From NCBI GenBank assembly GCA_039796495.1, contig JBDKJQ010000063.1, positions 1 through 41,920 of the forward strand: 41,920 bases of DNA, in the 5' to 3' direction. Within the stretch, counting starts at the first letter, position 1; each line of letters opens with the position of its first letter. The notes below the pieces were generated by a model. It was given only the letters and a program-made list of their open reading frames with translations, was not told where the DNA came from and did no database searches. This stretch comes from an archaeon (lineage in GTDB: Archaea > Nanobdellota > Nanobdellia > Pacearchaeales > GW2011-AR1). Positions 1-41,920 of the stretch are shown here, piece after piece. The translations under genes were made by a program, and so were the position numbers.

Positions 1-171
1 CAATTTAAAGAACTCTCTTCTAATCAGCTCTTTTTTCATTAAAGAACTAAGAATCTCTATCCAATTTTATTTATGTAATCAATAACATATGTCCCTACGA
101 CATATGTCTGTGGGACGTACACAATGTATGATTATGCAAACAATTAAAAATGCTTTATTATTTCTAGGGAG

Positions 172-603
172 ATGATTAAGCCAGGAGATACCATCAGCGT
201 AGATTATGAAGGAAGATTAGAAAACGGAGAGGTATTTGATAGCTCAACTCATGGAGACCATTCTCATCCTCTCGAGTTTACGGTTGGTAGTGGAATGGTT
301 ATCAAGGGATTTGACAAGGGAGTTTTGGATATGAAGATTGGTGAAGAAAAAGAAATTGTAATTAAACCTGAAGAGGCATATGGGCGGGTAAATAAAAGTT
401 TATTTAAGGAGATTCCTAAAAGCTCATTTCAATTTGAGGAGGAGCCAGAAGTCGGTAAAAATTTGATGATCAGCCTTCCTGATGGCAGGCAATTTCAGAC
501 AAAAATTTTGAAGCTTGGCAAGAACACTATCACTATTGATCTTAATCACCCTCTTGCGGGAAAAACCTTAATTTTTAAGGTGAAGGTCTTGAATGTAACG
601 TAA
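172..603 (+). CDS. FKBP-type peptidyl-prolyl cis-trans isomerase, short SlyD-like archaeal form with insert-in-flap segment
   Basis: 143-aa ORF with the FKBP core signature 'GDTISVDYEGRLENGEVFDSS' and 'GSGMVIKGFDKGVLDMKIGEEK..PEEAYG'. The barrel closes with 'IDLNHPLAGKTLIFKVKVL' after an inserted segment. Confidence 0.85.
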   Translation: MIKPGDTISVDYEGRLENGEVFDSSTHGDHSHPLEFTVGSGMVIKGFDKGVLDMKIGEEKEIVIKPEEAYGRVNKSLFKEIPKSSFQFEEEPEVGKNLMISLPDGRQFQTKILKLGKNTITIDLNHPLAGKTLIFKVKVLNVT

Positions 604-631
604 ATTTAGAAAACCTTTAGGGACTATTTTA

Positions 632-2314
632 TTAATCGCTGATCATATCATCCCAGCTCTCTTTATTAGTCCTATAAGGATCCTCTGATTCTATGTCTTC
701 CATTTCCTGTGCCTTTCTGAAATCTTTTTCTAAAAAATCTTCATCTTTTTCAAATAAGGGTTGCTGGCTTTCTCTTTCATTTTTCTGAATGTCCAAAATA
801 AGTTTCATTTCATTATTGATGAAATACGTTGGCTTTTTACCGGAGTAGGTTAAGTAAAGGGTGTGTTTCGCCCGAGAAATTGCTACATAAAATAATCTTT
901 TTTCTTCATGCTCTTTGTTATAATCGTTTAGATTTAACAAATCCATTATTGGATGATCGGAATATTTGCAGGGAAAGTGTTGTTCATTGCATCCGATTAC
1001 AAATACAATATCTGCCTCAAGCCCCTTAATTGCATGAATCGTTGAAAGAGTAACCTCGTCTTTTTGCTGATAAAAGTCGTCTTCTTTTTTTATAACATAA
1101 GGAATGTTTTTCTGTTTGAGTCGCGTTGCAACATCGTTTAACTGTCTGTTTGTCCTTGCTAAAACAAATATCTTATTTTTTTTATGACCTGCTTGTATGA
1201 TCTTTTCTAATACGAAAGATAGCTCTTCAAATTCTGTAGAGAAATTATGTAAAAAAAGATTTTTATCTCCTTTATTATGAGCTTCTAAATTTATAAACTG
1301 TAAATCTTTAATCGCATTATTCATTAATGCGACTATATGTTGCGTGCTTCTGTAGTTTTTTGTGAGGATGATGGTTTCAGATTCCGGATATATTTGCCCA
1401 AACTGCAAGATATGGTTTATGTCCGATCCTCTCCATCCAAAAATAGACTGACGTGGATCTCCAACAACAAATAAATGAGGAGCACTAAAAACGTGTAACA
1501 GTTCTGTTTGCTGCATGTTTACGTCCTGATATTCATCAACAAGGACATAATCATATTGAGGTATGTAAGAGAGTTTTTTTTTAAAGAATTCCAGAGTATC
1601 GACTAATTGATCATTGAATGATCTGAAGCCATGGAGTTTGATATACTGATTAAGCGTCTTGCATACTAAAAATATCTGTCCCATTTTGCCAGAAACAAAT
1701 TTAGAAAGTTCTGAAATTTCCTGTTTTTTTGCCTTGCAATAATCAATTATAAAAAAACAGTCATTTAAGAAAATGGCTGTAAGCTCTTCTTTTGTTTTAT
1801 TCTTTTTTTGTAGCTCTGAAAAATAATCTTCGATTATATTATCTAATTTAAGATTCAGTGACTGTAGGGAAAAAGAAAGCGCAATAAGTTTGGTCGAGTG
1901 GTCCATCATGCGCACTGGCTTTCCATAAACCTGAAATTGATTATTTCGCAAAATTTTCTCGCAGAAAGAATTAAAAGTTTCTATATTTGTTGTTATGCCT
2001 GCCTGCACGAGACGCTCTTGCATTTCATGTCGTGCTTTTCTTGTAAAAGTTATGGCTAAAATTTTTTTTGGGTCAACCCCCTTATATTTTATGAGGAATT
2101 CTATCCTTTTGGTTAGTACAGTTGTTTTTCCTGAGCCGGCTCCTGCAATGCAGCAAATTCTTTTTTTATCAGAAATTATTGCCTTTTTTTGAAAGTCATT
2201 ATAGGGAGCAAAAAAATGATCGAGTTCTTGAAAGAGGTGTTTGTCTTCCTCAGTGATGATTGTTTGTTCGAACAGCTCTTTTCTTTCCGGAAGGATATTT
2301 GCGAGTTCACCCAT
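632..2314 (-). CDS. UvrD/Rep/PcrA-like superfamily-1 DNA helicase, compact form with a very short 2B region and an acidic C-terminal tail
   Basis: 560 aa. Motifs: Walker A 'AGAGSGKT', motif II 'VLVDEYQD', motif III 'GDPRQSIFGWRG', motif IV 'KNYRS', motif V 'TIHAIKGLEAD', motif VI 'FYVAISRAK'. Only ~105 aa lie between motifs IV and V. Confidence 0.85.
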   Translation of the reverse strand: MGELANILPERKELFEQTIITEEDKHLFQELDHFFAPYNDFQKKAIISDKKRICCIAGAGSGKTTVLTKRIEFLIKYKGVDPKKILAITFTRKARHEMQERLVQAGITTNIETFNSFCEKILRNNQFQVYGKPVRMMDHSTKLIALSFSLQSLNLKLDNIIEDYFSELQKKNKTKEELTAIFLNDCFFIIDYCKAKKQEISELSKFVSGKMGQIFLVCKTLNQYIKLHGFRSFNDQLVDTLEFFKKKLSYIPQYDYVLVDEYQDVNMQQTELLHVFSAPHLFVVGDPRQSIFGWRGSDINHILQFGQIYPESETIILTKNYRSTQHIVALMNNAIKDLQFINLEAHNKGDKNLFLHNFSTEFEELSFVLEKIIQAGHKKNKIFVLARTNRQLNDVATRLKQKNIPYVIKKEDDFYQQKDEVTLSTIHAIKGLEADIVFVIGCNEQHFPCKYSDHPIMDLLNLNDYNKEHEEKRLFYVAISRAKHTLYLTYSGKKPTYFINNEMKLILDIQKNERESQQPLFEKDEDFLEKDFRKAQEMEDIESEDPYRTNKESWDDMISD

Positions 2315-2340
2315 TTTAAGATTAAATGAGGAGGGAGAGT

Positions 2341-2349
2341 TATATAAAG
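2341..2349 (-). promoter_or_regulatory. TATA-box-like element upstream of the UvrD-like gene
   Basis: The minus strand reads 'ctttatata' about 30 nt upstream of the ATG at 2314. Same geometry as other gene starts in the window. Confidence 0.35.
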
Positions 2350-2556
2350 CTTATTGGCTTTTCATTTCTGAAATTTAAGTACTACTTTTATTTTATTAAA
2401 GATTATTAACACTACTTTCCCTATGCAGAAAGTTTTTAGCATCTATTGAAAGTTATTGCTGGAAGTATTTAGGTATTACCTTTGTGAAATTACTTATTAG
2501 TACTACGTCTTTAGAACATATAAATCTTTAAATATTCTCATTATTAAAAAATTAGT

Positions 2557-2856
2557 ATGGTGAAAGAAACAAATCCTTATGAATCTCCGAAAACTTATGA
2601 GCCTGATCGTTGGAAATGGGTGAGAAGGGGACTTTTTGCAAGCGCTGTAATTGGAGGAATCATAGGTTATTCTTTTTATTTAAACAAAAAACCCGCAGTC
2701 ACTAGACAGACAAAAAGAGTTGACCAGTTTACTAATTATGCTTTCGAAGGAGAAAGTATTGAATGGAAAATTCTTGTCATGGACGAAAACAAGATAGACT
2801 CAATAACTGACGTGGTTGCTACAATCGGCGATGTGCAAGGTGAAGGAAACAACTAA
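2557..2856 (+). CDS. hypothetical small single-pass membrane protein
   Basis: 99-aa ORF with one hydrophobic span 'GLFASAVIGGIIGYSFYL'. No recognisable family motif. Confidence 0.45.
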   Translation: MVKETNPYESPKTYEPDRWKWVRRGLFASAVIGGIIGYSFYLNKKPAVTRQTKRVDQFTNYAFEGESIEWKILVMDENKIDSITDVVATIGDVQGEGNN

Positions 2857-2904
2857 GTTCGTATAATGTATCTTGTGCGAATCTTTTGTATGTAAATTAT
2901 TGGT

Positions 2905-3291
2905 TTATGAGAAAATGAGAGTTTTTAAGAGAAATTGATCAAAACTCTGGGAAGGAGATCTCTTTCCAACCATCTTCATTTCATTCCTGGTTAAATCAGA
3001 TACTAGAGAAACTAACCCTAAAGGAGATTCGTACACCAAATTTATCAGCAATCTTTCTCGATAACCGGGTATGCCTTATCTTTCCAATAAATAAATGTTC
3101 CATTAAGAAGTAAATATTTGCCCTTGATTTCCGCGGGTTTTATATAAACTTCTTTGCTCCAATACCGACCCTCGCTATTTCTTATATCTTCTAGCACTAT
3201 ATTTCCGAGTCCTAGGAAATTAACAAAAGGGAGGGGGTGTAACTGGAAAATTAATTTTAATAGACTGATTTTTGAAAAGTAAGGTACTCAT
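2905..3291 (-). pseudogene. frameshifted remnant of an unidentified gene
   Basis: Minus-strand ATG at 3291 sits ~24 nt downstream of a 'cttaaataa' TATA-like box. Reading is 'MSTLLFKNQSIKINFPVTPPPFC*', then in another frame 'VNFLGLGNIVLEDIRNSEGRYWSKEVYIKPAEIKGKYLLLNGTFIYWKDKAYPVIEKDC*', then further fragments ('..RKIADKFGV..', '..LVSDLTRNEMKMVGKRSPSQSFDQFLLKTLIFS*') in the other frames. No intact ORF of 60 aa or more. Confidence 0.3.
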
Positions 3292-3381
3292 GCCGGAGTA
3301 ACCTAGAAGGGTTATTTAAGTTTTTCTTATACTTGTTTACTTTATTGTGCCATAGTTATTTTAAATTTTATTCATGTAGAA

Positions 3382-3404
3382 ACTTTTTAGCAATGCTAAA
3401 AAGT
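3382..3404. repeat. 23-nt perfect palindrome 'actttttagca a tgctaaaaagt'
   Basis: I verified 11 + 1 + 11 nt base by base. It lies ~90 nt upstream of the degraded minus-strand ORF. Function unknown; a dimeric regulator site or a hairpin are both possible. Confidence 0.7.
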
Positions 3405-3701
3405 ATTCTCAAGAAATTTAGGGGTTGAGATTGATAAAACTAGGGTTCATACCGATAACAGTCCTACTATGTTTACATGCTTTGTATTAAGATATATCCT
3501 AAGGTTCTGTGAAAATCTTTATATAATTTTTATTGTCCTTAGCCGAACTTGGATAATTAGTACTGCTTAAAGTCTGCTCTGTTCAGACTCTATTCTAGGA
3601 TATTCATTGAATCAACTGGAAAAGACCTCATTTAGTTATTTTTATAGAGGGTTAAATTAATAGAAAAACTTTAAGATAAAAAATTAAGAGGATAGATGAA
3701 G

Positions 3702-3914
3702 CTATCTGTGTTTACAGGGACACCACTTTTTTAATAGCATCAATGCTGCCGCAACAATTATGACCCATTTTGCCCATGAAGTCATATACCATTTTGGAAC
3801 TAAAGTTACTACTAAGATTACTATTGGAAGACTCCAAGAAAATGTAGAACAAGCACCGCAATCGTAGCACGTGTTATCAACATTCATTGATCTGTTAATA
3901 GATTTTTTTGCCAT
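3702..3914 (-). CDS. hypothetical Cys-rich two-TM mini membrane protein
   Basis: 70 aa. N-terminal 'CYDCGAC' cluster, two hydrophobic spans, C-terminal 'CPCKH'. Confidence 0.5.
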   Translation of the reverse strand: MAKKSINRSMNVDNTCYDCGACSTFSWSLPIVILVVTLVPKWYMTSWAKWVIIVAAALMLLKKWCPCKHR

Positions 3915-4044
3915 TTACTCCTCTTTTATTTATTTTTATGATCACGATTTTGGCTTATTTAAACATTATGTTTCTAATAATCTTTTAGAGAAGTTTATAC
4001 CTTTAATTTTAATTCTTACTAGCATTGGAAATTAAATGAAAAGA

Positions 4045-4054
4045 TTTATAAATA
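4045..4054 (+). promoter_or_regulatory. TATA-box-like element, leaderless-type spacing
   Basis: 'tttataaata' centred ~25 nt upstream of the ATG at 4074. Confidence 0.4.
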
Positions 4055-4073
4055 ATTAAAATTTGGTAAGGTT

Positions 4074-4697
4074 ATGTTTTGGTTTTTTAAAAAAAGAGAT
4101 GAAAAAAATGATATTATTGTTATTAAAAGTGCTGTTCAAACAGGCTTTTCTAATGTTAAGAATGATATAAACAACTTAACTAAATGGATTAAACACCTTG
4201 ATTCTCGAGATACGGCATTAAAACGGCAGGTTAACGGTATTACCGACGACTTTTCTGTTCTTAAAGATGAAGTTGAGCAACTGAAAAATATTATTTCTCT
4301 TATTGGCGAAAGGCCAATATTCAAACAGAAACAAACACTATTTCGTAAACAAACGGGTGTTTATAGTAATTTAAACACTGTTCAAACAGATGTTCAAACA
4401 TCTATTTTAAATAATCTAACTGCTCATGAAAGAGCAATAGTATTCCTTTTGCTTAATTCAGATATGAAGTTAAGTTATGAGGATTTAGCGGCAATGCTTG
4501 GAAAGAATAAAGCGACTATTCGAGGTCAGGTGAATAATATAAAACAGAAAAGTGAAGGGTTCATTGAAGAGATAATTGGAGAAAGTAACAAGAAGAGGAT
4601 ATTCATACCAGAGAAAACTAAAGAATTATTGCTTAAAATAAGAAAAGTGAGAGGTAGATCTAAAGAAAAATTAGAGGGACATGAAAGAAATGAATAA
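4074..4697 (+). CDS. coiled-coil plus C-terminal winged-helix (MarR/TrmB-like) DNA-binding protein
   Basis: 207 aa. N-terminal heptad-like region 'NDINNLTKWIKHLDSRDTALKRQVNGITDDFSVLKDEVEQLKNII'. C-terminal 'LTAHERAIVFLLLNSDMKLSYEDLAAMLGKNKATIRGQVNNIKQK' has the wHTH pattern. Paralogous in architecture to 4962..5657. Confidence 0.6.
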   Translation: MFWFFKKRDEKNDIIVIKSAVQTGFSNVKNDINNLTKWIKHLDSRDTALKRQVNGITDDFSVLKDEVEQLKNIISLIGERPIFKQKQTLFRKQTGVYSNLNTVQTDVQTSILNNLTAHERAIVFLLLNSDMKLSYEDLAAMLGKNKATIRGQVNNIKQKSEGFIEEIIGESNKKRIFIPEKTKELLLKIRKVRGRSKEKLEGHERNE

Positions 4698-4961
4698 ATT
4701 ACATAGCAAAAGGTTGAAAAGTGAGAGTTTTTTCATGAATCTATCCATGATAAAGAGAGAGCTAAAGTATAGTCTAGATATTTTACAGAAAAGAGAGTTT
4801 AAATTGTTACAAATAAAAAGAAGAAGTATTATTGTGAGATGGGTGGAAAGAAAATTATAAAGGCTAAAATTATAAAATTTTGTCTTTTTAAGCTTTAAAA
4901 ATATCGCAGAGGTTTGTTTAGCCTATGCTTTATTATTTTTATTCGTTACAACGAAATTAAG

Positions 4962-5657
4962 TTATATTTCCCTTAATCGTATAATTGTTGAGAGTGAAGC
5001 TATTTTTTTTAAATCAGGTGCTATTTTGAGTAGGATTTTTTTATTATTTATTTTTTCCTTTTTAATAGGAATCCCTTTATTAGTCATACGATGAACATAG
5101 TCCCTAATAGAGCTTTCACTTAATTCCAATAATCGGGAGAGTAGGGTATAAGTTATTTCTTGTTGATTTTGTTCTTCTAGTTGATAAATGGTTGAAAAAA
5201 CAAGCATTTCTTGATGAGTTAGGTGCTTAAACTTTAATCGTATATCTTTCTTAAGATTATCCAAAGAGCTAAGGATTTCCGTTGCTTCCTGAAGGTTATG
5301 TTCGATTGATTTTAGGCTATTTGCAGAGGATATATTTGTTGATTTGTCTGTTGGTCTGTCTGTCTGTCTGTCTGTTGGAACCCCTTCATTTCTCATAGAA
5401 ATAGACAAATTTTGGTCTTTTAACCCCTTAATTTCCATTGGAACTGTTGGATTTTGTGTTGGATTCGCAGAGTTCGTATGAATTATCTGTTGGAGTGTCG
5501 AAAGAAGGTTATTAGTAAATTGCTGGCTATAATGGAGCCGTTTAAGACTTTCTTGAATATCTGAAAAAAAAATATTTATTTTTAAAAGCTCTTCATGCAA
5601 AAACTGAACATCTTGTTTAACTTTATGAAAGGCAGATTTTATATGGTCATTTTCCAT
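4962..5657 (-). CDS. coiled-coil plus C-terminal winged-helix DNA-binding protein, paralog of 4074..4697
   Basis: 231 aa. N-terminal 'HKVKQDVQFLHEELLKIN', a low-complexity middle 'PTDRQTDRPTDKST', and C-terminal 'LTHQEMLVFSTIYQLEE...ITYTLLSRLLELSESSIRDYVHRMTNKGIPI' with the wHTH pattern. Confidence 0.6.
   Translation of the reverse strand: MENDHIKSAFHKVKQDVQFLHEELLKINIFFSDIQESLKRLHYSQQFTNNLLSTLQQIIHTNSANPTQNPTVPMEIKGLKDQNLSISMRNEGVPTDRQTDRPTDKSTNISSANSLKSIEHNLQEATEILSSLDNLKKDIRLKFKHLTHQEMLVFSTIYQLEEQNQQEITYTLLSRLLELSESSIRDYVHRMTNKGIPIKKEKINNKKILLKIAPDLKKIASLSTIIRLREI
5354..5374. repeat. tetranucleotide microsatellite (GTCT)5 inside the coding sequence
   Basis: 'g gtct gtct gtct gtct gtct g' counted base by base, with a related 'tgtctgttgg' just upstream. 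It encodes the 'TDRQTDR' stretch on the minus strand. Confidence 0.9.
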
Positions 5658-5687
5658 TGGTTCTAAAGACCTACTTCTTATTTAAAT

Positions 5688-5960
5688 TTATTTGGGATAT
5701 TTGGCGTAAAAAAGATCATACACCTTGTTGGAAAGTTTCCAGCGCATCCTTCTTGAAAAAAGATCTCCTTTGGCATTCTTGTTTATAGAAATAACTAACT
5801 TTTTTTCCCGCAACTCTATCAATAATCTTTTTATAAATTCTTCATCACGCGCTATTTCTTTTGCTATTTCCGAGGTAAACGGAAATTTCGGAAAACGATC
5901 ATAAAGATAGGAAAGAATCTGCTCAATAATCTTGTCTTTTTTTTGTTGGCCCAGTTTCAT
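5688..5960 (-). CDS. small winged-helix DNA-binding protein
   Basis: 90 aa. 'FTSEIAKEIARDEEFIKRLLIELREKKLVISINKNAKG' shows the HTH-plus-wing pattern. It lies 30 nt upstream of, and co-oriented with, 4962..5657, so a probable operon. Confidence 0.6.
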   Translation of the reverse strand: MKLGQQKKDKIIEQILSYLYDRFPKFPFTSEIAKEIARDEEFIKRLLIELREKKLVISINKNAKGDLFSRRMRWKLSNKVYDLFYAKYPK

Positions 5961-6087
5961 AAACTATTTAAATGAAAACAATTTTTAAATGTGTTGATGA
6001 TAGAATACAGGATTTATAATCGGGGATTTTTCTCCAAAATTCTATCTCCTTTTACTTAGGTATGAGAGAATATCAACGCTTAAAGAC

Positions 6088-8667
6088 ATGGACTCCCTTA
6101 TCACTTATGCGCGTATACGAGAAAAATATGAACTAATGGCTATTCTTGACCCCCTTATCCAAGAGTGGTTCTTTAAAAAATTTAAAACATTTTCCGAAAG
6201 CCAGCTCTATGGTGTTATGTATATCTACGAACGCAAGAACATCCTTATTTCGGCCAGTACTGGTAGTGGAAAGACCCTTACCAGTTTCCTAAGCATTCTT
6301 AATTATTTGGTTCAATTAGCTAGAAAAAATGAACTAGAGAGCAAAATTTACTGCGTTTATTCTAGTCCTCTCAAAGCATTAAATAATGACATTTATATAA
6401 ATCTTGTCAGGCCTTTAGAAGAAATATATACCTTGGCTGAATCTAAGGGAATCTCTCTTCAAAAAATAAGAGTTGGGTTGCGTACAGGAGATACAACTGG
6501 CGCGGAAAAAGCAAAAATGCTTAAACAACCTCCTCACCTTTTTGTCACTACGCCTGAAAGTCTCGCTATTTCGTTAACAACCACCAAGTTCATAGAATTT
6601 TTTTATGGAGTTGAATTCGTAATAATTGACGAGATACACTCTTTAGGGAACAAACGAGGAGTATATTTGAGTCTTAGCTTAGAGCGTCTTGAAGAGATAA
6701 GCAATATTACTCCAGTGCGAATAGGATTAAGTGCTACCATCGCCCCTTTGGAAGAGGTAGCATTTTTTTTAGTGGGAAATGAACGAGAGTGTTTGATTGC
6801 CGATGTGCGGATTGAGAAAAAAATAGAGATAAAGGTTCTTACCGGTGTTGAAAACTTGATGGAATCTCCAGAACGCGACTTTCATTCTTCACTGTATTCA
6901 TTAATTGATGGACTAATCCAAAGTCATACGACCACTCTTATCTTCACTAACACGCGAGCAGCAACCGAACGAGTGGTCAATCATTTAAAGGAGTTATTTC
7001 CTGAAAAATATATTGAGAATATAGAAGCCTATCATTCTTCCCTCAGCAAAGAGCATCGATTTGGAGTCGAAGATAAATTACGGCAGGGGGCATTGAAAGT
7101 TGTCGTGAGTTCAACAAGCTTGGAGTTAGGTATTGACATCGGATTTATCGATTTGGTGGTATTATTAGGAAGTCCAAAAAGTAGCGCCCGTGCATTGCAA
7201 CGGATCGGGAGAGCAGGGCATAAGCTTCATGATATCTCCAAGGGAAGATTTATTGTTTTGGGCAGAGATGATTTAATAGAGAGTAGCATTCTTGCAAAAG
7301 AGTGTGTTGAGCGCAAAATAGATCATATTCATATTCCAAAAAACTGCTTGGATGTATTAAGCCAGCAGATATATGGTATGTGTATTCATAAGAATTGGGA
7401 TATTGAGACATTACTTCTACTTATCAAAAAGAGTTATTGTTATAAGGACCTATCCAAAGAAGATTTTATGAGCGTCATTAGTTATCTTGCAGGAGAATAT
7501 GCACTTGAACACCGAAATGTATATGCAAAAATATGGTATGATAAAAAAACTAAACAGGTGGGTAAAAAGGGAAAGCTGGCTCGTGTTATCTATCTAACCA
7601 ACATCGGTACGATTCCCGAGGAAAGCTTTATCACGGTGGTAAGTAACGATATTAAAATTGGAGCGATTGATGAAGCATTTCTTGAAAAAATGAAACCAGG
7701 AGATGTGTTTGTATTAGGAGGTAAGAAATATCAGTTTATACATACACGTGGAATGAAAGCCTACGTACGATCGGATGTTAAAAGAAATCCCACTATCCCT
7801 AGTTGGTTTTCTGAACAATTACCCTTAAGTTTTGAGTCAGCGCTAGAAATTGGAAGGTTTAGAAGACATGTACATGAACTGTTCACTAAACAGGAAAATG
7901 AAGGGGTTATTAAAAAATTTGTTGAAGGTTATTGTTATATTGATGAAAGAGTTGCTGAGCAGATATATCATTATTTTTATGAACAGTTCTCTTTTTCAAA
8001 AATCCCTCATGAGAATAGGATGATTATTGAATGTTATAAGGGCAAAAAAAATTACGTCATTTTTCACAGTTTATATGGTCGAAGGGTCAACGACGCTCTC
8101 TCACGATCTCTGGGTTATTTAATGGGGCAAAAGATTGGTAGGGATATTGAAATCGGGATTAACGATAACGGATTTTATTTTGCTGGAGAGATGCTACCTT
8201 TTGAAGAAGCTCTTCAAGTACTGCAACCAGAGAATATACGCGAAGTGCTTGAAGAGGCGATTGCTAAATCCGAGATTTTAAAAAGAAGATTTCGGCACTG
8301 CGCTACCCGCAGCCTTATGATTATCCGAAGCTATAAAGGGCATACAAAAACAGTAGGTAAACAACATATGAAGTCCCATTTTTTATTATCGGCTGTTAAT
8401 AAAATCAGCAAAAATTTTCCTATCTTGAAGGAGGCTCGACGTGAAGTTTTAGAAGATTTGATGGACATTCATAACGCGGAGCGCGTTATGCACTGGATTA
8501 AAAAGGGAAAGGTGTGCATAGAGAAAGTACACACAACTATTCCTAGCCCGTTTGCCCTCAGCTTAGTATTACAGGGACACAGTGATCTAATGAAAATGGA
8601 AGATAAAATGAAATTTATGAAACGAATGCATGAAGAGATACTCAAGGGCATTGGTAGAAAAAAATAA
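6088..8667 (+). CDS. lhr: Lhr-type (large helicase-related) DEAH-box superfamily-2 helicase
   Basis: 859 aa. Motifs: Walker A 'SASTGSGKT', 'IIDEIHSL', 'LSATIA', the Lhr-typical 'AYHSSLSKEHR', motif VI 'QRIGRAGH'. A long C-terminal winged-helix/DEAD-associated region follows. Confidence 0.85.
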   Translation: MDSLITYARIREKYELMAILDPLIQEWFFKKFKTFSESQLYGVMYIYERKNILISASTGSGKTLTSFLSILNYLVQLARKNELESKIYCVYSSPLKALNNDIYINLVRPLEEIYTLAESKGISLQKIRVGLRTGDTTGAEKAKMLKQPPHLFVTTPESLAISLTTTKFIEFFYGVEFVIIDEIHSLGNKRGVYLSLSLERLEEISNITPVRIGLSATIAPLEEVAFFLVGNERECLIADVRIEKKIEIKVLTGVENLMESPERDFHSSLYSLIDGLIQSHTTTLIFTNTRAATERVVNHLKELFPEKYIENIEAYHSSLSKEHRFGVEDKLRQGALKVVVSSTSLELGIDIGFIDLVVLLGSPKSSARALQRIGRAGHKLHDISKGRFIVLGRDDLIESSILAKECVERKIDHIHIPKNCLDVLSQQIYGMCIHKNWDIETLLLLIKKSYCYKDLSKEDFMSVISYLAGEYALEHRNVYAKIWYDKKTKQVGKKGKLARVIYLTNIGTIPEESFITVVSNDIKIGAIDEAFLEKMKPGDVFVLGGKKYQFIHTRGMKAYVRSDVKRNPTIPSWFSEQLPLSFESALEIGRFRRHVHELFTKQENEGVIKKFVEGYCYIDERVAEQIYHYFYEQFSFSKIPHENRMIIECYKGKKNYVIFHSLYGRRVNDALSRSLGYLMGQKIGRDIEIGINDNGFYFAGEMLPFEEALQVLQPENIREVLEEAIAKSEILKRRFRHCATRSLMIIRSYKGHTKTVGKQHMKSHFLLSAVNKISKNFPILKEARREVLEDLMDIHNAERVMHWIKKGKVCIEKVHTTIPSPFALSLVLQGHSDLMKMEDKMKFMKRMHEEILKGIGRKK

Positions 8668-8917
8668 AGATTTCATTATGGACACTCAAAACAATTTGTT
8701 GGTACATTATTTTTAAAGCTGCAGAAACCGAGAGTATATCGAGAGGAGTGGTAAGAATATCCCGAGGGTGCAAAAAGTAACTTGTTTGAGAAAGAAAGTG
8801 AGGAGAAGTTTTTTATTATTCCACACAAAGAATTACAAGAATTCGAAGTGGCCATTTATAATGACATAGAAAAAAAGTATATTATTTTGGAAAACTAAAG
8901 AAGTTTGTCAGGGTATC

Positions 8918-9349
8918 TTAACTCTTGTCTTGCTTCGGGTTAATACGAGGCATAAAATTTTGCAGGTGCAGAGGGAGAGAAAGTTCGTCCTCCAAATACA
9001 ACGCCTTGATATTACATTTATTCATAATAAAATTGAATAAAGATATTCTTGCAGCTTCAGGTATTTTTTTATCCTTCCACGAATCTAAGAATTGTTTCAG
9101 TTCTTCTTTTTCCGGCAGGACAATGAGAATTCCTTCAAATTCAAGTTTTGCGTATCCTTCGGAATAAACTATAGAAAGGTTGAATTTTATTTTTAATACT
9201 TCTGAATCTGAAATAGGAATTTTTTCTTTTTTTACATCTTTTATATTGATATTCTGATTTATGTTAATGTTGGTAGGGGAATTTTCCTCTCTTTCTATGA
9301 CTATTTTCGTAAAATTAAACCCAATGATTTTCATAGAGAGAATTGTCAT
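8918..9349 (-). CDS. hypothetical protein; possible SecB-like fold (weak)
   Basis: 143 aa. The strand/helix pattern and the C-terminal 'LFNFIMNKCNIKALYLEDELSLPLHLQNFMP' loosely parallel SecB 'LFPYARE.I......FPQLNLAPVNF'. By-eye similarity only. Confidence 0.45.
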   Translation of the reverse strand: MTILSMKIIGFNFTKIVIEREENSPTNININQNINIKDVKKEKIPISDSEVLKIKFNLSIVYSEGYAKLEFEGILIVLPEKEELKQFLDSWKDKKIPEAARISLFNFIMNKCNIKALYLEDELSLPLHLQNFMPRINPKQDKS

Positions 9350-9371
9350 TAAAGCTTTTTAAAGATTTATA

Positions 9372-9860
9372 TTATTTTAAAGAAGGGTATTTGTTTTGTA
9401 TACAGATCTTACAGGGGGTAAACTGCTTTTTGGTAAAATAGTCCTTCAGATTGTTTCCTACTCTATATTCTTTCTTTATGAGTCTTGACAGACGGCAGCT
9501 TGCTTTATGATATATTTTTGATTTAATTGAGCCGTAGTAGTCGTATCTCTCTTCTTTCGGGCTGGTTATATAGATTTTTTTTTCAACTTCGTAAGGCACC
9601 TGTTGGTAAATTGTTCGTGTGGGGTATTTAATTTCTTTTAATTTTTTTGGTTCTAGAAGAAAAAATAAAATGATTGCATATAGAACGATGATTCCTATAA
9701 ATAGAATAAGCATTTGATTAAGTGTTAATGATGCGTATATAAGTGTAAAAAGAAATAGGCCAATCATTATTATCCCGATGCTAAAGGCAGCAAGTAAATT
9801 ATTAAAATTCCAAATATCCTTTTCGATGACTAACGGCGTTTGAAGATCCTCTTTTGGCAT
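9372..9860 (-). CDS. membrane protein with C-terminal Ada-like metal-binding (H/C...C..C) domain
   Basis: 162 aa with two hydrophobic spans. C-terminal 'GSIKSKIYHKASCRLSRLIKKEYRVGNNLKDYFTKKQFTPCKIC' matches the 'YH..C....PCK.C' pattern of Ada-N-like zinc modules. Confidence 0.6.
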   Translation of the reverse strand: MPKEDLQTPLVIEKDIWNFNNLLAAFSIGIIMIGLFLFTLIYASLTLNQMLILFIGIIVLYAIILFFLLEPKKLKEIKYPTRTIYQQVPYEVEKKIYITSPKEERYDYYGSIKSKIYHKASCRLSRLIKKEYRVGNNLKDYFTKKQFTPCKICIQNKYPSLK

Positions 9861-9940
9861 AAATTATAAATAATCATTCATTTAAATATTTTCTTTATTA
9901 ATAGTTTTTAAATTTTAAATTAAACTAGAATTAAATATAC

Positions 9941-10201
9941 TTATAGCAAGTCTTCTTCAGAGATAACCACAAAATCTCCAATAGCGATAATAGAATTATA
10001 AGGTATAAGTACTTCTCCTTTTTTAGAGAATTCAAGATTAAGATGAGTACAATAAGGTGTTGCGTCTTTAATCACAATATGAATTAATTCACCAGTTCTT
10101 GTTTCAAAAGTTATGTCTTTAACAATGCCTAATTTTTTTCCTTCTTTTGTAACAACCGATTTATTAAGTATCTCTTTATGAGGTCTTTTGTCAATAGCCA
10201 T
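9941..10201 (-). CDS. small PRC-barrel protein (CdpB-like size and pattern)
   Basis: 86 aa. 'VVTKEGKKLGIVKDITFETRTGELIHIV....LIPYNSIIAIGDFVVI' is the PRC-barrel pattern. Confidence 0.7.
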   Translation of the reverse strand: MAIDKRPHKEILNKSVVTKEGKKLGIVKDITFETRTGELIHIVIKDATPYCTHLNLEFSKKGEVLIPYNSIIAIGDFVVISEEDLL

Positions 10202-10300
10202 ACATGTATATAGATAATTGATTTATAAAGTTTTTTATAGTATTATGTTAGAAATTTCATAATCTACTTTCGATACTTTAATTAGTTAAGTGAATAATCA

Positions 10301-10326
10301 GGGGTCCCCCTGTTTTCTTATGGAAG
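10301..10326 (-). repeat. ORB-like element a
   Basis: The minus strand reads 'CTTCCA taa GAAAA ca GGGGG acccc', i.e. the TTCCA-N3-GAAA-N2-G-string layout of archaeal origin recognition boxes. Confidence 0.4.
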
Positions 10327-10485
10327 CATTTATAAGTAGATAATGTAAATTTTATTTTTAAATTTCATTTAAAAGCTTTATTATTATATATTATATATAT
10401 TATAGAATATATGTCTCATCACTCTACACTGAGCACATCATTTCTTTTTTTTTACTTTTGAAAAATTATTATACTATTTTTACTA

Positions 10486-10506
10486 TTTCTACGAGAAATA
10501 GAGGTG
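10486..10506 (+). repeat. ORB-like element b, inverted relative to a
   Basis: 'TTTCTA cga GAAA ta GAGGTG' on the plus strand, on the other side of the AT-rich core. Confidence 0.4.
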
Positions 10507-10577
10507 TCCCTCCTCATTTATCTATTCTTTTTTATAGAAATCATTTTCTTGTCGATATTTCTTCTTATTTTTGATTT

Positions 10578-10598
10578 ATCCATGAGAAATTCTGGCTG
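10578..10598 (+). repeat. ORB-like element c (weaker)
   Basis: 'ATCCA tga GAAA ttct GGCTG'. Same layout with a degenerate G-string. Confidence 0.3.
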
Positions 10599-10676
10599 TC
10601 ACTTATAAGAGAAAAACTATATTTAAATAGTCATAGCATTATTTATAGATTTGTATTAAAATTTCAAAAGGAGGTA

Positions 10677-11894
10677 ATGGTGCATCTAGATAAAATTTTT
10701 GATTCTGTAAGTGAAAGAAGTTTATTCAAAAATAAACAAATCTTACAATCAAATTACACACCTGAAACAATTCCTCATCGTGACGAACAGATTGAGACTG
10801 TTGCTTCTATCCTTGCACCAGCTCTTTTAGGACAGAAAACAAGCAATTTATTTATTTACGGAAAAACAGGAAGTGGAAAAACTCTTAGTGTGCAGCATGT
10901 TGCCAATGAACTCTCAAAACGTGCCTATGAAAAAAATAGTTTGCGGATAGAATATTTAAATTGTAAGCTTAAAAAAATAGCAGACACTGAGTATAGGATC
11001 TTGGCAGAGCTCATAAAAAAACTAGGGGGAGTTGTTCCTGCGACAGGACTTCCTACTGACCAAGTATATCTAAAGTTTCTTGATATACTTGAAAATTCCC
11101 AAGAAAAATTATTAATCCTTATTTTAGACGAGATCGATCAAGCAGTTAAAAAAATTAACGACGAATTCCTTTATAATTTAACACGATTAAATTCTGAACT
11201 CAATAAGATACAAATCATTATCGTCGGCATCAGTAATGATTTGCGGTTTCTTGATATGATTGACCAGCGCGTTCGTAGCTCCTTAAGTGAAGAAGAGATT
11301 GTTTTTCCTCCGTATAATGCTCTTCAACTGCAAGACATACTACGAAAAAGAGCAGACGATGCTTTCAAAAAAGGCGTAGTCAATGAAGGTGTAATTGCAA
11401 AATGTGCGGCGTATGCTGCTCGAGAACATGGTGATGCGCGAAGGGCACTTGATTTACTTCGTGTCGCTGGGGAACTGGCTGAAAGGAATTCTCATGAGTA
11501 TATCAAAATAGAGCACATTGATATGGCCAACGATAAAATAGAACGAGATAAGATCTTAGATGTTATAGAGACTGGAACAAAACAGTTTCAGATGATTTTA
11601 TTCTCGATTATGGAGCTCACTGAGAGATCTAAGTCCCCTAAAAAGGCGCATACTAGTGTGTACACTGGAGATATTTTTGATTTTTATGAACAATTATGCA
11701 ACAAAAATGGGCTTGACTGTTTAACTCACCGACGGGTAAGCGATATCATCGCCGAATTAGATATGCTTGGGTTGATTAATGCGCGCGTTATCAGTAAAGG
11801 AAGACACGGGAGGATGAGAGAAATAAAATTAGTTATTCCAAGTAGTATAAAGTACAAAGCACGAGAAATCTTAATAGGAGGTCTTGGCATATAA
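10677..11894 (+). CDS. cdc6: Orc1/Cdc6 replication initiator (AAA+ plus winged helix)
   Basis: 405 aa. Walker A 'YGKTGSGKT', Walker B 'ILILDEID', sensor-2 'HGDARRALDLLRVA', C-terminal wHTH 'RRVSDIIAELDMLGLI'. Confidence 0.92.
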   Translation: MVHLDKIFDSVSERSLFKNKQILQSNYTPETIPHRDEQIETVASILAPALLGQKTSNLFIYGKTGSGKTLSVQHVANELSKRAYEKNSLRIEYLNCKLKKIADTEYRILAELIKKLGGVVPATGLPTDQVYLKFLDILENSQEKLLILILDEIDQAVKKINDEFLYNLTRLNSELNKIQIIIVGISNDLRFLDMIDQRVRSSLSEEEIVFPPYNALQLQDILRKRADDAFKKGVVNEGVIAKCAAYAAREHGDARRALDLLRVAGELAERNSHEYIKIEHIDMANDKIERDKILDVIETGTKQFQMILFSIMELTERSKSPKKAHTSVYTGDIFDFYEQLCNKNGLDCLTHRRVSDIIAELDMLGLINARVISKGRHGRMREIKLVIPSSIKYKAREILIGGLGI

Positions 11895-11929
11895 TTTATT
11901 TAACAATCCCATTTTCCAAGAGCTTCATC

Positions 11930-13540
11930 ATGACTCATAATATCCTTAGATTATTCATCGAAAAAGGATTTCTTCTAGACAAAGGGATATTGGACTTTTT
12001 GGAAGAGCTCGATAACGAAACTGTTGCGCGAGAAATACTTGATAAAATTGCAGTTGTCTCGCGGAAAAAATTAATAACCAAACATTTAATCAATGAAAAT
12101 ATCGAAAAAATAAAACCTCTTTTGTTTGAACTTGATAGTGAAAAAAAGAAATTAGTTGACAAATATTTTGTTAATGTTCATATCTCGGTTGAGGTAAAAA
12201 AAGAAAGCACTATAGAGTTAGCGTCTCACAATTCTTCTGAGAATTCCAAATTTCCCCCTGTTACTGTCCTTTCATCACCTTCTTTCATCACTAAGAAAAT
12301 TGAGGTAAAAGATTTTATAAAATATTTTAGGAGTCGCTATCTGCTTCTTAGAAAAATTTTGCAGGAACGTGGGGATATTACCAACCTTATCTCCATCGAT
12401 AAAATTGCTGGCAACAGAGATTTTTCTATCATTGGGATGGTTTTGAATAAACAGGTAACTAAAAATAAAAATATTCTATTGGAAGTAGAAGATTTTACTG
12501 GAAAAGCTACTTTGCTGATAAATCAAAATAAAGAAGAAGTATATAAGAAAAGCAAAGAAATTTTGTGCGATGATATCATTGGATTTAAATGCAATGGCAC
12601 CAGAGATTTTTTATTTGTCAATGATCTTTATTATCCTGATTGTTTTCTTACCGAGAAAAAACACACGAATGAAGAACTGTATGCTTTGTTTATCTCAGAC
12701 GTCCACGTTGGTAGCAATAAATTTTTAGAAAACAATTTTACTGCTTTTATTGATTGGTTGCGAGGAGTAAATGCGGATGAGAAACAAAAAGAAATGTTAG
12801 AAAAGATACGGTATCTTTTTGTAGTCGGAGACACGGTTGATGGTGTTGGGGTCTATCCCGGTCAGGAGAAGGAACTTAAGATAAAAGACATACGAAAACA
12901 ATATGAATTGCTTGCTGATTTCTACAAAAAAATTCCTGAGCGAATTTTAATAATTCAGTGCGCAGGACAACACGATGCTGTTCGCGTCGCAGAACCGCAG
13001 CCACCAGTAGGTATAGATTTTGCTGAACCTCTTCATACCCTTCCCAATGTACGGGTAGTAAGCAATCCCAGTCTTATTGAGATTGAATCAGGAAATTGTT
13101 CTCTTAATGGCAGAAGAGTAGCTGATGGTATAAAAGTTCTGATGTATCATGGTGCTAGCATGCACAGCGTTATTAATGAGATTGAAGAGCTGCGTTTAAG
13201 TAATGCCCACTCAACTCCCGCAAAAGTTGTTAAACATCTTCTTTTACGAAGGCATTTAGCACCCACTCATGGTCTTGTCACCTACATTCCTGATTCGTAT
13301 GAAGATCCGTTGGTGATAAAGGAAATTCCGGATATTGTAACGACGGGAGATCTTCACAGAACTGATATCGATAGTTATAACAACGTATTGATTATCAGTA
13401 ATTCCTGTTGGCAGTCTATAACCGCTTTTGAAGAAAAAGTAGGAAATAACCCTGATCCCTGTAAGGTTCCCATACTTAATCTAAAAACACGTGCTATAAA
13501 AATTCTGGATTTCAGCGACGAGGTGGTTGAATATGGATAA
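11930..13540 (+). CDS. dp1: DNA polymerase II (PolD) small subunit DP1, calcineurin-like phosphoesterase
   Basis: 536 aa. OB-fold region followed by phosphoesterase motifs 'FISDVHVGS', 'VVGDTVDGVG', 'AGQHDA', 'MYHGAS'. Confidence 0.92.
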   Translation: MTHNILRLFIEKGFLLDKGILDFLEELDNETVAREILDKIAVVSRKKLITKHLINENIEKIKPLLFELDSEKKKLVDKYFVNVHISVEVKKESTIELASHNSSENSKFPPVTVLSSPSFITKKIEVKDFIKYFRSRYLLLRKILQERGDITNLISIDKIAGNRDFSIIGMVLNKQVTKNKNILLEVEDFTGKATLLINQNKEEVYKKSKEILCDDIIGFKCNGTRDFLFVNDLYYPDCFLTEKKHTNEELYALFISDVHVGSNKFLENNFTAFIDWLRGVNADEKQKEMLEKIRYLFVVGDTVDGVGVYPGQEKELKIKDIRKQYELLADFYKKIPERILIIQCAGQHDAVRVAEPQPPVGIDFAEPLHTLPNVRVVSNPSLIEIESGNCSLNGRRVADGIKVLMYHGASMHSVINEIEELRLSNAHSTPAKVVKHLLLRRHLAPTHGLVTYIPDSYEDPLVIKEIPDIVTTGDLHRTDIDSYNNVLIISNSCWQSITAFEEKVGNNPDPCKVPILNLKTRAIKILDFSDEVVEYG

Positions 13541-13635
13541 TAAACATGCGGTTGCCGTTACGGGTATTATCTTACAGAGCGGAAAATATCTTATAACAAA
13601 AAGAAGTTTGAATAGGATAAATCGAAAAGAGAACG

Positions 13636-13641
13636 GAGGTA
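13636..13641 (+). promoter_or_regulatory. Shine-Dalgarno-like GGAGGT for DP2
   Basis: 'ggaggt' lies 6 nt upstream of the ATG at 13648. This argues for that ATG rather than the TTG at 13642 used by the ORF track. Confidence 0.4.
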
Positions 13642-13647
13642 TTGATT

Positions 13648-16600
13648 ATGTCAAGCAGCTTAAGTCCTGAATCAGAAAGTTATTTTTCAACATTGCAAAA
13701 AGAGATTGAAAGAACGTATGCTATTGCAGAACAAGCGCGAGCGAAAGGATTAGATCCTGTGGATCGAGTTGAAGCGCCTCTTGCGTTAAGTATGGCTGCA
13801 AAAGTTGTCCGACTCATTGCAACAAAGTATCCACAGTTAGATAAGGAGGAAATTATTGATCGCATATTGGAATTGGAACGACAGTATGGCAGCCTGGATA
13901 ATTCAGTTAGTTTTACCATCGCTGAAGAAGTTGCACGGGAGAAATATTGTTCTTTTGAAACACAGTTAGAAGCGATCGACGCGGGTATTCGAGTAGGATT
14001 TGCGTATACTACGTTAGGTGTTGTCAGTTCACCGATTGAAGGATATACTGAAGTCAAAATAGGAAAAACAAAAACCGGAGAATCTTATCTTAGCGCATAT
14101 TTTTCTGGGCCTATTAGAAGCGCCGGAACAACTGCAAGTTGCGTTGTATTAATGCTTATTGATTATTTGCGACAACGATTTGGGTATGCGCGCTACGACC
14201 CCACCGAAGAAGAATGCAAGCGTACAGTCATAGAGCTATATGATTATCATGAAAGAATTACTAACCTGCAGTATTTACCGACGGAGGAGGAAGCTTATTT
14301 TGTTGCTAAGCATCTGCCGATTCAGGTGAATGGGGATCCTACTGAAACTCGAGAGGTAAGCAATTACAAAGATCTCTCCCGTATTGAGACCAATTTTATC
14401 CGCGGAGGATTTTGTTTAATTTTAGGAGAAGGGTTAACACAAAAAGCAGCAAAAGGATTACGAATATTAAAGGGATTACAAAAAAATGGATTTGTCATTC
14501 ATGATTGGGAGTGGTTGGAAGAATACGTTGCGCTGCATGAAAAGCGAGAAAAGGGTAAAACCGATTCAAGTCCGACGTATATCAAGGATTTGGTTGCAGG
14601 TCGGCCCGTGTTTGGACATCCTGGAAAAGGATTTCGCTTTCGTTATGGAAGAAGCAGAGTCTCCGGATTTTCAGGGGTAAGCGTCCACCCTGCAACTATG
14701 GGAATAACTAATGACTTTATCGCAACAGGAACTCAATTAAAAGTTGAAAAACCGACAAAAGGATGTGTGGTTACATTAGCCGACGATATTGAAGGACCAA
14801 TTGTAAAATTTAAAAACGGGGCGGTCAAAAAGATACTGAGTTATGAAGAAGCAAAAACTGTCTACGATCAAATTGAAGAAATTATTTACTTGGGAGACAT
14901 ATTATTTCCTCTGGGAGATGTTATCAATCGAAATTCTCTTTTGATTAGATCCGGATATGTCCAGGAATGGTGGGTTCTTGAGCTTGAAAAAAAAGGAGGA
15001 ACTGTTACGAATTGTTTTTCTGTTTCGCTTGACGAGGCGGTTGGATTAAGCCAGCAATGGGATGTTCCCCTTCACCCTGCTTATATTTTTTACTGGACGC
15101 AATTAACGTATGAACAGTTTTTAGGATTTATTGATTGGATGCAGCATGCACAATTATCGGATGGGAAATTGTTACTCCCTTACACCAGCAGCGATCGTGA
15201 GCGATTTGTCATCGGAAAGCGAGCGCTTGAATTGGTGGGCATTGAACATACTATCGGCATTGAGCATGTGATTATTGAAAAAGAAATTGCTGCAGCGCTG
15301 TGTATTAATCTTGGCATTAACCCCCAAATAAATGAAATCAACTTTAATTACCTATTTGAAAAATTAGACGCTATCGATGAAAAAAAGACAGGAGAAAGAA
15401 TACTTGAGATCGTCAATGAGCTTTCTTCCTTTGTCATAAAGGATAAGGCAGGAGAATTTATAGGGACACGTATGGGAAGGCCTGAAAAAGCAAAATTGAG
15501 AAAATTAATTGGAAGTCCTCACGTTTTATTTCCTGTGGGAGAGGAAGGAGGAAGATTACGAAGTGTTAATGAAGCTGCTTTAGGAGGAAGCGTGCGTGGA
15601 GATTTTCCATTTTACTATTGTTCGGTATGTCGCAGGGAAACTATATATCGGACATGCGAGTCGTGTGCCCATAAAACAGAAAAAAAATATTTTTGTAGAT
15701 TATGTGATAAAGAGATTGTTGAGGCCTGCAGTATTCACGCTGTCAAACAATCGTTTAAAAAAAATCAGATTGATATACAGCACTATTTGGAGAAAGCGCG
15801 TGAAAGATTACATATGCTCAGAACCGATGTACCTTCTCTTATTAAGGGCGTTCGCGGAACAAGTTCTGAAGATCATGATCTTGAACCGTTAGTCAAAGGC
15901 ATCCTACGCGCAAAGTATGGATTATGCGTCAATAAAGACGGAACAATCCGTTATGATATGACTGAACTGCCCATCACTCATTTTAGACCTTGCGAAATTG
16001 GTGCAAGCATCTCGCAATTACGCGTGCTTGGTTATTCGACTGATTGTTATGGTCATGTCATGGAGCATGACGACCAGCTTTTGGAATTAAAGCCTCACGA
16101 TGTTATTCTTCCCTGTAATACTCTTTCCGGAGATGAACGTGCTGACGATCTTTTCATTAATATATCACGATTTATCGACGAACTTTTAGTGCATTTTTAC
16201 GCTATGGACTCTTTTTTTAATATAAAAAATCGAGAAGACATCATTGGGCAATTGGGCGTGTGTATGGCTCCTCATAATTGTGCAGGAGTTATCTGCAGGA
16301 TTATTGGTTTCTCGAAAGTTCAGGGGTTATTAGCCAGCCCGTACATGCACGCTGCAATGAGAAGAGACTGCGATGGTGATGAGGCGGCGGTCATGCTATT
16401 AATGGATGTCCTCCTTAATTTTTCACGTAAGTTTCTTCCCTCTCACCGTGGGGGAACGCAAGATGCTCCTTTAGTTCTCAATGGAAAAATTAATGCGCGA
16501 GAAGTTGACGACCAAATTTTGGATTTTGAATTAGTAAATCATTATCCCCTAGAATTGTATGAAAAAGCTGAAAAGAAAGTTCACTCAGGAGAGGTCAGTA

Positions 16601-17118
16601 TAGACATGGTTAAACAACGACTGAAAAAAGGAGAAGACCCGTTTGTTCGTATAGGATTCACTCATCACACCAATGATATCAATGGTGGCGCTGTCTGCAG
16701 CTCCTATAAGACTTTGCCTACCATGAAAGAAAAAGTTTTCGGACAAATGAAATTATGCGAGAAGCTAAGAAGTGTTGATCAAGGAGATGTTGCACGGCTG
16801 ATTATTGATAGGCATTTTATGAGAGATCTCAAAGGTAACTTGCGAAAATTTTCCCAACAAAATTTTAGGTGCAGTACATGTAATACTAGCTATCGGAGAG
16901 TGCCTTTAAGCGGAAAATGCACCCGATGTAATGGGAAATTAATTTTTACTATTTCCTATGGAAGCATCATCAAATATCTCGAGCCTGCTTTGGATTTAAT
17001 AAAAAATTATTCTGTTCCCAGCTACATCAAACAAGACCTGGAATTAACAAAAAAATATATTGAAAGCGTCTTTGGAAGGGAAACTGAAAAGCAAGAAAGT
17101 ATTGAACGTTGGTTTTGA
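13648..17118 (+). CDS. dp2: DNA polymerase II (PolD) large catalytic subunit DP2
   Basis: ~1156 aa. Central Cys clusters 'CSVCRRETIYRTCESCAHK..CRLCDKE', catalytic acidic motif 'RRDCDGDEAAVMLLMD', C-terminal zinc finger 'FRCSTCNTSYRRVPLSGKCTRCNGKL'. No intein-sized insertion. Confidence 0.95.
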   Translation: MSSSLSPESESYFSTLQKEIERTYAIAEQARAKGLDPVDRVEAPLALSMAAKVVRLIATKYPQLDKEEIIDRILELERQYGSLDNSVSFTIAEEVAREKYCSFETQLEAIDAGIRVGFAYTTLGVVSSPIEGYTEVKIGKTKTGESYLSAYFSGPIRSAGTTASCVVLMLIDYLRQRFGYARYDPTEEECKRTVIELYDYHERITNLQYLPTEEEAYFVAKHLPIQVNGDPTETREVSNYKDLSRIETNFIRGGFCLILGEGLTQKAAKGLRILKGLQKNGFVIHDWEWLEEYVALHEKREKGKTDSSPTYIKDLVAGRPVFGHPGKGFRFRYGRSRVSGFSGVSVHPATMGITNDFIATGTQLKVEKPTKGCVVTLADDIEGPIVKFKNGAVKKILSYEEAKTVYDQIEEIIYLGDILFPLGDVINRNSLLIRSGYVQEWWVLELEKKGGTVTNCFSVSLDEAVGLSQQWDVPLHPAYIFYWTQLTYEQFLGFIDWMQHAQLSDGKLLLPYTSSDRERFVIGKRALELVGIEHTIGIEHVIIEKEIAAALCINLGINPQINEINFNYLFEKLDAIDEKKTGERILEIVNELSSFVIKDKAGEFIGTRMGRPEKAKLRKLIGSPHVLFPVGEEGGRLRSVNEAALGGSVRGDFPFYYCSVCRRETIYRTCESCAHKTEKKYFCRLCDKEIVEACSIHAVKQSFKKNQIDIQHYLEKARERLHMLRTDVPSLIKGVRGTSSEDHDLEPLVKGILRAKYGLCVNKDGTIRYDMTELPITHFRPCEIGASISQLRVLGYSTDCYGHVMEHDDQLLELKPHDVILPCNTLSGDERADDLFINISRFIDELLVHFYAMDSFFNIKNREDIIGQLGVCMAPHNCAGVICRIIGFSKVQGLLASPYMHAAMRRDCDGDEAAVMLLMDVLLNFSRKFLPSHRGGTQDAPLVLNGKINAREVDDQILDFELVNHYPLELYEKAEKKVHSGEVSIDMVKQRLKKGEDPFVRIGFTHHTNDINGGAVCSSYKTLPTMKEKVFGQMKLCEKLRSVDQGDVARLIIDRHFMRDLKGNLRKFSQQNFRCSTCNTSYRRVPLSGKCTRCNGKLIFTISYGSIIKYLEPALDLIKNYSVPSYIKQDLELTKKYIESVFGRETEKQESIERWF

Positions 17119-17140
17119 ACTATATTTTCAAGCATACGAT

Positions 17141-17150
17141 TATTTAAAAA
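17141..17150 (+). promoter_or_regulatory. TATA-box-like element
   Basis: 'tatttaaaaa' centred ~27 nt upstream of the ATG at 17172. Confidence 0.4.
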
Positions 17151-17171
17151 ATAGTTTTTGTTATTTTTTTT

Positions 17172-18656
17172 ATGGGAGAGGTTGATTCAAAATGCGGATT
17201 TTTTATTGCCCACTCCTTGCATGATGTTTATCAGGGACTTGAAGCATTACAGCATCGTGGTGAAGATGCAACCGGCATTTTTGCCTTAACTGACCGAGGC
17301 GAGATCAATGGTGTGCGATGGGTGGGCAAAGTAGGGAATCTTAACAGAACAACCGCAGAAAGAATTTTAGAAGGAGGAATTTTTTATGTAGGAGAAGTGC
17401 GCTATGGCACCTGCGGAGAAAAATCTCCTGAAAAATTACTTGAAGGAGCTTTGCCTCGTCATATTAATGGACGAATCACTGCTGATTATCAACTTCCTTA
17501 TTTTCCTCATAGGATTATCCGAGGAGCAACGCATGCACTTGCGCACAACGGAAATTTAATTGGAGTAAAGCCTCGCGGTAATGATACTGACAGCGATGTT
17601 ATGTTGCGATTTTATGCATTGCAAGAAACGGGAGGTGTTGAAAAAATTATTGAAACATTTCCTGCAGCATATTCGGCCGCTATTTTGGATGCAAGAAAGG
17701 ATTATGTATGTGTTTTTAAGGATAGGTATGCAATCAGGCCGTTATGGATCGGAGAAAAAGACGGCAGATTAGTCGCTTCATCTGAAGACCGCGCAATTAC
17801 TGAAGTGGGAGGAAATCCTCTTCGCGAATTCCGACCCGGGGAAATTATTGATATCCCAAGAAACGGAACTCATTTTAATGGAAGACAGATTCTTTCACGA
17901 GAAAAAAGGCCGTGTTTTTTTGAACGCAATTATTTAGGAGATGTTCTTTCTTCCTATCAGGGCATGCTCAATAGAGATACTCGAAGAAGATTAGGGGTTG
18001 AATTGGCTGAAGAATTTGCACCGGATGTTGATATAGTCAGTTTTATTCCCAATGCACCGAGGGATCATGCGCGGGCTTATAGTGACTTTAGAAAAATTCC
18101 TTTTGCAGAAGTATTCTATAAGATAAAATCTGAACGAGCTTTTTTAGGTCCCGATGAAAAAAGCAGGCTTACGTCTATTGACTACAATCTGTATACGTTT
18201 GACCATATTGATATTAACGGGAAGCAATTACAATTATCCGACGTTAAAAGGCTGCTTTTAATAGACGATTCAATCGTGCGATTAAATAATCTGCCCATTG
18301 CGGTAAAAAAATTACGCGATAAAGGGGTTGGGTGGATTGGCGTTGCTGTTGGAACTCCTGGAATTGGACCGGTAATTAATGGTGTTAATCATGGTTGTTA
18401 TTATGGTGTTGATATCCCTCCTGATGATAATTTTGCTGTTAGAAATTATTCTTCCGTTGAAGAAATGGTTCACGCAGCAGGTGTTGACGCCCTTCATTTT
18501 ATTTCCAAACGAGGATTAGAGAATGCTCTCAGGAGAAAATTGCGAGAGTGCTGCGCTCATTGCATTGGAGAGCCCAACCCTGTTCTTGATGAAGAGTTGA
18601 TCAGACTCGATAGCGTTGTTGATGAAATGTATGGGGCACTTGAAAAGAAAAAATAA
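17172..18656 (+). CDS. amidophosphoribosyltransferase (PurF)-like protein: class II (Ntn) glutamine amidotransferase plus PRTase domain, divergent
   Basis: 494 aa. It has a propeptide then 'CGFFIA', 'LEALQHRGEDATGIF', and a PRTase acidic loop 'LLLIDDSIVRLNN' where the canonical form is DDSIVRGTT. C-terminal Cys cluster 'CCAHC'. Confidence 0.75.
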   Translation: MGEVDSKCGFFIAHSLHDVYQGLEALQHRGEDATGIFALTDRGEINGVRWVGKVGNLNRTTAERILEGGIFYVGEVRYGTCGEKSPEKLLEGALPRHINGRITADYQLPYFPHRIIRGATHALAHNGNLIGVKPRGNDTDSDVMLRFYALQETGGVEKIIETFPAAYSAAILDARKDYVCVFKDRYAIRPLWIGEKDGRLVASSEDRAITEVGGNPLREFRPGEIIDIPRNGTHFNGRQILSREKRPCFFERNYLGDVLSSYQGMLNRDTRRRLGVELAEEFAPDVDIVSFIPNAPRDHARAYSDFRKIPFAEVFYKIKSERAFLGPDEKSRLTSIDYNLYTFDHIDINGKQLQLSDVKRLLLIDDSIVRLNNLPIAVKKLRDKGVGWIGVAVGTPGIGPVINGVNHGCYYGVDIPPDDNFAVRNYSSVEEMVHAAGVDALHFISKRGLENALRRKLRECCAHCIGEPNPVLDEELIRLDSVVDEMYGALEKKK

Positions 18657-18678
18657 ATATTATTTCTATACTACATAC

Positions 18679-18693
18679 TATAAAATAGTCGGT
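18679..18693. repeat. direct repeat copy 1 (tataaaatagtcggt)
   Basis: 15/15 identical to 18798..18812. Minus-strand reading 'GCAPTIL*' mimics the real C-terminus 'GCLLIPTILYYIS*' of the adjacent gene. Confidence 0.8.
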
Positions 18694-18784
18694 GCGCAAC
18701 CTTACATTGTTGCTCCAACAATTTTACAACACATAATAAAAATTGTTAGTTCTAAAAAACATTCTATTTTTTGTCCCGCCCATT

Positions 18785-20023
18785 TTACGATATATAATAT
18801 AAAATAGTCGGTATGAGTAGACAACCCATAAGATGAATTCTTTTGACTCCTTGAGAAATTGTAAAAATACCTAAAGCTGTTGCAGTTACAAAGATTACTA
18901 TTCCAAGGATTGTGCCGCTCCAAGAACTAAAAAAATCAGAAAAAATTATTACCATTGCAGTTACTATGATAAGCACGATTTTAGAAGTTTTCTGATAGCT
19001 TATCCTATTTATATTCTTCGCAATTATTCTTGACAAAAAAAGCGTTATAAAAAAAGATGCAATTCCTGAACAAAGTATTACCGACACCATCATAACCAGT
19101 GTTTTAATTGTTGGTTCTGGAATCAACTGCGAAACAGCAACTGCAGATCCTGTTCTCGTTTTTCCTATCGCATATAAGGTGATAAATGATAATCCCATCA
19201 CGAGAAGGTTTATCGCACCGATAAGAAATAAAAACTCTCTCTGGTCTTTTATCTGAAACGACTGTTGACCGATAATTGCAGCCTGGCTTGCTCCTAACCC
19301 TGGCAGAAATGCCGTGAATGGTGAAGCTATTATTGAAGCAAGACCTACCCTCCACAACGATTCTTTTGACAAGCAGATCATACACGTAGACACTATCTTT
19401 TGTTCAGGTAGAGTTGTATTCTGCTTCAGGCTTATAAGCAAGCCGCTCGCTCCAAATAATCCACTGAGCAACGGGAGCAAAGGTTCTTTAATATTCAGAT
19501 TCAATGTTGCTATCCCTAAAAATCCTGCCAGGAGAAAAACTATCAGTGATGCTATTTTTTTATCTTCAACGAATATTAAATATAGGGATAGCACTATTAA
19601 GATAGGTCCCATTATATTTTGCAGATATGGATAGAGCAAGGGAAGAAAACCAATGAAAAAAGGGATAAACAAAAGCATAACCCCTAGTGCTATCAGTCCT
19701 CCATATGCTGTATACCTGACGGCAAAATATCCCTGCCCCTTTAACAATAGCTGATGACCGGGAAGAATTGATAGAAAAGAATTTTCATCAGGAGCCCCTA
19801 AAAAAATAGAGGGTATAAAATCTACGAATGTGTGCGTGATCGACATTGCAATAATAAAAACCGCAAGAGCGACTGGAGAAACTATCTGCAGTAAGGCTTC
19901 TGAAAACGCAACTATCATCACTGCTACTAAATTGATATGTATGCCTGGAAAAAGGCCGGTGAATATTCCTGTAAGAATTCCAAGCTCCCCCAAGAAAATA
20001 AGGATTATAATTTCAGCCGACAT
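18785..20023 (-). CDS. polytopic membrane protein, TctA/DUF112-like transporter subunit
   Basis: 412 aa, ~10 or more hydrophobic spans. N-terminal 'GLFPGIHINL' and internal 'FLPGLGASQAA' resemble the repeated G-(L/I)-P-G motifs of the DUF112 family. Motif-level only. Confidence 0.55.
   Translation of the reverse strand: MSAEIIILIFLGELGILTGIFTGLFPGIHINLVAVMIVAFSEALLQIVSPVALAVFIIAMSITHTFVDFIPSIFLGAPDENSFLSILPGHQLLLKGQGYFAVRYTAYGGLIALGVMLLFIPFFIGFLPLLYPYLQNIMGPILIVLSLYLIFVEDKKIASLIVFLLAGFLGIATLNLNIKEPLLPLLSGLFGASGLLISLKQNTTLPEQKIVSTCMICLSKESLWRVGLASIIASPFTAFLPGLGASQAAIIGQQSFQIKDQREFLFLIGAINLLVMGLSFITLYAIGKTRTGSAVAVSQLIPEPTIKTLVMMVSVILCSGIASFFITLFLSRIIAKNINRISYQKTSKIVLIIVTAMVIIFSDFFSSWSGTILGIVIFVTATALGIFTISQGVKRIHLMGCLLIPTILYYIS
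18798..18812. repeat. direct repeat copy 2, inside the 3' end of the DUF112/TctA-like gene
   Basis: Identical 15-mer. Both copies are followed, after a variable gap, by 'caacc'. Confidence 0.8.
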
Positions 20024-20082
20024 ATATCTTGAAGGAACAATCCTTTAAAAAAATTTATAAAGTATTCTTTCATTATTTTAAT

Positions 20083-20448
20083 ATGAGAAAGGGTGTGTTC
20101 GCGTTTATTGTTCTACTTTTTGCATTGGCATTTGTTTTTGTGCAAACGACTGATACAGGGACTTCTGTGGAAACGCCGACGGATATTTCTCCGGACATTA
20201 CTGAACCTTTCCCGTCTTCTGATGTTTCTGATACTGAATTGCCTGTTGTTGAGTCTGAGGTTGCTCTTGAGAATGAAGATGTTGCCCAAGTGGAGAACGA
20301 TGCGGAAAGCGATGGGCATACAGAATCGGAAAGTTCTGGTTCTGAAAGCTCGGGTGAAGGTTCAGAAAAAAGTTCTGAAGGAAGCTCAGGAGGCGTCACG
20401 GGTGGCGTTATTTTGGACAACAGGTTTTTGGATTATTATTTTCAGTAA
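20083..20448 (+). CDS. secreted or anchored acidic Ser/Glu-rich low-complexity protein
   Basis: The internal ATG gives 'MRKGVFAFIVLLFALAFVFVQ' (signal/anchor), then D/E/S/T-rich sequence ending 'SSGGVTGGVILDNRFLDYYFQ'. The track start at 20029 would nearly abut the divergent gene's start codon (ATG at 20021-20023), leaving no promoter space. Confidence 0.55.
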   Translation: MRKGVFAFIVLLFALAFVFVQTTDTGTSVETPTDISPDITEPFPSSDVSDTELPVVESEVALENEDVAQVENDAESDGHTESESSGSESSGEGSEKSSEGSSGGVTGGVILDNRFLDYYFQ

Positions 20449-20451
20449 GAT

Positions 20452-20466
20452 AAATATTTAAAAATA
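20452..20466 (+). promoter_or_regulatory. TATA-box-like element
   Basis: 'aaatatttaaaaata' centred ~27 nt upstream of the ATG at 20485. Confidence 0.4.
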
Positions 20467-20484
20467 AATTTCTCTTATTAGAGT

Positions 20485-21561
20485 ATGCCTTTTGATCAGC
20501 GAACACAACAACTTGCCGCTCTTGCGGTTCGTTATTCTGTCAATGTTAAACCTGGAGAAAAAATTGTTATTAACGGTGGAAGTGAGGCAATTGCTTTCAT
20601 GACGTCATTGTATCAAGAGATAATTCTCGCAGGAGGAATTCCTATTGTGCGTGTTAATCTACCCGACGTTACTGATTTTTTTTACAAACACGCCAATGAA
20701 AAACAGCTCTGTGATTTTCCCGATTACTGGTTTGATACTCTTAAGCAGGCGCAGGGCTATATTGGCATTAACAGCAGCACCAACACTCGTGAACTAACGA
20801 ACAGCGATCCGAAAAAAGTTGCAGAGCGGCAGAAATTATTACGAAAAATAAGCGATTATATTGTTAATACGCATGATAAGATAAGAAGAGTTACCATAGC
20901 CTATCCTTGCTTAGCCTTGGCACAAGACGCGGAAATGTCTCTTAGTGAGTATGAAAATTTTGTGTATGGTGCCTGTTTAATCGATTGGAAGCAATTTGGA
21001 AAAAAATTAGATGCGATAAATGCCGTTTTTGAAAAAGGAAGTTTTGTCGAACTACGCGGAGAGAATGTTGATTTGAAGTTTTCGATCAAGGGAAAAAACT
21101 GTGTTGCTGATAAAGGGGAGGAAAATATGCCTGGCGGGGAAGTCTTTATGGCTCCTGTGCGTGAAAGCCTTGAGGGTTGGATTCGATTTGATTATCCTCG
21201 CATTGTTTCTGGAAAACAAATTGCAGGCGTGCAACTGAAATTTGAAAAAGGGAAAATTGTAGATTATTCGGCTGATAAAGGGAAAGAATTTTTAGGGGCT
21301 TTACTGGCTACTGATGAGAACGCGCGCTACGTCGGTGAATTTGGTGTTGGCTGTAATCCTTCTATCGACCGTTACACGAATGATCTGTTGTTTGACGAAA
21401 AAATGGATGGTACCATCCATCTGGCATTAGGGATGGCATACAAGCAAAATGGCGGTGGAAATGATTCTGCAATCCATGTTGATATTGTAAAAAACATGAA
21501 ACAAGGTGCAATCGTTGTCGATGGCAAGGTTGTCCAGGAAAACGGAGTCTGGCGCGTGTAA
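20485..21561 (+). CDS. M29-family (AmpS/PepS-type) aminopeptidase
   Basis: 358 aa. The N-terminal 'LAALAVRYSVNVKPGEKIVI', 'PGGEVFMAP', 'GEFGVGCNP' and 'DGTIHLALG' blocks are typical of the thermophilic metalloaminopeptidase family. Confidence 0.85.
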   Translation: MPFDQRTQQLAALAVRYSVNVKPGEKIVINGGSEAIAFMTSLYQEIILAGGIPIVRVNLPDVTDFFYKHANEKQLCDFPDYWFDTLKQAQGYIGINSSTNTRELTNSDPKKVAERQKLLRKISDYIVNTHDKIRRVTIAYPCLALAQDAEMSLSEYENFVYGACLIDWKQFGKKLDAINAVFEKGSFVELRGENVDLKFSIKGKNCVADKGEENMPGGEVFMAPVRESLEGWIRFDYPRIVSGKQIAGVQLKFEKGKIVDYSADKGKEFLGALLATDENARYVGEFGVGCNPSIDRYTNDLLFDEKMDGTIHLALGMAYKQNGGGNDSAIHVDIVKNMKQGAIVVDGKVVQENGVWRV

Positions 21562-21565
21562 GAAA

Positions 21566-21577
21566 GTTTATATATAA
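21566..21577 (+). promoter_or_regulatory. TATA-box-like element
   Basis: 'gtttatatataa' centred ~24 nt upstream of the ATG at 21596. Confidence 0.4.
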
Positions 21578-21595
21578 TTTCTTTCTTTAATAAAA

Positions 21596-22354
21596 ATGGG
21601 GACTAATTCAGTTATCTATAATTATCTTAAACAATATTCTTCTCTCTACCCTATTGAAGATCTGCATAAGAAGATTATTTCAAAAGGTTATTCTGAAAAA
21701 GAATTTGAAGATGCGCTTGCTCAATTGCGTGAAGAGTCTTCCTCTAGATTGAATACTCCTACTCGTTCTTTATCATCTTCTGAACAACCTCTAAGAAAAA
21801 AAGGAAGCTCACTTATGTTCAAATTAGCCGGCATCGCTGGTATTTTGACTTTATTGCTTATAGTTTTTTCCTTTTTTACCGAGGGAATAGTTACCCCCCT
21901 ATCTATCTTGTTATCCTTGCTTTTTTCTGTCTTGTTCTTTTTAGGTTTTATCTACCTGGGAAGAAGATACGACCGACTTCTCATACAATTTGCAAGCTGG
22001 TTTTTTATCATCGTCAGTTTAGCTTTATTTTTGTTGTATATTACTTTGCAATTCCGTGCTGACCTGATTACACTTCCTTCTTTTGATGCAACCTCTTTTG
22101 TTGCAAATCCCACCGAAGCGTTTCAATCTTTGGGGATTACGATGGTGAGCGCAGTTATTGGTACTCTTGTTTTAGTTATTGCATTTGGTATTTTATTGGG
22201 AGTTGGATTTTTGCGATTGCACGATGCCGTTCCTCTTGCGAGAACAGTCGGCATTATCACTATCATTGGATTTTGCACGATGGTATTTATTGTCGGCTTG
22301 TTTTTTCTTTTTATCGCCTTCCTTTTGCAAATCGTCTTATTGCTAAAAGAATAA
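21596..22354 (+). CDS. polytopic membrane protein with soluble UBA-like N-terminal module
   Basis: 252 aa. N-terminal 'IISKGYSEKEFEDALAQL', a Ser-rich linker, then ~6 hydrophobic spans. Confidence 0.6.
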   Translation: MGTNSVIYNYLKQYSSLYPIEDLHKKIISKGYSEKEFEDALAQLREESSSRLNTPTRSLSSSEQPLRKKGSSLMFKLAGIAGILTLLLIVFSFFTEGIVTPLSILLSLLFSVLFFLGFIYLGRRYDRLLIQFASWFFIIVSLALFLLYITLQFRADLITLPSFDATSFVANPTEAFQSLGITMVSAVIGTLVLVIAFGILLGVGFLRLHDAVPLARTVGIITIIGFCTMVFIVGLFFLFIAFLLQIVLLLKE

Positions 22355-22362
22355 AAATACGT

Positions 22363-22716
22363 TTACTTTAGTAAGACTATTTTTTCTGCTTCGATCTGTA
22401 ACGTATCTTTGTAGTGTGAAATTGTTCCGATAACTATTATTTGCTTCTGTTCGCTCAACGTTTTCTGGAGATTCTGCCCGTTACTTATAATCACTGCAAT
22501 TTTTTTTGTATTGTCATCTAGGGTAATAATCTGAAACTCTTCCTCTTCATAGAACTTTATTCCTGTTACCTGCCCCCACACCTTTACTTTTTTATTGAGA
22601 TCTTTTTCATTAATCTCTGCAATTGAAACCTGTCTTGGCTCTCTGATGTTCATAATGATGAGCAGAAGAAAAATTCCTGATAATGAAATTATTAAAGATA
22701 TTTTAACCGCGTTCAT
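22363..22716 (-). CDS. membrane-anchored OB-fold protein
   Basis: 117 aa. N-terminal TM 'ISLIISLSGIFLLLIIM', then 'KKVKVWGQVTGIKFYEEEEFQIITLDDNTKKIAVII...IIVIGTISHYKDTLQIEAEKI', an OB-barrel (tRNA_anti-like) pattern. Confidence 0.55.
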   Translation of the reverse strand: MNAVKISLIISLSGIFLLLIIMNIREPRQVSIAEINEKDLNKKVKVWGQVTGIKFYEEEEFQIITLDDNTKKIAVIISNGQNLQKTLSEQKQIIVIGTISHYKDTLQIEAEKIVLLK

Positions 22717-22765
22717 GATGCCTCTATGTAGAAACCTTTATTAAATTATTTTTTCTGTGATATGT

Positions 22766-23794
22766 ATGGGATTGTCGACTGAAGAGCGATTTGCACTGAT
22801 CAAACAGAACACTGAAGAAATCATTGGCGAGGAAGAATTGAAGAAATTATTGAAAGGAGGGAAAAAAATTTCAGTATACATTGGCACGGCGATAACGGGT
22901 AAGCCGCATATTGGTTATTTTTTGTGGATATTGAAATTGGCAGATTTTTTAAAAGCCGGCTTGCATGTTAAGATTTTGCTCGCCGATGTTCATGGCGCGT
23001 TGGATAACACTCCCTGGAATATACTTGCATATCGTTATCAGTATTATGATGAGTCGATCAGACAGATGTTAAAAGCTGCTGGCGCTGATATAAAGAAGCT
23101 TGAAGTTGTGAAAGGAAGCAGTTATCAGCTACAGAAAAATTATATTTCTGACTTGCTTAAGCTGGCGACTTTTGTTTCAGTTCACGATGCAAAAAAAGCA
23201 GCCTCGGATGTTGTTAAAAATGTTGAAGGTGAGCAGGCAAAACTTTCTGGATTGCTCTATCCGTTAATGCAGGCGCTTGATGAGGAATATCTGGAAGTTG
23301 ATATGCAATATGGAGGGATTGACCAGAGGAAAATTTTTGTTTTTGCACGAGAGAATCTTCCAAAAATAGGCTATAAATCCCGTGTTGAGATTATGACTCC
23401 TTTGATACCTTCCTTGGTTGAGAGTGGAAAAATGTCTGCCAGTAATGAGGCTTCAAAAATAGATTTGCTGGACAGCGATGATGAAATCAAGAATAAAATC
23501 AATCGGGCGTACTGCATGGAGGGAGACCCGCACAATGGCGTTATGGCTTTTTTGAAATTTGTGATTATGAATATTTTAGAAAATAAAAAAAATAAATTTG
23601 TGGTGAAAAGAGATAAAAAATTTGGCGGCGATGTTAGTTATAAAAGTTATATTGAAATTGAAAAAGATTTCGTATCAAAAAAATTACATCCGATGGATTT
23701 GAAACAGGCGGTTAGCGAGGAAATAATCACCTTATTGAAAAAGATCGACAAGAAAAAATTGGAGAAGTTGGCGGAGAAGGCGTATGAGGAATGA
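22766..23794 (+). CDS. tyrS: tyrosyl-tRNA synthetase, archaeal type
   Basis: HIGH motif 'GKPHIGY', KMSKS variant 'GKMSAS', 'YPLMQALDEEYL..D.QYGGIDQRK'. The first ATG is at 22766; the track uses a GTG at 22757. Confidence 0.92.
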   Translation: MGLSTEERFALIKQNTEEIIGEEELKKLLKGGKKISVYIGTAITGKPHIGYFLWILKLADFLKAGLHVKILLADVHGALDNTPWNILAYRYQYYDESIRQMLKAAGADIKKLEVVKGSSYQLQKNYISDLLKLATFVSVHDAKKAASDVVKNVEGEQAKLSGLLYPLMQALDEEYLEVDMQYGGIDQRKIFVFARENLPKIGYKSRVEIMTPLIPSLVESGKMSASNEASKIDLLDSDDEIKNKINRAYCMEGDPHNGVMAFLKFVIMNILENKKNKFVVKRDKKFGGDVSYKSYIEIEKDFVSKKLHPMDLKQAVSEEIITLLKKIDKKKLEKLAEKAYEE

Positions 23795-24709
23795 TCACTC
23801 GGTAAAAAACTCGACGACATCTTTATCTTTGACGTGATGTTTTAAGCCGATTTGCTGGCCGGGAAATTTGCTTGAGGGCCCCCAGATTTTAGCATACTTA
23901 ACTTTTTTGGAATAGCCGTGAAGAATTTTTTCAGCGACATCTTCCAGTGTCGCATTTGGCTGCAGAATGACTGGAAGATTATCTTTTGTTTTTTCCTTGC
24001 CCGGATGTTTTGTGTATACTCGCAGCACGTCGAAAGAATTGAGAATCTTTTCTTTCAATAAATCCAATCCCTCTTTTGTTGCTGCAGATACAAGCACGAA
24101 ATTATAGCGTTTTGATTTGAGCGTTTCCATTATTTTTCTTTTTGTTTCTTCATCAAATAAATCTATCTTGTTAAAGACAATGATTCTTCGTTGGTTTTCT
24201 TTTTTCGGCAAGAGATCGAGAATTGTTTTTATTTCCTGCATTTTCTCAACGATTATTAATAGCGTGTCTGCATTGTTGACAATCCCCCTGTCAAAATGTT
24301 CTGATGCGATGGGTGGCAGATCAATGATCTGGATGTTGCATCCCTGATAGCTGCAAATTCCAATTTCTGGCTCCTGAGTTGTAAACCCGTAGCTTGCAAT
24401 TTTTGGATGAGCGTTTGTTAATATTTTTAATAAAGAAGATTTTCCCGCATTTGTCAGTCCGACCAGTACTGCCTGCATATCTTCTTTTTTTATTCCTTTT
24501 TTCCCTTTTTTCGCCTTTGATTTCTTTTCAAACTGCTGCTTTAATTTTTTATAACGCGTCCTTAAATTTGCACGCAGCGTCTCTGCGCCCTTGTGTGTCG
24601 GCATTGTTTTTAACATCTTTTCCAAGGCAAGAATTCTGTCTTCGTCTGTCTGCGCTTTTTGATATTCTAATTCTGCCTGCACATACTCGTAATTTGCGTT
24701 GATTGGCAT
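23795..24709 (-). CDS. DRG-family (Obg-like) GTPase with C-terminal TGS domain, short and divergent
   Basis: 304 aa. G1 'GLTNAGKSS', G4 'NKID', TGS 'LRVYTKHPGK...PVILQPNATLEDVAEKILH...AKIWG.S.KFPGQQIGLKHHVKDKDVVEF'. G3 reads 'DLPP' instead of DLPG. Confidence 0.85.
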   Translation of the reverse strand: MPINANYEYVQAELEYQKAQTDEDRILALEKMLKTMPTHKGAETLRANLRTRYKKLKQQFEKKSKAKKGKKGIKKEDMQAVLVGLTNAGKSSLLKILTNAHPKIASYGFTTQEPEIGICSYQGCNIQIIDLPPIASEHFDRGIVNNADTLLIIVEKMQEIKTILDLLPKKENQRRIIVFNKIDLFDEETKRKIMETLKSKRYNFVLVSAATKEGLDLLKEKILNSFDVLRVYTKHPGKEKTKDNLPVILQPNATLEDVAEKILHGYSKKVKYAKIWGPSSKFPGQQIGLKHHVKDKDVVEFFTE

Positions 24710-24758
24710 AGGTTTTGAGTAAGGATAATTATAAAAATCTTGTTTTTATTTCATTTTC

Positions 24759-25016
24759 ATGGAAGAATACACTTTTGGAGTATATCATCGACCTAGAAGC
24801 CAGGTTATTCATAGGGTTAGAATTGATTGGGGGTTAGGTAGGATTTTGCTATCATGCCAGTACGAGTTGATTGATTTTTCCAGTAAACACGTTTATGAAA
24901 ATCTTAGATTCAACGAGCGATCTCTCAGAAAATTTAAATCGATAGATAAGGGTGTCTATGCACTTTGTTTTCATTGTATGGATCGACAACCTTCTTGGGA
25001 GCGAGCTCATGAATAA
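24759..25016 (+). CDS. questionable hypothetical ORF
   Basis: 85-aa ORF in the divergent region between the DRG and mpg genes. Its Arg-rich composition is atypical for this Lys-rich proteome, there is no motif, and it overlaps the mpg start region. Confidence 0.25.
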   Translation: MEEYTFGVYHRPRSQVIHRVRIDWGLGRILLSCQYELIDFSSKHVYENLRFNERSLRKFKSIDKGVYALCFHCMDRQPSWERAHE

Positions 25017-25542
25017 TTTATCTCTAAACCATTTATTTAATCAGCCTGCAGACATTGTGGCGCAAGAACTTTTGGGTAGTGTTATTGTCCGAAAGATAAA
25101 CGGAAAAGAAAGAAGGGCTGTTATCGTCGAGACTGAGGCTTATTTTGATGAGACTGATCCTGCTTCGCGTGCCTGTTTTAATGGTGATTTGCGTGCGACC
25201 ATGTGTATGGGGGCGGGGACACTCTTAGTGTATGGTGTGCATAATAACTGGTTGGTGAATATTGTAACTGGAGAAAAAGGCAGGGCTGAGGCAGTCTTAA
25301 TTCGGGCTGTTGAGCCATTGAATTTTAATGAGCGTTGCAATGGTCCAGGTTTACTTACTCGCGCTTTGAATATTGGAAAAAGATTTCATAAGCAGATCAT
25401 CTTCGGAAACGAAGAATTATCTCTCGTACGTTTTCCTCAGAGAACATTTGAGATAACTAAGAGTTTTCGCATTGGAGTTCGTCGCGATTTACCAAAGAAA
25501 TTGCGTTTTTACATTAAAGGGAATAGATGGGTGAGCAGATGA
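24958..25542 (+). CDS. mpg: 3-methyladenine (alkylpurine) DNA glycosylase, Mpg/AAG family
   Basis: 'DIVAQELLGSVIV', 'AVIVETEAYFDETDPASRA', 'LLVYGVHNNWLVNIV', 'AVLIRAVEP', 'GPGLLTRAL'. The ATG at 24958 sits ~24 nt downstream of the centre of the 'aaatttaaatc' box (24930-24940). An alternative start at 25009 (MNNLSLNHLF) is equally possible. Confidence 0.85.
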   Translation: MHFVFIVWIDNLLGSELMNNLSLNHLFNQPADIVAQELLGSVIVRKINGKERRAVIVETEAYFDETDPASRACFNGDLRATMCMGAGTLLVYGVHNNWLVNIVTGEKGRAEAVLIRAVEPLNFNERCNGPGLLTRALNIGKRFHKQIIFGNEELSLVRFPQRTFEITKSFRIGVRRDLPKKLRFYIKGNRWVSR

Positions 25543-26207
25543 AAATCGGCATTTTATTTTCTGGAGGGAAGGATAGTATGTATGCTTGCTGGACTGCAAA
25601 AAAAATGGGACATGATATTGGTTGTCTTATCAGTATTTATTCTGAAAATGAAGACAGTTTTATGTTTCATACTCCATCGATACAACAAGTTGAAAAGCAG
25701 GCTGAAGTTATGAATATTCCCCTATTAACTAGAAAAACACGCGGAGAAAAGGAAACTGAATTGGATGATCTAGAAAAAATAATCCGAGAAGCTATACAAA
25801 AATACCGTATTGAGGGTATTGTTACCGGGGCCATTAAAAGTGTGTATCAAGCGTCTCGTGTTCAAAAAATCTGTAATGCATTCGGCATTGAATGCTTTAA
25901 TCCCCTATGGCAGAAAAATCAGGGAGAACATCTGCAGGATCTTATAAAAAATAAATTTGAAGTTGTCATTACTGGTGTTGCCGCATTCCCCTTTGATAAA
26001 AAATTTTTGGGGAGGAAGATTGACAGCACATTCATTTCTGAAATGAAATCACTTGAGAAAAAATACGGTGTTAATCCTGCTGGAGAGGGGGGAGAATTTG
26101 AAAGTTTTGTTTTAGATTGCCCGTTATTTTTACGACGACTGAAAGTTATTTCTTATCGGGATTTTGGCGAGAGGCATTCGTGGCGACGGGAGGTTGAAGT
26201 TAGATGA
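25539..26207 (+). CDS. Dph6-like PP-loop ATP pyrophosphatase (MJ0570 / diphthine-ammonia ligase family, ATP-binding domain only)
   Basis: 'MKIGILFSGGKDSMYA' (PP-loop SGGKDS) and the family-specific 'PAGEGGEFESFVLDCPLF'. The ATG at 25539 overlaps the mpg stop as ATGA. An upstream ATG at 25527 is also in frame. Confidence 0.85.
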   Translation: MKIGILFSGGKDSMYACWTAKKMGHDIGCLISIYSENEDSFMFHTPSIQQVEKQAEVMNIPLLTRKTRGEKETELDDLEKIIREAIQKYRIEGIVTGAIKSVYQASRVQKICNAFGIECFNPLWQKNQGEHLQDLIKNKFEVVITGVAAFPFDKKFLGRKIDSTFISEMKSLEKKYGVNPAGEGGEFESFVLDCPLFLRRLKVISYRDFGERHSWRREVEVR

Positions 26208-26749
26208 AGGCTATTCTCATTATCGATATCTGCAAAGAGCGGCTTCACTATTATGAATTTGTGAAACCCGTTGAGAACATTGTTAAGAATGCGCGAAAAA
26301 AATATGTTGTGAGACCTTATAAAAAATTGAAGAAAAAAGACTTGGATAATTCGGAGAAAATAATCATCTGCGGAACGAGTTTACATGATAATGAATTTGT
26401 CAAGGATATTGAAAAATTTTCGTGGCTCTTTACTTTCAATAAACCTGTTTTTGGAATTTGTGGAGGAATGCAGATTCTTGGGTTAGTCTATGGAGGAAAG
26501 CTGAAAAAGAAAACTGAAATTGGATTTTATAAGGAGAAATTTACTAAAAGCTTTCTTGGTTTAGCAGGAGAGGCAGAAGTGTATCATCTGCATAATTATC
26601 ATGTGGTTTTTCCTTCGGTGTTTGATGTTTTCTCTGTTTCTAAAAGCGGGGTTATGCAGGCTGTACAACATCAAAAGAATGAATTGTATGGAGTATTATT
26701 TCATCCTGAAGTGAGGAACAAACAGATGATTGAAAATTTTATCAGATAA
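26204..26749 (+). CDS. stand-alone class I glutamine amidotransferase (GMP synthase subunit A-like)
   Basis: 181 aa. Nucleophile elbow 'GICGGMQIL' and 'LFHPEV' (His-Glu). The start overlaps the Dph6-like stop as ATGA. Confidence 0.8.
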   Translation: MKAILIIDICKERLHYYEFVKPVENIVKNARKKYVVRPYKKLKKKDLDNSEKIIICGTSLHDNEFVKDIEKFSWLFTFNKPVFGICGGMQILGLVYGGKLKKKTEIGFYKEKFTKSFLGLAGEAEVYHLHNYHVVFPSVFDVFSVSKSGVMQAVQHQKNELYGVLFHPEVRNKQMIENFIR

Positions 26750-26793
26750 ACGTTTATTAAGAACTGCCGCCTTTATATAAAAAAGATTTGGAG

Positions 26794-27993
26794 ATGAAAC
26801 AACCTGAATTTTATCGCAGGAAATTAGATAATGGGCTGACCGTACTATTTGAAAGACGAAATATTCCTGTTGTTGCTGTTGCGAGTAGTGTTCGATTTGG
26901 CGCGCAATATGAATCAGCTTCTTTGAAAGGGATAAGTCATTTTATTGAACATCTTGTGTTCAAGGGAACCAAAAAAAGAAGTGTGGAGCAAATCCCGAAG
27001 GAAATAGAAGGAGTTGGCGGAGTTATCAATGCATTTACCGGAGAGGATGTAACGTGTTATTGGAATAAACTGCCGAGCAAACATTTTGCATTAGGTGCTG
27101 ATGTTGGTCGAGATCTCATTTTGAATCCTTTGTTTGAAAAGGATGCTTTAGAGCGAGAGCGGAAAGTCATCCTTGAGGAAATCAAAATGTATAAGGATAA
27201 CCCGACGTCACATGTATTTGAAAAAATAAAAGAATTGTTATATAAAAAACCATTTAATATGTCTATTGCCGGAACACTATCGACCGTTTCCCGGCTGTCC
27301 CGTGAGAAAGTTATTGCGCTCCATGGTTCAGTATACGCGTCGAATAATCTCATCTTTAGCGTCGTGGGAGATGTAGCGTGGGATGATGTGTTAGTGGAGG
27401 CAAAAAAATTTCCCGAAACCACAAAAAAAATTATTGCAGTGTCTGCTGTTAAAAAACAAGGGAGTATCATTGAAAAAAGAAAAGGCATTGATCAGGCGCA
27501 CGAAGTCATTGGATTTCATATGCCTCTTCTTACGGAAAAAAACAGATATGCCGCGGAAATATTTGATAGCATATTAGGGGGAGGTATGAGCAGTAGATTA
27601 TTTCAGGAAATCAGAGAGAAACGGGGACTTGCGTATGCAATCAAAAGCAATCTTGAACAATCAAAGGATTACGCGTATGGGATGATCTATGCAGGAACTG
27701 TCAAGGAAAAAATTACCGAAGTGAAGTCTCTTGTTTTAAAAGAAATAAAAAAAATGAATGCCCTGCAACAAGCTGATTTAAGCGAAGCAAAAGAACGCCT
27801 TATTGGACTGAAAGAAATCAGCAAAGAGAAATGTGATTCCACGATGATGGACTTATTGCAAGAGGAAATCGGCGGCAATGCAGAACATTATTATTCCTAT
27901 GAAGAAAATATCAATAAAGTTAATTTAAAAACTGTTCGAAAACTGAGTAACCTTCGCGGTTATAGTTTTGCTGCATTAGTTCCTCACCAATAA
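26794..27993 (+). CDS. M16-family (pitrilysin-like) zinc peptidase
   Basis: Inverted zinc motif 'HFIEHLVFKGT', downstream 'ERERKVILEEI', two-domain length (~399 aa). ATG at 26794; the track uses a TTG at 26788. Confidence 0.88.
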   Translation: MKQPEFYRRKLDNGLTVLFERRNIPVVAVASSVRFGAQYESASLKGISHFIEHLVFKGTKKRSVEQIPKEIEGVGGVINAFTGEDVTCYWNKLPSKHFALGADVGRDLILNPLFEKDALERERKVILEEIKMYKDNPTSHVFEKIKELLYKKPFNMSIAGTLSTVSRLSREKVIALHGSVYASNNLIFSVVGDVAWDDVLVEAKKFPETTKKIIAVSAVKKQGSIIEKRKGIDQAHEVIGFHMPLLTEKNRYAAEIFDSILGGGMSSRLFQEIREKRGLAYAIKSNLEQSKDYAYGMIYAGTVKEKITEVKSLVLKEIKKMNALQQADLSEAKERLIGLKEISKEKCDSTMMDLLQEEIGGNAEHYYSYEENINKVNLKTVRKLSNLRGYSFAALVPHQ

Positions 27994-28176
27994 TTATTGG
28001 AATGCTTTGATTAAAGCCCAAATACCGCATAACCCTACAATCCAGTAGACTACGTTTGCTACCATCGGCATTGAACCAACAAGCATATCCACAAGGTTCC
28101 AATCAAATGAGGCTAATCCCCAATTTATTGCACCAATTGCTGCAATCACTAAAGCAGTTCTATCATACCAAGCCAT
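27994..28176 (-). CDS. DUF378-family small membrane protein
   Basis: 60 aa. 'LVIAAIGAINWGLASFDWNLV..M......VVYWIVGLCGIW' matches the DUF378 two-TM pattern. Confidence 0.75.
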   Translation of the reverse strand: MAWYDRTALVIAAIGAINWGLASFDWNLVDMLVGSMPMVANVVYWIVGLCGIWALIKAFQ

Positions 28177-28213
28177 TTTGTGACCTCCTTTCGTGATTTA
28201 ATAAGGAAAAATC

Positions 28214-28223
28214 TATTTAAATA
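28214..28223 (+). promoter_or_regulatory. TATA-box-like element
   Basis: 'tatttaaata' centred ~24 nt upstream of the ATG at 28242. Confidence 0.4.
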
Positions 28224-28241
28224 TGTTTTTGTTTTTATACG

Positions 28242-29012
28242 ATGGAAATTGTGCGCGTACGGTTCATTGATAAAGAAAATACGGGCTGTGAGAAAGCACC
28301 TATCGCAATTCTTGAACGCTTTAAGAATATTTCGTGCAAGGAAAACGGTAGCGGCATCGTTAAAGACATGCTGCGGTTTGAAGAGATACATGTTAATCTT
28401 GCAGATGCTGCAGAAGCAGATTATCTGATTTTCGAAAATGGAAAAGAAACGTTTGAGCGGAACTTTAAATCTTTTTTTATCGGCGGAGATACCAGTGTCC
28501 TTTATCCACTCTTGCGTGCATTTACAAAAACGGAAAAAAATCCTTTGACGATTGTATTTGATGCGCATGCAGGATGCGGCAGTTCACCCCATCTTGACAA
28601 AATTTGGCTTAGTCAATTGGCTGAAGAACGTCAGAATATTGTTCTTGTCGGAACGCGAGCGTATGCACCTGACGAAAAATCTTTTTTAAAAGATAAGCAT
28701 ATTCTCTCTATAGATCGGGGCTTGCTCGGAGAAGATTGCGAAGGCATCTGTGATCTTCTTATGGAGCGAGCGCATGCAGCTTCGGGGTTTTTTGTCTGCA
28801 TTGACCTGGATGTTGTTGACCCTTCCGGTGCACCTGGTGTTACGCATATTGAGCCAGGTGGCATCAGCAGTAGTGAACTTATTTATTTTGTTAAGCGACT
28901 TTCTTTATTAAAAAATTTTAAAGGTGCTGCCATTCTTGGTGCTAATCCTGACAAAGATGTGAATGGCATGACTGTTGCGCTGGGTGCACGACTGTTAGCT
29001 GAGATGGTGTGA
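28242..29012 (+). CDS. arginase/agmatinase/ureohydrolase-fold protein with incomplete metal-ligand set
   Basis: 256 aa. 'IGGDTSV' (canonical GGDHS), 'VFDAHAG' (canonical DAHxD), 'CIDLDVVDP', 'PGGISSSEL'. Confidence 0.75.
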   Translation: MEIVRVRFIDKENTGCEKAPIAILERFKNISCKENGSGIVKDMLRFEEIHVNLADAAEADYLIFENGKETFERNFKSFFIGGDTSVLYPLLRAFTKTEKNPLTIVFDAHAGCGSSPHLDKIWLSQLAEERQNIVLVGTRAYAPDEKSFLKDKHILSIDRGLLGEDCEGICDLLMERAHAASGFFVCIDLDVVDPSGAPGVTHIEPGGISSSELIYFVKRLSLLKNFKGAAILGANPDKDVNGMTVALGARLLAEMV

Positions 29013-29013
29013 G

Positions 29014-29559
29014 ATGAAATTAACCCGTTGCTTTGTTGCCACTCAATTATCACCTGCCGCGATTGCTGAAATCAAACGCATCCAAGAGGGCCTCATGGAC
29101 CGGTTTCATTTCGACGGAAAACTCACTGAACCGGAACAATTGCATCTCACTCTGAAATTTTTGGGAGAGATTGATGAGCCTACTTTACAGACTGTCAGAA
29201 AACAATTATTTGCTATTCATTTCGAACCCCTTTCTGTTGCTTTAATCAGCGTCGGTGTTTTTTCCTCACACACCCCGCGTATTGTCTGGATTGCACTCGA
29301 TGGGGCTGATGGGCTGCAACATGCGGTTGATAAAAGTCTTGAGCATTTATTTTCTATAGAAAAACAGTTTATGGGACATATTACTATTGCGCGTTTGAAA
29401 CATCTTGAAGAAAAAAAAGAATTTCTGCGTTATCTGAACCAACTGCACTGCTCAACACGTTTCACTATCGATAGGTTTTTTCTGAATAAGTCTATTCTTA
29501 CTCCTTCTGGGACAATTTATGAAACAATTGAGGAATATGTCGCCAGAATTACCTTTTAA
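29014..29559 (+). CDS. 2H phosphoesterase, 2'-5' RNA ligase (LigT/ThpR)-like
   Basis: 181 aa with the two H-x-T/S-x motifs 'HLTLKFLG' and 'HITIAR'. The start is 1 nt after the preceding stop. Confidence 0.8.
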   Translation: MKLTRCFVATQLSPAAIAEIKRIQEGLMDRFHFDGKLTEPEQLHLTLKFLGEIDEPTLQTVRKQLFAIHFEPLSVALISVGVFSSHTPRIVWIALDGADGLQHAVDKSLEHLFSIEKQFMGHITIARLKHLEEKKEFLRYLNQLHCSTRFTIDRFFLNKSILTPSGTIYETIEEYVARITF

Positions 29560-30230
29560 TCTTTGTGGCTGAGAATATCTTTAAATTCCTTTGCCTGGTT
29601 TTTCAAGACTTGGATGAGATTCTCTTCTGATGCATTGAACACGTTTTGGAGCGTGGAAAATTTTTCGAGAAGTTTTTGCGCTTTTTTTGGGCCAATGTTT
29701 GGAAATGATTCGAGAATATATTTTTTCTGTTCCTGAACTGTTTTTGGAATTCTTGCATGCAGTGAGAGCGGAGACTTCTTTTTCACTTGCTGTTTTGCTA
29801 ATGTAATAAGATATTTCGCCGTATCCTCGTGATCCACTGAAAAAATAATTGGTATACTATAATTGTTCATTACAGAAATAAGCAGCCCTCTCACTGCCTT
29901 TGCCATACCATCATTTTCTTTGTATATCTCTTTGAGACTTCCCTCGACTATCAGAAATTGTTTTTTGTATTCTTTTATCTGAATCAACTGATCTCTCAGT
30001 CGTTTACTGATCATTGAAGAGATTAAATCAGAAACTGTTTTTCGTTCTATGGCCGCCTCTCCGATTATATAATCTGCGATTTTTAATGATCTCATTTCCA
30101 GGGTTATCTCTGAGGAGGACTTTAATTCTGATAATACCAGAGAGTTTTTTTCATGAATATCTGCGATTATGATGGGAACTTTTTCAGGCTTTTGTTTTCT
30201 TTTCAATTTTTTGAAAATGTCGTGAAGCAT
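29556..30230 (-). CDS. ERCC4/XPF-type structure-specific nuclease with (HhH)2 domain (Hef nuclease half)
   Basis: 224 aa. 'IADYIIGEAAIERKTVSDLISS' (ERK nuclease motif) and C-terminal 'ILESFPNIGPKKAQKLLEKFSTLQNVFNASEENL' (HhH2). Confidence 0.85.
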   Translation of the reverse strand: MLHDIFKKLKRKQKPEKVPIIIADIHEKNSLVLSELKSSSEITLEMRSLKIADYIIGEAAIERKTVSDLISSMISKRLRDQLIQIKEYKKQFLIVEGSLKEIYKENDGMAKAVRGLLISVMNNYSIPIIFSVDHEDTAKYLITLAKQQVKKKSPLSLHARIPKTVQEQKKYILESFPNIGPKKAQKLLEKFSTLQNVFNASEENLIQVLKNQAKEFKDILSHKD

Positions 30231-30231
30231 G

Positions 30232-31791
30232 TTACAACAATTTTTGCTGTCCTTCTTTGTTTTCTTTTATGAAGAACTTTCCTTCATCCATGTCTTTTTT
30301 AATGTCGTCTATTGTCTTGTACATTTTTTTCTCCCTGCTTTTTGAAGCATAATAAAATATTTCATCTAAAGTGTCGGCAGTCATCAAAATAATAAGCTCT
30401 CCCTTCATCAATCGCGCTGTTCTTCCTGCTCGCTGAATTTTTCTTATCGCGCTTGGAATTGGTTCATAAAATATCACTGTGTTGACCTCTGGAATGTCAA
30501 GCCCTTCTTCTGCGATTGACGTTGCGCATATCACATTGATGTCTCCCTGTTTAAATTCATCCATGATCTCTCGCTGTTCTTTTTGGCTTAATCCTGAATC
30601 TGCTTTTTTAGCCTGCCCCACAAATACTTTTGAGCGAATGCCGGCAATTTCGTTTAGTTCAGCATTGATTTTAACGACGGTGTCACGGTATTGAGAAAAA
30701 ATAATCGTTTTATTCTTTGCATCTTCTTGTATAGCCGTTTCAATCAGGTGTTTTAACTCTAATAATTTTGGATGTTCTAGCTTTTTTGACATGAGATTAC
30801 TAATCCGTATGTACGCCTCGTTGAACTCAGGATGCTTCACAATTTGCTGCACTGCCTTTGACTTATTTTGTGCTGACTGCTCAAATAAGGATCTGAGGTA
30901 TTTATGCGCGCTGTATATTGTCTGCGTTTCAAGCAGCTCAATTAGATGAGAAAGCTTTATTGCCTGTGCGCATGCACTTATTCCCAACAGCGCATTAAAA
31001 TTTTTGTTTCCCTTATTTATCTGCGCTATCATTCTTGTCTGAAGCCTGAGAAGATTTGTTTTTGTCGGCGGATCAAATAGTAACTTCCGGTTTTTTAATT
31101 CTTCAATCTTTTTCTGATACATCTTTTTTATGATGGCTGTTATTTCTTTGAACTCGACTGGAAATTCTATCCTTATTATTTTGAAGTCGAGTTCTTTTAT
31201 GTACGGTTTTACGTCCTCGCTTTCGCGTGTACGGATTTCAATAGTTTCTATACCGAGATTTCTTGCGATTTGTTCTATTGTTTTTCTGTCAGTGCCTGGA
31301 GAGGCAGTAAGCCCTAGTACTTTGCGGTTTTTCGCCTGCTGTTTGTACTGCGCTGCAATAAAGTTGTAGGCATAATTTTTTAAACAGCGATGAGATTCAT
31401 CAATGATCAACAGCGTTACTTCACTCAGGTCATATATGTTATTCTTTAGATCATTTTGTATACATTGCGGAGTTGAAAAAATAATGTCTGCTGTTTCCCA
31501 TACCTCTTTTCTTTTTTCTCCTTTCGTTTTTCCGGTGAATAATGCAAGTTCAGCGAATAGCTCTGGAAGATGTTTTTTAAAATATGCAAGATGCTGCTCT
31601 GCTAGTGGTCTTGTGGGAGCAAGGAACACTGTTTTTGTCGCCGGGTATTTTTTTTGTATGTGTACTGACAGCATCAATGCAATCAGTGTTTTTCCTATTC
31701 CTGTCGGGAGCACTACCAGGCAATTCTTCTCTCTGCAGCTCTCAAAAATCTTTTGTTGATATTCCCGCGGCTGAATGTTAAGAATGTCCAT
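30232..31791 (-). CDS. Hef/FANCM-type DEAH-box helicase (Hef helicase half)
   Basis: 519 aa. 'VLPTGIGKT', 'LIIDESHR', 'LTASPG', 'ATSIAEEGLDIPEV', 'QRAGRTAR'. The stop TAA is followed by one nucleotide and then the nuclease ATG. Confidence 0.85.
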   Translation of the reverse strand: MDILNIQPREYQQKIFESCREKNCLVVLPTGIGKTLIALMLSVHIQKKYPATKTVFLAPTRPLAEQHLAYFKKHLPELFAELALFTGKTKGEKRKEVWETADIIFSTPQCIQNDLKNNIYDLSEVTLLIIDESHRCLKNYAYNFIAAQYKQQAKNRKVLGLTASPGTDRKTIEQIARNLGIETIEIRTRESEDVKPYIKELDFKIIRIEFPVEFKEITAIIKKMYQKKIEELKNRKLLFDPPTKTNLLRLQTRMIAQINKGNKNFNALLGISACAQAIKLSHLIELLETQTIYSAHKYLRSLFEQSAQNKSKAVQQIVKHPEFNEAYIRISNLMSKKLEHPKLLELKHLIETAIQEDAKNKTIIFSQYRDTVVKINAELNEIAGIRSKVFVGQAKKADSGLSQKEQREIMDEFKQGDINVICATSIAEEGLDIPEVNTVIFYEPIPSAIRKIQRAGRTARLMKGELIILMTADTLDEIFYYASKSREKKMYKTIDDIKKDMDEGKFFIKENKEGQQKLL

Positions 31792-31827
31792 GCAATAAGA
31801 ATTGACGGGAGTATTAATTTGTTATCA

Positions 31828-32562
31828 TTACATAAAAATCATCATTGAGAACAGCAAGTATAGAATGGCGAGACAACACCAGTTAAAGAATGAACCGAAA
31901 AATAATTTTGCGCCGTCAAGTGTACTGACCGGAAGCAGGTTCCATGCGCCATACATGACGGAAAATTTTGCTAGGTTATAAAAAAAATCTATGTCAGAAA
32001 ATTTATACATCACAAATCCTATCACAAAAATTCCTGCAAGTACGTACAATCCTGCTGCTACAGCGTATGCTGGATCTACTTCATGAACAAACTCTTTTCT
32101 GAATGCTCTTTTGTATCCGCTTGCTTTGAGCAATCGTATATGGGGAATGTTCTCGACGTTAAACTGCAAAAAGACCATTGGCTTGATATATCCGAGCGAG
32201 AAGAATGCCAGAAAAAAAGGCAAGACTAATCCTATCGGGAATGGTTTCTTTAAGTGAGATCTTTTATAAATTCCGTAACGAGAGAACTCCCAAAATTTAT
32301 GCTCTACCTTGATCGCTCTTCTTCTGCCTGCTATCTTTTTTGCTACAACGGTTGAGAATATTATAACCGAAAAAATTATTAACGAATAGAAAATGAGCAG
32401 TGGATCGTCAGGTATTTGCGGGAAAAAACTGATAAAAGAGGCAATAATTATTACGACAATGATTGATACTATTTCTTTTTTTGAAAATCCATAGTCACCA
32501 TACTGAAAATCTTCAACTACTCTTTCACCCCCTCTTTTTAATGGTTCATAGCGCTCACGCAT
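31828..32562 (-). CDS. polytopic membrane protein, site-2-protease (M50)-like but without HExxH
   Basis: 244 aa, ~6 TM. The C-terminal 'NLLPVSTLDGAKLF' matches the M50 N-x2-P-x3-LDG motif. No HExxH anywhere; the closest match is 'VHEVD'. Confidence 0.5.
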   Translation of the reverse strand: MRERYEPLKRGGERVVEDFQYGDYGFSKKEIVSIIVVIIIASFISFFPQIPDDPLLIFYSLIIFSVIIFSTVVAKKIAGRRRAIKVEHKFWEFSRYGIYKRSHLKKPFPIGLVLPFFLAFFSLGYIKPMVFLQFNVENIPHIRLLKASGYKRAFRKEFVHEVDPAYAVAAGLYVLAGIFVIGFVMYKFSDIDFFYNLAKFSVMYGAWNLLPVSTLDGAKLFFGSFFNWCCLAILYLLFSMMIFM

Positions 32563-32680
32563 ACTCTTCCTATGTCCATTATTTATATAAAGGTATTTAA
32601 TTTTGAAATTATTTTTTCTGGGAAAATCACTTTCGAGTATAGAGTGTTTTGAAAAACCTAAAATTCCAAACTCTCTAAGA

Positions 32681-32728
32681 AGGACTTTGATAAGATTTCC
32701 TTCGGAAATTAGGGTTATTCAAAGTCCT
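32681..32728. other. nested hairpin / candidate structured RNA or regulatory element
   Basis: 10-bp perfect outer stem (aggactttga / tcaaagtcct) encloses a 6-bp inner stem (atttcc / ggaaat, loop ttc). A second 6-bp hairpin follows at 32734-32750. Lies in a 330-nt divergent intergenic region. Confidence 0.3.
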
Positions 32729-32861
32729 CTATAGAAAATTTCTCATTTTCTAATCTGAAAAAATCCTTTCCTTTCAACAAGATTTTTCCATCACAAAAAT
32801 ATTTTCTAGATATTTTTGTTCTTTAAAGTTCTCTTTTAACATGAACTTTAAATCATAGAAA

Positions 32862-32873
32862 AGTATTTAAAGA
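32862..32873 (+). promoter_or_regulatory. TATA-box-like element
   Basis: 'agtatttaaaga' centred ~25 nt upstream of the ATG at 32893. Confidence 0.4.
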
Positions 32874-32892
32874 ACACTGGAGTTTTTAGGAT

Positions 32893-33204
32893 ATGCTGAA
32901 AATAAAAAAAGTAAGTGAAGTTATCGGGAAAAAAGTGTTCACTGACAATGGCGATTTCTTTGGAGAAGTAGAAGAGGGAAATTTATTAGAAAATAAAGTT
33001 GAGAGCTGGAGAATACGTGTTTCAGGTTCTATGGGGAGTTTTTTGGGAGGCGCAAAAGGCGTCATTATTCCTCATCAATTTGTACGGGCAATCGGAGATG
33101 TTGTATTAATCAGCAGATCAAGTTTACCATTAGAGGAAGGCGAAGACACTGTTGGTGAAACTGTTGATCTGAGTCAGGGAAAAGACGCTAGTGTTTCGAT
33201 GTAA
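32893..33204 (+). CDS. PRC-barrel protein with acidic C-terminal tail
   Basis: 103 aa. 'VIGKKVFTDNGDFFGEVEEGNL......IIPHQFVRAIGDVVLI' is the PRC-barrel pattern. Confidence 0.65.
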   Translation: MLKIKKVSEVIGKKVFTDNGDFFGEVEEGNLLENKVESWRIRVSGSMGSFLGGAKGVIIPHQFVRAIGDVVLISRSSLPLEEGEDTVGETVDLSQGKDASVSM

Positions 33205-33307
33205 TTTTTCTTTAGAATTATTCCAGTAGAGTGAAGAAAGTTTTATAAGCATTTAATAATTATTAATTGAGAGGTGTTAATGGCAGAAATGAAAATCAAA
33301 GATTCTC

Positions 33308-33317
33308 CATTTATATC
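33308..33317 (+). promoter_or_regulatory. TATA-box-like element
   Basis: 'catttatatc' centred ~27 nt upstream of the ATG at 33340. Confidence 0.35.
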
Positions 33318-33339
33318 TTCTTAAGGTTAAAAAACAAAT

Positions 33340-33828
33340 ATGGTAGAAACATTTTTATTATCCCCGTTCATGGTTGACTACACGTTACCTTTTATCTTAG
33401 TTTTTGCTTTGATGTTTGCAATTTTGCAGAAAACAAAATTATTAGGGGATGAGGCGAAACGCGTGAATGCGATGATTGCGTTAGTGATTGGCTTAATGCT
33501 TGTTGCATTTCCTCCTGCACGAACGCTCGTTGTCTTGCTCATGCCCTTTTTGGCAGTGTTTGCTGTTCTTCTATTAGTGTTCATGCTCTTGTATGGGTTT
33601 ATCGTTGGAAAAAAAGAAGGAGATGTTTTAGGAAGGCCGTGGAAAATTGCATTCGGCGGAATATTAGCATTATCGCTCGTTAGTTATCTATTAATGGTCA
33701 GCGGTTATTGGGATATTGTGTGGAGTTTGTTTTTTGCTGGCGGAAGAAATCAACTGCTGATGACTGTCATCATGATTGCAGCTATTGTTGGTGTTATCGC
33801 TGCAGTGATATGGGGAGATAAGAAATAA
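33340..33828 (+). CDS. 4-TM membrane protein, paralog 1 of a tandem triplet
   Basis: 162 aa. Shared N-terminal motif 'LPFILVFALMFAILQKTKLLGDEAKRVNAMIALVIGL', followed by further hydrophobic spans. Confidence 0.6.
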   Translation: MVETFLLSPFMVDYTLPFILVFALMFAILQKTKLLGDEAKRVNAMIALVIGLMLVAFPPARTLVVLLMPFLAVFAVLLLVFMLLYGFIVGKKEGDVLGRPWKIAFGGILALSLVSYLLMVSGYWDIVWSLFFAGGRNQLLMTVIMIAAIVGVIAAVIWGDKK

Positions 33829-33905
33829 ATTTTATTTAGAAATTTTTCAAATCGAAATATATATAAACAACTCTTTTCTTTTTAGCATACTAAAGAGGTT
33901 TACAC

Positions 33906-34397
33906 ATGCCACCTGCATATAATATTTATGGGTTTTCAATCGGAGATTTACTAAACAGTTGGGCAGACATGGGCGTGTTTGCATACCTCTTACCCTTTTT
34001 GATGATTTTTGCATTGGTATATGGACTTTTAACAAAATTAAAATTACTGGGAGAAAACAGAGGAGTGAATGCAACAATTTCTCTTGCTTTTGGACTGTTA
34101 GCGTTACAGTTTGATTATGTCTCTGGGTTTTATGCAAGTATTTTTCCGTATGCAGGTATGGGTTTAGCTGTTTTATTGGTGGCACTTATTTTGTTAGGTT
34201 TAGGAAATGAGAATTGGAGTAAGAATTGGTTGTGGGGGGTTGTTGGAGGAATTATTTTTGTCATTGTATTAATGACGTCGGTGTCTGATTTGTTTTGGCT
34301 TGGAGGGGCTGCGAGCGGACTTGCAAATGCTGCTCCTGCATTATTAGCGATTGTTATTATTGTAGGAATAATGGTTTGGGTTATCCGCAGTCACTAA
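33906..34397 (+). CDS. 4-TM membrane protein, paralog 2
   Basis: 163 aa. 'LLPFLMIFALVYGLLTKLKLLGENRGVNATISLAFGL'. 'gaggt' lies 6 nt upstream of the ATG. Confidence 0.6.
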   Translation: MPPAYNIYGFSIGDLLNSWADMGVFAYLLPFLMIFALVYGLLTKLKLLGENRGVNATISLAFGLLALQFDYVSGFYASIFPYAGMGLAVLLVALILLGLGNENWSKNWLWGVVGGIIFVIVLMTSVSDLFWLGGAASGLANAAPALLAIVIIVGIMVWVIRSH

Positions 34398-34402
34398 TTT
34401 TT

Positions 34403-34912
34403 ATGGCAATCGATATTTCAGGAATATTTTTGTTTATGCCCATCTTTAGTTTTTTATTTGTTTTTTTTATTGTGTACGCACTGCTTGCAAGCACCAAAGT
34501 GTTAGGAGATAATAACATCATTAATGTGCCGGTGAGTTTAATCATGGCCATTATTTTCATGAGTTTTTCTTCACTTGATTTGTATATTCAGACGATCATC
34601 CCGTGGTTTATTGTCCTTGCAGTGTGCGTGTTCATGATACTTGTGATCGCTGGGTTTTCGACGGGAAAACTTGAGGAGATTATGAGCAAACGATTTTTCG
34701 GGTGGGTTGTCGTGCTTGTGCTGTTGTCCATTTTTTTAATTGCTGCAATTAAAGTTTTTAATCCTGTATTTCATCCTGACTTGATTATAACTTCGGGAGA
34801 AGGAACAAGCTTAATTGATCAATTTCGATATTCTTCTGACGGTCGAGTGTTTGGGACTCTGCTTTTAGTTATTGCAGCTGCTGCAGTCTCGTGGGTTTTG
34901 GTTAAGAAATAA
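34403..34912 (+). CDS. 4-TM membrane protein, paralog 3 (most divergent)
   Basis: Internal ATG 6 nt after the previous stop gives 'MAIDISGIFLFMPIFSFLFVFFIVYALLASTKVLGDNNIINVPVSLIM'. The track extension to 34295 overlaps paralog 2 and is Cys/Arg-rich nonsense. Confidence 0.6.
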   Translation: MAIDISGIFLFMPIFSFLFVFFIVYALLASTKVLGDNNIINVPVSLIMAIIFMSFSSLDLYIQTIIPWFIVLAVCVFMILVIAGFSTGKLEEIMSKRFFGWVVVLVLLSIFLIAAIKVFNPVFHPDLIITSGEGTSLIDQFRYSSDGRVFGTLLLVIAAAAVSWVLVKK

Positions 34913-34939
34913 TTTTACTCTTTTTATACAAGAACAATC

Positions 34940-35713
34940 TTATCTTACATAGTCTTCGAAGTTATCTTTCTTTTGATTTGTTGATCTTTCGGGAGATTCA
35001 TTTTTTTCCTGAGCAATCTCTTTTTCTTGTATTTTATTTTTTTTATCAGTCTGTTCGTTATCTCTCCTATTCATTATCGGGTTAATCATCTTGGAAAAAG
35101 AATTTTGCGTCGCCTTTAATTCATTTGCTATTGTTTCAACATGTTCACCGTAGCTCCCCATTTTTCGTATTAATGCCATCTGCAATTCATTTAATGTATT
35201 CTCTAATTTTTGGAGATTATTCTCGATTTCATTTATTTTTTCCGTCATATTCTTCCTAAACTTTGTTGCTAATGATAACTCTTTTTTCATGTCTTTCATT
35301 TTCTCGTCGATAATCTGCGTGGCGAGATCACCGATTGTTTCGTAATCAATTGATTGCGGAGACTGATACTCCGGATACTGTACAGGCATTGGTTGCTGGT
35401 ATTGCTCCTGTTCCTGTTGTGGATATTGTTGCGGGTTATATTCGGGATATTGCTGCTCCTGAGCTGGTTCGGATGGTGGCATTTGTGCTTGCGATTCAAT
35501 TGAAGGCTGGAGCTCTCCCGGTTCAAATTGCTGAGGAATATCCTGTTGCGGAGAGACTTGATTTGTTCTTATCAATTCTGATTTGATTTCTGATTGTGAG
35601 AGTGCTTCATTAATCTCTTTTGGAGAATATCCCTGCTCTTTAAGCGACTGGATAATCTGAGCTGTCGGTGTGCCGTTTCCTTTCATCTGCGAAATAATCT
35701 CTAATACTGCCAT
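34940..35713 (-). CDS. UBA-like N-domain, Q/P/Y-rich linker, C-terminal coiled-coil protein
   Basis: 257 aa. 'AQIIQSLKEQGYSPKEINEALSQ', then 'PQQFEPGELQP...QQYPEYNPQQYPQQEQEQYQQPMPVQYPEYQSPQ', then the heptad region 'KINEIENNLQKLENTLNELQMALIRKM'. The start is 1 nt after the upstream gene's stop. Confidence 0.6.
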   Translation of the reverse strand: MAVLEIISQMKGNGTPTAQIIQSLKEQGYSPKEINEALSQSEIKSELIRTNQVSPQQDIPQQFEPGELQPSIESQAQMPPSEPAQEQQYPEYNPQQYPQQEQEQYQQPMPVQYPEYQSPQSIDYETIGDLATQIIDEKMKDMKKELSLATKFRKNMTEKINEIENNLQKLENTLNELQMALIRKMGSYGEHVETIANELKATQNSFSKMINPIMNRRDNEQTDKKNKIQEKEIAQEKNESPERSTNQKKDNFEDYVR

Positions 35714-35714
35714 C

Positions 35715-36152
35715 TTATTTTTTGTTCTGCTTTAATTTATCGTTGATCATTTTTTCCACATCTTTTATTCTCGCAAGCTGTAGTGGTTGAAACATATCGT
35801 ATTGCCTCTGGAGAATGGTGAGCTCGGTTTTGCGTGCCATACTGTTCAGTTCATTCATAATGCGCTGCAGTGTTTGTTTTACCATTTTTATTTCATATTC
35901 CATTTCATTTATTTTTTTATTAATAGAGCGATCTTCATTTTCCTGATCTTCTTTGAGAGAAATAAAATTTTCTCCAATGAGCATCGTGCGATCCCGTAGC
36001 AGTCGCTGTTTTTCTTCCACCTCATTCAGTCGTGTTGCAAATTCAGAGAGCAATGAGCTTATAGAATCTTGATATTGTGTTTGTTCTACCATCTTTTTAT
36101 AATGTGTTATTTGGGGTTTAAATTTGTTGTGATTGATGATCTTAAAAGACAT
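35715..36152 (-). CDS. coiled-coil protein of unknown function
   Basis: 145 aa, predominantly heptad-like ('RLNEVEEKQRLLRDR', 'INEMEYEIKMVKQTLQRIMNELNSM'). The internal ATG at 36092 (MVEQTQ..) has a 'aaatttaaac' box ~28 nt upstream and may be the true start. Confidence 0.6.
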   Translation of the reverse strand: MSFKIINHNKFKPQITHYKKMVEQTQYQDSISSLLSEFATRLNEVEEKQRLLRDRTMLIGENFISLKEDQENEDRSINKKINEMEYEIKMVKQTLQRIMNELNSMARKTELTILQRQYDMFQPLQLARIKDVEKMINDKLKQNKK

Positions 36153-36154
36153 AA

Positions 36155-36165
36155 TTTATTTAAAT
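36155..36165 (+). promoter_or_regulatory. TATA-box-like element in a 33-nt divergent gap
   Basis: 'tttatttaaat' centred ~26 nt upstream of the ATG at 36186, and only ~10 nt from the annotated divergent ATG at 36152. Confidence 0.4.
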
Positions 36166-36185
36166 GAATAATCTCTTATTCTTGT

Positions 36186-36647
36186 ATGTTGATTGTTCAA
36201 AGTGCTATTGATAGTGAGCTGCGCACGTTTCTAGAAACAGACTTATCGGCGCGTTTTCGTTTTGAAGAGGGGAGAGATTTAGATGTAGCTATCAAAGAAA
36301 TTCTTAGCAATAGAGATATTTTCAGCTTTTTGACGATTCATCTTCCTGAAAGACATGGCTTGCGGCTGGGGAATGTTGGATATTATGATGGCGAACGAGT
36401 TTATCATAATTATGGATTGACTATTGGAAGGGAAGTTCCTCGTAAAACTGTCCTTTATAGCTGTGAGAGTCTTGGAATTGAATGTTATTATGACGACCGG
36501 GCAAAACAAACAATGCAATTTTCCGATCATTTACCTCGCTTAGACTTTACTTATGTAAATGGCTATCCTTCTCCGATGGAGTTTTGTACAAAAATAAAAA
36601 AGTCTTTTATAGATTTTCAACGATATCTTATTAATTTTGATCTTTAA
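36186..36647 (+). CDS. hypothetical soluble protein immediately upstream of the secretion-type ATPase
   Basis: 153-aa ORF with no TM and no recognisable motif. Co-oriented with the ATPase, 67 nt upstream of it. Confidence 0.5.
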   Translation: MLIVQSAIDSELRTFLETDLSARFRFEEGRDLDVAIKEILSNRDIFSFLTIHLPERHGLRLGNVGYYDGERVYHNYGLTIGREVPRKTVLYSCESLGIECYYDDRAKQTMQFSDHLPRLDFTYVNGYPSPMEFCTKIKKSFIDFQRYLINFDL

Positions 36648-36714
36648 AAATTATGTTTTTTTGCTTAGCGCAACTTTTAATAATAACTCTTGTTTTGTAA
36701 AGAAGGAGAAAGAG

Positions 36715-38994
36715 ATGCTATTCAAACCCGGGACGAAACTATATTCGTATGAAGTCATCAAAGAAGAGGGTAGCAAGACGTTATACGTGAATTATTTGGG
36801 AGCGAGCTTTGTGCCTAACCTTGCCGATGCAAGTGATGTTATGACAAGGACGATTGATCTTTTGATAGAAGCAACCGGCGTTTCCCGGATTGTGTTTGTA
36901 CAGCAACGAAACTATAGCTATAATACTGAGCAGACATTTATGCTACAAGAAATAGCAAATCTCCATGTTTTTCTCACCAAACAAGAAAAAATTCTTTATC
37001 CATCGAAATTATCGATTTTGAATACTGATAGGGTCGGCAAGCGATATAATGATGTTGCTTATTTGTTAGTACGGTTAAAAAGCGATCCGATCGCATGCTT
37101 TGTTGAACTGAAAAAAATTATTGCACAGGAACGAAATGAACTTGAAAAAGTATCGGATACCATGAAAATAGACCAGCTCAGTTATGTAACGTTGTTGGAA
37201 AAGTTTGAACATTTATTAGAAAATACCGAGCTTATAAAAAAATCAAAAAAATATCTTGAAGACGGTTATCAGCGTGCGATTTATCATAATTTTTTCAGGC
37301 CTGAAATTATTCCTAACTTTACATTTACACGATTAGTTGCAAGCATACCTGCGGATGCCCGCATCATTGACCAGTACGAGATCGGGGAGTCATTTGACCG
37401 CTCTGTTGTTACTATCCTGAAGCGGGAGAGCGATGCAAAATATATGTATCATCTTATGCCTCCGGAGTATTCTCTGGAAGAAGAGATGCAAAACTTGATT
37501 AATTTGGCTAGAAATGTGCTTATTGAGCATCAGCCGAAAGCAGAAGAATTTACTGATCCTGAGAAAACACGACAAGTTTTTTTTAATGTTTCACGGGATC
37601 TGTTGCGTGATCTGGCAGAAAGCAAGAAAATCAATCTTGAGTATAAGGATCTGAATGTGATGGCAAAAATTTTAGTACGACATACGATCGGTTTTGGACT
37701 TGTTGAAGTGTTGTTAGAAGACCGAAATATTCAGGATGTGGTTTTGAATGCGCCTATATCTTCAAATAATATTTTTTTACGGCATCAGACGTATGATGAA
37801 TGCATTACTAATATTATCCCTTCACGGGAAGATGCTGATTCATGGGCTGCAAAATTCAGGATGATTTCTGGAAGACCTCTTGACGAGGCGAATCCTATTC
37901 TGGATACTGATCTAAGCTTGGGGAATATCAGATCACGAGTAGCAGTCATTCAGCAGCCGCTGTCACCTCAGGGATTGGCATATGCAATTCGAAGACATCG
38001 GGAAAGCCCGTGGACCTTGCCTTTATTTGTCAAAAATAAAATGTTAAACAGTTTTGCTGCAGGTCTCTTAAGCTTTTTGATTGATGGTTCACGAACCCTT
38101 CTTGTTGCTGGTACTCGATCAAGTGGTAAAACAAGCTTGCTTGGAGCATTGCTTTTAGAGATCATGCCGAAATATAGAATCATTGTATTAGAAGATACCG
38201 CGGAACTTCCGGTCGATGCGATACGAAAGCTGCATTATGACATTTTGAGAATGAAAGTGAGAAGTGCTCTCGTGAAAGAAAGTGCTGAAGTCGGTGCTGA
38301 TGAAGGAATACGAACCTCCTTGCGATTGGGAGATAGCAGCTTAATTGTAGGAGAAGTGAGATCAATGGAAGCACGTGCGTTATATGAAGCAATGAGAGTT
38401 GGGGCGTTGGCAAATGTTGTTGCAGGTACTATTCATGGTGCTTCACCGTATGGTGTCTTTGATAGAGTTGTCAATGATCTAGGCGTTCCTACCACCAGTT
38501 TTAAGGCAACTGACTGTATCATTGTCGCAAATCCGGTGCGCACTCCTGATGGATTGAGCGCAGTGAAGCGGGTTATCCAAGTTACTGAGATCAGAAAACA
38601 CTGGACGCGTGATCCGGAAGAAGAAGGGGGATTTGTTGACTTATTAAAATATAATGTTGAAAAAGACGAATTAGAAGCAACTGACGAATTAATTAATGGA
38701 GATTCTGAAATGATTAAGGCCATTGCAGCAGGTGTGAAGGGATGGGCTGGGAATTGGGACGCAGTGTATGATAATATCTTATTACGCGCAAAAATAAAAC
38801 AGGAAGTTGTGGATTTAAGCGAAAAATTCAAGCGACCGGAGATACTCGAGGCAGATTTTAATTCATTAAGCAATAATATGTTTCATCAGTTTTCCAAGGA
38901 TGTCCAGGATGAGTTTGGTTTGCCGCTCAGTGATAAGGTATTTCCGTTATGGAAAACATGGGCATTGCGGGAATTGAAATCGAGATATCAATAG
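36715..38994 (+). CDS. FlaI/PilB/GspE/VirB11-superfamily secretion or type IV filament ATPase with extended N-terminal region
   Basis: 760 aa from the ATG preceded by 'aaggag' (6-nt spacer). Walker A 'VAGTRSSGKTSLLGAL', Asp/Walker B 'RIIVLEDTAELP', 'LIVGEVRSMEARALYEAMRVG', His box 'AGTIHGASP'. The Walker A lysine is near residue 470. Confidence 0.85.
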   Translation: MLFKPGTKLYSYEVIKEEGSKTLYVNYLGASFVPNLADASDVMTRTIDLLIEATGVSRIVFVQQRNYSYNTEQTFMLQEIANLHVFLTKQEKILYPSKLSILNTDRVGKRYNDVAYLLVRLKSDPIACFVELKKIIAQERNELEKVSDTMKIDQLSYVTLLEKFEHLLENTELIKKSKKYLEDGYQRAIYHNFFRPEIIPNFTFTRLVASIPADARIIDQYEIGESFDRSVVTILKRESDAKYMYHLMPPEYSLEEEMQNLINLARNVLIEHQPKAEEFTDPEKTRQVFFNVSRDLLRDLAESKKINLEYKDLNVMAKILVRHTIGFGLVEVLLEDRNIQDVVLNAPISSNNIFLRHQTYDECITNIIPSREDADSWAAKFRMISGRPLDEANPILDTDLSLGNIRSRVAVIQQPLSPQGLAYAIRRHRESPWTLPLFVKNKMLNSFAAGLLSFLIDGSRTLLVAGTRSSGKTSLLGALLLEIMPKYRIIVLEDTAELPVDAIRKLHYDILRMKVRSALVKESAEVGADEGIRTSLRLGDSSLIVGEVRSMEARALYEAMRVGALANVVAGTIHGASPYGVFDRVVNDLGVPTTSFKATDCIIVANPVRTPDGLSAVKRVIQVTEIRKHWTRDPEEEGGFVDLLKYNVEKDELEATDELINGDSEMIKAIAAGVKGWAGNWDAVYDNILLRAKIKQEVVDLSEKFKRPEILEADFNSLSNNMFHQFSKDVQDEFGLPLSDKVFPLWKTWALRELKSRYQ

Positions 38995-39097
38995 TAACAT
39001 CGCTTTTCTGGACGTTAATTTATTCTCTGGAAAAATGAAATTTACAGCAATGTATTTAAAGCTGTTTTCACTATTTTTTTTGTTACACCACACGCAA

Positions 39098-41920
39098 ATG
39101 GTTTTCAAGAGGTACATTAAGAGAGGTGGAAAGCTGTTTGGACCTTATTATTATGAGTCCTATCGAGATGAGAAAGGAGTTGTCCGAAAGAAATATATCG
39201 GCACCGATCTTCCAGTAAGAAGGACTGCGCCTCGAAACGTGTACCTTTTTATTTTGTTCGGTATTTTATTATGCACTTTCTTATTCTTTTTTTTTAGTAA
39301 TAAAGGTGGTGTAACTCTATTTCATATTTCTCTCTCAAAAATTTCCGGATATGTTGTCAGCTCTTTGGCAGAGGAGACTGTTGTTGAACAGTTTGATAAC
39401 GTTATTGATTTGGAAATTATAGAGCCACTTACTCTTAATGGGGAGGCAGTAGGCACTAACAAAAATGAGCGTATGGATTTTGATGTGGAGGGAGGATTAC
39501 GACTCTATTTTAATGTACTTGATTATGATACGTACGTTGATCAGATAGCAGAGAAGAGTTTAAAGCAAGCGGCGAATAAAACCAGTGAAGAGATTATTCC
39601 AGAAGAGAGTTTCTCTCAGGATGAATCTGAAGAAAACCTTCCTCCTGTTGAAGAAGAACCTGATGATACAATCGATGATGATATTGTAGTGCAACCAGTG
39701 CCTATCGAAGAAGATCGTGGACAAGAAGAAAATCTACAAGAAGGTAGTAAGGATAAAGATACGTCGGAAGACGAGCCTACCAGTAATTCTTCTGGCGAAT
39801 CGAATCCGGAAGAATCTTCTCAGTCCGATTCTGTCTTAGAAACACAACCTGTTGAAGAGGAAGAGGCTGAAGTTGAAGAAGAACCTTCGAGGGAGGTAGT
39901 GCAATCATCTGACAATAAAGATGAACTTGCCCAAGAATCTCGGGGTGAAAATGAAATTGCTGCTGAGCCAGAAAGTAGTGCTCCCATAACCGGTAATTTC
40001 ATGAGATTTTTTGGACTTGTGGGCAGAGTTATTGGAGTTGAAGAGGAAGAGGCAGCCGATGATTTAGCGGAAGATACAGGAGCGCTTGAAGAAAGTAATG
40101 AAGCGAAAAAAACTTTTGAAGAAATTTCTTTAGAAACGCTTCAGCAAACAATTGAAGAATTGAATAAAGAAGAACTTGATGTCATTGAGGAGAATTCTGT
40201 CGTAGAAATGGATGAAGATGAGTTTGTCATTGCTCTCAATGAGAGTGCTGCTCAGGAACATGATGTTGATTACAAATGGGCATATAATGTTGCATTAAAA
40301 GATTATCATTTTTTGGCGAGTATTACGGTTACCAGTGAAGAGGAGATGGGAATGTATGATGAGACTTCCTTGAAAATAGGGAATACCTTGTTAAGTTTTC
40401 AGGATTTAGTTGATGCGGGATATACTGTTAGATTTGAAAAGCCGCTTATTACCTCTGTAGGAAAGGAAGTTGAAAAAAAAGAAATAGAAATTATTGAGAT
40501 AAATCAAACGGAAAAAAGTGCTGAAGATACGCCGACCGAAATAGAGGATGAAGAACTTTTGGAAATTCCGGTTGAGACGCCTGAAACTTCTGGTGAGAGT
40601 GTAGTGCAACCTGAAATTCCTCAGGAAAATCTTGCAGAAGAAAATGAAACTGAACAGGGTGTAGAGGAAAATGCATCTAATTCTTTGGGAACGCAGCCGG
40701 TTGAGGGTGATGCTGGTGAAGGTGAATTGGAGAATGATTCTGAAGAAGTTCCCGAAGAAACTTTAGATTCTGGTGAAAACGAAATTTCAGAAGCTGTAGT
40801 GCAACCAAGTGAATCTGTAGAAACTCCTGAAGAAAATATTCCTACAGAAATTACTAAAACGGAAACACAAGAATCTGAACCCGTGGAAAGTGATTCTTCT
40901 GTTGAAACTGGCGAGCTTGCTCCTATCACTGGAAATTTTGCGAGATTTTTTGGATTAGTTGGCAGGGCTATCGGAGTTGATGAACCCCTAGTTGAGGATG
41001 AATATTATGAACATACTATGGCAGTATATATTGAGCGAGATTTTTCAGAGGCGTATACATCAGACAAATTAGTTATCGGAAAAGACTTTGAAGATATTGA
41101 TGGGAATGGCGAATTAAATGTCGGAGATATTATTATTTTAGATCCCTCACTCAAAATTATTCCCTTGAGCAATGCCATTCATTTAAATGAAGACAGAAAT
41201 TTTATCAGGAATATTTACAATGAAACTAAAGACAGAGATGATGTGTGGGCTTTTGTTAACAATAGTCATTATGTCCGTGCCCACTTTCAGGAACCACTCG
41301 GAAAACATAATGATATCACGGTTTATGCGAGAATGCTTAATTATACGGAAGACAGTTCTTCCGCAACTATAGAAATCTATAAGGAGAATAGCGATGAGAA
41401 TGTTGCACTTATAGAAAATATAACTACTGAAAATTTTTATTCTACTCTTTTGACTGGACTGAATGACAGCGAGAAATATGATACATTCTATCTGAAGATA
41501 GTTGGTAATGATTCTCTCTCAGGAATTGAATTTGATTATATTGTTGACCCGGTTACCACGCCTGCTCTTGAGTTTGTTTCTCCATCTCCGGCGAATGCGA
41601 CAACGACTGCTAATTTTAGTGTCAGCTTTAACACCAGCATTGAAATTGGAAACCTCAGTGATGTTAAATGGAACTGGAATGGAACGAATTTTAGCTTGTA
41701 TAATCAGAGCGTTGCTCTTCTGTTTAATTTTGATAATAGAAGCGTTTTTGGAGAAAATGACACCCGTATTGTTGATTTTTCTACTAACCAAAATAATGGC
41801 ACTGCGTATCTTGGTGGAAGAGTTAATATCACAAACTGTAAATTTGGCAATTGTTTTACTTTTGACGGTAATAATGATTACATTAATGTCAGTGATAGTA
41901 ATAGTTTAGATCTTACGACT
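39098..41920 (+). CDS. giant membrane-anchored surface protein (5' part; open to the window end): cytoplasmic basic N-motif, TM, two acidic disordered modules, globular modules, start of a LamG/concanavalin-like domain
   Basis: Not in the ORF track because it has no stop. I translated 941 codons by hand in the frame of the ATG at 39098 without meeting a stop. 'MVFKRYIKRGGKLFGPYYYESYRDEKGVVRKKYIG', TM 'VYLFILFGILLCTFLFFFF', long D/E/S/P-rich stretches, and the end 'NCKFGNCFTFDGNNDYINVSDSNSLDL' (LamG-type pattern). In-frame upstream ATGs at 39035 and 39050 are possible alternative starts. Confidence 0.8.
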   Translation, partial: MVFKRYIKRGGKLFGPYYYESYRDEKGVVRKKYIGTDLPVRRTAPRNVYLFILFGILLCTFLFFFFSNKGGVTLFHISLSKISGYVVSSLAEETVVEQFDNVIDLEIIEPLTLNGEAVGTNKNERMDFDVEGGLRLYFNVLDYDTYVDQIAEKSLKQAANKTSEEIIPEESFSQDESEENLPPVEEEPDDTIDDDIVVQPVPIEEDRGQEENLQEGSKDKDTSEDEPTSNSSGESNPEESSQSDSVLETQPVEEEEAEVEEEPSREVVQSSDNKDELAQESRGENEIAAEPESSAPITGNFMRFFGLVGRVIGVEEEEAADDLAEDTGALEESNEAKKTFEEISLETLQQTIEELNKEELDVIEENSVVEMDEDEFVIALNESAAQEHDVDYKWAYNVALKDYHFLASITVTSEEEMGMYDETSLKIGNTLLSFQDLVDAGYTVRFEKPLITSVGKEVEKKEIEIIEINQTEKSAEDTPTEIEDEELLEIPVETPETSGESVVQPEIPQENLAEENETEQGVEENASNSLGTQPVEGDAGEGELENDSEEVPEETLDSGENEISEAVVQPSESVETPEENIPTEITKTETQESEPVESDSSVETGELAPITGNFARFFGLVGRAIGVDEPLVEDEYYEHTMAVYIERDFSEAYTSDKLVIGKDFEDIDGNGELNVGDIIILDPSLKIIPLSNAIHLNEDRNFIRNIYNETKDRDDVWAFVNNSHYVRAHFQEPLGKHNDITVYARMLNYTEDSSSATIEIYKENSDENVALIENITTENFYSTLLTGLNDSEKYDTFYLKIVGNDSLSGIEFDYIVDPVTTPALEFVSPSPANATTTANFSVSFNTSIEIGNLSDVKWNWNGTNFSLYNQSVALLFNFDNRSVFGENDTRIVDFSTNQNNGTAYLGGRVNITNCKFGNCFTFDGNNDYINVSDSNSLDLTT
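39980..40039 (+). repeat. intragenic peptide repeat copy 1 'APITGNFMRFFGLVGRVIGV'
   Basis: 20 codons, in frame, directly after the first acidic module. Confidence 0.85.
40919..40978 (+). repeat. intragenic peptide repeat copy 2 'APITGNFARFFGLVGRAIGV'
   Basis: 18/20 aa identical to copy 1 but only 47/60 nt identical by hand count. 9 of the 11 differing codons are synonymous. Confidence 0.85.

Follow-up and report, generated by a model that had tools for sequence, protein, structure and literature searches.

The locus studied here raises the question of which machine is driven by a secretion/pilus-type ATPase whose gene is accompanied by neither a membrane platform gene nor pilin genes. The analysed window, 41.9 kb in length, is an entire contig. 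The gene order given in a preliminary description was recovered at the same positions: three tandem genes for proteins with four TM segments (4-TM genes), two coiled-coil genes on the opposite strand, a gene for a 153-aa soluble protein, the ATPase gene, and the 5' part of a gene for a giant surface protein. That description had preferred a different machine deploying the giant adhesin and had kept, as a fallback, canonical partners encoded elsewhere. The best explanation, with a probability of about 0.8, is that the ATPase is the motor of a DPANN type IV pilus-like system whose operon is split, the platform and pilins being encoded by a different contig of this genome, with the coiled-coil pair and 4-TM paralogs as accessories.

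The ATPase gene (36715..38994, + strand) is intact and encodes a type IV filament assembly ATPase of 759 aa, which matches Pfam T2SSE with 53.6 bits (cut-off 24.9). All catalytic motifs are present, and the four motifs listed earlier were located in the protein: GTRSSGKTS (466-474), IVLEDTAEL (490-498), GEVRSMEA (546-553), and GTIHGASP (571-578). The Walker A lysine is K472; the late position noted for it is real and arises because a family-specific N-terminal domain of ~210 residues precedes the ATPase core. The AF2 model of this domain has a pLDDT of 82.7, and its fold search against the PDB gave no match. The best sequence matches of the whole protein in the PDB were afGspE (2oap; E 2.6e-31, residues 213-606), then CpaF and FlaI. 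Compared with 2oap, the ATPase is ~190 residues longer N-terminally, query residue 213 corresponding to chain residue 26. Its homologs number in the thousands, and the best 120 are 68-100% identical and mostly ~760 aa long. In the favoured reading, the protein works as a hexamer that drives filament assembly in a type IV pilus-like system.

HMM searches, in which the positive controls worked, detected no TadC-family, T2SSF, or A24 genes in the whole window, and no pilin operon was found there; the earlier remark that a platform and pilins are lacking nearby is thereby extended to the full 41.9 kb. For comparison, 80 species-representative loci with ATPases 65-80% identical were taken; where a count below refers to fewer than 80 loci, these are the loci in which the respective position is visible. 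Across this set, the gene order is Hef (-), M50-like (-), PRC, TM_A, TM_B, (TM_C), CC257 (-), CC145 (-), ATPase, 720-aa protein, pilin-like genes, and A24. The polytopic platform gene of ~720 aa lies directly downstream of the ATPase gene in 59 of 65 species. It is followed by genes (median of seven per locus) for pilin-like proteins bearing class III signal peptides and often, in the last place, by an A24 prepilin peptidase gene, complete layouts being found in L002 and at the P0005 and P0013 loci. The density of class III-type N-termini is 1.06/kb downstream of TadC vs 0.04/kb upstream. The orthologs of the ATPase do have canonical neighbours, counter to the claim of an undescribed machine. 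The ancestral or prevalent layout is a single locus with the 4-TM row, two divergent coiled-coil genes, the ATPase, a TadC/FlaJ-type platform, 7-13 pilin-like genes, and often A24, and this type IV pilus-like system is standard equipment of a large DPANN group labelled Pacearchaeota, Woesearchaeota, or Nanoarchaeota.

The ~720-aa family was assigned by several comparisons. Pfam T2SSF was matched by 29 of 63 members (best E 1e-15) and Spore_III_AB by five, and a precomputed T2SSF match exists for P0388. Using hhalign, the family aligned with the second T2SSF domain of a haloarchaeal T2SSF profile at a probability of 51% (E 1.5e-4) and with the TadC-type partner of a related Haloterrigena ATPase at 99.4% (E 4e-21). 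Foldseek returned local SpoIIIAB matches (probability 0.92); over the whole chain, no global fold match reached significance. These comparisons place the family among the TadC/FlaJ (T2SSF) platforms, as a highly divergent form with ~9-10 TM segments and two cytoplasmic helical domains. The window's own TadC ortholog, P0122, has no Pfam T2SSF or NCBIfam match itself, its T2SSF assignment being transitive via other family members.

In the genome under study, a break in the locus has separated the platform gene from the ATPase gene, and the giant adhesin gene now stands after the ATPase. The fallback of the preliminary description was borne out, as the same MAG (prefix RL557) carries a TadC-like platform gene, RL557_179, on the 13-kb contig L006, together with eight or more genes for pilin-like proteins carrying class III signals. 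The platform is 76% identical to the TadC of L002. No A24 peptidase was found on L006 or in the window. A second example of the split was found in a marine relative from one TARA sample (L004 vs L094).

The coiled-coil genes CC257 (34940..35713, - strand, 257 aa) and CC145 (35715..36152, - strand, 145 aa) are 1 nt apart, the start of CC257 following the stop of CC145 at the junction TAA-G-ATG, which agrees with the coupling proposed earlier. No TM segment was found in either protein. Of 75 species loci, 70 keep CC145, which invariably adjoins the ATPase gene on the opposite strand and remains beside it in the rearranged loci L016 and L036; CC257 is kept in 66 of 69. Both were also matched by HMM in the distant locus L091 (E 4e-19 for CC145 and 3e-11 for CC257). 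In the family consensus of CC257, a small helical domain at the N-terminus is followed by a Q/P-rich linker and then a coiled coil, and the protein ends in a conserved tail (F-E-D/x-Y-L/V-R); its Pfam matches were limited to coiled-coil noise and DUF7626 (13 of 40 members). CC145 received no family assignment in Pfam, NCBIfam, and further family searches, and the FlaC_arch matches to its family were weak and lay amid generic coiled-coil noise. CC145 and CC257 are predicted cytoplasmic proteins encoded by conserved accessory genes of uncharacterised role. Their linkage suggests that the pair most likely acts as a cytoplasmic scaffold or regulator binding the ATPase, possibly via its unique N-terminal domain.

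Upstream of the pair lie TM_A (33340..33828, + strand, 162 aa), TM_B (33906..34397, + strand, 163 aa), and TM_C (34403..34912, + strand, 169 aa). They had been described as three tandem 4-TM paralogs; the paralogy holds at 27-30% identity (E 1e-12 to 1e-17), with TM_B 29.9% identical to TM_A (E 8e-17) and TM_C 27% identical to TM_A and TM_B (E 1e-14 and 3e-12). The start of the third gene had to be revised to the ATG at 34403 instead of an upstream TTG, as set by the orthologous N-terminus MAIDISG... in L002. TM_A was found in 49 of 53 and TM_B in 49 of 56 loci, and the third copy was detected in only 33 of 65. The family comprises 140 ORFs in 61 loci, distant L091 included, and had no Pfam, NCBIfam, or PDB assignment and no detectable relation to TadC; searches with these and with the coiled-coil proteins revealed no characterised homolog. 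The row is headed by a gene for a small PRC-barrel-like protein (32893..33204, + strand, 103 aa), identified by synteny and a weak Pfam PRC match in orthologs and present in 46 of 53 loci.

The platform-less machine, in which the ATPase, three 4-TM proteins, coiled-coil pair, and 153-aa protein export or deploy the giant adhesin, agrees with the lack of a platform, pilin operon, and A24 in the window and with the true conservation of the 4-TM and coiled-coil genes beside the ATPase. Those same genes, however, stand alongside a TadC-family gene directly after the ATPase in the 59 of 65 species, and TadC and pilins occur elsewhere in the same MAG. The two remaining members fit this reading poorly. 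The 153-aa gene (36186..36647, + strand) has homologs in 2 of 80 loci only (L010 and L028, identical position), while in L002 the CC145-ATPase gap is ~90 bp and holds no gene. Its product matched nothing in Pfam, NCBIfam, or PHROGs, and the gene is an occasional insertion between the divergently transcribed genes, in their promoter region, neither a system component nor the machine partner it had been taken for. The giant gene (39098..41920, + strand) is open at the window end after 941 codons. Its product had been described as acidic with LamG; the part present has an N-terminal basic motif, one TM anchor (residues 48-66), acidic repeats, and the start of a ConA/LamG-like region, but no LamG domain was detectable by Pfam in these 941 residues. 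Such domains were seen in the complete ortholog of L010 (2757 aa; Laminin_G_3, pentaxin, and FG-GAP). There, as in the window, the giant gene directly follows the ATPase, which favours the adhesin reading, and no platform or pilin genes come after it. Relatives of the giant protein were found near the ATPase in 4 of 80 loci only, at variable distance, and it is a variable neighbour rather than a component. A giant protein having its own TM anchor could enter the membrane by the Sec pathway, with no need of a dedicated ATPase. Conserved linkage to the ATPase, proposed earlier as a check on the neighbours, was therefore seen for the coiled-coil pair and the 4-TM paralogs and not for the 153-aa and giant genes; the platform-less machine is highly improbable and already largely refuted by the comparative data.

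It is also improbable, though somewhat less so, that the split is unreal, L006 having been mis-binned from a related Pacearchaeota genome and the ATPase being an orphan or repurposed after loss of the platform and pilins. MAG binning is error-prone, tetranucleotide composition fails to separate related Pacearchaeota (r 0.88-0.98 for all), and both a JGI metagenome and a Logan run also yielded the P0122 contig. The MAG is fragmented, and the link of L006 to the same organism consists of binning (the ATPase gene, RL557_859, and the platform gene, RL557_179, share one NCBI MAG locus-tag prefix), similar GC, and consistent identity levels. At 0.39, the GC of L006 comes nearer to the window's (0.364; 0.40 towards the 3' end) than the values of all other relatives sampled (0.29-0.345), and identity to L002 is 80% for the ATPase and 76% for TadC. 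The intact ATPase and the same split in the marine relative likewise argue against mis-binning. A more serious, if still tentative, alternative restricts the pilus system to the ATPase and perhaps the coiled-coil pair, with PRC and the 4-TM genes as an unrelated, merely collinear membrane module (e.g., one that serves the envelope or cell division and is connected with the M50-like protease). Gene order within the 65-80%-identity set is weak functional evidence, because Hef and the M50-like gene, surely unrelated to the pilus system, are equally syntenic. Moreover, in L016 and L036 the PRC gene and the 4-TM row have travelled with the M50-like gene, whereas the coiled-coil pair has stayed with the ATPase; four loci (L034, L045, L049, and L070) have the pair, ATPase, and TadC with no upstream 4-TM genes; and the PRC gene, whose link to the pilus system is doubtful, was not found in L091. 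On the other side, the 4-TM row directly adjoins the relocated TadC gene in L016, and L091 retains the accessory block, with two 4-TM paralogs ~0.7 kb upstream of the coiled-coil pair, ATPase, and TadC, although its ATPase is 45.6% identical, its other flanking genes differ, and no Hef or M50-like gene is present. Beyond the 65-80%-identity set, this 4-TM linkage comes from the single distant locus L091; it suggests that the 4-TM paralogs would be membrane accessory subunits.

In the split type IV pilus-like system, as judged from the protein families, the prepilin peptidase would trim the pilins, the ATPase would bind the TadC-like platform at its cytoplasmic domains, and ATP hydrolysis would power the transfer of pilins from the membrane into a filament, most likely serving attachment in an episymbiont. 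The coiled-coil pair, the 4-TM paralogs, and the N-terminal domain of the ATPase are the uncharacterised parts of this system.

Among known systems, the bacterial Tad/Flp pilus (CpaF/TadA, TadB/TadC) resembles the DPANN system in its TadC-like platform, one family member being named 'TadB' by one source, and in CpaF structures being the second-best PDB match (E 5e-22). It differs in its accessory proteins; the organism here is archaeal, with a single membrane, and therefore no secretin and no CpaE-type partner are present. The archaellum (FlaI/FlaJ/FlaH, ArlI/J/H) shares the ATPase superfamily, and some sources auto-annotate orthologs of the window ATPase as 'FlaI'; in addition, a KaiC/RecA-like ATPase resembling the FlaH family closes the pilin cluster in L006 and the P0005 locus. 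However, the window ATPase scores 135.9 bits against the NCBIfam FlaI equivalog cut-off of 550, and no archaellin, FlaF/G, or FlaC/D/E genes were found. Archaeoglobus fulgidus GspE (AF0659, PDB 2oap) and the euryarchaeal clade 2 pilus ATPases (arCOG01817) have the same two-domain ATPase core and catalytic boxes; unlike GspE, the window ATPase has, besides the ~190 N-terminal residues, ~100 extra C-terminal ones. A canonical clade 2 TadC (Haloferax, Pfam T2SSF 1e-25) is only marginally similar to the DPANN platform, and the Haloferax clade-2-type ATPase is only 25.5% identical to the window ATPase.

The closest known system is archaeal T4P subclade 4F (arCOG01818/arCOG01814), in which an arCOG01818 ATPase extended by an N-terminal region is accompanied by a TadC specific to 4F (arCOG01814) and by an accessory protein of coiled-coil type (PMC4858521). 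This N-terminal region was noted previously (PMC4858521, supplementary figure S4), its cysteines not being conserved in halobacteria and nanoarchaea, and 4F-type ATPases were reported in nanoarchaea, with pilins not identified (Makarova, Koonin & Albers 2016, PMC4858521). The two differ in that the window ATPase does not align with its haloarchaeal counterpart over the N-terminal ~200 residues, no similarity was detected between the small proteins beside that counterpart and the coiled-coil pair or 4-TM paralogs of DPANN, and the operon of DPANN loci includes the long run of 7-13 pilin-like genes and often an A24 peptidase gene as well. The window ATPase core is closest to the ATPase of a Haloterrigena locus termed 4F by its layout rather than by phylogeny (42% identity; hhalign probability 100, E 4e-45, residues 205-672), and the membrane partner encoded at that locus is a homolog of the 720-aa proteins of DPANN (99.4%). 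The order of ATPase, TadC, and pilins, a cytoplasmic coiled-coil accessory, and the extra N-terminal region of the ATPase are likewise common to both.

The ORF calls reproduced the gene layout of the preliminary description for the last part of the window, with coordinates in agreement. The forward strand carries three tandem genes encoding proteins with four transmembrane (TM) segments (33340-33828, 33906-34397, and 34403-34912), which are real paralogs with 27-30% identity (E from 1e-12 to 1e-17). On the minus strand lie the coiled-coil genes CC257 (257 aa, 34940-35713) and CC145 (145 aa, 35715-36152), separated by 1 nt and encoding proteins devoid of TM segments. The forward strand then continues with a 153-aa ORF (36186-36647), a 759-aa ATPase gene (36715-38994), and a giant ORF that starts at 39098 and is open at the window end. 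The window represents an entire contig of the NCBI MAG, and its remaining genes are, by eye, of the archaeal replication and repair type (Orc1/Cdc6-, PolD-, and Hef-like); DEAD/Helicase_C and ERCC4 domains were detected in the orthologous Hef genes of relatives. HMM searches with working positive controls revealed no TadC-family, T2SSF, or A24 peptidase genes in the whole 41.9-kb window, so the earlier observation that no platform gene is located near the ATPase was borne out. Within the window, a class III-like N-terminus is plausible for just one protein, a 121-aa acidic Thr/Ser-rich protein (20083-20448, forward strand) starting with MRKG/VFAFIVLLFALAFVF... (the slash marks the predicted cleavage site), for which an ordinary Sec signal peptide is equally possible.

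The ATPase is a member of the T2SSE (PilB-FlaI-VirB11) secretion ATPase superfamily. The Pfam T2SSE model matched residues 413-605 with 53.6 bits (cut-off 24.9), and the four motifs proposed previously were all recovered in the order GTRSSGKTS (Walker A, 466-474, with Lys472), IVLEDTAEL (Asp box, 490-498), GEVRSMEA (Walker B, 546-553), and GTIHGASP (His box, 571-578), aligning to the equivalents in afGspE and CpaF. The nearest solved structures were Archaeoglobus fulgidus GspE (2oap, E 2.6e-31), CpaF, and FlaI. The alignment with 2oap begins at residue 213 of the ATPase, which leaves about 190 surplus N-terminal residues. The AF2 model of residues 1-215 (pLDDT 82.7) comprises an alpha/beta unit and a helical bundle, for which Foldseek found no fold match in the PDB (best E 1.0). 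Homologs of the ATPase number in the thousands; the best 120, at 68-100% identity and mostly about 760 aa long, come from archaea labelled Nanoarchaeota, Pacearchaeota, and Woesearchaeota. Seven of these 120 (P0017, P0020, P0022, P0026, P0051, P0062, and P0098; about 1270-1280 aa) contain an intein (PF14890) with a LAGLIDADG domain (PF14528), and a more distant ATPase of 1253 aa with both domains was found in locus L090 (1567-5328); this family of pilus ATPases has been invaded by inteins repeatedly.

A genome scan of species representatives yielded at least 451 loci with a relative of the ATPase, the best 80 of which were analyzed; the counts below refer to these 80 and give the loci with a match among those where the position is visible. 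The closest relative on a long contig (L002, ATPase identity 80%) shows the complete arrangement: a PRC-barrel gene, three 4-TM genes of 160-169 aa, two minus-strand genes, the ATPase, a 719-aa polytopic protein, about 13 small genes, and Peptidase_A24. The coiled-coil genes were present in 70 of 75 (CC145) and 66 of 69 loci (CC257), the 4-TM paralogs TM_A, TM_B, and TM_C in 49/53, 49/56, and 33/65, and the small PRC-barrel-like gene (32893-33204 in the window) in 46/53. A conserved 334-aa pilin-like gene was detected in 40 of 48 loci. The central claim of the preliminary description, a secretion ATPase machine having neither platform nor pilins and possibly deploying a giant adhesin, proved wrong: the 719-aa platform gene lies directly downstream of the ATPase on the same strand in 59 of 65 loci, and a copy occurs on another contig of the same MAG. 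The archaeal operon was also found, with ATPases 74-75% identical to that of the window, on contigs titled 'Candidatus Dojkabacteria bacterium' or 'MAG: bacterium' (L024, JAFCCB010000001.1; L035, JAUUWR010000013.1), probably through binning errors or wrong labels in public MAGs.

The 719/720-aa protein itself had no match in Pfam or NCBIfam, and the copy of the window's MAG falls below the Pfam T2SSF threshold. Its family is large, with 1,166 clusters at 50% identity reaching E <= 1e-3. In a one-by-one scan of 63 diverse family members, 29 matched Pfam T2SSF (best E 1e-15) and five matched Spore_III_AB; one distant member with a precomputed T2SSF match adjoins an intein-bearing T2SSE ATPase. 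When a diverse profile of the family was aligned with a T2SSF profile from haloarchaea, the match coincided exactly with the second T2SSF domain (probability 51%, E 1.5e-4). A low-diversity profile gave nothing against one Haloferax T2SSF protein, the family profile gave only spurious L28 matches among PDB sequences, and the two halves of the protein, searched separately, gave only E 0.01-0.04, an internal duplication being not significant. A plasmid search for more canonical TadC sequences returned 5 records. The AF2 model has roughly 9-10 TM helices, with two helical domains on the cytoplasmic side; the whole-chain model (pLDDT 69) had no significant global Foldseek match, and its only high-probability matches were to SpoIIIAB, a protein with a GspF/PilC-like helical bundle. 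On this evidence, with distant family members deciding the assignment, the 720-aa protein was treated as a very divergent but genuine platform of the TadC/FlaJ type.

At least eight small proteins encoded 3' of the platform in L002 begin with basic residues, followed by a [KR][GAS] site and then a hydrophobic helix, e.g., MNKKG/FELTITTLVLIIIAIL, which is the predicted class III (prepilin) signal pattern. The class III signal rule, a heuristic with predicted cleavage sites, returned 12 matches in L002 and 9 candidates on L006, a 13-kb contig of the same MAG as the window. Across 40-44 loci, the 7-kb stretch behind the 719-aa gene contains 1.06 N-termini of this type per kb (median 7 per locus), compared with 0.04 per kb in the upstream flanks. 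Peptidase_A24 ends the operon in L002, in the marine loci L094/L095, and in the locus of the relative P0013, and is present in 19 of 38 visible species loci; it was found neither in the window nor on L006. Where others have A24, the pilin cluster of L006 ends with a KaiC/RecA-like ATPase (Pfam AAA_25, KaiC-type; 11361-12179), and a 293-aa ATPase of this kind likewise ends the cluster in the P0005 locus. It belongs to the same family as the archaellum protein FlaH/ArlH and is a possible further component of the system. In the marine relative, the platform and pilin genes are separated by a DUF5615/DUF433 gene pair that is inserted in the opposite orientation and resembles a toxin-antitoxin pair (L094 8600-9173 and L095 7332-7905).

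The second-best match of the L002 platform (76% identity) was RL557_179, a platform gene on L006 that shares its MAG locus-tag prefix with the window ATPase RL557_859. The first part of L006 encodes ribosomal protein S6e, a tRNA synthetase, a 146-aa pilin-like protein, a 100-aa protein, and the 720-aa platform; at least eight more genes of the class III type, the KaiC/RecA-like ATPase, and, at the contig end, a transposase fragment follow. The 146-aa protein (2437-2877, N-terminus MSYKKA/QSGIITTILIILLVLAAIVIV), encoded a short distance before the platform gene, is a candidate for the major pilin. Since the platform and pilin genes are located on L006 within the same MAG, the operon is split between the ATPase and the platform, and the ATPase appeared to have neither because the operon is broken in a fragmented MAG; the fallback of the preliminary description, that the canonical partners are encoded elsewhere, was therefore right. 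The assignment of both contigs to one organism rests on binning, GC contents of 0.39 and 0.364, and consistent identity levels. The DDE transposase fragment (12703-13098) is consistent with an IS-associated rearrangement and an assembly break in the RL557 MAG. The same ATPase/platform break is found in a marine relative: within one TARA sample, locus L004 carries the ATPase and then unrelated genes, and locus L094 lacks an upstream ATPase but carries the platform, pilins, A24, HIT, and EF1, its downstream end being the same as that of the intact L002 operon.

Other explanations of the locus were weighed against these data. An insertion of the giant gene within an intact operon was rejected: in L010, which has the full-length gene (2,757 aa, encoding Laminin_G_3, pentaxin, and FG-GAP domains), it is followed by a small minus-strand gene, PIN-type toxin-like by eye, and by no platform or pilin genes. 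The system is not an archaellum: for FlaI, the NCBIfam equivalog model NF058587 gave 135.9 bits against a cut-off of 550, and the Pfam families of archaellins, FlaF/G, FlaH, and FlaJ were absent from all neighbourhoods listed, some of which have a KaiC-like ATPase only. A VirB11-type ATPase of a conjugative type IV secretion system was rejected as well, TIGR02788 reaching 55.5 bits (cut-off 250) and TrbB 74.6 bits (cut-off 304), with no VirB4, VirD4, or relaxase genes in any neighbourhood. The data show the family and motifs of the ATPase, its T2SSF-family partner, the cluster of class III-type pilin genes, A24 in many orthologous operons, and the operon split in this MAG; the system is of a known kind, type IV filament machinery.

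In one reading of the preliminary description, the 4-TM paralogs, the coiled-coil pair, the 153-aa protein, and possibly the giant adhesin worked with the ATPase; linkage is conserved for the coiled-coil pair and the 4-TM paralogs, but not for the 153-aa gene (2 of 80 loci) and the giant gene (relatives in 4 of 80). The Hef and M50-like genes are also syntenic in the set with 65-80% identity, so collinearity alone is weak evidence of function in this clade. In the window, the Hef nuclease, Hef helicase, 244-aa M50-like membrane protein, and PRC-barrel genes (29556-33204) show synteny as strict as that of the pilus genes. In rearranged loci (L016, L036, L021, L034, L045, L049, and L070), the coiled-coil pair always stays divergent beside the ATPase; the PRC gene and the 4-TM row travel with the M50-like gene, and in L016 the row adjoins the relocated platform gene. 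Locus L091 is distant, with 29% identity in the platform and 45.6% in the ATPase, the latter across the entire protein and its N-terminal extension. Even there, the ATPase and platform genes are kept together with those of the two coiled-coil proteins (HMM E 4e-19 and 3e-11) and of two 4-TM paralogs, among quite different flanks (MazE, fibrillarin, and Nop5). Two further contigs of distant lineages (L092 and L093) end before the upstream side. The ATPase thus has a conserved partner in the coiled-coil pair and probable ones in the 4-TM paralogs; for the PRC gene such a role is doubtful, and the 153-aa and giant genes are sporadic and no partners.

Homologs of the 153-aa gene (about 35% identity) were found only in L010 and L028 among the 80 loci, always between CC145 and the ATPase, and the ORF had no match in Pfam, NCBIfam, or PHROGs. 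The giant surface proteins, from 1050 to more than 2757 aa long, share the N-terminal motif KRYIK.G...YGPYYYESYRD..G.V.K.Y.G. (39098-39200 in the window and from 13908 in L009, 12783 in L010, and 14054 in L046), followed in the window protein by a single TM anchor (residues 48-66); the motif resembles a cytoplasmic tag or anchor module common to giant DPANN surface proteins. The giant ORF also contains a 66-nt direct repeat (39979-40044 and 40918-40983; 79% identical, 939 nt apart), which encodes APITGNF.RFFGLVGR.IGV after a long acidic stretch both times, pointing to a module that recurs and contains a hydrophobic or amphipathic element.

The CC145, CC257, and 4-TM families had no significant relatives in Pfam, NCBIfam, PHROGs, PDB profiles, or per-member Pfam scans, apart from coiled-coil noise, and their hhalign comparisons with TadC, with each other, and with the small neighbours of a related Haloterrigena ATPase were negative. 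For CC145, ZapA (two PDB proteins hit by the alignment A6 profile; E 0.004 and 0.01, about 20 bits) was too weak, and FlaC_arch (7 of 40 members with weak E-values) was insufficient, as was DUF7310 for the coiled-coil families (1 of 40 members). A marginal lead is DUF7626, found in 13 of 40 CC257 orthologs. A likeness noted by eye between the N-terminal domain of CC257 and the start of the window ORF 21596-22354 was not supported by BLAST or HMM, which show no relation.

By established knowledge of type IV filaments, the pilins would be trimmed by the A24 peptidase, and the hexameric ATPase would dock on the cytoplasmic domains of the platform and drive filament assembly; attachment would be its probable purpose in a small episymbiotic archaeon. 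Judging from their linkage, CC145 and CC257 could act at the ATPase as a cytoplasmic scaffold or regulator, perhaps via its unique N-terminal domain, and the 4-TM paralogs could be membrane accessory subunits. A bolder proposal, considered unlikely as a whole, is that the coiled-coil pair, the 4-TM paralogs, and the N-terminal domain of the ATPase constitute a DPANN-specific elaboration (e.g., a cytoplasmic ring and an extra membrane sub-complex) adapting the pilus for host attachment or penetration. In this view, the system has been overlooked, and DPANN have been reported without type IV pili, on account of a TadC and pilins that standard annotation misses.

The loci described here give a large group of DPANN archaea a full complement of type IV pilus-like genes. 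In loci of the Pacearchaeota type, the platform and pilin genes bear no Pfam or NCBIfam name and are labelled 'hypothetical'. At least one preprint, on groundwater episymbionts, took type IV pili components to be missing from DPANN genomes and told CPR bacteria from DPANN in cryo-EM images by their pili (10.1101/2020.05.14.094862). Correct annotation would change the reading of such images and of models of DPANN host attachment, and the coiled-coil pair, the 4-TM paralogs, and the N-terminal domain are concrete candidates for lineage-specific machine parts. No description of the unannotated platform and pilins, the N-terminal domain that has no match among solved structures, or the two accessory families was found in the literature searched.

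Among known systems, the closest is subclade 4F of the archaeal type IV pili census, in which the ATPase (arCOG01818) is extended by an unusual N-terminal region, the cysteines of which lack conservation in halobacteria and nanoarchaea, and is accompanied by a 4F-specific 9-TM TadC (arCOG01814), then pilins, and a unique intracellular coiled-coil accessory protein, arCOG07564 (PMC4858521). The closest annotated relative of the window ATPase is encoded on a Haloterrigena plasmid in a 4F-like locus layout, with a core identity of 42% (hhalign E 4e-45) and no alignment between the N-terminal regions. The membrane partner of the Haloterrigena ATPase, inferred to be arCOG01814, likewise has no Pfam T2SSF match and matched the DPANN platform family with an hhalign probability of 99.4%. 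CC145 and CC257 are unrelated to the two small Haloterrigena neighbours. On this sequence evidence, the system is filed as a putative relative of subclade 4F, a DPANN branch whose accessory genes are lineage-specific, its placement in 4F proper being unproven.
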